Shown: positions 1 through 52,307, counted from the first letter of the whole stretch. The stretch is 52,307 bases of DNA, filler included, from Jimgerdemannia flammicorona (GCA_003990765.1; 2 parts of 2 records of this genome joined end to end with filler, not necessarily neighbours in it), one strand, 5' to 3'. Notes: generated by a model not told the origin, from the letters alone. A program made the numbers and translations.

Positions 1-112
1 AAACTTGACTGACTTTATTTCAGAGAAAATAAGAGAGGTATTTATACAAAATATAATTCAATGGTTGCTAAGATATAAAGCTAAATATAAATTCCAATAA
101 CTAAAACTACTA

Positions 113-285
113 AGTTCCAGGGCTGGCATTATCCAGTATTACATTAAAATACTGGTGCTGGAACAATTTCATGTCACCTCAGAATACCGGTACTGGCATT
201 ATCCAGTGTTACATGAGAATACCAGTGCTGGCATTATCCAGTGTTACATGAGAATACCAGTGCTGGCATTATCCAGTGTAACAAA
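113..285. repeat. 35-bp tandem repeat (GAATACCAGTGCTGGCATTATCCAGTGTTACATGA), about 4-5 copies
   Basis: Repeats read directly. They lie just upstream of the minus-strand TATA box, where U3 enhancer repeats usually sit. Confidence 0.85.
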
Positions 286-289
286 GAAC

Positions 290-1138
290 TTAGAGTAGAA
301 AGTTCAGGACTATGGGAGCTTCATCATCATTATCACTGAAGGAGATGAGGTCTGCGAATTCGTTGTGCAGGCCATGTGTCTCACGTACTTCGTTGTCATA
401 TGTTTCATGTTCTTTACATGCTTCGGGTATGTCATATGGGATGACGTCATCGCCAATGACATCATCACATTCGGCGGGGAAATTGGGGACAAAATCTGGA
501 GCTCTCCAGTCTATGAGGTTCTCTTCCACAAAATAGGGGACAAATGTGGGGTCTTGGGGAGATCTAACCCAGATGCTTGGGCCTTGAAATACTGAGATCA
601 ATCCTTGCAAGAATTGGTCTGGGTTGTCCTGAAGGATAGGGTGCCAGAAGTCTTCTACTTCTTCACTGTTGAGGGTGATGGTGGACTGGGCTTCTGTGGT
701 TACTCTGGCTTCTAGTGCATTGATATGGTGGGATGACAGGTCTCTGAAGTCTGAGACTCTAACATACTCCAAGTTGGGGATTGACTATAGTGCATGCCTG
801 AAGATCTGATGGATCTTCTTTGCTGTCCTTATCTCACGTAGGTCCATGGGAGTGGCATCTTGTAGCTCTTGAGGGCTGGCCTGTGGGAACTCCTGGCAGA
901 GGAGGTTTCCTATTTCGTATTTCTGCCATATTTGGAGGCATTCAGTGGCAATAGTGATCCTTGTTTCCATTTCGCGGCAGTAGAGAATGAAGTGATAGGG
1001 GTCTGTAGTACCCAGGTTGACACTAGGAGTCCTTCTTGAGCAGGTCCTCATGGCTCTTCTGATGTCTTGAAACATCCTTTCTTCGACCAAGATACCTTGA
1101 TGATTCCTTGACCTTGAGGTTTGGCAGGCAGCAGGCAT
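290..1138 (-). pseudogene. ~282-codon ORF of unknown function inside the putative LTR, split by one TAG
   Basis: ORFs 785-1138 and 290-772 are in the same frame (HAL*SIPNLEYVRV). The single TAG is consistent with CAG>TAG. The C-terminus is acidic. Confidence 0.6.
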
Positions 1139-1399
1139 TTTGTTTGTAGTAAGTCTTTGAGCTATTTTAGAATTGGTGGTTCTTATTGGTTGCTGCTACT
1201 GCGGTTCCTTAATCCTTTTTTTATATTCTTCAGAATGCTTGTGCTGTGGTCACAATGACTCACAGTTGGTCATCATTGCTCATCTTGTATGCTATATGAT
1301 CTTCTTGTACTCCGATCTGGTGGCTTGTAAAGAAAGGCTGTCTCCTGTACTGATGTCATCATTCTGAGGTCACTGTTACAATAAGTAGAATATTAAGTG

Positions 1400-3060
1400 T
1401 TGTCTACAGTAACTAAAGAAGCTATTTGGCTATATTAGCTATTAAAAGAACTTAGTTTTGGTCAAGAATAGCACTCTATACTCATTCATCAGAATAACTA
1501 GTTTATAATTACTATGGCCAAGAACTCTATTTATTATAATAAAATAAAACACATTGATATATAATACTATTATATAAGAAAATATATAGAGAATGAAACT
1601 ATATACTTAGAATATATTTCTATAAAATATATATATAATTGTAGATTTACTTACTAAAGCTCTTCTGAGATCTAAGTTCAAGCAATATACTAAATAAATA
1701 AGTCTTATAGTAAACTATATACTAATAATAGAATTATATATCAATAATAGATAATTACAAGATATTTTATAAATAGAAAACAATATATCTTTCTATATCT
1801 CTCAAGTAATATATTATAGTTATTTACTAGTTCTTCTTCTTCTATATTTGAGTTTTCCTATTATTAGAACCTATTTATATTCTTTATTTTTACTACAGTT
1901 TCTTATACTTTAAGTATAAGTGAATAGTATTCTTTTAGTATATTCACAGTTATTTTATAGTTATTATTTAGTTTTATTATATTTTTATATTTTTACTTAT
2001 ATTGCATTCTTATATATTATCTTATTGAGTAGGAGTATTAAAATTCCTATTATTTGATATCTTAATAATATAACCTAAATATATAATTATATATATATAT
2101 AACTATATTATCCTTAAGCTATATTGCTTAATATATAAAAATATAAGCAATTAATAAAAAATACTACTATGTACTCTTCTCTACTCCATATTTCCAACAA
2201 AGTTACAATAGCTCCAGAATAGTATAGTTATTTATTGACAATATATTATATCTCTATAGATTATCATCAATAATTATCTCTGATAGAGATGTAAAATTTA
2301 TAAGTAACTTCTAGTAAACACTCTTTAAGAGACTGAGAGTACAACTCAAGATATTTACTACCTATTATCTATAAATAGATAATCAAATAGAATGAGCTAA
2401 TCAAACTCTGAAGTAGATACTTAGTATCTACTATAACTATAAGTAGAATAATTGAGATAAAAAACTGACCTTAGCTGAATTTATATATAATAATATGTAG
2501 TATAAGTATAAGTATGAAAATGACTCTATTCTATCTGAACTATAGATAATACCCCCAAATTTCCAAAACTATCATATAAGCTATAGTATCAGTTATACAA
2601 GAAATCATTTATATTATATAAGATAATATCTAGTAAGTATATAATACTCTTATAGAAGTATAAAGAGTATAAATATTATATATTGACAAAAATAGAAGAG
2701 AAGTTACCTATGATAAAGGTAAATAAGTATTACTCAGTATATAATATCTGACTTTAGATAATATAAAACTAAAGAAGAAACTCAGACCCTACTATATTAG
2801 ACTATTTGAGATCTTAGAGAAGTATAGTCCTAATATATACAAGTTGGACCTTCTAGTAACTCTAAAAAAAATACACCCAGTATTTCATGTATTCTAACTT
2901 TAACTATATACTGAAAATATCTTTAAAGAAAGAACTATACTACTCTCAGATCTAATTATTATTAATTAAAAACTGGAATATAAGGTTGATTATATCTTAA
3001 ATTACAAGAACTGACAATTTAGATAAGCTGGATTCTGATAAAAAAGAGAAAAATATAATA
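1400..3060 (+). pseudogene. Heavily mutated Ty3/Gypsy (chromovirus-like) pol: integrase and chromodomain remnant
   Basis: Decayed rve motifs at ~2150-2560 (IISDRDxKF.SNF, STTYYL..D.Q.E.ANQTL, LAEF.YNN). A GPF-like motif and IHPVFHV follow at ~2790-2890, and EYKVDYIL (chromodomain start) at ~2975-3000. Confidence 0.8.
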
Positions 3061-3245
3061 ATTTATTATATAGTAATAAAGTAACTAGAAATTTCAATGG
3101 AATTTTCAATATAGTAGTCACAGTTACTCTATATAATATAACTATATATAGATATATTCAGTATACTATATTTAGCTACATGTATATATAACTCCAAACT
3201 ATATAAATACTCTCTATACTAAGTATATTGTAACCTCAGCTCTAC

Positions 3246-3276
<31 letters not shown>

Positions 3277-3919
3277 GACTTAAAGTTCTGTGGATTTTTA
3301 TTGAAAGAGAACCTAGACTATATAGGCCAAAACCCTCCTCCACTACCCATCAAGCACTGTCCTCCCATTAACCTAAGCTAGCTATTGTCCAGTAGCTTGA
3401 CCATACTAGGTACAGTAAGATCTATGACAGCCTATACCTCATTCTGTATACTATACTCTTCCTACCATCAGAAAGAACCTAGCTATATACTAATGACTGA
3501 AAGCACATACCTGAGACCCCATTGTATATATAAGGCCATGTCTGAGCTAAATAGAATAGCTCCTGCCACCTCAAGGAGGATGACAGGTAAAGAAAAACTC
3601 TCATCAAAGTATATTATTAGTGCTCTGAATAGATGGAGTTGATCCAGATGAGATTCAATTCAGATTCATCATGTAATAGATTCAAATCAACTTGGATTGA
3701 TCTATCTGGATTGATCCATCTGGATTGGTCCATCCAGATTGATCTATCCAGATTGATCTATTCAGATTGAAATCTTTGGTAACATTACCCTTTCTTTTGT
3801 TCATTTTACTCTTTTTTTTTTTTTTCCTACCATACTTTGGTAACATCATCTTTTCCTTTTGCTCCCTCTCTTCTTTTGTTCTTTTCTTTATTCTTTTTCT
3901 TTATTCTTTTCTGCCACAT

Positions 3920-6058
3920 TATGAGCAAATAAAACAGCAGCCCTTAATTCATATGTTGGTCCAGTCTACTCATTTTTCACCCTGCAATGATCATCAAAAG
4001 AGAGAGTATTTGAGGTAAAAATATACTCTCTGCTGACAATGTTAGATTCTTTCTCATATGGATAGCACACAAGTTGCTCATTGAGAGCCAAAGGGGTGAT
4101 GGCAGTAGTGGTGGTGATGGTAATAGCAATAGCAGTAGTGATGGCAGTAGCAATGACAGAGATGAGAGAGAATTCCAGCAATAACTCATGGCAGCCCTTC
4201 AGACCTCAGAATTCACAGACCTCATAGCTATATATATGGCAGCCTTTTTGAGCAGCTGATAGTAGATATAGATTGCTCACTCAGCCACCACTTATTTACT
4301 TGTGTTTATTTAAATTTTCCCAGTACAACTCAATTTATCTTATGCTTTTCTTAGGGTCCACAGCTCTATGGTAAGATCTGCTGACTTTATTTGCAACATC
4401 TGGTCAAGATGAAAAAAGGCTGGTAGATGTTGTGGGGCATACCTTTGGTGGCTAAGCTATTGAGTCAATGCATTGTATGGCAGAGATCTCAAAAGAAATA
4501 GAAGCAAGCCTTCATGAGCAATCTTATACAACTTGTACAACTCATTGGCATACAACTCATCAGTATGCAGCTCACTCACTCACTCACTCATGCTCTTTTT
4601 CTAAAATACCCATCTCTGTGTTTTATTTAATATTATTTTTATGTGGTCTTCCTCTAAAAAACACCTACACCCACATATAACCCATCTGTATACAACCCAC
4701 CTGCACACAATCTACCTGCATACAACCCACCTGTATACAACCCACCCACATACAACCTGCCTATATGCAACCTGTCCACATGTAACCCATCTGCATGCAA
4801 CTCATCTACATGCAACCTATCCATATACTTATCTCAGTTCCTCAGATCAGAGCTCAGTTCCATTAGAAAGGAGAGTTCAAAGTTACCTGAGTTCAACCAC
4901 ATCTGGCATCTGATCAAATAGAGAAATTTGAGGGCAAAATGTTCAGCATGAGCAGTACCAGTATTATTATCAAGGCTTAGGGGTCGAAATTCAAATCAGA
5001 GCCAATCATTCTCGACCAAGGGGTCCATTGGTCAGCAGGAGTAACCAATGACAAAGAGAACCATATTATTATTAATGAACATGGAGAGGTGGTTGCAATA
5101 GTGATAAAGAACCTCTATGGCAATGAGCTTTGCTGCTATATCAATAAGATTTGTGAGGATTGTATCAAATACCAGGTGACAGGAAAGAGGGGGTGAAGAA
5201 AGCAAGGAGAGAGGGTTTAGATGGGAATTGGATATACTGTAACACTGGTGAAGGATGGGTTCCAGAGTTCCGAAATCCCCTGCACTCATCTTCCTTTTTT
5301 TTAACTCCTTCCTAGATAAATCACACTCTTTGCTGACATACTCTTTTTGATACAATTTCAGAGATGTATAAGATTCTGTACCTCTACCAGAACTTTAGAA
5401 GTGCCATCAAAGAGCAAACTACATGTGAGCACAACACAGCCTGTGCAGTAATAGTAGCTATAATCTGGGGTTCTTTGAGCAGATTGGTAGAGCATATGGC
5501 AGACCAGCTTGGTGGTGATCTTGGCATAGCTGTATATACATTCTTGGTACAATTTAGCATACCATATGAGGTGAGGAGCTCTGCTTTTTGGGAGTGCTAC
5601 AGCCTGGGGGGTTTCTGCCCCCCTACATGCAAAAAGGACTGACTGGTTACCATCCATTTCAGCAGGTTTCCAAGCCAGGGCTCCTGGGGCTAGACTAAGG
5701 GCAGGCATCTACCAGCACAGCCTGGCAGTATGAGGTCTTGGGCCAAGGGTTCACCCAACTGTATACTTATATCACATCAGGATACATCAGATACAACCTT
5801 TATCTGCCTACACACACAGACAACAATATCACCCCAGTAATGTTTTATATCCTGGAAAGAAAGGGCCCAACCTGGGAGGATAGTGGCAGAGTCTGGTACA
5901 ACCTTACCTACAGTTTCAGGGTTCCATTTGCAGCCAACATGGCCATTCTATTCTAACCACATGACCACCATGGCACTGTCACCTTCAAGGAGAGCTCAGA
6001 TACAACAGTTATTGTACTCACAACAGATGATAGGCTTACCAAGGCCTGGGATCAGTGA
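3920..6058 (+). pseudogene. TET/JBP-like 2OG-Fe(II) dioxygenase, spliced and decayed; cargo of the hAT element
   Basis: Manual translation through C>T stops gives LASDQIEKFEGKMF..HIIINEHGEVVAIVIKNLYG..GERV*MGIGYT / YQNF..AIIWGSL..FLVQFSIPYE / intron 5571-5662 / WQYEVLGQGF..SGYIRYNLYLPT-HTD (5813-5821)..SGRVWYNLTYSFRVPFAANMAILF*PHDH-HGT (5969-5977)..VIVLTTDDRLTKAWDQ. The 5' exons upstream of ~4840 are uncertain. Confidence 0.72.
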
Positions 6059-6339
6059 GTGGAGCAGTTTTTGTAAGGGTTAGACAATCTTTCACAAGGG
6101 TTAGACAATCTTTTGTAAGGGTTAGGCAGCTATTTTGTGTAGGTTAGGCAGTCTTATATAGGGGGATTGGGCCAGGTACCTCTTCTGTAGCACTAGCTTA
6201 GCCATTATGTAGGGCCCTACTAGCCTCTTGGCCCTGCTCTATAGTGCCACCAGTGTGGTACTATAGCACAGGGCTGGGGTGCTCATGGGACCTGAACTGG
6301 TGACTTTGACTGCCAGAAGCACCCTCTGCCCCAGACTCC

Positions 6340-6890
6340 TTGACAGCTTGGGGCTGCCCCTATACTGCTAGCAGAGGGCTATAAATTTTGCACACTCCCT
6401 CTGCCTGCCCCACCTGTCCCAGACACTTACAGCTTGGGACTGCCCCTTGCTGTTGGTGGAGGGCTGCAAATTTTGCACACTCTCTCTACCAACCCTGCAC
6501 CTGCCAACCTACCAACTGATCCTGCCCACTAATCTGAGTGCTGACAGCTTGGGGCTGCCCCTCACTGCTTGCAGAGGATCACAAATTTTACATACTCCCT
6601 CCGCCTACCCCCCCTCTGCCTTACTCCCCCCCTGCCAACTCCCCCCCCACTAACTCCTCTGACCTGGACACTTACAGCTTAGGGCTGCCTCTTGCTGCTG
6701 ATGGAGGGCTGCAAATTTTGCATACTCTCTCTACTGACTCTATGCCCACCCATCAACCTGCCCACTGACCCAGGCACTGGCAGCTTGGGGCTGCCCCTTG
6801 CTGCTGGCTGAGGGCTGCAAATATTGTGTGCTCCCTCTGCCGCTACTGCCAATCCTGCCCCACTTAGGCTGCAAACTCTGGGCTGAGTCT
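6340..6890. repeat. About 5 degenerate ~90-130-bp tandem units between the converging 3' ends of the dioxygenase and transposase genes
   Basis: ACAGCTTGGGGCTGCCCC...GAGGGCTGCAAATTTTGCACACTCCCTC recurs at ~6343, 6429, 6545, 6675 and 6780. Confidence 0.8.
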
Positions 6891-6999
6891 TTAGGTTTTT
6901 TTTCCCTTTTTTATTATTTTTGAAAGGTATTAAATATTCCACAAGACTAACCAACTTATCTGCAGACCTGCTGAATTTTAGCAGCCTGAGCCCCACTAA

Positions 7000-9530
7000 G
7001 ACTTCAGATATATATATACTCAGATTGTCTCAGCATTCAGCATACACCTCTTTGGGGCAACAAGGTCCACCCCACCTGAGAACATCTGCTTGATGGGAGC
7101 ACTGGAGGCAGGAATTGCTAGGTAGTCCCAAGTCATACCACACAGGCTGGGAAAGTCCATTTAATGCAGCTGCACACCCTGGTGGATAGAGTGGTGGTTA
7201 GATTGGTGGGTTAAATTGGCCCAACACCCACCTGACAACCTACCTTCCACCAGTTGAGCACCTCCATGTCCTCCAGCAGGACCACATAGTTACTGGTGAG
7301 GTAAATAGTAAGTTCATCTATTGATGACAGCTCTTCTACTGATAGCTCCCTCTTCCTCTTTCTGCTGAAGTAAATGTGGGACAGGAGGGATCCCTTGATA
7401 TATTTATCTGGACTTTGGCCAGAACCTTGCAGCTGTGCATAGTTTTTCTGGTATACTTTGATTATGGCCTGCTTGGTTCTCTCAATAAAGTGCTGCTCTC
7501 AGCCCTGATCTTTATAGTATTGTAGCTTTAAGCATGGGTCTAGTACTGTTTGAAGAAAAGGAGAGTGAGTTTTTGTAGGGATTCCTCTATTTTGGAAGGG
7601 GCAATAGCCACATGCTGACATTGACATACTTGTACTGATTGAGTATATGGCAGTATCTGTTCAAGAGTAGTATTTTCTGAACTTGCTTAGAGCAACCTTC
7701 ATGGTGTCTCTCTGATTCAGGCTTAACCATAAATCACTACAACCCTCCAGCTTGTCCTCGAGCTTGTCCTCTAGCTAGTCAATCAGAAGGTTGTATACTG
7801 ATATTGCAGAGCTTATTGTTGGGGTCGTTTGTTTGACTATATCCTTTATACAATCATTGAAACACTGGCAGTTATATGTGGTGAGGTATTATATTATACA
7901 GAGGAAGACAAAATGAGTGTAGAGTCAGAGCAATCACTACTTACTTCCAAAACTCTGACAATATTTCTAAGTATGTCCCACTCACTTTCACCTAGAGCCT
8001 CAGCCTATATTTCCTTATTGGCAGCCACTATTGAATCTATTGGCTTTTTTTGTTTTTTTTTTTTTTTAAAAAATAAATCTTCTATTATCTGAAATAAGTT
8101 GCTTTAGCTGACTGAAGAAAAAAAGAATGCATACCACAGCAAACTCCAGCACATACTGGATCATTGTAAATATTGAGTTCTAACATATACAAACATCCAA
8201 TATAAGCTCTTTCAGGGCTAAATAGATTGCCCTATACTGCACAGTGAATTTGTCTCATCATTGTAGAGATGATTGGACTGACACAACCAGTTTGCACAGC
8301 TTAGAAATTATACTCAGGGCCCCTCCTCTCTCAGATGTTTTGTTTATATGCATAAGATAGTCCTGAATAGTGAGGTTCAGTATATGGGCCTGGCATTGCA
8401 TACAGTAGCTTTCTGCACTGAAGGCCACATTTTCCTATTTGAGACTGGCTGCTAAAACTTGGAAAAATATTGAGTTGTTTGTGGCATTGTCCATCATAAT
8501 GGCCAAAATCTGTACTTGAAATATTCAGTTGGCGAATTATGTGAAAATAAATAACCAATAAAATCTATTTTATTTAAGGACCTCCCTCAAAATACTGATC
8601 TAATGGCAAGCCCCCCTTTTTTTACCTTCATTGTGATCCTAAGCTCCCAGATATAACTAATAAAAGCATCTATAATATTGTCTCCAGAATGAGGGCCAGC
8701 AAGTTTGATGAAGTCAAGGGTGAGAGATTTAAGCTGCCAATTGAGGTCAATTCAATGACCAGTAATGCCCAGAAATAAAATTGCATTGGGGGATGTCTAT
8801 GTATTGATCATAAATGAAATTTTGCCTGCCAAATTCTGCTTATTGAATATAAGATTAAATTGGTGAGCTCTTTTATATAATTCAGCTTGCAAAGGTCATG
8901 GTGCTGCCCTTATTTTACCTGAAGTATCTGGTAGAGATTATCATACTTCTTTCTATAGGCCTCCAGGACATCTTTGTAAATAGTATTGGTACTTAGTAAA
9001 TATAAATCATACTTGAGGAGACCAAAGATACTATGCAATTGATCACTCTTGATGGTTGTAAATAGCTGGTCTGTATATATAATCCAGTGAATGAGCTAAT
9101 TTCGAAATTCTGCTAAAGAGTATAGCTAAATATTTTTGATTAAATAATATTGTTAGTACAGAAATGATTGGGTAATTGGATAAATATACTCATCACAGCT
9201 TGGATATCGATTTTATTTATCTCTATGTTCTTTTTGATTTTGTCAGAGTGCTTGTCTTTTATATGTTGATTCATGTTTGAAGTCATACTACTAAGCATTT
9301 TGAACTTCTGGCTGGTGCAGTTTATGGGGGTGGATGAAATAATATCATATATATATCAAACAAGTCAATAGGTATATCTTAATTTTTTATCTGCAATAAT
9401 TACAAACAACATCATCTCCTATCTTAGCACAATATTGCTAGATTTCAGAGTGAGAATTACATGGAAGGTGTGGAACTATCAGAGATGTTTGACTTGAAGC
9501 ATCATCAATACTGTGAACTGTTGAAGACTG
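7000..9530 (-). pseudogene. hAT (Ac-like) transposase, intron-containing, with many stops
   Basis: Minus-strand motifs: LIHWIIYTDQLFTTI, GKISFMINT*TSPNAILFLGITGH*IDLNWQLKSLTLDFIKLAGPHSGDNI, TVLDPCLKLQY, and the dimerisation domain FPSLCGMTWDYLAIPASSAPIKQMFSGG. Confidence 0.92.
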
Positions 9531-11289
9531 ATCTGTTGATATGTATATTTATATGTTTGCATATGCATGTATATATATGTGTATGTGTTATGTATATATA
9601 TATGTGTATTATATATATGGACATATCTGGTATATGAGTCATGTGGAGGATTTGGATTAGAGGATTCAGTTGAAGAATTCAGATGAGGATTCAGATTGAA
9701 GAATTTGAATTAGAGGATTCGAATTGGAGGATTTGGATTGGAGAATTTGGATTAAGTAATTTAGATTGAGTAATTCAGATTGAGTGATTCAGATTGAGTG
9801 ATTCAGATTGAGTGATTTGGATTGGAGTGGTTTGGATGGGTAATTTAGATTAATCTGAGTTGATTCAGATGGCTTTGGATTTGAGATTCAGATCAAACCA
9901 TTATGTAATGAATCAAATCCAGATTTGATTCGAATTGACTTGTTCAGAGTACTATATATTATGGTGGGTAAGACCTAGTTCTTCTAGCTGAGGTGAGTAA
10001 AGAACTTATAACATAAGGTGGAAGGAGACCCCCAATATCCCACTACTCAAGCCTACAGACTTCAATCATATTACCATATCAGCTTCCAGTTCCAGTTAAG
10101 TACAGCCAAGATGCCTGAAATAGGTAGCCTCAGACCCCGACCCCCCCCAATGACTGGGGCCCAATCCACTGAATTACCAAAAGAAGCCAAGAGTGATACC
10201 TACTATCTAACTGCTCCACATTAATCAAAAGACCCCACTAAAGTAGCACTTACCTCAGCCCCAACAACTGCCCCCAGCCTGATACTCTACTGGTTCACTG
10301 TAATCATCCTTCCTCCTATCTGTGATGGCTATCTCTCCTCCCATTCCAACAATACCCAAAAAACAGTCATCTATATCAGAACTATGCTTGCCAAGAAGCT
10401 CACCAAAGCCAGAGGGCCCCACTACAGGTACCAAGGATCTGTAGATAACCTATACTAGGCACTTGATGCCCAAGATTGGCCAACTTCCTATATAACCTAT
10501 GATGCATTAAGACAATACCTTGTTGGTAACAGCAAAAGGAAGAAGGTGCTATATCAAAATAGATGTACTCCAGATATAGCTGAAGACATCAGAATCTATA
10601 AAAAAGTAGAGAAAACACTGATCAGATATTAATAAAAGGGCAACTCATCACTATTGCCTCCCTCCCACTACCCTGCCTCAGCTCTACTTTCTCTGAATAT
10701 AAGAATAAAGTAATATTCTTATTAGAACTCTCAGATCTAACTTGTTAATAATTCTGAGTCTGATCAATTTAAGATATAAGTATAGTATCTCTATTAATAT
10801 AAAAACTCAAAAGTAATACTAAGATTCTATCTCTATAATAGGTAGAAGAAACTTACTATAATAAGTATTTAGAACTTAGTGCTTTCTTATAGAACTCAGA
10901 ACTTAGGACTAATATTTATCTTAATTATCTGTAATATATTAATTCTATTAATATGTATATAGTTTTATTTTACTTTATATTTACTTAAACTAATAATTAA
11001 AAATATCAAGATTGGATATAGTATTAATAGAAACAAACAAGTAGACAATGAATAAGCAGACAATGGTCAAACTTCCCTCTTATGGTCACATGATCATATC
11101 TACTTTACAAGTACTACTATAAGTCAAAAATAAGATTTTTCAAAGTTATAAAATATTAAAATATTTAGAAAAAGGGCTTCATAGATTTATAGCTTAATAG
11201 TTTTCTTACAATACTGTGAAGCCTTTTTTGAAAAAATGTTTTTTTTGAGTATTGACTTGGTGCACCATATCTTTTTTTTTTTTTGCTCG

Positions 11290-14020
11290 TTTGTCCGTCA
11301 CGTCTGCCAGAAACCTCACGTGACAAAAGGCAATAGTCATGTGACATCCTGTCTTGCAAGCCACCCCACTCTACAATGCTGAACCGCCAAAATCGCTGTG
11401 AGTACCTAGAATTCTGCAGTGGTTGGGTCTTCGCATCTTTGAGATCATTTGGAAAATATTTCACAGTAGTTGGGTTTTCACTAGTTGGAAGAGATGTTTC
11501 GCTCTGGTTTGGATATTCGGGTTAGGCTATTAACCACTGCGTGCCCGCACGTCAAGATCTCTTCAGCAAGATTTCCACTGACGAGATTCCCACTGACGAG
11601 ATTCCCACTGACGAGATCGAGATCCCTCTCCCCCCCACCCCGACAATGGCCAATATCGCTTTATGAGTACCTCATAGTGGTGGTATTCTAGATTGCAATC
11701 TTCTATGTTTGTTTTCGTTGGTTGATGTTATAGGTGGATCCATGCAGAGCACTATCATCATCATTGTTCGGCGCTTAGTCGTCGTTCATCGTTTTGCGCT
11801 TAGTCGTCGTCGTTCTGTGCTTAATCCTCGTTGTTTTAGGTTTAGCCGTTCATTACCGTTCTGCGCTTAGTTCCCATCGTTCTGCACTGTTCTAGGTTTA
11901 GTTGTTGTTCATCGTTGCTCTCGTTCTTCGTCGTTCTGTGCTTAGTCATCGTTTGGACTTAGTCATCCATCATATGGCATCCATTCTATGAGTAAATTAT
12001 CTTAGTTGTAGTCTTATTGCATATAGTTATTATAATAATAAAAAAAGCACAAGTCACGGCCGTAGTGCATCCTAGTCCGGTCCGGTCCTGGAACACATAT
12101 CCGAACCTCGGCGAACAAGCCTTTTTTTTTTTTTTTTTTTTCATGTCGTGTCTGTCACAAATCGGAACCCTACACCTCGTTTGCCCTCTTCCAAAGTTAC
12201 TACTCGGGGTTTCCCCGGTAATGGCCTGACTTTATTCACAGAACATATTTGAACAAATAAACTGGGATAAATACAGGATAATACAAGTGTGTATTTGCGG
12301 GTTACGACGACCTTGTTGGACGCCGAATCTTAATAGACAGTCTTGCGACCGGTCCGGTTACGACAGCCTTGTAGAAGACGCCGAGTCATGTCAAAAACAG
12401 CCTTGCGACTGATCTGGTTGCGACGGCCTTGAGGGGAACGCCGGGGTCTGGTCTGGACGGCCTTGTGGACGCCAGCCAAGTCATGTATGCCGAGACATCG
12501 GTTGTTCGTTGTCTGGTTACGTTTGAGCGGAATCGGATATTGATCCGTCAAATAGAGGTGGTAGGTTGCAAAAACAGCAAATGCTTGTTGCCTGTTGCGT
12601 TTGCGCCGAATCGTAGATAGATCCGTGCAAATAGAAGTCGGGTCACCCGTCTTCCAGTGAGTTACTACACAGGTATATTTACCCGGCAGTAGAGCTGGCT
12701 TTATCCGATAAGACCATGAAGGATATTTATACGAAATCCCAAAGCACAAATTCACAGATTACGTCGAGATCGTGCGCGGATTTACGGCCCGAATTTGTAG
12801 GGGGTGGGGAAAAACTCAAATGGTTACACGGCTGGGGTTGTCTCTTCTTTTTTGTTTCACAACCTTGTCATACGACCTCTCGCTATTTGGTCTGGCCCTT
12901 AATATGACCTGATCTGCTTTGAAAATCTGCCGCGATACGAATTGTTGTAATTAACTCCAAGCCTCAGGAATGTATCAGCAGGTTTTAATCGAATTACGCC
13001 TATGCCTGGAATCTGAAGTGGAGGTCTGAAATGCCCTAGTGGGTTTTAATCGTTTCAGTCGAAAATATGCCCGTTCGCCCTCTTCCAGAGTTGCCACCGA
13101 GGGTTTTACCTAGTAATAGACTGACTTTTTCACTAAGAACACGGAATATATTTATTCCGAGGATATTTATACAAATAACACTATGAGTGTTCTAGAACAA
13201 CATTGCTGACCTGGGAGCAACATTCTGGTTGCGACAGCCTTGTAGGGCCAACTGGTTTGGAGGTCTTTCGTGGTCATTCGGCTACGCCTCCCTATTGGGA
13301 ATCTGTGTGTGACTAGGAACCCGAGGAATCTGTCAATAATTAGGAATGTTCCTACAATACAGGGGTAACGGCATTACTATCATGCTATTTCCTTAATCGC
13401 GGCTGCGCGACGGGGTCTTGCTATTTGTTCATGCTAGTTTAGTTTTCTGAGGGACGAAAATCCCATGCTATTTTGTTTTCTCAGGAGTCGCCAAGTAGTC
13501 ACAGCGTCATTGTTCATCACGAAAAAAATTTGGCATTCTGGTTCTAGGCATTCTGGGTACACTCCCGTTTCCGCATTCTGAATTGATGCATTCCGGGTGC
13601 ATTCGTCTTCTGCAGCATTCGGAGTGGACGCATTATGAGTGCATCATTTTCTACAGCATTCGAAATTGACGCATTCTGGGTATATCCTCCAATATGGCAT
13701 TCCAAACCCACATTCAGGGTGCATCTTCTTCTACAGCATTCTATTTCGGATACATTCCAGATCGATATATTTTGGGTAGAGCTTACAACTTGGCAATTCC
13801 TGACGTATTTTCTGCTATTATGCTATGTCAAAATCTGACTATTACAAATTAACATTTCCCTGCCTCAGTAAGAAATCTCCCATGCCTCTCTATCACTATA
13901 TTTATTTACAAAGTACTTGTCAAATGAATAAACGTCCTTCTGCTGCTCCTTTGCCTTTATCGCCGAATCTCGAGATTCAAAGTAGGGTACCATATGTATA
14001 TTTCGGACAATTGCATCCAC
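11290..14020. promoter_or_regulatory. CpG-retaining island with short repeats; no recognisable CDS
   Basis: CpG reappears abruptly. The island contains TCACGTGA at ~11316, a 15-bp GACGAGATTCCCACT repeat at ~11570-11615, and CGTTCTGCGCTTAGTCGT-like repeats at 11765-11965. Confidence 0.45.
12180..13260. repeat. Three diverged ~450-bp units with an inner ~60-bp repeat
   Basis: CCCTCTTCCARAGTT..GGTAAT..CTGACTTT recurs at ~12184, ~12646 and ~13077. A GGTTGCGACGGCCTTG-like motif recurs at ~12300, 12356, 12416, 12453 and 13227. Confidence 0.6.
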
Positions 14021-14460
14021 ACCAATGACATTAAAATTTTTGGATTGAGTAGCCATGCACATCTGAGTCTCCAGGTCCCGACAACCTTGAATTTTGAACC
14101 ACTGGATATATGCATGATACTTGTGATTAATAGTGAAGAGATGGATCTGGCCAATCTTGAATTCATCAAGACTATAGACTTCTTGCTGCTTATCCTCCCA
14201 ATTATATACAGTGATCCAGTTATACCAAGGATGACTGTGAAAGCTTGGGTTATACTGAATGATATTCTTGACAGTTTCTTATTGATACTCATGATATGGA
14301 TTTGGCCAGTATAAATTGAAAGACTGAAAGATGGTAATCTGAGGATTGTTGAGAATAGAGAGTTTTGTCTTACTATCTTTACTATTCCAAAATCATACTG
14401 TATATCATCAAAGAAAATCTGAATGTTTGTTGAGCAAAGGTGATGGCTCCTTGGCAAAGG
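13518..14460 (-). mobile_element. CMC/Plavaka-type DNA transposon end with a transposase C-terminal fragment (~13865-14460)
   Basis: CACGAAAAAAAT terminus at 13518 followed by many GCATTC subterminal repeats. Translation reads NIIQYNPSFHSHPWYNWITV..IGQIHLF..AYIQWF..DLETQM..VIGVDAIVRNIHMVPYF..YFVNKYSD, typical of a Plavaka C-terminus. Confidence 0.75.
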
Positions 14461-15015
14461 TCAAGAAAAGTGATCTGCTGATATTGGCAAAGATGACTTG
14501 CTAGTAAAGTCATTAGAAGAAATATTCATAGAAAGAGAGATATTTATAGAAGAGTGAAAGAGTAGAAGGGAGAAAATAAGTGAATAGAAAGATTAAGATG
14601 ACGACATCATATGATCACTTATATGATATAAGCTAAATATCACACTTTACTATTTTCTTTAATCTACTCTCTGTAATTTTTTTTTTTAATAATATGTATT
14701 TTTATTAATAAGCAACTCTCATTCTTTTCTGAAATTTCTATCAATAGAATCAAATTCTCATCCTCTATTTATCTTACATCTATCTGTCAAAGTTCTGACA
14801 ATTTTACTATCATTTGAGATAATAATATAAAGACTGATCTTTGATTTCATTAAATATATATTTAAGTAAGTAAATATAGTTTATTTGAGTGTGAAGTAAT
14901 TGATATATATCATAGAATATAATAGGTAGTAATGATACAGAACAAAAAAAAGAGAGAGAGAGAAGATAGGGTTGAGAAAATAAAGTAAAGAGTGAGTAAT
15001 AGAGAAGGAGTATGA

Positions 15016-16219
15016 CTCCTTTCTCTGCTATTTTACCAGCTATAAGATTTGGTAAGCAATCTTTTAAGTTTCTTTTCTATAACTTAAATCTCCTCTATCT
15101 TAGATTAGTTTGCTATATCTATTATAAGATAGTAGGAGAGAGGCAATAGTGATGAGTTGTCTCTTTATCAGTATTAGATTGATGTCTTTTCTACTTTTTC
15201 ATAGTTTTTGATACCTCTGGTTATATCTGAAGTATATCTGTTTTAGTATAGTATCTTTTTTCTTTTATTATCATCAATATAATATTGTCTTAGTATATTA
15301 TAAGCTATATAAGATATCAGACAACCTTGGGTATTTAGTACCAGTATAGGTTACCTATAGATTCTTAGTATCTATAATAGGGCCCTCTGAGCTTTGGTAA
15401 GCTTTTTAGTAAGTATAGTACTAGTATAGATAACTGTTTTTTAAGTGAAGTTGAGATGGAAGAGGAGATGATTCTCATAGATAGGAAGAAGGATAATAAC
15501 AGTAGACTAGTAGAGTACTAAACTAAGGGTAGTCATCAGGGCTAGAATAAGTATTATATTGATAAGACCTTCTGATTAGTATAGAGCAGTTAGGTGGTAG
15601 ATATCACTCTTGACTACTTTTGGCAATATGTAGAGTTGGGCCCCAGTTATTGAGAATAGTCAGGGGGTCTGAGGCTACTCAGATCAGATATCTTGGTTAT
15701 ATATACTCAACTAAAACTAAGAGCTAATGTGATAATATAATTGAAGTCTACAGACTTGAGTAGTGGGGTATTGGGAGTCTTCTCCTACCTCATATATAAG
15801 TTCTCTACTCATCTCATTAGAGAGAACCAGGTTCTATCTATTATTTTATACTTTGAGAGGAGTTTTTTCTTTATCTATTATTTTACTTGAGGTGATAGAA
15901 ACTATTCTATTTAGCTTAGATATTCTTATACATATATTGGGGTTTTGGATATATACCTTCAGTCATTGATATATAGTTGCTTGCCCCCTGATAGTAGAGA
16001 GAGCATGATATATATATAGAATGAGATATAGACAACTTTGCTCTACTATATCTGATATAGTCAAGCTACTGGATAATAGCTAGTCTAGGTTTAATAAAGA
16101 TATAGTGCTTGAGGAGTGGTGGAAGAGAGTTTTGGCCTATATTGTCTAGGTTCTCTTCCAATAAAAATCTGTAGAACTTTAAGTCTATTAAACAAAAAAA
16201 AAAAAAAAAAAAAAAAAAA
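15016..16219 (+). mobile_element. Non-autonomous poly(A) retroposon copy 2 (most mutated)
   Basis: Starts CTCCTTTCTCTGCTA, as does copy 3, and ends AATAAA...poly(A). Degenerate TSD AATAGAGAAGGAGTATGA / AATTGAAGAGGAGTATAA. Confidence 0.85.
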
Positions 16220-16284
16220 TTGAAGAGGAGTATAATTTTTTTATCTTGTCAGCCTCTTATCTCCCACAGCTTTTATTAATAACA

Positions 16285-17450
16285 AATGAGTCATCTTCAC
16301 TAATGTCATCTTTACTAATACTAATAGATCATCTTCACTAATACCAATAGGTCATCTTTCCCAATATCAATAGATCATCTTTGTTAATATTATTTTTATC
16401 AACACAGATAGGTTATCTTCTTTACCAATACTAATGAGTCATTTTCACTAATACCAGAATTATCTTTACCAACATCATCTTCACCAATACTAATAAATCA
16501 TCTTTCCTAATATCAATAAGTTATTTTCACCAACACTAATAGATCATCTTCCCTACCAATAGATCATCTTTGCCAATACCAATAGATCATTTTCACTAAT
16601 ACTAAAGTCATCTTTGCCAATATCTCTTCACTAATACCAATAGACCATCTTTGTCAATACCAATAGGTCATCTTCTCTAACACTAATAGATCATTTTTAT
16701 TAATATCAATAGAGTCATCTTTATTAACATTATCTTCACCAATACTAACAGGTCATCTTTACTAATACTAATGGGTCATTTTCACTAACACTAGGGTCAT
16801 CTTTACTAATGTTATTCAACAGGCCATCTTCACTAATACCAATAGGTCATATTCATCAATACTAATAGGTTATCTTCACTAATGTCAACAGGTTATCTTC
16901 ACCAATACCAATGGGTCATCTTTGCTAATACTAATAGATTATCTTTACTAATATCAATAGATCATCTTCATCAATATTAATAGATCATTTTTGCCAATAC
17001 CAAAGAGTCATTTTCACTAATACTAATAGGTCATTTTTGCTAATATTAATGAGTCATTTTCACTAATGCTAAGGTCATCTTCACTAATATTATCTTCATC
17101 AATACCAATGAGTAATCTTCACCAATGCTAATAGGTCATCTTTGCCAATGCCAACAGGCCTTATCTTCCTCAATACCAATAGGTTATTTTTGCTAATACT
17201 AACAGGTCATCTTTATCAATACTAATAGATCATTTTCACCAACACCAGAGTCATCTTCCCCGATATTTTTCCTAATACTAGGGTTGTCTTTCTCAATATC
17301 AATGGGTCACTTTCACTAATGCTAGAGCTATCTTCACTAACATCATCTTCACCAATACCAATGGTCATCTTTACAAATAGATCATCTTTGTCAATGGCAA
17401 TATCAATGAGTCATCTCTCTTGACCTTTATCTGATCATCTTCACTAACAG
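16285..17450. repeat. ~23-bp minisatellite (GTCATCTTCACCAATACCAATAG), dozens of decayed copies
   Basis: Read directly. One inverted copy lies at ~14481-14498. Confidence 0.9.
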
Positions 17451-17519
17451 ATATCCTCCTTCATCTTTATAATGGTGTTCAAGTATAAGAAGCAAACTGT
17501 GTTAAAATCTAAAGAGATA

Positions 17520-18210
17520 TTCTCACTTCTAGTATCTCAATATGAATAAGTAATTAACTCTAAGAATCTTTTATACCAAAGTAAACAAAACAAAAAGCCA
17601 TCTGAACCTGACTCTATTTCGAGATCAAGATATCCAAACTCATATTCACTCTTATCTTAATATTATAATGAACTTGATCAAATATCTAATTCTGAGAATC
17701 TTATATACCAAAACAAAAAGCTGTCTGAGTCTTATTGAGACAAGAGAAGCTAATGTAGGTTCAGGTTCAGATATAGATTTAGTTGTAGATCTAGATACTT
17801 AGACTTAGATCTTGAATTAGAATTGGGCACCAATAACTCTTTGTTTTAGTATAGAAGTTTCTCAAAGTCAACATTAGAGATTTGTTCAGATTTATCATAT
17901 TGAGACAAGAGAAGCAGATGTGGATTCAGGTTCAAGTGATATAGAAGATTCTCAGAATCAGAGAGTTCATATTTATCATCACATTAAGACAAAGAAAGCA
18001 GATATGAGTTTGGGTACTTTGACTTAGATCTTAAAGAATACTGAAGATTCTCAAAGTCATTAAGTTTATCATATTGAGATAAGAGAAGTTATATGTTCAG
18101 ATACTTTAACTTAGATCTTATTTAGTGCTGGAGATTCTTAGAGTTAGTAACTTAAGACTGAAGAAGCAGATGTAGATTTAAGCACTTTGACTTAGACCTT
18201 AAGTTAGAAT
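17520..18210. repeat. Degenerate tandem units arranged as an inverted pair (probable DNA-transposon or MITE remnant)
   Basis: ATATTGAGACAAGAGAAGCAGATGTGGATTC recurs on the plus strand from ~17735, with reverse-complement copies at 17520-17720. Confidence 0.55.
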
Positions 18211-20272
18211 TTAATGATGAATTTATCACTGACTCTGAGAATATTCATTCTGAAATATTTTTCAAATGATGCTGATTATATTAACTTTAGAAAATCTATA
18301 ATAGTAAAGATAACATTCTATCTACTACTTGTATCTGCTCAGTATAGTGAGAATGATAATTAGCAAATATAAGTAATATTACTGACAATACTAAAGAAGT
18401 TACAACTTATTGATCAATTTCCTCATAATGATAATGATCTGGAAGATAATACTACTTTTAGAGGCTGAGAGAAGCAAACAACTCTGACCAGTGATGACTT
18501 GTAGCATAATATCAAGAATTATATATTATATAGTTGCATATATTTCTTCTTCTATAAATATATACCCAATAAAGATTTCATATACAATACTTACTAAAAA
18601 TTATTTCCAGAGTATAAAAATTTCAACAGTAGTATTGACTACTCTATTTATTATTCAGTATTATAGAATTTTGATAATCAAAGATCTATATAGACAGTTG
18701 AGCAATATCTTCTAGTCAATGTTTGAATTATAAATCATATCAAGTAATTATATATATTTTTTATTTCTCTCTACTATTTTCTTTTATTATTTTTTAAACT
18801 TATTTAGCTTATTTATTTTATATCTTAGTGATCAATCTCTTGAACTTCCAAATATTATGGAAATTAGCTCTCAAATTTCCAAAAACTATCTTTATCAGAC
18901 TTTTTCTTAAATTTACAACTCTGTTGATCTCTTCTTTTTCAACAATAGACCACAAAATTAAGATGCTACTAATTATGATATTCTTAAATCAATTCTTATA
19001 AATTTAATTGAAGTTGAGCTTTATATTAAGATTGAAGAGCTTGATCATCTGGAGGCTATAGATATATATTATCTATGAGAAGACAGATAAGCTTATAGTA
19101 GATCCTATATAGATTACTCCTATAAATCTAAATGCTAATATTTCTGAATCAAGAATTCATATAAAGTACCAAGTTCCAGAAAATGGATCAAATCACATTA
19201 TCAAGTAACATTCTTATAAGTTATTCAGCTTTTTCAGTTGAAGTAATCATTGGTAGCAGATGTAGATAACTTCTTATAAATCAGAAAGTATGTAGTATAT
19301 GTGTCAGATATATATGTAATATACAATATAGTTCTGATAGTCATTAATTGTAATTAGGACCATCAATTCAGAGATACAAATTAACCATAACAATCTAAGT
19401 ACTTGCAATATTCTTATTATTATACTACTAATTATCTATCAACTTGAGTAGATATTAGAGGATGAGTTCTTTTGTTGGCAAACTTATGACCAACTTAATG
19501 TATTACTAAACACATGCATACTACTGGACATATACTTGATATCTACTTAAGTGCTCCTTATGCTCAACTATGCAAATTGGCCGTGGCCACCTAAGCTTGT
19601 AGTGCCTTATATTGTAATCCTTGAGCTGCATGGATGTTGCGGCATGTTGTGATGGGTCGTTTTGACAGGACCCTTACAGTGGGAGGTCGAGGCAGAGAAG
19701 GGATCCTTGGGCAAGGCAACTGAGAGATCTATGGGAAAGGCTGTGGAGGGATCTGTTGGCAAGGCGGCTTAAGTGCTGGCGAGAGGGGATAATGTCCGGT
19801 TTCAGAAGATTTCTTGGGGATATATTTATGGCATTACATTTACGGCACACTAGACGGTTGTTTCAGATTGTATGAGGCGAGTGGAGAGGTGAAAGTCATG
19901 AAGTTTTGGCAATTTACATAGAATGCATGATTTATATACGTATTTCTGAAACAAACAACCGTTTGGAAAATTGCTGGCTTATATTCGAAGTCAATGCTAT
20001 AATCAACCATCGGGGAAGGTTACCCTAATACGATTTACACATGAGTTTTCCGAATGTACATGATGTGTTTTTTTTTTGGTACAGTTCTCCTTGTGTTACC
20101 CCTATTTTTCAAAGAGCCGTCGTAGCAATTAAAGAGGATGCTGAATGTTTAAACATCTCCCGTGGAACACAGTGGTTGCGCCATAGTGTGATATGACAGA
20201 GTTAAGGATGGTTCATCCGTATATCTTTACCCAACGCATTCCTGTCCTTAATATGGGCAACATACATTCTCG

Positions 20273-20780
20273 TCGTAATGCCTCAAAACGTCTCCCCCTA
20301 AAGATAAGGTATCCTGCCTTAGCCCTACGATGGAGTTATACGGAGTGTTCGTAGTGCGCTTCATCCAGATGATCCACGACGTCCTGGTGAAGAATCGAAA
20401 ACGCTGGGGCAGCTTCGCGGTGCTTGATTTGCGGTTCCCGAACTCGGAACCGGAGAGGCTGGTGGCGGTCACAACAAAGGATTCCGCGGACAGTAAGAAA
20501 AGAGAACGGTGGTTGAAAAAGCTCAAATCCGTGTAGTGCAGCGTCTGCGACCGCCTGAATTCGACACCGTTCTGGGACTTCGTCGAAGAACGCTTTGGCC
20601 AGACGGAGGAAGAATTCGAAAGATTCGAACTGGAGGTCGTGACAATGGCGAATAGGAGACGGCTCAGTGTCGACCACATTATTACAAAAGGGAATCCCTC
20701 GGTGTACTGGCCTTCGAAGGACCCCGGCATGCGCTTGATTCGCCTTCAGCTCCATTTCAACCAATTTAGAGAATAAGTTA
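20273..20780 (+). pseudogene. Paralog 1 of the unknown 177-aa protein (frameshifted N-terminus, GAG>TAG stop at 20534)
   Basis: High nucleotide similarity to 22977-23510. ATGGGCAACATACATTCT is present at ~20253. Confidence 0.85.
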
Positions 20781-21383
20781 CCTATGAGTACAAACAGTAT
20801 TATAAACAATTCACACTACTCTAATATTCCTATGCTTATATGCTGTTCGACTATGCCGCACTAATATCTTCGATCACTATGTCTTTATGTGACTCGCAAT
20901 ATGTCAAGAATGTGTAAAATTAGAATTATCTTTTGTATTTATTTTTTGATGTTTCAGTGTGCTTATAGCTATTATTAAAATATGCAACTCATGTGAATTA
21001 ATGTTCAGTATTTTTGAGATAGCGAGACCAACAGTTGAAGCTTTTATGGTCTGAGCTATGATAAATCTACTGATATGTTGTATTGAAGCTTTGCCATTAT
21101 GTGCATTCTGATATATTTTCCCCTTAGTAAAAAAATTCCAGTTTTTATCGGTCGAGAATGCATTCCAGGAATCTTATATATACTAGCCATTGTGATCAGA
21201 GATATAATCAGTTAGTATCTTAGAAATGAAAGTCACACAGTCAACTCTTCAAAAGGCGAATAATACCCGTCCTACGCGTCCTACGCGTCCTATACGTACG
21301 GCCCACACCGCTCACTCATTCGGGTAATGATCGAAGTTGTATGTGTGTTGCGGTGAGCAAAATATTTATTGAAGCGAGCCGCG

Positions 21384-21854
21384 CTAAAAGATGCGCAGGA
21401 ACCGAAATAACAGTAAAGAAGGAGAGCGGTCCCAAGAGAAAGAGGAGGCAGGTGGAAAAGAAATAAGGGATACAATATTATGTAGGGTAGGAGTCGTAAT
21501 GGATGTAGCGTAGAGCGATAGGCGAGCGATCCTATAGATAAGTATGTATGAAGTGGAGGATGTATATGCAGAGTGTAATGCATACATGAAAAGGTAGCGC
21601 CCGAAACGGGCGTTCGAGATCTTCCATTGTCCGTACTGGATGATTACTGGATGATTCGGTTCTTTTGCAGATCCCAAACAGAAATAAAGATTCGACACGC
21701 AACTCCAGAAGTGTTCAAAATCTGGCAGGTAGCTTATTAGAAATACTCTCCATTTTTGAAACCTCTTTCTGCATACTGGACCAGAGCGCTTTTCGCCCGA
21801 TAAAAGCTGCTCTACTGACTCATAAATATTGTAGACATAGATAAGATCACCCAT
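21384..21854 (-). CDS. Possible spliced gene or gene fragment, product unknown
   Basis: CpG-rich ORF with a clean 54-nt GTATGC...CTATAG intron candidate (~21532-21585). A partial duplicate lies at ~24170-24260. Confidence 0.3.
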   Translation of the reverse strand: MGDLIYVYNIYESVEQLLSGEKRSGPVCRKRFQKWRVFLISYLPDFEHFWSCVSNLYFCLGSAKEPNHPVIIQYGQWKISNARFGRYLFMYALHSAYTSSTSYILIYRIARLSLYATSITTPTLHNIVSLISFPPASSFSWDRSPSLLLFRFLRIF

Positions 21855-21914
21855 GGGTATTTTTCGAGTTTCTTAGAGGAAGGCGCAGTTCCTTCTAAAC
21901 CAGTCTAAAGCTCC

Positions 21915-22205
21915 GAATGGACCGGTTTGGTTCCGTTTGGTCCCATTTCGGTTTGGTCCATATTATCACATGAAACTCTATGAGAGGACATCCTGCCATG
22001 CTTCCTCGTACAATGAATTCTGAAATCTGATCTAAAATCTGATCGTACACTGGACGATCGAACGGGACTGGAGAACGTCAACTAGAAGGCGAATGATGAG
22101 CAAACAAGTGGATGATGAGCGAGGAAATATGGTACCATGTGTGTGATCGTGTGTACAATCACATGCCATTATCATGAGCCTGGACCAAACCGGACCGAAA
22201 GTTTT
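21915..22205. mobile_element. Small MITE-like remnant with inverted GGTTTGGTCC / GGACCAAACC repeats
   Basis: Inverted short repeats at 21920-21960 and 22182-22197. No TSD identified. Confidence 0.35.
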
Positions 22206-22976
22206 AAACCAGCCCCTTATGCTAATTCTGCCGTTTCACCAACTGCCGACGGAAACAGTGGGCCGTCGCCGAAACCGGTGTAGCTGAGAATTTGCATTAT
22301 AGCTATAGAGTCTCGTTACTCGCGGCAATTGTCTCTACTATCTTCAAAGGAATCGTCTTGAAGCATTTTTTTGACGAGTATTTTTCTGCTGGACGCACTC
22401 TGGATCTTGACGGTGCAGTCTCTCATTCGCTTGCATGCCCTCGCACTCTCAGATTCACGAAATTGGATTTCGGTACACTTTACAGCTTTTCGTTCGCGAT
22501 TCCTCCATTTCTTTACCTCGTCTTTATTTTCGAAATGGTTTATTGTGTATTTAGAGATATTTTCAAAAAAATATTATACTTGGTGTATATCTAACTAGGG
22601 GAGTTTCTCGATTTACTGTGAACTAAAAAATTCAAGATTTTATTGACACCTGGCGCTAACTACTCTTACCAGTACATTCTTTACTGCACACTTAAAAAGA
22701 TATGAAAAGTTTAAGTGCAATCAACCTCAAAAAATTAAGACCATAGAAACATTACTTAATTTATACAATTCTATGGGCTTAGAATTTTTCTAATGTTCTA
22801 AAAAAGAGGATTTTGGTCCATTATCCTATAATCACATGGCGGCAACCTTATCTTAAACAGTTATACTGATGAGAGATTGTTGAACAGGAGATAGGCGAGC
22901 GACCCCAAAGACGAGCTCAACATCGCAAGTCGGATATCTCTGTCTTATCTTAACCCGACGCATTCCTATCCTTAAC

Positions 22977-23510
22977 ATGGGCAACACATATTCTCGTCGT
23001 ATTGTCTCAAAACATCCGCCCCGCACACCTCCTGAAGCTAAGGCATCCTGCCCTAGCCCTAAGATGGAGGTGTACGGAGTGTTCGTAGCGCGCTTCATCC
23101 AGATGATCCACGACCGGGTCCTGGTGAAGAACCGAAAACGCTGGGGCAGCTTCGTGATCCTTGACTTGCGGTTCCCGAACTCAGAGCCGAAGAGGCTGGT
23201 AGCAATCACAGCAAAAGGTCCCGCAAACAAGAAGAATCGAAAGGAAATGTTGAAAAAGCTCAAATCCGTGGAGCACAGCGCCTGCGACCGCCTGAACTGG
23301 GAAACCTTCTGGTGCTTTGTCGAGGAGCGCTTCGACCAGACGGAAGAAGAGTTCAAAATATTCAAGCAGGAGCTCGTGACGAGGGTGAATAGGGGCCGGC
23401 TCAGTATCGACCACATTATTACAAAGGCGAATCCCTCGGTGTACTGGCCTTCGAAGGACCCCGACATGCGATTGATTCGCCTTCAGCTCCAATTCCACGA
23501 CTTAAATTAG
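22977..23510 (+). CDS. Intact hypothetical 177-aa protein with an N-terminal MGxxxS myristoylation-like motif
   Basis: Uninterrupted, CpG-rich ORF with coding-like codon usage and two neighbouring paralogs. No family recognised. Confidence 0.75.
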   Translation: MGNTYSRRIVSKHPPRTPPEAKASCPSPKMEVYGVFVARFIQMIHDRVLVKNRKRWGSFVILDLRFPNSEPKRLVAITAKGPANKKNRKEMLKKLKSVEHSACDRLNWETFWCFVEERFDQTEEEFKIFKQELVTRVNRGRLSIDHIITKANPSVYWPSKDPDMRLIRLQLQFHDLN

Positions 23511-25039
23511 ACATTTTGTATGCGAGAACATTCAATTTGGGGAATGAGTTACTTATGAGTACAACAACATTATGTACACTACACACTACTCTAATATAGT
23601 TATGCTTATATTCATAAGGTTCGACCATGTCGCACTCGTATCTTCCATTTAAATATTCGAGTGTTTCCTATATGTAATGAATGCAATCTATTGAGTGAGA
23701 TCGCCTCAAGGTACCTCGCATTGGAAACGCACTATGTCAAGAATATGTAAATGAGAAATTATATTTTATGGTTAATATTAAATATGCGACTCGCACGTGA
23801 ATTAATATTCGGCATCACCAAGAACAATTGTAAGGAAAAAGGTGTCAGCAAACAGACTGTCCAGCCTGGCGACAAGGGGGACAAGGAGGGTAGTGATGCC
23901 CCCCCTGCATTCAAGCCAGCACAGCACATAGTACGCCCTTTAATTTTTTATGGTCTGAGTTTAAGCCCTGGTCGTATCTACCCGTATGTTGTATCGTAAA
24001 CTTGTGCATTTTGGTATATCTTCCCCTCAATAAAAAAATTTCTAGCAGAGGCCGGTTTTCAGTTACCGTTTTTCGGTCGGGAATGCATTGGCACGGGCCC
24101 GAGGAATCTTATACCAGCCATTGTGATCATGGGTATGTAATCGTGAAGTTGGTATCTCAGAAATGAAGTCACGGTTTACTGGAGTCCGTACTGGATGATT
24201 CGGATCCCAAACAGAAATAAGGACTCGACACGCATTCGAAATCTGGCAGGTAGTTGGCAATACGAATCTCTTTAGTGTGAATCAAAGCGGCGGGAATTGG
24301 CAGTATAAATCTTGTTCAATAGATGTTTCCTCTGTGAGAATCTCGTTGAAGGGATCTCAGCGGAGTGGTCTTGATTGTCAAGGTGTTTATGAACGAGCCA
24401 TCATAGACCTATACTATCGGCTCACGGGTACCTGCGGCTGACATGCCCCGCACTCTGCACTGTGGAGTGCGTTCACAGTAGGGAGACCTCGGGGTCAACA
24501 ATCTCGGTGGGGGGTTTCGTCATTGCAGTAGGTCATTAGAGCAGAGTGTATGTCGTGGCGTGTTGGGCAAGAATGACTGAAATTAACTTACTACGCGTGA
24601 AGGGCAACTTACAAAGGATCACACAAACAGAGCTACACATACAGTATGCAGGTTTCTCTACGTGACCAGGCCTCGCACTCAGCTGATCCTTCAACGTAGC
24701 CGTTGCAAACCCCTAAAAAGGGTTCGTTTGTCAAACACGCGCACCTGAAATTGGTCTTTTCGAGTGCCAAGTCACCTCGCCGCTCTCTTTTCGCCAATGC
24801 TTCGTCTTAACGCTGAACGATACCCTCGCCAATGATTCGTCAACGCTGAACTTCGACTTCGCCGACGTTCTCCAAAATGGAAACCTTGCGGCATATTTAG
24901 CCCAATTTGCTGGTCAATACAATACGCTCATTCGTCATAGGCGTTTTCCGAATAATAATTATATAAACTAATTATCTAGGACTCAGTTCGCAAACGTCGC
25001 CAAATCGCGAGAAAGACTTCGTCTATCTCTGTAAATCCA

Positions 25040-25760
25040 TTACATATCTTAATCCAACGCATGCCTGTCCTTCAAGACGTCCACCCCGCGCACCTTCTGA
25101 AGTTAAGGTATCCTGCCCTAGCCCTATGATGGAGGTTTATAGTACGCTTTCTCCTTCCTCACTGTTATACCTTGGCACCTTACGTTACTTCAAGCACGCC
25201 AACTGAGAAGCTAGATAACGCCTATTCAAACTATCTATAAACCCTACGCAGTCATTCATTTTATATCATAGTGCCGCCCATCGCACTTCCTGAAGATAAG
25301 GTATCCTGCCTTAGCCCTACGATGGAGGTGTACGGAGTATTCATAGTGCGCTTCATCCAGATGGTCCACGACCAGGTCCTGGTGAAGAACCGAAAACACT
25401 GGGGCATCGTGGTGCTTGATTTGCGGTTCCCGAACTCAGAGCCGGAGAGGCTGGTGGCAATCACAGCAAAAGGTCCCGCGTACAGTGGGAACTGTTGACG
25501 AAGCTCAAATCCGTGGAGCGCAGCACTTGCGACCGCCTGAACTGGGCAACCTTCTGGGACTTCGTCGAAGAACGCTTTGACCAGACGAACGAAGAGTTCG
25601 AAAGATTCAAGCTGGAGCTCATTGCGAGGGTGAATAGGGGCCGGCTCAGTTTCGACCACATTATTACAAAGGCGAATCCCCGGTGTACTGGCCTTCGAAG
25701 GACCCCGACATGCGCTTGATTCGCTTTCAGTTCCATTTCAACCAATTTAGGGAATGAGTT
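25040..25760 (+). pseudogene. Paralog 3 (frameshifted, 25270-25750) plus an extra 5' fragment (25040-25140)
   Basis: Homologous to 22977-23510, with deletions and frameshifts near 25480 and 25680. Confidence 0.85.
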
Positions 25761-26107
25761 GCCTATGAGTACAAACAGCATTATGAACAATACACACTAA
25801 TCCAATATAGTTATGTTTATATTCATACCATTCGACCATGTCGCACTTGTATTTCCCACTTAAACACTTGCGTGGCCCCACATATGTAGTGAATACAATC
25901 TATTAAGCAGGATCGCTTCCATGAACTGGAAGGTGCTCAGTATAGGATCGAGTCAAAACATTATGCTGTGAATCTCTATATCTCTACGAGGCTCGCTCTG
26001 AAAACATTATATGTAATTAGAATTTCCCTGTACCACCTTTGTGAATTTATGCTTAATGTTAAAATTATATAAATTAATATCTGTTTTTTTTTTTTTTTTT
26101 AAAAAAA

Positions 26108-26207
26108 NNNNNNNNNNNNNNNNNNNNNNNNNNNNNNNNNNNNNNNNNNNNTTAATTAATTAANNNNNNNNNNNNNNNNNNNNNNNNNNNNNNNNNNNNN
26201 NNNNNNN
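26108..26207. other. Artificial 100-bp contig spacer N44-TTAATTAATTAA-N44
   Basis: Symmetric Ns flank a linker with stop codons in all six frames. Confidence 0.97.
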
Positions 26208-27791
26208 GTCTTGAGGTGATTACTTCTCTTCCTGTCCAAATGCTAGTGATGACTGGTTCTCCTGTAGTGGCAGAGGTTGGTGTTGTATCAAATGTATCCA
26301 GTTTGACTGTGGGTTCTTGTGAGCTGAAAAGTCACATCAATTTTGAAATCTTCCCAGTTGAGCCCCCAAATGTAACGTGCCAGCTCAATGGAGGCAAATT
26401 ATAAGGTTGGGGGTTGATGTAGTTTGGCTTGAGCCCCCAGTTACTTTGTCAAAAAGTAACAAAATGTTCTAAGATTCCTGAGGTCCTTGGTGTTTAGCAG
26501 TATAATAGTCAAAGCTGGATATCTGCGAGTGATTTCCTTATTGGGACGGTTCTCTGGGTGTAGCGGCGATTTGTGTGAATGGGTTTCCTTCCTGGGTCAA
26601 CTGGGAATGGCAGAATTTGTATGTAGTGCGAGTGGTTTCCTTCTTGAGTGACAATCTTCTGATTTCTGCGTGACGATCTGGTAATTTAGCGGTTCTCCTT
26701 ATGCGGTTTCTGCGTGACGATCTCTGTGTAGCACGATGATCTCCTTATGCGTGACGGTCTGGCAATTTAGCAGTTCTCCTTATGCGGATTTGGCAGATAA
26801 CTTGATTTGGCTCACTGGGAATTGTATGGCGTGGATCCTTCCTAGGCTCACTGGGAATGATGAACAACTTGGATGGCTCTTCTGGGAATGTGGATAACTC
26901 GAAAGTGGTGGATGATGCAGATTTGGCAGGCTTCTTGAAAGCAGCGGCTTAACTGGGAATTAACTCAGATGGATGGCACAGATTTGGCTTCAACTGGGAA
27001 TACAGTGGATAACTCAAAAAACAGCAGGTGACACGGATTCTTCCTGAATCAGCAGACTCTAACTGGGAAACAGATGGCGGCTTGGAAAGGGTCTCTTGGC
27101 AAAGTTGCATTAAAGACTGGCTTCATTTGCATGGGGTTACATCATAGACTGGCTCCACTGTGAAGTTGCGTCAGGAACTGGCTTGAGCAAGGTGGCTTTC
27201 TGGGAATGCGGCAAAGTTCTTCCTTGAAGTTGGCAGGAAACTGGGATTCTTCAGGCTTATCTGGCAAGCAAACCAAAAACGAACTCATTCTTTGTATCGG
27301 AAAGTGGACTGGAGTGGAAAGGGGAAATAAGCTCACAATCTCCTAACAGTGGCTATAGAGTTCCTCTCGAAGTGTGGTAGGCAGACTTGTCTTTTGCTTC
27401 AATTTTGGACTTTTCAGACTGAGGTTTTATTCACTCTCATCTCTGGGGTAATTTATACAAGTTGGTTGCTATCTGGTTGCTATGTAGCTAACTATAGATT
27501 TGCTATCTTCGGTAATATTGGGTGTGTCCTCTGGGTACAGGTGTGTCCACAGGATATGAGTGTGTCCGCAGGACATGAGTGTGTCCGCAGGACATGAGTG
27601 TGTCCGCCAGACATGAGTATGTCCTCAGGATACAGGTAAACAATCCTGATCTGGTGTCTTGGCTAATTATAAGTGTGGTGGGCATGGGTAACTATGATAC
27701 ACTAGAAGTTACATCATACTGAGTAGGTATGCTAATTGTTCGCATCATCTGGCTAAGTTATAATTCGGGTGGTACGTTTTGGTCTGTTACA
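26208..27791 (-). mobile_element. 5' end of a Ty3/Gypsy element: 1.42-kb LTR (26371-27791) and tRNA-Pro-type PBS
   Basis: TGTAAC...GTTACA termini, with minus-strand TATAAA at ~27455 and AATAAA at ~27428. PBS TGGGGGCTCAACTGGGAA (rc 26351-26368) resembles the tRNA-Pro PBS TGGGGGCTCGTCCGGGAT. Confidence 0.85.
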
Positions 27792-28729
27792 ATAGTAACT
27801 AAGTTATAAGTCACTTTTTACAATTATCAAATCTTTTAATATATACTAAAATTTTATTAATTATAAGAATTCTAATATTGTAACATGTCTGGCTCAATGA
27901 AGGCAAATTACAAGGTTGGGGGTTAATATAGTTTGGCTTAAGCCCCCAGTTACTTTGTTAAAAACAACAAAATATTCTTAGTGTTTAGTGGTATAATAGT
28001 CAATCTAGATATCTGTGAGTGATTTCCTTATTGGGATGAGTTCTCTGGGTGTAGCAGCAATTTGTATGTCCTTTCTTCTTGAGTAATTATCTCTGATTTC
28101 TATATAACAATAGAGCCACTCAAAGTTTGATCTGAAAATGATCACATCCATTTTTATCTAGAGTACCTTCCATTTTCATCATAAGTGCCTTCTAATTTTG
28201 GATGGAACTCTAACCCTGGCTGAATTAGGTGAACTCTACAATCTGTAATCTGATTTTAATATTCTTAGACCGATTAGAAAGCCCTTGATAATGTGGTTCA
28301 CAAGCTTAAGAATATTAAATTTAGATGATATTCTGTAAAGTTATGATTGAAAACATCCAAATTTCTATAATATAGCCTTAATTACAGGCCACTAATGATT
28401 TTGGCCTTAATTTGGGTCTGATTAAAGACTACAATTATTAGTGGCCTACAAACAATTTGGCTTATTTCTCAACAACCTATTATCCAGATTTGATGTTCTT
28501 AGGCTCATTAAAAATTCATGAATATTGGGATTGCAGTATACTATATTTTATAAAATTTGGATAATAAGTCATTGAGAAATGAAGCAAAATATCTAAATCA
28601 TACAAATCTATTAAGTGGCCTTAAATTACAGGCCACTAATAATCTCAGCCTTAATTTGGGACTACCATCTTAGTTACTGGCCTCTGATTTAAGGCCAGAA
28701 TTATAATTCAGCTCAGTCAAGTGGCCACT

Positions 28730-29330
28730 GCTATTGGGACGAGCAAACACAGATTATGAGCTTCATTCCATCATATAGCCTTCACATATATTCAAGATTT
28801 AGGTCAAGGCCATGTTCTGTTTCAGAGACTTGACTAGGCCAGTGCCCTCTCAGTACCAATGCTATTATCTTTAAAATAAACAGGGGATGAGTGAAATGTA
28901 CAGATCATGAGCTTCTTTCCACATATAATGCTTTACACAGTTTCTGACATACCTCCAAGAATCATCTCAGTCAATGTCATGTTCTCCTTCAGAGACTTGG
29001 TTAAGGTATATGCCCATCACCACCAATGTCATTTCCTTTAAAATGAATAGGGAATGAGCAAAAATGTACAGATTGTGAGCTTCATTCTATCATACAGCTG
29101 CATGCAATACTTCACAACAGCTCTGACATATATACTTTCGAGATTCAGCTTAGTCAAGGCTGTGTTCTACATTAGAGGCTTGGCCAGTGTGCATGTCCTC
29201 TCATCACAAATGTCATTCTCTTTAAATTGAACAGGGGAAAAATGAAAATACACAGATTGTGAGCCTCATTCTATCACACAGCTACACAAAATGCTTTACA
29301 TACTTTCCTGATTCAGCTTCGTCAAGATAG
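28730..29330 (-). repeat. 3-4 LRR exon+intron units in the left TIR
   Basis: Reverse complement of the units at 34180-37770. Confidence 0.85.
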
Positions 29331-29879
29331 GGTGGATCTTCCAATTCTGTTGGATGGATCTTACTCTAATATTCATGCAGTATTACTTTTATGAGTTCAC
29401 AATGTTACTCAGTCTTGTGGTGGGTGTTTCAGAGTTGGCAGCATCAGGCTTTCTTTTAGGAGTGAGTATTAGTTCAGTTGGAATAAATGTTGGTTTGGCA
29501 GAGATAAATGTTAATTCATCAGTGGTGGGTGTTGGCTTGGCAGGGGAAGGTGTGGTGGGTATTGGTTCCACAGAGGCAGATATTTGTTTGGCATATTTGG
29601 TAGATTTAGTTGATTCAGCAGGGATCTATCACATTCTCTACAATTGTCTGTCCATATTTTATCATCCATATTCCATCCTGTTATCTATTCATATTATATC
29701 TTATTGTCTATTTATTACTCATCATCCAGATTTTATCCTATCATCTATCTATATTCTATTTCAATAGTCTGACTTTCATCTTCTCCTCTACTGTTATGAA
29801 GCAAGTAACATTGTCATAATTATGTTCCTTTTCTGGTCACCCTCGCTATTATTCTCCAGTTCTTGAAATAATATATTTC

Positions 29880-31130
29880 TTTGTACTTCATATTGACCAT
29901 TTTCATCTTCATCTTCATTTTCTTCATCTCCTGTATTTTCTTCTCTAGGTGGTAATATGGTGTCATTTGAGGCTTAAATAAAGTTGTGTAATATCATAGC
30001 TACATAGATGAGATTTACAGCTTTGATGGGATTCCTTGTGCAAAGACTTCTCAAGAGTGGAAAACGTGTCTTCAGTCTATCAAAAGCATGCTCAACAACA
30101 ACATGAGTTTTAGATAGATGCTTGTTAAATACATTTCTAAGATCTCCATGTGGTGGCTTTGCATAAGGACAGATTATATATATTGCACAAGGTTTGTAGC
30201 CATTATCTGTAAGAAAATAGCCATCATTAATAAAATATTTTATATAGTCTTTAGGAAGAAATGATTCATTAAAAATCTTTCTATCATAATAGATGCTGGC
30301 CATCTAATTATAAAGCTGGTGAAATTTGCAAGATGGTCAACTGTTGCCTATACTGCCAGTGCATACTTCATCTTCCTTGATTAGTAAGATGTCTTATTGA
30401 CTATTGATGCATCTTGAAAAGGAATATGAGTACCATCAATTGCACCAATAATACTTGCAAAGCCTGCAATTTGCTGAAATCCTTTATGAACTTCTTGATG
30501 TTCTTTTCCACATGGCCACTGAACATATGTTGCCCTCAGGTTATCAACAATTGCTATCATAATTCTTGTACAAAAGGTTTCAATAGATCCTTCTGCACAG
30601 CTAAAGAGTATTGATAACTCTGTATATATCATCAGTCTACCAAGTTGCTTGAGTAATATTGCAACCTGAATATATACTGGAGTTTGCTGTTTGTTTGATT
30701 GGAACACAGGATGTGACATCAACTTCAATACCAACTTGTCATATGTACTCTGCATCATTCTCAGAACTTTAAGACATTCTCTATCTTCATAGTATGGAAG
30801 CACATTGTTTACCCAGTCTAAAGAGATAGGTATTCTATGTCTTTGAGAAGTGCTATATCAAGATTGAGATAAGTCTGTACTTGCCAATACCTCATTTGCT
30901 AAGAAATGAACATCCATTGTCTCTTCCAGAGTAGTTTTGTCATCATCATTATCATCATCATCATCATTATCATCATCATCATCATTATCATCATCATTAT
31001 CACTATCATCAACACTACTATCAGAAGAACTTTTTTTATTTTCAATAATAGTGTCCATTATAGCTATTACTGACAGACTTACTGCTGCTTGTATGAGGGC
31101 TGGAAGTTTTTTAGAAAGTCAAGGCATCAG
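29880..31130 (-). pseudogene. Harbinger/HARBI1-like DDE transposase (DDE_Tnp_4 type)
   Basis: Motifs LRMMQSTYDKLV, YVQWP, GFASIIGAIDGTHIP, YFLTDNGY, FNKHLSKTHVVVEHAFDRLKTRF and AMILHNFI. Contains stops and a frameshift. Confidence 0.93.
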
Positions 31131-31406
31131 ATTGTCATGCCAGTAGTCACAGTAAGTCAGGATAAGATATTGTGCTATAAGTCAGATCTGAATATAGTGA
31201 TGTGCTGTTAAAGTCAGGATTGTACTAAATTGTGAAAGTCCATATAGGTCAGAATATAGATATTGTCCTGAATCATAGAAGGTCACACAACAGAGATTTC
31301 TGAATTGTAGAGTCTATAAAAGAATATAGAGATCATGCTAAATTGCAGAAGTACTGTAAGTTAGAATATGGATGTTATAATGAATTATAGAGGTCAGTAT
31401 TATGGA

Positions 31407-31749
31407 TAGTGCTCCCAAATGAATCGAATTAATTTGAAATAAATCGAATTGAGGGTCATTTGAATCAAATCAAATTGAGGGTCCAATTCGAACACTATTT
31501 TTAGAAATATAATAGCTCGATGAATACATGTCCAAATTCAACGATTGTTAGCTTGTTAGATTCCCCTATATAAGGGGAATCTAACAAGCTAAAGATTATT
31601 GAATTTGGATATGTATTCATCGAGTCATTAAATTTCTCAAAATAGAGTTCAAATCAGACCTCAAATTGAATTGGCCCTCAATTCAAATTGATCTGAATCG
31701 AATTGAATTTAGGTCCAATTTGAATTGATTTGATTCATTGAGAGCACTA
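31407..31749. mobile_element. 343-bp fold-back hAT-type MITE
   Basis: TAGTGCTC...GAGCACTA termini and an 8-bp TSD ATTATGGA (31399-31406, 31750-31757). Near-palindromic, centred at ~31570. Confidence 0.92.
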
Positions 31750-32009
31750 ATTATGGAAGTCATACTGTAAGTCAGAATATGGATGTTGAAATGAATTGTG
31801 AAGGTTGGTGTTGCGGGTGTCATACTATAAGTCAGAATATGGCTATTGTGTGGAATTGTTGAAGTTGGCATTGTTGGTGTCATATTGTAAGTCAGAAAAA
31901 CGTTAGCATTGTGCTGAAGTTGAAATACAGGCATTGGTAATTGGACTCTGTCAGATCGGACTCTAAATTGTTATACATGTAAATAGTGCTGGTCAGAGAT
32001 TTGATTTGA

Positions 32010-32465
32010 CAGCAGCAAAAAATATCCAACCCTGCAACACACCCGAAGCTTTACATAAACGTGAATATCTCCAAGAATACACATCAGAATTTAATAATTT
32101 TTATTGCGCTGGATTTGCCATGTAAAGGTGAATCCAACAAGCTAAAGTACATCCAAATCAGATATATATTCATGGAGTTATTAACATTTTTGTAGTTGGG
32201 TCGGGGATGGATTTATTCTCTGTCTCTGCATCATACTGAACCTGATAATAAACCTGTCCCCGACCCAACCACAGATAATGTTAATAATTCCATGAATATA
32301 CACCCGATTTGGATGTACTTTAGCTTGTTGGATTTACCTTAACATAGTGAATCCAGTATAAGAAAATTATTAAATTCTGATGGGTATTTGTAGAGTTATT
32401 TATATTTATGTGAAGGATCAGTTGAGCTGCAAGGTCAGCTTTTTTTTTGGGTTGGATATTCTGCT
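32010..32465. repeat. ~450-bp fold-back between the divergent Harbinger ORFs
   Basis: Arms at 32020-32217 and 32247-32460 are reverse complements (for example GAATCCAACAAGCTAAAGTACATCCAAATC / GATTTGGATGTACTTTAGCTTGTTGGATT). Confidence 0.85.
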
Positions 32466-32694
32466 GGATTATGTCAATTATGTACACAGGTCAGGTCAGG
32501 TTGTAGAGTTCTAGTTTAGTTCTGACTTACAATATGATGCCCACTGCCACAATTCAGTATGATATGACTTAACAAGACTTCTATAATTCAGCACAATATC
32601 CACATTCTGACATATACTATACAACTTCTACAAATTTCAGCACAAATACAGAAATCAGCTATATAGTACAAAACCCAGTTTATATTTGAATCTG

Positions 32695-34000
32695 GATGTG
32701 TACCAGTACTTCCTCAGTCTGGGACAGATGATGGGTCAGCTATCTCTACCACTGCCTCCTTGGGAACAGAATTGAATACTATTACCATCAATGATAATGA
32801 AAGTGAACTAACTCAAACACTACATTAAGGACAAAAGTGATTAAGAGACAAGGGAAAGGGAAAAGAAAAGGTTACATTATCTAAGAAACCTAGAGCTACT
32901 CCCTCCACCACATCTGCAATCAACACTACTATACCATGCAATCCAGTTGAAGCCTTACAAAAAATATATGATCCAGATGATCTAGATGTAGAAGATGAGA
33001 AAGAAAGAAATAGCAGTGATGCTGATGAACCTGCAGACAACATGCTTCGACCAACATCATCTATCATCTCTAATACACCTGATCTTTGACCTGTTGAAAC
33101 CAGACTGTAGCCTAAAGAACTACTTCATAGGCTTCTTGAACATATTCAGATAAACTTTATAAAGTATCAAATGTCTAAGGATATACTATATATACAGTGG
33201 ATACAGCAAGAGAGACTTACTTGCAATAAGGGCAGTGTCTGGTGCAAAGTATACATACCATATGCTTGAGACCCATTATTTTGTTCGAAAGCATAATAAG
33301 GAATCAGGAAATGAATCATTGTGCTGGGAATGATATGATACCATGCATGATATCTTCAGATATCTTCCAAACCTCTTCCCACATCTGCTGGTAGATTCAA
33401 CAGATGTAACAATCACAAATGAAGATACATCAAAGAAAAAGGCTGAGCAGAATATTGCTGAATCTATTCATGAGTTGACCAAGGCAGTGCAAAACTTGGA
33501 GAAGTTGATGGGTACGAAGATAGAAGGAGAGGAGGATAGAAAGAGAAAATGCGATCAGCTTACCTATGATTTGGAATTATGGTGCATAAAAGTATTAGAG
33601 AAGAATGCAGAAACAAGAGAGAAGAATGTGGAGCCAAGAAGACAGAGAGCAGAGGAAAGGGCAAGACGGAATAAATGCAGAAACAAAAGAAAGATGTATG
33701 CTATTGAGATGAGATATAAAAGTCAAAGTATTATAGAAGAAGAAGCTACAATCTCCAGTAAAAGCAGTGAGAGAGAGACAGAGGAAGAAAATTAGACTGA
33801 GGAAGATGAGACTGAGAAAGAAAATGAGACTGAGGAAGAAGATGAGATCAAGGAAGAAAATGAGACTGAGGAAGAAGGTGAGACTGAGAAAGAAAATGAG
33901 ACTGAGGAAGAAGATGAGACCAAGGAAGAAAATGAGACTGAGGAAGAAGATGAGACCAAGGAAGAAAATAGACAATGATAGAGAGATGAATGAGGAAATG
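32695..34000 (+). pseudogene. Harbinger second ORF: Myb/SANT-like (trihelix) DNA-binding protein with coiled coil and Glu-rich 18-bp repeats
   Basis: Translation reads *PKELLHRLLEHI..W..ERLTCNKGSVWCKV..LETHY..NKESGNESLCWE*YDTMHDIFRYLPNLFPHLLVDS. GAGACTGAGGAAGAAGAT repeats lie at 33775-33970. Confidence 0.75.
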
Positions 34001-34179
34001 AGAGACAAAATAAAATACATACATATATATGATAGAGATGAATACAGAGAGACAATTAATGGGCAATAGGATATAATATAGTTGAATAATTGGATAAAAT
34101 ATAAAGGATAAATAACAATTAATGGTGGAGGATAAGAGATGAACAAGGATGGGTGATGGAATCTGGACATTTTAAAGGG

Positions 34180-37100
34180 TTAACCAATCTAAATCTCAAA
34201 GGTATTTCATATGTGAAGCATTGTGTGCAACTGTATGATGGAAATAAGTCTCATGATCTATGTATTCTCACTCATCTCTGGTTCATTTTTAAGGTAATAG
34301 CATTGGTGACAAGGAGGCATATGCCCTAGCTGAGTATCTGAAGCAGAACATGAGCTGAATCTCAGAGATATGTCAGAACTGTATGAAGCATGTTGTGTGC
34401 AGCTGTGTGATGGAATGGAGCTCATGATCTGTGTGTTTTCACTCATCTCCTATGGGAATAGCATTAGTGATGAGAGGTATGTGTCCTAGCCAAGTATCTG
34501 AAGTAGAACACAAGCTGAATCTCAGAGGTATATCAGAACTGCATGAAGCATTGTATACAGCTGCATAATGAAATGAAGCTCATGATCTGTGCATTTTCTC
34601 TCATCTCCTATGAGAATAGCATTAGCAACGAGGGGCATGCACCCTAGCCAAGTCTCTAAAGTAGATTTTAATGGGAATAACACTGGTGGCAAGGAGCACA
34701 TGCCTTAGCCAAGCCTCTGAAGCAGAACATGACCTTGACTAAGCTGAATCTCTGAGGTATATCAGAACTGTGTGAAGCATTGTATACAGCTACATGATGG
34801 AATGAAGCTCATGATCTGTGTGTTTTCACTCATCCTCTGTTCATTTTTAAAGCAAATAGTATTGGTGATGAAGTAGCATGTGCCCTGAGTCTCTGAAGCA
34901 GAACATGACCTTGACTGAGCTAATTCTTAGAAGTATATCAAACTGTGTGAAATATTGTGTGCTGCTGCTTGATGGAATGAAGCTCGTGATCTGTACATTT
35001 TTGCTCATCCCCTGTACAATTTTAAAAAGAATGACATTGGTGGTGAGAGGGTACATGCCCTACTGAGTCTCTGAAGCAGAACACGACCTTGACTAAGCTG
35101 AATCTTTAAGGTATATCAGAACTGTGTGAAGTATTGTATGCAGCTATACAATAGAATGAAGCTCATGATCTGTGCATTTTCACTCATCCCCTGTTCATTT
35201 TTAAAGGAAATAGTATTGGTGATGAAGTAGCATGTGCCCTAACTGAGTCTCTGAAGTAGAACACAATCTTGGCTGAGCTGATTCTCAGAGACATGTCAGA
35301 ACTGTATGAAATATTGTATGCTGCTGTATGATGGAATGAAGCACATGATCTGTATATTTTCACTCACCCCCTGTTCAATTTTAAAGGGAATGACATTGGC
35401 AGTGAGAGAGTACATGCCCTACTGAGTCTCTGAAGCAGAACATGACTTTGATGGAGCTGAATCTCTGAGGTGTATCAGAACTGTATGAAGTATTATATGC
35501 AGCTGTATGATAGAATGAAGCTCATGATCTGTGCATTTTCTCTCATATTCTATGGGAATAGCATTAGCAATAAGGGGCATATACCCTAACTGAGTCTCTA
35601 AGGTAGATTTTAATGGGAATGACACTGTGCCCTAGCCAAGCCTCTGAAGTAGAACACCACCTTGACTGAGCTGAATCTCTGAGGTATATCAGAACTGTGT
35701 GAAGCATTGTGTGTAGCTGTACAATGGAATGAAGCCCATGATCAGTGTGTTTCCACTCATCCTCTGTTCATTTTAAAGTGAATAGCATTGGTGACAAAGT
35801 AGCACACACCCTAACTGAGTCTCTGAAGCAGAACACAACCTTGATCAAGCTGATTCTCAGAGGCATGTCAGAACTGTGTGAAACATTGTATACTGCTGCA
35901 TGATGGAATAAAGCTCACAATCTGTACATTTTTACTCACCCCCTGTTCAATTTTAAAGGGAATGACATTGGCAGTAAGAGGGTATGTACTCTACTGAGTC
36001 TCTGAAGCAGAATATGACTTTGACTGAGCTGAATCTCCAAGGTATGTCAGAACTGCATGAAGCATTGTGTACAGCTGCATGATGGAATGAAGCTCACAAT
36101 CTGTGTGTTTTCTCATCTTCTATGGGAATAGCATTAGCAATAAGGGGCATATGCCCTAGCTGAGTCTCTAAGGTAGATTTTAATGAGAATGACACTGTGC
36201 CCTAGCTGAGCCTCTGAAGTAGAACACCACCTTAACCAAGCTGAATCTCTGAGGTATATCAGAACTGTGTAAAGTATTGTGTGCATCTGCACAATGGAAT
36301 GAAGCCTATGATCTATGTATTTTCACTCATTCCCCATTCATTTTAAAGTAAATAGCATTGGTGATAAAGTGGCATGTGCCCTAACCAAGTCTCTGAAGCA
36401 GAACACAACCTTGACTGAGCTAATTCTCAGAGGTATATCAGAACTGTATGAAACATTGTATACTGCTGTGTGATGGAATGAAGCTTGTGATCTGTATATT
36501 TTCACTCATCCCCTGTTCAATTTTAAAGGGAATAACATTGGTGGCGAGAGAGTACATACCCTACTGAGTCTTTAAAGCAGAATATGACCTTGACTGAGCT
36601 GAATCTTTGAGGTATATCAGAACTGTGTGAAGCAGTATATGCAGCTGTGCAATGGAATGAAGCTTATGATCTGTACATTTTCACTCATCCCCTGTTCATT
36701 TTTAAAGGGAATAGCATTGGCAATGAGAGGCATGTGCCCTAGCTGAGTATCTGAAGCAGAACATAAGCTGAATCTTGGAGATATATCAGAACTGCATGAA
36801 GTATTGTGTGCAGCTGCATGATGGAATGAAGCTCAAGAACTGTGTGTTTTCTCTCATCTCCTATGGGAATAGCATTAGTGATGAGGGGCATGCACCCTAG
36901 CCAAGTCTCTAAAGTAGATTTTAATGTGAATGACACTGGCAGTGAGGGAGCACATGCCTTAGCCAAGCCTCTGAAGCAGTACACAACCTTGACCAAGCTG
37001 AATCTCCAACATATATCAGAACTGTGTGAAGCATTGTGTGTAGCTGCATGATGGAATAAAGCTCATGATCTGTGCATTTTCACTCATTCCCTGTTCATTT

Positions 37101-37770
37101 TTAAAGTGAATAGCATTGGTGATAAAGTGGCATATACCCTAACCAAGTCTTTGAAGCAGAACACAACCTTGACTGAGCTGATTTTCAGAGGCATGTCAGA
37201 ACTGTGTGAAACATTGTGTGCTGCTGTATGATGGAATGAAGCTCATGATCTATATATTTTCACTTATCCCCTGTTCAATTTTAAAGGGAATGATATTGGT
37301 GGCAAGAGGGTACATGTCCTACTGAGTCTCTGAAGCAGAATATGACCTTGACTGAGCTGAATATTTGAAGTATATCAGAACTGTGTGAAGCATTGTGTGT
37401 AGTTGTATAATGGAATGAAGCTTATGATCTGAGTGTTTTGCTCATCCCCTGTTCATTTTAAAGGAAATAGCATTGGTAACAAGGGGGCATGTGCTCTAGT
37501 CAAGTTTCTGAAGCATAATACGACCTTGGCCAAGCTGAATCTCCTGTATGTCAGAACTGTGTAAAGTATTGTATGTAGAAAGAAGCTTACAATCTATGTA
37601 TTTCACTTATCCCCTGTTTATTTTAAAGATAATAATATTGGTACTGAGAGGGCACATGGCCTAGTTGAGTCTCTGAAGCAGAACATGGCCTTGACCTAAA
37701 TCTCAAATATATGTAAAGGCTGTATGATAGAATGAAGCTCATAATCTATGTTTACTTATCCCAATAGCAG
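34180..37770 (+). repeat. Array of ~20 units (~179 bp), each one 84-nt RI-like/NLRC3-like LRR exon plus one ~95-nt intron
   Basis: For example exon 35779-35862 reads NSIGDKVAHTLTESLKQNTTLIKLILR. Consensus is NxIGxEGAxALAESLKQNTTLTELNL. Donors are GTATRT or GCATGT and acceptors are TTTTAAAG. Confidence 0.93.
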
Positions 37771-39989
37771 TGGCCACTTGACTGAGCTGAATCATAATTC
37801 TGACCTTAAATCAGAGGCCAGTAACTAAGATGGCAGTCCCAAATTAAGTCTGAGATTATTAGTGGCCTATAATTTAAGGCCACTTAATAGATTTGTATGA
37901 TTTAGATATTTTGCTTCATTTCTCAATAACTTATTATTCAAATTTTGTAAAATATAGTATACTGCAATCCCAATATTTATAGATTTTTAATGAGTCTAGG
38001 AACATCAAATCCAGATGATAGGTTGTTGAGAAATAAGGCAAATTGTTTGTAGGCCACTAATAATTATAGCCTTTAATCAGATCTAAATTAAGGCTGAAAT
38101 CATTAGTAACCTATAATTAAGGCTGCATTATAGAAATTTGGATGTTTTCAATCATAACTCTACAGAATATCATTCAGATTTAATATTCTTAAGCTTGTTA
38201 GAACCACATAATCAAGAGTTTTCTAATGGGCCCAAGAATATTAAAATCAGATTACAGGTTGTAGAGTTCACCTAATTCAGCCAGGGTTAGGATTCTATCC
38301 AAAATTAGGTGCTCATAATGAAAATGAAAGGCACTCTAGATAAAAATAGACATGATCATTTTTGGATAGAACTTTGAGCAGCTCTAATCTTCTTATATAG
38401 TATGGCCAGTTTCTTATACATGAAAATCTGGCAATTTGGTAATTTTCTTCTTGGGTCAACTGGGAATTTTCAGGAATTATACTGGCAGTGGACTCTTCTG
38501 GGAATAGCAGATGGTGTAGATTCTTCTGAATCAGGTTCACCAGGAATGGATGAATAACTTGGTGGCAGATAACTCAGATAACTCAGATGATACAGATAAC
38601 TTGGATGACTCAGATATCATGGATAACTCAGTTAACTAGGATGTTGCAGATTCTTTCTGAATTGGCAGAGTTCTGGGAATAATAACTCAGGTGGCATGGA
38701 TTCCTCCTGAATCAGTGGCTTCATTTAACTGGAAATACAGATACCTTGAAAATGGTGGCTTTAATTAGGAAATAACTCAGATGGTGCAGATTCTTCCTGA
38801 ATCAGTGGCTTTGACTGGAAAAGGGTCTCTTGGCAAAATTATGTTGAAGACTGGCTTCATTTGTATGATGGATCACTGCAAAGTTGCATCAGAAACTGGC
38901 TTGAGCAAGGTGGGTTTCTGGGAATGTGGTAAATAACTTGGAAACAGTGGCAAAGTTCTTTCTTGAACTTGGCAGCAAACTTCAGGCTTATCTACCAAGC
39001 AAACCAAAAATGTAACAAACTCTTTGTATCAGAAAGCAGATTGGAGTGGAAAGGAATACTTTGCTCACAATCTCCTAGCAATGGCTGTAGAGTTCCTCTC
39101 AAAGTGTAGTTGGCAGACTTGACTTTTGCTTTGGATTCAATTCTGACTGAGGTTTATTCACTCTTGTCTCTGGGGTAATTTATATAAGTTTGGTTGCTAT
39201 CTAGTTGCTACATTGCTAACTATAGATTGCTAACTATGGTAAGTATTCCTTGAGAGTATCATATATCTTGATGGTGTACCTTGAGGATATAGTGTATCTT
39301 CAGAGTATAGGTAAACATACTGTTTCTGATATCTCTGGCTAAATATATAAGTTGGCACAGTAAAGCAGTCTTGGTTACTTAGTGTACTAGATATAGTATG
39401 TGGCTAATTTATGATTTTGATAGTACAATTCTATTGCTCATCACATCAGCCCCCACTAAAGAATGGTCTGCCCTCAGACAATTCTTTAGTCATCATTCCA
39501 ATATGCATAAGCATCTTCAGCATCAATATCTGAACTAGTATCTTCATTTGGGTCAGAGTCACTCTACTTAATAGGTTCTTCTTCTTCTTCTAGAAACAGG
39601 ATTGACATGGTTGATGATGCTCTAGCAAGTGGCAGAATTCATATTCTGAATGTCATTTAGAGGAAATTGTGCTTGTGTCAAGACTGGGACATTTCATTTG
39701 TAGATTGTGTACAATCTGTCTACAGTAGTAGTATTTTTCCAGATGAGACCAGTGGGGTTTCTGATATAGGTCAGGTCTGCTGCTGGGAGGTTCTGCAACT
39801 GTTCTCCAATTATATAGTAGTCCTGTAGCTGGTGAACTTGTTGTAAATTTCTGGCCAAAGTAAGGTTCTCTTGATGGGTCTGGATTCACTAACGGGGGTT
39901 TCCATTGGCTTGTTGAAATTGTAGAAGAGAAACCAAGAGTGATTGGAATGAACTCAGAACAAGGGTCTGAAGGCACTGATCAATTGTCT

Positions 39990-40670
39990 GGTTCATGATG
40001 AGAGAGGTATATCTTGAGGCAGTTGATGTGTACTAGTATCCTGAGGGTTCATCCATCCCTGCTTCTTAAATAGATACTGGTTCCTCTGATATTGTATACA
40101 AGATAAGGTCCTTCTTATTTGGGCTCTAATTTTGCAGCAAAATTCTTTCAATCATGCTTCTCCAAACTAGTACTTGATCTCCAATCTTGATCTCCTGATT
40201 CTTCTATTTTTGGTTATAATACTTCTTTTGTCTTTCTTGGGCTTTGATAATCTGATATCAGGCTTGATTATGTAACTGTTTTGCCTTCTTGAGGAGGTCT
40301 CTGAGGTTCTCATGGTCAGCAGTTCTGGTTTTCTTGACAAACATCATTTTGAATGACTTTTGTTTGGTAGAGGCAGTAGGGGTATTCTGAATCTCCCATA
40401 GGATCTCAGATAAGCAGAGATCCCAATTAGTAGGATTGACTTGGGCAAGTCCTTTCTTTATGATCTGATTCATTCTTTCTGTTATGCCATTGGTCTGAAA
40501 GTGGTATAATGTGGTCTGTTTGAGGTAGATCTTGTAAATTTGGGCATAACTTGTGATTATATTATTGATAAATTCTGTACCTTAGTCAGAGATGAGTTCT
40601 TCTGGGAGTCCATATCTGAGTGTGATTCTATGGAGAAGATCTATGATAGTTAAGGCATCTGCAATTTCTA
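39990..40670 (-). pseudogene. Ty3/Gypsy integrase (rve core and GPY/F motif)
   Basis: Motifs RYGLPEELISD*GTEFIN, YHFQTNGITERMNQIIK, NWDLCL and LEPK*EGPYLV..VHINCLK. Confidence 0.9.
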
Positions 40671-40748
40671 TTTTTTTTTTTTTTTTATAGTCACTTGGAC
40701 TCTGCCTTTATTACCAGTCTATGAATAAATATACATCATTCCGACCCA

Positions 40749-43700
40749 CTATCCAATCCCCACTGGGGGGGCCCTCCCTACTTCCTCATGAACGAAAATC
40801 ACCCTTTCACCAACTACCCCCACTCTCCCCCCACTTTGCCCACAGATTTTCTCTACCAAGCAGTGCCTCCGACCACCCCACATCCCCCAACCCAGCCACC
40901 AGCCCGTTAAGGTATCTTCCATAAGCCTATGCCATCGCAGCAGCCGGTCCCCCAAGCTCTGCCTCCACCCATCCTCAAAAACAAATAGCCAATGACTGGC
41001 CAACCTCACCCAAATTGCCAACGCCCAACCCAGAGTAAGCCACTCCTTCCCTATCCCCCCTACCAATCTAACCCTCAAGTCCTCCCATTGTCCCTGTGCT
41101 TCATCACTCCTACCCCATACCCCTAAGCGATCCCCAATTGTCTGCCAAAAATCCCCCAACACCTCACACTCTCCTAGCCAATGTTCCAGCGTCTGTATAT
41201 AACCCCCCTCCTGCCCTACATTATAGCACTCCTCACAGTCGAAGCAACCCCCTACAACCAGGTGCCCTGAGCGAAAATTGAGCATAACATTCCTCCACAG
41301 CATGCGCCACCAGACCACCCAGTACTTTGGTGGCAGCTATACTCTCGCTGCAGCACTCTAGGTCCAAACACTATGCCAGTTCCACTTCTCACCAATTCCA
41401 ACTCCTTGCCAACCGCTAGGCCACAGATCCTGGCCTGGTCCCCTTTGGCATTCCATTCCATCACCAATGTCAAACTCAACTAAGGGAGCACCCCCCAGCA
41501 GTATACGGTCGCATCTTCACATCGCTGGGTCCCAATCCTCCTCACCTTCATTTCCCTGCCAATGAATGCCAATGCAGTGTGCTCCTTCGGCAATTCCCCA
41601 CCAAAATCCTTTATATTGTAGTTGGGCAGTGTTCGGAAGCCCAACCAAGGAGAGGAGATCACCAGTTGAGCCCCTTGGCGATGCCTGTCTCTCCCATATC
41701 TTCTGTAACAGAGGAACCCATCCACCTCCTCTCAACTCCACCACCCTCTTCAGCCACCATGCTCTCAAGCAGTGTAACCATTTTGGGAAGTCAATCAGCC
41801 CAAGACCGCCTCTTGACACTGGTAGGGACAAGGTCTCCCAACTAATCTGACTCTACCTGCCAGCCCAAATCCATCCCTTCCCCGACTTCAACAATCTCTT
41901 CACTACCCAGGCTGGGAAGTCCAGATGATATGCTAGGTACCACAACTTTGGCAGCCAGTAGACATTCAAAATTGAGACCCGCCCTGCCAGAGAAAAATGT
42001 CTTCCCCCCCAACTCCGCAGAGCCTCCTCCCAGATTCCAATCCTCTGCTCCCACCAAAGCTTGGGCAAAACTGACCCATAGACTGACAAGTAGATACCTA
42101 AGTACTGCACTGCTTCACTGGTGGGGACAATTGTTCCTATAACCTCCCCTCCCACCAGGCCATTACCTAGCACCATCGTCTCACACTTATGCCAATTCAG
42201 CTTAGCTCCAGAATGTTCCTCATACCACTCCATGGTCCTCTTGAGCTCCTCAACATCCGCAATTGAACCCAAGCCCACCACCATGTCATCAGCAAATGCC
42301 CCAACCTTCCATCCTATGTCAAAGACAGAGAGCCCCACTATCCTCTGCCTAATCCGGTCCATAAGTGGTTCCAGGGAAAGAGCATACAAAATGGGGGACA
42401 ATGGATCCCCCTGGGGTACTCCCCTTCCCAAGGGGAACGCTACCCCTCTATGTCCATTATACATGAGCGCAGCCCTACTCCCTTCCAGTAGGCTGACCAT
42501 TGTTGACCGGAATTGATGCGGTACCCCCATTCTATCCAAAACTTTCTCCAGCCAGACTCTCTGCACCCGGTCGTAAGCCTTCTCCTGGTCCAAGAAAACT
42601 AGACACCCATCTAGTCCACATGCCCTCACCCCTTTGATGATGCCATGCACCCAGGCAGTGCCATCCCTGATGAGCCGACCACCCACAAATCCCCTCTGCT
42701 CAACACCCACGACTTGCTGGGCCACCTTCTGTAGTCTCGCCACCACCACCTTAGTTACCAACTTTCTGTCCATATCTAGCAGCATTATCGGCTGCCAGTT
42801 CCTCCAATCCTCCCGCCTTCCTTTGTTTTTGTAGAGCAGCATCACCAGCCCAAGGTCCTGTTCCCCCACCCATCTACCTGTCCATAGAATAAGGTCACAC
42901 ATCGCTGTCATCTCTCCCATCACCCCTGGGACTTCAACCATTCACTTCCAAAAGTCCCAGGGCAGCCCATCCTCCCCAGGTGCTGTACCCGACGTTGTTG
43001 CGGCAAGAACCTGGTGGATCTCATCCTTCTTTACAGGCATCACCAGGTCCCCTAGCCCTTCAACTTGTGGTGGGTGCCAATCCTCCAATGTTCATTCAAT
43101 TGAAGCTGCATCCACCCCACCTTCCTCCTCACTCCACAATCCACCCCATCTCTCCTTCAGCGATCCAAGAATGTCCTGTACACCATGCACCAGTACACCA
43201 TCAGGGTCCAATACCCCTTCCCACTGTTGCTGGCCCCGCCTTGCCCGAAGGGCTCTTATAAGAAGCTTGGAAGGCCTCTCCCCTTCCTCCAGATCCTGCC
43301 AACAAAGCCGTGCTGCTAAGCTCTGTACCCTTGCCTCTTCCTCCTCCCACAGCACCTGTTGAAGTTCCCCAACCTCCATTTTTGCCCTTATTAATCTCCA
43401 ATCTCCTTCGCCCTCCAACATCATCAGCCTTGCCCACTCCTCCAGGAGCCTTGTCAATCTAGCAGAGGCCCAGCACACTCTTCATTTTCACTGCTTCCCT
43501 GCCTCCTTGCCAGCCTCCTTCCAGTAAATCCTGGCCATTTCCTTCATCCTCATCCACCGAGTCCCAACTGTGGCCCCTTTCTGCCTCCAGTTCTCTACCT
43601 GCAGCTGAATGTCTTTAGCCCACTCATCCCACTGGTTCTTGTCATCTAACAAAGAGGAATTGAGGCGCCAATGTCCAGGCCCATCCCCACTTCCCCCAAA

Positions 43701-44405
43701 GCACCCCTGTCCCAAAAGCCCCCAGTGATCCGACCATGGACACCATTCCACCTCCAATGATTTCCAAACATCTAGTCCCCAGCAGCAGGCTGTCAAAATC
43801 CAATCGATTCTAGTCCCCAGACCCGCTGCCCAATGGGTATAGACCCTCCTACTCCCCCAGCACTCCCGTCCAGCATCCAATAGTGTACTCAGCCACTCCA
43901 CTTCCTCCCATGCCACCAGCCCTCCACTCCTGCTCTCAGCATCTCGGCCTCCATCTGATCTATCCAGCATTATATCCCAAACCATATTGAAATCTCCCCC
44001 TAGCACATCCACCCCAGCCTCCGCAAGTAATCCACTCTCCTGTAAGCCTTTCACCCAATTGACTCTATCACTCTGTACTGCAGGGCAGTAGCAGGAACCA
44101 ACCGTAATTGGCTCCCAGCCCACCCGAATCCACTCTCCCCAGACCAGTCTCTCCCCCCAGCACTGTACATTCTGTATCTCCCCTCAGCCTTTCCTAACTA
44201 AAATCCCAACCTTGTCCTTCCAAATCACCACACCTCCCCATTCCTTCGTCCATTCTAACCTATTAGAGTCATCTTCACACTAGACATCCTGCAAGAGGAA
44301 GAGATTGGCCTCCAATCCCTTCATCCAAGTAAAAATGTTCCTACATCAAGAAGCACCCCGTAACCCATTCACGTTCAAAGAGAAAATGTTGGTTGTACTG
44401 TTCAT
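40749..44405 (-). pseudogene. LINE ORF2: APE endonuclease, reverse transcriptase and C-terminal Cys/His region
   Basis: Motifs MNSTTNIFSLNVNGLRG, GGDFN, TRIDWI, WSDHW, PGEDGLP, LDQEKAYDRV, GVPQGDPLSP, FADD, YLGI, GGLGL and CFDC..TLEHWLGEC. Several C>T stops and frameshifts. Confidence 0.95.
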
Positions 44406-44438
44406 ATTGATGATATATGTGATGTTGTCAATCTACCT

Positions 44439-46592
44439 CTACTGCTCCATGCTCATCTCCTCCTGCGCCCTGTCCAAATTATGTTCCGCAGCCACTTCCT
44501 CCTCTTCAGCCCTCTGAGCCTCCAATCCAGCCAGCAGTTCATTCATCTCGCCATCAGCCTTCTCCTCAAACTCCTCTCAGTATTCGATGCATGCTTCCTG
44601 CCAGAGCTGTAGTCTATGTCACTTGTTCCAGCAGTATTCAGCCCTTTCTCCAGCAACAACTGCCATCTCCTCCTCCCTCTCCTTATCCACCTCATATCCT
44701 TCCTCCTCCAGGTACACTGCAAGAATTTCCGCCTTCAATGCCTTCACCATGCCATCCCCCTGCAGTATTCCTGCCCAATGCTCATCACTCATCACTTGTA
44801 AGTCCACTTCCCCCAACTCCTCTGCCACCAGGTTATTCATCATCTGGCATATCCAAAGCAAGTTCCCCACCTCTTTCCCCCCTGGAGTCGCCGGCCTCCC
44901 TCCATCCAACATTGTGGTGTCAGCTCCAGTACTTGCAGACTCATCCCATACTTCTGGGACATCCACTAGTTCCTCCTTGCCATCTGCCTCCACCTGTCCC
45001 CCATATGCCACCTCCGGAACTCCGAATTGCACCCTCTGGGCCCCTCGCATTGGCACATCTTCCACCACCCTATTCCAGGAAGCTGGGCCACGCCTGATGA
45101 GAGGGGTAGGGGTAGGGGAGCCCACCCAGTCCTCCTCCCACACCTCCAGTGTACCATCCGCATACAGGTCCTTCTCAGCCTTCTTCTTGTCCTCCCCCGC
45201 CTCCTTTTTGTCCTTCCCCTCCCCCTTGCCGGCCCAGACACTCACTCCAGCTCCCCCTGTGCCCTTCACCTTTCTCACCTCCCCCAGTGGTCCACTATCC
45301 AGTTTGGCCAGCAACTCCTTCTGCCTCTTATGCCCCTGAGCTCTTTCCCACTGCTCCTTGGTCACTCGAATCCACTTTCCATCCACCACCTCCAAGTGTG
45401 TCACCTCTTCAAAAGCCTCCCAAGCCTTCACTCGCCTCTCAACAGCACCCCCCAGCTCTTCGAGTGCTTCCAGTAAATCCTCCTCCTCCTCCTCACTCCC
45501 CTTCACCCTTGTCACCTTACACAGGATCGCTCCCCAGACCATCGCCAAAGGCCAATCCCTTGTCTTCCCAGTGGCTTCCTTCCCAGCCAGCCGAATCCTC
45601 ACATCCACGTCACCAGTCCTGAGCGAGGTCCCTTCCCAGACCCTGAACCTGATATCTACCACCTCGCCATATTCTGCCATAAAATCCTCAACTCTCTTCC
45701 TCATCTCCATTGCTGTCACCATCGGCACTCCCTTCACCAGCAGTTGGACCACCCTGGGGTCCCACTTCAGGCACTGTGCCATTGGAACACATACCTCTCC
45801 AACCACCAATCCAACCTTCAGCACCTCCTCCAATGGTACCACCTCCTCAAAACCCACCTCCACTCCTTCCAGTCCCTTCAAAAACTTCACGGACGCTGCA
45901 CCTGCCACCTGCTTAGCAATGAGCCCCAGCACCATTTTTGCCGTCACTGTCAGGCCCCAGAAGCATAGTGTGACTGCGAATGTCGAAATCGATTTCTTGA
46001 GTAATGGGGCCACCGCCAGACCCGTTACACCATCTGCCAAGTCCCCTTGTCATCTAAGCCTCATCCACTCAGCCTCACCATCAGCCATCACATCTGGATT
46101 TTTTTCCAGATCGACAGTCTCCACACCATCAGCAGTCACACCCCCCCCAGCCACTACTCCTGCAGCTCCACCGCCCCCCCTTCCAAGGGCCGCACCCCCT
46201 GGCACCATCTCCTTCTCAGTCCCCTTGCCCTTCTTCAGCCAGCCCTCCAGTCCCAACGCCTGCTGCCTCCCCTTCACCATCTCTGCGAAGCTTGCCCTCC
46301 CAGATCCTGATCCTCCACCACCTCCTCTACCTCTTCCATGTCCACCCACCAGCAGGCCCCTCATACCTCCCCCCAGGCCTGGCCCCCTCCCCACCTGCTA
46401 CCAGTCGAAAGTGCTAGGGCTGCCCTGCCCAGTACATACCTCAGGTTGTCTGTCAGTTGCCATGTTGTTAGTCTCTTTTGCTGAAAACATTGTCGAAAGT
46501 GCCTTCCAAAGGTTGTGTAACCTGAATGGTACTGGAAAGAGACCGTGTTGGAGGAGTACCTCTTGCAGCCAGTCTCTGATATCCTCTAGCAT
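44439..46592 (-). pseudogene. LINE ORF1 (RGG/Gly-rich N-terminus, RRM-like domain, acidic coiled coil)
   Basis: ORFs 46398-46592, 46050-46394 and 44619-46040 lie in one frame separated by single stops. VQLLVKGVP..FMAEYGEVVDI..LRTGDVDVRIRL is RRM-like. Confidence 0.8.
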
Positions 46593-47032
46593 CCTCTTAT
46601 ATCCCTCATCATCTCTCAGTATCTTTTGTCAGTTATTTTTTTTTTTTTCATTCTGATAATCCCCCTCTTCATACTTACTACCACTAGATTCTTCCAGTAT
46701 ATTATTGTAAAATAGAAGCTGATTTTATCTCTACTGATTTTGACCCAAGTAAATTGCTGACTACTTTGAAGCAGAAGTTGAAGGCTGCCTTGGTGATTCT
46801 CTTAACCCTTCCATCTGGTGGAGTTGGTCCTGAGTTGTATTTTGGAAAAGGTTTTGAGCTTACTAGCTTATATGATCAATATAGAGTAAGAAATTGATAT
46901 ACTTTAAGAGACATTTAGAAGCCCCTACTATAAGGGATTATCTGAGCTATGGCATTTTCATTTTTCGAGAGCCCTCCTCTAATGGATCAGAAAATATATA
47001 ATTGAATTTTTCAATATCTTTCCACTATTCAA

Positions 47033-47142
<110 letters not shown>

Positions 47143-48816
47143 GAAGAGAGTGTGGGTGCTCATCTAATCTGGATTATTTACAAGGTTATTTCGCTTTTTA
47201 TTTTAATTTTTAGAAAGTGAAGAAGGATCAATATAAAGTATAGTTAGTAGATTTTTTGGATCAATAATAACAATACTAGATAGATTAGCAAAATCTCAAG
47301 ACTAAATTTATTCAGACTCAGTTTCATATTTCAAGTCTGCAGAATTTCAAAATACTAAGAATTCTGAGGCTTGATCTTCTAGAAGGCTAGATAATAATAC
47401 TTTATATGTATATAAAATTTAAAAGAAGTAGAATAGTAATATTCTTTCAAGTCTTCAGAAAAAGGGTGTCAAAATTAGATTCAAACTATAACTTTTTAGA
47501 GTCCTCCACTTTGTCAGCTGGTATTCTGAATTTACATCACAATTATATTATCTTGGATACTAATATAGAGAAAGTTGTTCTCATTATTTAGAGGAGAATA
47601 TTGGGAGATCAAGTAAGCTAGATTTTGATAGATATTTATAAGGAGACATTCAAAATTCAGAAAGCTGGATTGTGTGGTAAAGCTCGAGCTAGAACTGAAT
47701 CTTATATATTAGTTGACTATACTTTGACCTATATTGGAGAGATATGTATATTACTATATTATATCTCTTAATAATTTTTAACCAAAAATTGGATAAGATA
47801 AATAGGAGAAATATAAAATAGCTATTATGGAGATAGCTTTACTTCTTTTTAACACTTCTTGCCAAATGTGGTAACAAATTCCCCTACTTTATCCAATTTT
47901 TGACCAATTTAATATTCTTTATTATTTATCTCCTAAGAAAATTTCAGGAGGTATTCTAATATCCTCAGTATCCTTGGTATTCTTGGCATCTCCAGTATCT
48001 TCAGCATTCCCAGCATCCCCAGCATCTCCAGCATTTCTGGCATCTTTGACATTCTGGGTATCTCTGATATTTTCAACTTTGGTATCCTTGGTATCCTTGA
48101 CATTTCTGACTTTGTCAGCTTTGAAATTATCTAGAATAGATAGAGGTCAGATAAATCTGGGTCAATCTAGAATACATTTTAGACTTGGAGGATTTCAGTT
48201 TGAGTAAAATATAGTAAAAGTTAGCAACATATTTTTTGGCCAATGTATAAGCTCTCCTACTTATACTAATTAAGATATGATATCTGTTTTACTCTATATC
48301 ATCAAATATAAAGAACAGTATATGTACCTCAAAATCTGGAGGCTTATTCTATAATTTGGCTTATAGTATTGGAGTTCTACTGAAGTCTAATATGATGATA
48401 GTATTTCACTCAAATTAATCACATAGTTCAACAGTTTATCTCTAAGTATTTGTTACAGAATCTTGAAAGCTATACACTACTATAATAATTTTTTTAGAAA
48501 CTTAGAGAAGCAAAAAAGTCTGGAGATATTTTATATATTTGGTAACTGATTTTTATATTATATCTTAGTTGTCAAATATTTGGTCCTTTTTTCAGGTTTT
48601 TTTTCTCCAAAGAATTACTCTTTTTGGTAGATTTGTTAATTTATACTAGCTGACTTCTAATTCAGTTTAGTTTGTCATCTGAAGAATTTTCTGAGATTCT
48701 GGCTTCTGAGGTGAATTTGAGCTGGTTTGATTGAGTTTAATCTGACCTGAACTTATTATATACTGAATTCAAATTTGAATTGATTCAATTTAAATTCATC
48801 ATATGATAAATTTGAA

Positions 48817-50005
48817 TCAGCTCCTTTCTCTGCTACCTTACCAGTCATAAGATTTGGTAAATAATCTTCTGAGTCCCCTTTTCTCTATTATTATCTCCTC
48901 TACCTTAGGTTGGTTTGCTGTGCCTGCAGGGACATAGTAGGAGGAGGGCAGTGGTGATGAGTTGCCCCTTTATCGATGTCAGATCAGTGCTTCCTCTACT
49001 TTTTCATGGTTTCTGGTGCCTTCAGCTGCATCTGGGGTATACTCGTTTTGGTGCGATGCCTTCTTCCTTTTGCTGTCACCAACAAGGAGTTGTCTTAGTA
49101 TATCTTGGGCTATATAGGGAGTTGGCTGACCTTGGGCATCAAGTGCTCAGTGTAGATTACCTGTAGGTCCTCAGTGTCTGTGGTGGAGCCCTCTGGCTTT
49201 GGTGAGCTTCCCGGTGAGCATAGTTCTGACATAGGTGACTGTTTTTCAGATATTGTCAGGATGGGAGGGGAGATAGCTGCTATAGATAAGAGAAAGGGTG
49301 ATAATAGTGAACCAGTAGGGTGCCAGACTGGGGGCAGTTGTCAGGGCTGGGGCAGGTGCTGCTTCAGTGGGGCCTTTTGATTGATGTGGCATAGTTAGGT
49401 GGTAGGTGTCACTCTTGGCTTCTTTTGGCAGTTAGCAGAGTTGGGCCCCAGTCATCAGAGGAAGTCAGGGGGCCTGAGGCTACTCATTTCAGACATCTTG
49501 GCTACACTAAACTAGAACTGAGAGCTGATATGACAATGTGATCAAGGCCTACAGACTTGAGTAGTGGAGTATTGGGGGTTTTCTCTCACCTTATATATAA
49601 GTCCTTTACTCACCTTGACTCGGAGAACCAGGCCCTACCCACTATGTTGTACTTTGATAAGGGTTTTTCTTTGCCTATCATTCTCTTTGGGGTGGTAGGG
49701 GCTTTTCTATTCGGCTTGGGCATGGCCTTGTTCATATGTTGGGTTCTCAGGTATATGCTTTTGGTCATTGGCATATGGTTGGGTTTCTCCTGGTAGTAGG
49801 GAGAGCATGGTGCACAGAATGAGGTGTAGGCCTACATTGGCCTTGCTGCACCTGGCATAGTCAAGCTGCTGGACAATAGCTAGCCTAGGTTAATGGGGGA
49901 ACAGTGCTTAGTGAGTAGTGGAGGAGAGTTTTAGCCTATATAGTCTAGGTTTCCTTCCAATAAAAATCTGCGGGACATGAGTCCGTTAAAAAAAAAAAAA
50001 AAAAA
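48817..50005 (+). mobile_element. Non-autonomous poly(A) retroposon copy 3 (least mutated), inserted in a hAT-type terminus ending CAGAGTACTA at ~50090
   Basis: TSD (A)TGATAAATTTGAA at 48803-48816 and 50005-50018. Ends with AATAAA, a short hairpin and poly(A). Confidence 0.92.
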
Positions 50006-50099
50006 TGATAAATTTGAACTGGCTTGAATCAGACATATGGTTGGCAAATTCAAATCAGGTTCAAATTTCTCTAACTTAATCAGAGTACTAGTTACAGTA

Positions 50100-51650
50100 G
50101 ATACTAGAGTAGTTTAAACATTTACCTATCTATTATTATATACTATCTCTTAATATCAATAGATTGTGAGATAGTATTAAGAAAAGAAGAGTCTTTTTTA
50201 GCTAAAAGTGAGATACTATTATTTGGTTTTCTTATAGAATATTAGAACTAATAGAAGAAGAATTATACAATATAGTATAAGAAGTAATTTAATAGTTTTG
50301 AGTAGAATAACCAAGCTAGTATTCTGATTAGAGTGAGGAAAGATAAGTTTGTCAATATTATAGTCTTTAGAGAATATCTAATCTGAGGCAGATTGGAGAA
50401 AAGTAAAAGAGATAGCTTTATAGTAGACTCTGTTTATCTTTCTATAATAAATAGAGAGTAAAAGTAATAGCTAGAGAAGTAGCTGAATTGAGAGGGCTAA
50501 AAGAAGATTATATTAGTTATTTTGAGAGAAGACTTTAAGATAAGTCTAATAATAAGATAGTGATAATTATCTCTCTAGAATTATCTAAGAGACTATAGAT
50601 AGAAAGAAAGATAGATCTAATGAATAGAGTTTAGCTAAGAGTAGAAAAAAAGACTAGATTATTTATAAGGTAATATTCTATAGATAATAGATTAGTTAAG
50701 ATATAGATTAATTGAATTTTAGTAGGAAAATACTAAAAAAATATACATATTAGATAAGACTATAGTCTAATAATGTCTCTGGTCAGAGTACTGAGAAGTA
50801 GAAGTAAAGGATTATTTTGGAGTCTAGAAGAATAAGTAATAGGTGAAGATTGAATATATTTTTGCTAAATAGAAATAGAGAGAGATTTATTAGTATATAT
50901 AGCTCACTGAAAGGTTACTAAATGGAAAATAGATGAGAAGTATAATAGAGTATGGTAAGAATTATTCAAACATTTGACTGGGGTTTACTGAAAGGATGTT
51001 GGAGAGATTGCTGGTTAAGAGTAGAGAAATAAAAAGAGAAAACTAGATAAAGAGATATATAATAGTAGCTAAAGAGAATTACTGAAGAGAGGTGGACTAA
51101 TAATGAACTATTCAGACTAACTAAAAAGATTCATAAAATATAGGCCGAACTGAAGACAGATGAGAATAGGGTGATAGATAGTCTGCTAATAAGACTGATA
51201 TAGAGAAAGATAAGAGACTGATAAAGTTCTTAACTAGAACTCTAAAGATATAGAAGGTGAGACAAAGTTGGTCTGCTGTCTTGTGCAAAGATAGTGAGAA
51301 GATGATTAGAATTCAAAAGAGACTAATAGAGATCTCTGAGAGATAACAGTCTCTTTGGCAAATGATGAGACCACTATAGCTAGAGATCTAGAGAGTATAT
51401 TAAGGTGTCTGATGTTGGACAATTGATGAGTTGAGAGAATATAAGTCCTTGGAAAAATAGTCTTGAAAAGAATAATGCTGAGAAGATATTGGGGGTATTG
51501 GAGAAAGCTTAGCATAACTTATTTCCAGAAGAAGATAGTCTATCTTAAGAGTTTTAGTGTAATAATACTTATTTCTACCCCTCTCTTATCCTTGGATAAT
51601 TTGGGAAATAAGGTATTACTTAGGGACTTGACACAAGTATGTATCAAGAA
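50100..51650 (-). pseudogene. Extremely mutated AT-rich TE remnant, possibly a LINE endonuclease region
   Basis: Strong purine skew and TpA excess, and a IIDY-like relic at rc ~50755-50785. Weak. Confidence 0.3.
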
Positions 51651-51984
51651 GCATTGCTGACGATTTAGACAAACCCATGTTTATACGAACTCATCACCAC
51701 AGTAGTTACCTGCAATTGAGTAGTCTATCGTTTGCAGTAGAGCCATTGGCTGCTCTATTTCTTTATTTTTTCCACACCCCCGAACATTGTACAATTCCCT
51801 TGCCCGAGTTACTCAAAGAATCCGCACCCTCTGCGACATACGGTTTGCCGCAACAACGAAACCGCCGCCTTTTGGAGACACTACCCATAAATCCGTAAAT
51901 CCGCAAGTCCCCGTCGAGGTTACCTCAACATACGATTTCCTTATCCAGACGAACGCCGCACAGTAAAGATCACGACATTGTTCG

Positions 51985-52065
51985 TCATACAACGAGGCGC
52001 GTCACCCGCGTCACTTAAAACGCGTCACCCGAATTAAATACGTCACCCAGGATGCGTCACTCAAG
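51985..52065. promoter_or_regulatory. Cluster of five (G)CGTCAC motifs in a small CpG island
   Basis: GCGTCACC, GCGTCACT, ACGCGTCACC, ACGTCACC and GCGTCACT fall within 70 bp, flanked by CpG-free DNA. Confidence 0.45.
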
Positions 52066-52307
52066 ATCTCATGCCAGAAAATTGACCTTCTTTCCTAACT
52101 AGTTTTGTATTCAGTAATATAAAATATTATAGTAAATATATAGTTAACATATTTTAGTAAATAACTTTATTATTTAAGACTATTTTCTCTTTACTGAGAT
52201 TTCTGTTTATTAAAATTCTTTTATTAAGACTAGATTTCATTTGTTTAAATTCTCTTATTGAAATTCTCTATATTGAGATCTCTTTTGTCATACTTATGGA
52301 AAAAAAA

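What the first reader, a model, noticed from the sequence alone, without database searches (positions are those of the whole stretch)
28112..38385. Harbinger transposon whose TIRs and internal array are built from LRR exon-intron cassettes
Seen in sequence: about 20 units of [84-nt, 28-codon RI-like LRR exon + ~95-nt intron] lie at 34180-37770, all with the same phase-1 splice boundaries. Another 3-4 inverted units lie in the left arm, so LRR cassettes are part of the ~1.2-kb TIR. Both sets read outward, downstream of the Myb/SANT gene (plus) and the transposase gene (minus). Established knowledge: one-exon-per-LRR architecture with symmetric phase is typical of NLRC3/NLRP-type LRR domains and permits exon shuffling. 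Inference: the element captured part of a host LRR receptor gene and amplified it. It may spread LRR cassettes, serve as a donor pool for receptor diversification, give spliced Myb-LRR fusions, or produce hairpin small RNAs against host LRR genes. Many units here are frameshifted (83 nt), so this copy is not coding.
Basis: partly seen in the sequence, partly recalled or inferred. Interest (0 to 1): 0.8.

Follow-up and report, generated by a model that had tools for sequence, protein, structure and literature searches.

The report
Dead Harbinger transposon carrying LRR-cassette satellite
This is a decayed 10-kb cut-and-paste (Harbinger-type) transposon whose long inverted ends hold copied exon-plus-intron pieces of a leucine-rich-repeat gene that later multiplied into a non-coding tandem array, which is a neat but not unprecedented case of a jumping gene picking up host gene fragments.

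Summary
The element spans 28112-38385 and is flanked by a perfect 3-bp duplication, AAT. It carries a broken DDE_Tnp_4 (Harbinger) transposase on the minus strand. It holds 26 LRR exon segments, 84 nt and phase 1, each followed by a ~95-nt intron: 23 read outward in the right arm and 3 in the left arm. None lies elsewhere in the 52-kb window.

The exon profile matches NOD2-type (RI-like, LRR_6) repeats. The array is not coding: only 3 of 26 exons are intact. Shared lesions define unit subtypes that repeat as a ~570-bp higher-order unit, so the expansion happened after inactivation. Within subtypes, exons vary as much as introns.

The best reading is gene-fragment capture (transduplication) into long TIRs, as in C. 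elegans Turmoil-1. One arm then expanded like a satellite, as in Tetris and Galileo.

The "Myb/SANT" identity of the second gene could not be verified. The source gene, other copies, splicing and small RNAs could not be tested, because no genome or sequencing runs were available. The nearest named transposase relatives are all Glomeromycotina fungi. Interest is moderate to low, and the case is a new variant of known kinds.

The parts
28109..28111 (.). Left target-site duplication AAT
   Evidence: The same triplet lies at 38386-38388. The joined flanks align across the junction to a paralogous flank copy at 26540-26707.
28112..28736 (+). Left terminal region of the TIR (non-LRR). It holds AGGCCACTAAT motifs in direct and inverted pairs.
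   Evidence: It is 90.0% identical (564/627) to the reverse complement of 37763-38385. The motif occurs 5 times in the window, all in the two terminal regions, against 1.07 expected.
28737..29333 (-). Left-arm LRR cassettes: an intron fragment, three exon+intron units and an inner truncated exon tail. They read outward, on the minus strand.
   Evidence: nhmmer hits 28794-28942, 28949-29126 and 29132-29303, with E values from 2.4e-30 to 3.5e-45. The exons are 70, 83 and 84 nt long and all carry stops.
29633..29785 (-). Spacer homologous to the right-arm spacer
   Evidence: 67.5% identity over 154 nt to 33992-34133 in inverted orientation, E=5e-10
29974..31118 (-). Harbinger transposase pseudogene, with one in-frame TGA at 30858-30860 and a frameshift between 30303 and 30381
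   Evidence: ORF 29974-30303 hits DDE_Tnp_4 at E=2e-13. ORF 30381-30857 has 823 relatives at E<=1e-3, the best at 4.5e-27. Nine of 11 relatives tested carry DDE_Tnp_4.
31119..32660 (.). Central region between the two divergent genes. It holds ~60-bp repeats and two foldback hairpins (31468-31672 and 32017-32447).
   Evidence: (inverted pairs I4, I5 and I16) and the sequence
32667..33978 (+). Decayed second gene, ending in an acidic 18/36-bp repeat at 33775-33973. It is the presumed Harbinger accessory gene, and Myb/SANT identity is not verified.
   Evidence: ORFs are, and the TRF rows. There is no Pfam hit, even when read through with X. The atlas gave no usable hit.
34178..34201 (+). Internally deleted first LRR exon remnant between acceptor-like and donor-like contexts. 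It marks the inner boundary of the right array.
   Evidence: Sequence. The matching inner exon tail in the left arm lies at 29300-29333 (weak hit E=0.82; read from the sequence).
34212..37762 (+). Right-arm array of 23 LRR exon segments with introns. Subtypes A, B, C and D+E are arranged as a higher-order repeat of about 570 bp.
   Evidence: Higher-order copies 35538-35837 and 36108-36407 are 89% identical, and A-B dimers are 84-88% identical.
36349..36432 (+). The only exon that is 84 nt, free of stops and flanked by AG...GT. It translates as NSIGDKVACALTKSLKQNTTLTELILR.
   Evidence: Two further open 84-nt exons (35779-35862 and 37107-37190) have GC in place of the GT donor.
37763..38385 (+). 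Right terminal region of the TIR (non-LRR)
38386..38388 (.). Right target-site duplication AAT

Best explanation
The region is one old, inactive autonomous copy of a PIF/Harbinger DNA transposon (28112-38385), inserted into a ~1.45-kb tandem repeat.

Its ancestor picked up a piece of a gene encoding ribonuclease-inhibitor-type leucine-rich repeats, by transduplication. That piece held several consecutive 84-nt phase-1 exons with their ~95-nt introns. The piece came to lie in both subterminal regions in mirror orientation, so it became part of unusually long TIRs.

The captured cassettes lost coding capacity. Afterwards the right-arm block expanded, by unequal exchange or replication slippage, into a higher-order tandem array of about 20 units. 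The array now evolves as a non-coding satellite that rides with the element.

Shown here: the anatomy, the LRR identity, the loss of coding capacity, the order of lesions before amplification, and the lack of constraint on exons.

Inferred: the capture event, its direction from gene to transposon, the mechanism of expansion, and that the array was already present when the element was mobile.
For: Harbinger identity:
- DDE_Tnp_4 hit at E=2e-13.
- 823 phmmer relatives, and 9 of 11 tested carry DDE_Tnp_4.
- Perfect 3-bp TSD, and TIRs.

LRR identity:
- A profile of 7 exon translations hits the NOD2 LRR (5irl) at E=3.7e-5, followed by tropomodulin and leiomodin LRR caps.
- 56 database hits, of which 51 carry PF13516.

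Exon-intron origin:
- The exons are exactly 84 nt and phase 1.
- They have a polypyrimidine-AG acceptor and a G|GTATGT donor.

Cassettes are confined to the element: there are no nhmmer hits outside it.

The mirror arrangement includes the same intron fragment and outermost cassette in both arms. Both arrays begin with a truncated exon tail, and homologous spacers lie inside them.

Non-coding state:
- Only 3 of 26 exons are open and 84 nt, and only 1 of 26 also has AG...GT.
- All 5 B units share the same 1-nt deletion.
- All 3 C units share a 10-nt deletion.
- All 4 D+E units share the same fusion.
- These types recur in order, with higher-order copies 84-89% identical.

No constraint after amplification:
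- Exon against intron p-distance is 0.144 against 0.134 for A-A pairs and 0.149 against 0.113 for B-B pairs.
- Variable sites are 51/167 in exons against 46/190 in introns, p=0.19.

Sign of a formerly functional, diversifying source: between subtype consensuses, exons differ about twice as much as introns. A-B is 19/83 against 9/95 (p=0.022) and B-D is 17/52 against 11/80 (p=0.016).

Precedent: Turmoil-1, a Harbinger with 760-bp ITRs holding an exon-intron-exon fragment of rsp-2 on both sides (PMC2572040, whole text read).
Against: - Only one copy could be examined, so it is not shown that the array belonged to the mobile element rather than arising in this copy after insertion.
- The cassette in the mirrored part of both arms argues for the former, but gene conversion between arms could also produce it.
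- No parent gene was found. The best LRR matches are only 57-65% identical.
- The sense orientation of the cassettes downstream of both genes would also fit a lost coding role.
- Second codon positions vary somewhat less (11/56) than first (20/56) and third (20/55) positions, p=0.094. A faint residue of past coding constraint cannot be excluded.
- The second gene could not be identified as Myb-like.
- The TSD AAT differs from the TWA triplets I recall as typical for this superfamily.
Confidence: 0.72

Rival explanations
1. The LRR cassettes were once a working gene part of the transposon itself. They could have formed a third gene, or a C-terminal LRR domain spliced onto the accessory protein or the transposase. 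This copy would simply be a dead remnant of that state.
For: - The cassettes lie downstream of, and in the same orientation as, both genes.
- The phase-1 symmetric exons would splice in frame.
- Three exons are still open.
- Between subtypes, exons diverge faster than introns, as expected of a once selected, diversifying LRR.
- Second codon positions are slightly less variable, p=0.094.
Against: - The array starts with a truncated exon on both arms, and no donor linking it to the upstream genes is visible.
- Amplified subtypes carry shared frameshifts, deletions and fusions.
- None of the 9 full-length relatives with a Pfam hit, out of 11 tested, shows an LRR domain.
- If one arm was copied to the other, the sense orientation on both arms follows automatically, so it carries only about one coin-flip of information.
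Confidence: 0.08
2. The array has a non-coding function for the element or the host. Transcription through the inverted cassette blocks could give long hairpin RNA and small RNAs that act on LRR genes. Alternatively, the repeats could serve as subterminal binding or spacing sites for transposition.
For: - The inverted cassette blocks are 66-85% complementary over hundreds of bases, and the TIR is 84.5% complementary over 1217 nt.
- Introns are better conserved than exons between subtypes.
- Homologous cassettes with conserved intron-coded residues appear in 5 unnamed environmental proteins.
Against: - There are no expression or small-RNA data.
- The expansion is one-sided (about 20 units against 3), which is not expected for a required symmetric binding array.
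- The candidate binding motif AGGCCACTAAT lies in the non-LRR terminal part, not in the cassettes.
- Complementarity between most left and right units is only ~70%.
Confidence: 0.1
3. The cassette block is not transposon cargo. It would be a remnant of a host LRR gene rearranged by inversion or duplication around an inserted transposon, or an assembly artefact.
For: - The window is a nest of repeats.
- The inner two left units are not positional counterparts of the right-arm units.
Against: - The cassettes lie inside ~625-bp non-LRR terminal sequences that are 90% mirrored and end at a perfect 3-bp TSD.
- The flanks on either side continue one another when compared with a paralogous repeat copy.
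- There is no LRR unit, NACHT or other gene part outside the element.
Confidence: 0.03

Closest known systems
Turmoil-1 of C. elegans (Harbinger superfamily; Sela et al. 2008, PMC2572040, whole text read)
   Same: - It has a Harbinger transposase.
- Its ITRs are unusually long (760 bp), against the usual 25-50 bp.
- The ITRs on both sides contain a transduplicated host gene fragment with exons and an intron.
- The captured part is not under selection and has mutated splice sites.
   Different: - Here the cargo is a repeat-domain cassette (one LRR per exon).
- It was then amplified to about 20 tandem units in one arm, with higher-order structure.
- The parent gene is not identified.
- The host is probably a fungus rather than a nematode.
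- Only one copy was seen.
Tetris foldback element of Drosophila virilis and Galileo copies with extended TIRs (PMC4079207 and PMC4168063; abstracts read)
   Same: - The TIRs of these DNA transposons contain internal tandem repeats (~220 bp in Tetris).
- The repeats vary in number and can seed satellite-like arrays.
- The ends are better conserved than the inner TIR.
   Different: - Those repeats are not known to derive from coding exons.
- The elements belong to other superfamilies (foldback and P).
- No arrays outside the element were seen here (window only).
One-LRR-per-exon shuffling in Ectocarpus ROCO genes (Zambounis et al. 2012, PMC3341825; passages read)
   Same: - Each LRR is encoded by one exon of constant length and symmetric phase.
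- Inactivated and inverted non-coding LRR exon copies with conserved splice sites occur.
- LRR loci are proposed as a reservoir of diversity.
   Different: - The Ectocarpus exons are 72 nt and 24 residues, of a different LRR class, and lie inside the genes' own introns rather than in a transposon.
- Here the exons are 84-nt RI-type repeats carried between transposon ends.
Pack-TYPE transposons of plants (Gisby and Catoni 2022, PMC8903248; search listing and start of abstract only)
   Same: They are DNA transposons that capture and carry fragments of host coding DNA.
   Different: - They are described as non-autonomous plant elements.
- Here the carrier is an (ex-)autonomous copy with both genes, and the cargo became a tandem array.

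Membership tests
PIF/Harbinger superfamily | DDE_Tnp_4-type transposase | tested here: met
   - Pfam PF13359 at E=2e-13 on ORF 29974-30303.
- The N-terminal ORF has 823 relatives, and 9 of 11 tested carry DDE_Tnp_4.
- The gene is broken by a stop and a frameshift.
PIF/Harbinger superfamily | 3-bp target-site duplication | tested here: met
   AAT on both sides. The 3-bp length is as stated in PMC2572040. The triplet is not the TWA type that I recall as typical.
PIF/Harbinger superfamily | Terminal inverted repeats | tested here: met
   The terminal 625 bp is 90% mirrored. The TIRs are far longer than the 25-50 bp given as usual in PMC2572040.
PIF/Harbinger superfamily | Second gene for a Myb/SANT-like DNA-binding protein | tested here: inconclusive
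   - A decayed plus-strand gene lies at the expected place.
- No Myb family hit was found on its ORF pieces or on read-through with X.
- The atlas gave no usable hit.
- A tryptophan-spaced pattern is visible by eye only.
PIF/Harbinger superfamily | Multiple dispersed copies or evidence of mobility | not testable with these tools
   - No genome is held.
- No sequencing run was listed.
- There is no second copy in the window.
RI-type (LRR_6) leucine-rich repeats | 28-residue repeat LxxLxLxxNxIGDxGAxxLxxxLxxNxx that matches known RI-like LRR domains | tested here: met
   - The exon profile hits the NOD2 LRR at E=3.7e-5.
- 51 of 56 database hits carry PF13516.
- Single-unit ORFs alone gave no Pfam hit (0 of 3), as expected for one short repeat.
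NLR (NACHT-LRR) receptor gene as the source | Near-identical host gene with NACHT and the same exon-intron cassette | not testable with these tools
   - No genome is held.
- Only 10 of 56 LRR hits carry NACHT, and the best identity is 57-65%.
- Other hits pair LRR_6 with kinase or MYND domains.
Transduplication (gene-fragment capture by a DNA transposon) | Host-gene-derived sequence with exon-intron structure inside the element's ends | tested here: met
Transduplication (gene-fragment capture by a DNA transposon) | Identified parent gene outside the element, showing the direction of transfer | not testable with these tools
Transposon-borne satellite (Tetris-like) | Tandem repeats inside the TIR that vary in number between arms | tested here: met
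   3 units on the left against 23 exon segments on the right, with higher-order copies 84-89% identical
Transposon-borne satellite (Tetris-like) | Independent long arrays of the same repeat outside the element | tested here: not met
   None in this 52-kb window. The genome-wide state is unknown.

The most novel reading that the evidence does not exclude
A Harbinger lineage of soil fungi (Glomeromycotina-like) routinely carries RI-type LRR exon-intron cassettes in its arms and moves them around the genome.

The cassettes would then serve as a mobile reservoir for exon shuffling or gene conversion into fast-evolving LRR genes. Alternatively, they would serve as hairpin sources of small RNAs that regulate those genes.

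Under this reading, the homologous intron-conserving cassette arrays seen as read-through ORFs in unnamed environmental proteins would be further members.
Probability: 0.07. Interest if true: 0.75.

Novelty: new variant of a known kind. Interest (0 to 1): 0.35.

Why it matters
- It adds a second clear case, after Turmoil-1, of a Harbinger element whose long inverted ends are built partly from captured exon-intron gene pieces. It is probably the first from a fungus-like host.
- It joins two phenomena that are usually described apart: gene-fragment capture, and the birth of a tandem array inside transposon ends.
- The cargo is a symmetric-phase one-repeat-per-exon LRR cassette, the kind of module that can be shuffled without breaking a reading frame. 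A mobile carrier of such modules would therefore bear on how LRR receptor repertoires diversify.
- In this copy, however, the evidence points to neutral passenger DNA.

Tried and rejected
- **Whole-genome search:** no genome is held for this window.
- **Sequencing runs:** none was listed, and no RNA holder was listed.
- **Earlier findings of this scan:** nothing for this genome, for look-alike stretches, for the unit, for the transposase or for the full word set.
- **Metagenome contig scans:** an intron pattern that matches 9 of the window's units and a 53-letter exon-to-intron pattern that matches 4 units each gave 0 matches.
- **Word-indexed search with the transposase ORF:** 189 candidates, none scored. 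The exhaustive phmmer search then found relatives.
- **Myb/SANT test:** Pfam on 9 + 4 ORF pieces and on 2 read-throughs with X gave no Myb family. The atlas gave no usable hit.
- **Pfam on single-unit ORFs:** no LRR hit. This was replaced by the exon profile against PDB.
- **Rfam and tRNA scans of the window:** nothing.
- **Host identification:**
  - The reverse transcriptase of the neighbouring retroelement has close relatives (62-80% identity) only in unnamed contigs.
  - The atlas gave only a weak 'commonest Chordata' label for the nearest cluster.
  - I give more weight to the 6 of 6 named transposase relatives being Glomeromycotina.
- **Alternative termini at 28100/38400:** these share the CTATATAA words. 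I rejected them because the flanking triplets would then be TTT and TAT, and because the paralogous flank copy continues through the AAT junction.
- **Dating the insertion from arm divergence:** rejected, because TIRs need not be identical at insertion.
- **Literature:** searches found no paper describing a Harbinger element with LRR cassettes. That covers only the held library.
Full report
**What is there**

Tandem Repeats Finder reports periods of 179/180 and 359 nt over 34296-37696. The inverted-repeat scan pairs 28300-28841 with 37657-38198 at 92% and extends the pairing outwards to both ends.

I built a profile from 8 regular units and ran it over the whole window with nhmmer.
- It gave 28 hits at E<1e-3, the best at 1.6e-59.
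- All hits lie in 34212-37762 on the plus strand or 28737-29303 on the minus strand.
- Nothing lies elsewhere in the 52,307 bases.

Both blocks read towards the nearer end of the element.

AAT sits directly outside on both sides.

The flanks are themselves copies of a ~1.45-kb repeat: 26371-26625 resembles 27879-28106, and 27156-27520 resembles 38874-39247. A paralogous copy at 26540-26707 aligns across the joined flanks. This fits an insertion with a 3-bp duplication.

**The unit**

Each full unit is an 84-nt segment (2 nt, 27 codons, 1 nt) followed by a ~95-nt spacer.
- The segment is preceded by TTCATTTTTAAAG and followed by GTATGT or GTATAT.
- This is a phase-1 exon with a short intron, so consecutive exons would splice in frame.
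- The best exon translates as NSIGDKVACALTKSLKQNTTLTELILR.

A profile of seven stop-free exon translations (alignment A1) was searched against the PDB.
- It hits the LRR domain of NOD2 (5irl/5irm) at E=3.7e-5 over several repeats.
- The next hits are tropomodulin and leiomodin LRR caps.

A profile of four window ORFs that contain an exon (A2) found 56 proteins at E<=0.01 among 3500 candidates.
- 51 carry PF13516 (LRR_6) and 10 carry NACHT.
- The top hit, P0001, is a Death-NACHT-LRR protein of 1825 residues from an unnamed contig.
- Identities to the window exon are 57-65% for the long hits, so no parent gene was found.

Single-unit ORFs alone give no Pfam hit (0 of 3).

**The array is not coding, and it grew after it died**

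There are 26 exon segments.
- 5 are 84 nt long and 3 of those are free of stops: 35779-35862, 36349-36432 and 37107-37190.
- Only 36349-36432 also keeps both AG and GT.
- 16 of 26 keep the AG acceptor and 13 of 26 keep the GT donor.

The units fall into subtypes defined by shared lesions.
- All five B units have the same 1-nt deletion, making them 83 nt.
- All three C units share a 10-nt deletion.
- The four D units lack the acceptor tract and are cut and fused to an E unit at the same point.

These types recur in the order D+E, A, B, with C added in places. Higher-order copies are 84-89% identical, for example 35538-35837 against 36108-36407 at 89% with a spacing of 570. The lesions therefore predate the amplification.

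Within subtypes, exons are no better conserved than introns.
- The p-distance is 0.144 against 0.134 for A-A pairs and 0.149 against 0.113 for B-B pairs.
- Variable sites are 51/167 in exons against 46/190 in introns, p=0.19.
- By codon position they are 20/56, 11/56 and 20/55, p=0.094.

**A trace of the source gene**

Between subtype consensuses the exons differ about twice as much as the introns.

| Pair | Exon differences | Intron differences | p |
|---|---|---|---|
| A-B | 19/83 | 9/95 | 0.022 |
| A-D | 15/53 | 10/80 | 0.040 |
| B-D | 17/52 | 11/80 | 0.016 |

This is what a recently expanded, diversifying LRR domain would leave behind. Constraint on the introns is an alternative I cannot exclude.

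**The arms**

Taken piece by piece:
- The terminal non-LRR 625 bp is 90.0% identical.
- The outermost cassette is 84.7% identical.
- The two inner left units are 70.9% and 72.5% identical to their positional partners. They match other right-arm units better (80.6% and 74.2%).

The strictly mirrored TIR is therefore about 830 bp and contains one cassette plus an intron fragment. Further in, paralogous cassettes follow.

The symmetry extends further inward.
- Both blocks begin on the inside with a truncated exon tail: 34178-34201, and about 29300-29333.
- A spacer further in is also homologous in inverted orientation: 29785-29633 against 33992-34133, 67.5%, E=5e-10.

The simplest history is one capture, then copying of one arm to the other, then expansion of the right block by some 17 units.

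The terminal parts hold five exact copies of AGGCCACTAAT in direct and inverted pairs, against 1.07 expected. These are the only copies in the window. They are candidate protein-binding sites, which is inference.

**The genes**

On the minus strand, ORFs 29974-30303, 30381-30857 and 30858-31118 form one transposase gene. It is broken by an in-frame TGA and a frameshift.
- The C-terminal piece hits DDE_Tnp_4 at E=2e-13.
- The 158-residue piece, which ends in GAIDGTHIPF, has 823 relatives at E<=1e-3 (43 at <=1e-10; best 4.5e-27 at 50% identity) in the exhaustive search.
- Nine of 11 relatives tested carry DDE_Tnp_4. The two without a hit are short.

Sixteen relative clusters were looked up and six bear organism names. 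All six are Glomeromycotina: Dentiscutata erythropus, Rhizophagus irregularis, Gigaspora rosea, Funneliformis geosporum (twice) and Gigaspora margarita.

Six of the 13 named LRR hits are also Mucoromycota. The host is thus probably a fungus of that alliance. This is not established: the neighbouring retroelement's relatives are unnamed, and the atlas label for it was Chordata.

The plus-strand gene at 32667-33978 is heavily broken and ends in an acidic 18/36-bp repeat.
- It sits where a Harbinger accessory gene is expected.
- No tool recognised a Myb/SANT domain in it.
- By eye there is a tryptophan-spaced pattern with a TAG in place of the first W, but that is a resemblance recalled from memory, not a test.

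**Relatives of the cassette elsewhere**

Five unnamed proteins (P0003, P0011, P0013, P0014, P0034) are open readings straight through exon and intron of homologous cassettes.
- After the LRR they continue with G/C-MSEL, which is the window's GTATGTCAGAACTG read in frame.
- P0034 residues 4-63 align to 37043-37204 at 58% identity, covering 64 nt of intron, the exon and 14 nt of the next intron.
- Their internal periods are 52, 76 and about 59 residues. The exons are the same but the intron lengths differ.

Related exon-intron cassettes therefore exist as tandem runs in other, unknown sources. Whether they sit in genes or in transposons cannot be told.

**What could not be done**

- No genome is held for the window.
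- No run was listed.
- Two metagenome scans with unit patterns found nothing.
- The scan's earlier notes hold nothing for this genome or sequence.
- As a result, copy number, presence of the array in other copies, the parent gene, splicing and small RNAs all remain open.

**Comparison with what is known**

- **Turmoil-1.** It is a C. elegans Harbinger with 760-bp ITRs. On both sides they contain an exon-intron-exon fragment of rsp-2 and a fragment of cpg-3, with decayed splice sites. The same paper states that Harbinger ITRs are usually 25-50 bp with 3-bp duplications (PMC2572040, whole text).
- **Tetris and some Galileo copies.** Tetris has ~220-bp tandem repeats inside its TIRs that seeded satellite arrays. 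Some Galileo copies have TIRs extended by internal tandem repeats (abstracts).
- **Ectocarpus ROCO genes.** These show one LRR per 72-nt exon, with inactivated and inverted exon copies and proposed reservoirs of diversity (passages).

The present element combines the first two phenomena with a cargo of the third kind. My six literature searches found no description of a Harbinger with LRR cassettes. That speaks only for the held library.

**Verdict**

- Best explanation, confidence about 0.72: a dead Harbinger copy with transduplicated RI-type LRR cassettes in long TIRs, one block of which expanded as a non-coding higher-order satellite.
- Novelty: a new variant of known kinds.
- Interest: 0.35.
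- The bold reading, a transposon lineage that spreads LRR modules or makes hairpin small RNAs against LRR genes, is not excluded. I put it at about 7%.

Noticed in passing
window 40749-46656 (minus strand): A G+C-rich non-LTR retrotransposon lies here, with GC of 0.51-0.57 and GC skew down to -0.48. It has an RVT_1 ORF (41853-42941, E=3.8e-31), a weak endonuclease match (43488-44183) and a 476-residue upstream ORF. Its closest relatives (62-80% identity) are all on short unnamed contigs.
   Followed up: partly
window 47037-47138: There is a perfect run of 102 T. On the minus strand it reads as poly(A), just upstream of the retroelement's 5' side. It may be the tail of another minus-strand retroelement.
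   Followed up: no
window 20248-25822: Three copies of an ORF-bearing repeat lie 2.2-2.7 kb apart and are 80-89% identical (for example 20506-20698, 23243-23435 and 25488-25680). They have long open frames on both strands and no Pfam family.
   Followed up: no
window 16299-17242: An ~940-bp array of 23/46/69-bp tandem repeats with 62-71% matches.
   Followed up: no
window 31468-31672 and 32017-32447 (inside the element): Two foldback hairpins lie here, with arms of 100 nt at 82% and 85-90 nt at 76-86%. They share a similar AACAAGCTAAAG-containing core, read by eye. They sit between ~60-bp repeats at 31759-31897 that recur inverted near 32500-32640. They look like nested MITE-like insertions, or a structured bidirectional promoter region between the two genes.
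   Followed up: no
window 28386-28640 and 37858-38061: AGGCCACTAAT occurs five times exactly, in direct and inverted pairs, only in the two terminal regions of the element (1.07 expected by chance). These are candidate binding sites for the element's proteins.
   Followed up: partly
window 26371-28106 and 38874-39247: The element sits inside a ~1.45-1.5-kb tandem repeat whose copies are 80-82% identical. One copy serves as a paralogous 'empty site'.
   Followed up: partly
proteins P0003, P0011, P0013, P0014, P0034 (unnamed sources): These are open reading frames that run through both exon and intron of homologous LRR cassettes, with internal periods of 52, 76 and ~59 residues. Related exon-intron tandem runs therefore exist in other, unknown organisms.
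   Followed up: partly
window 29389-29625 (minus strand): A Pro/Thr-rich open frame built on a G-rich short repeat lies between the transposase 3' end and the left LRR block. It has no counterpart in the right arm.
   Followed up: no
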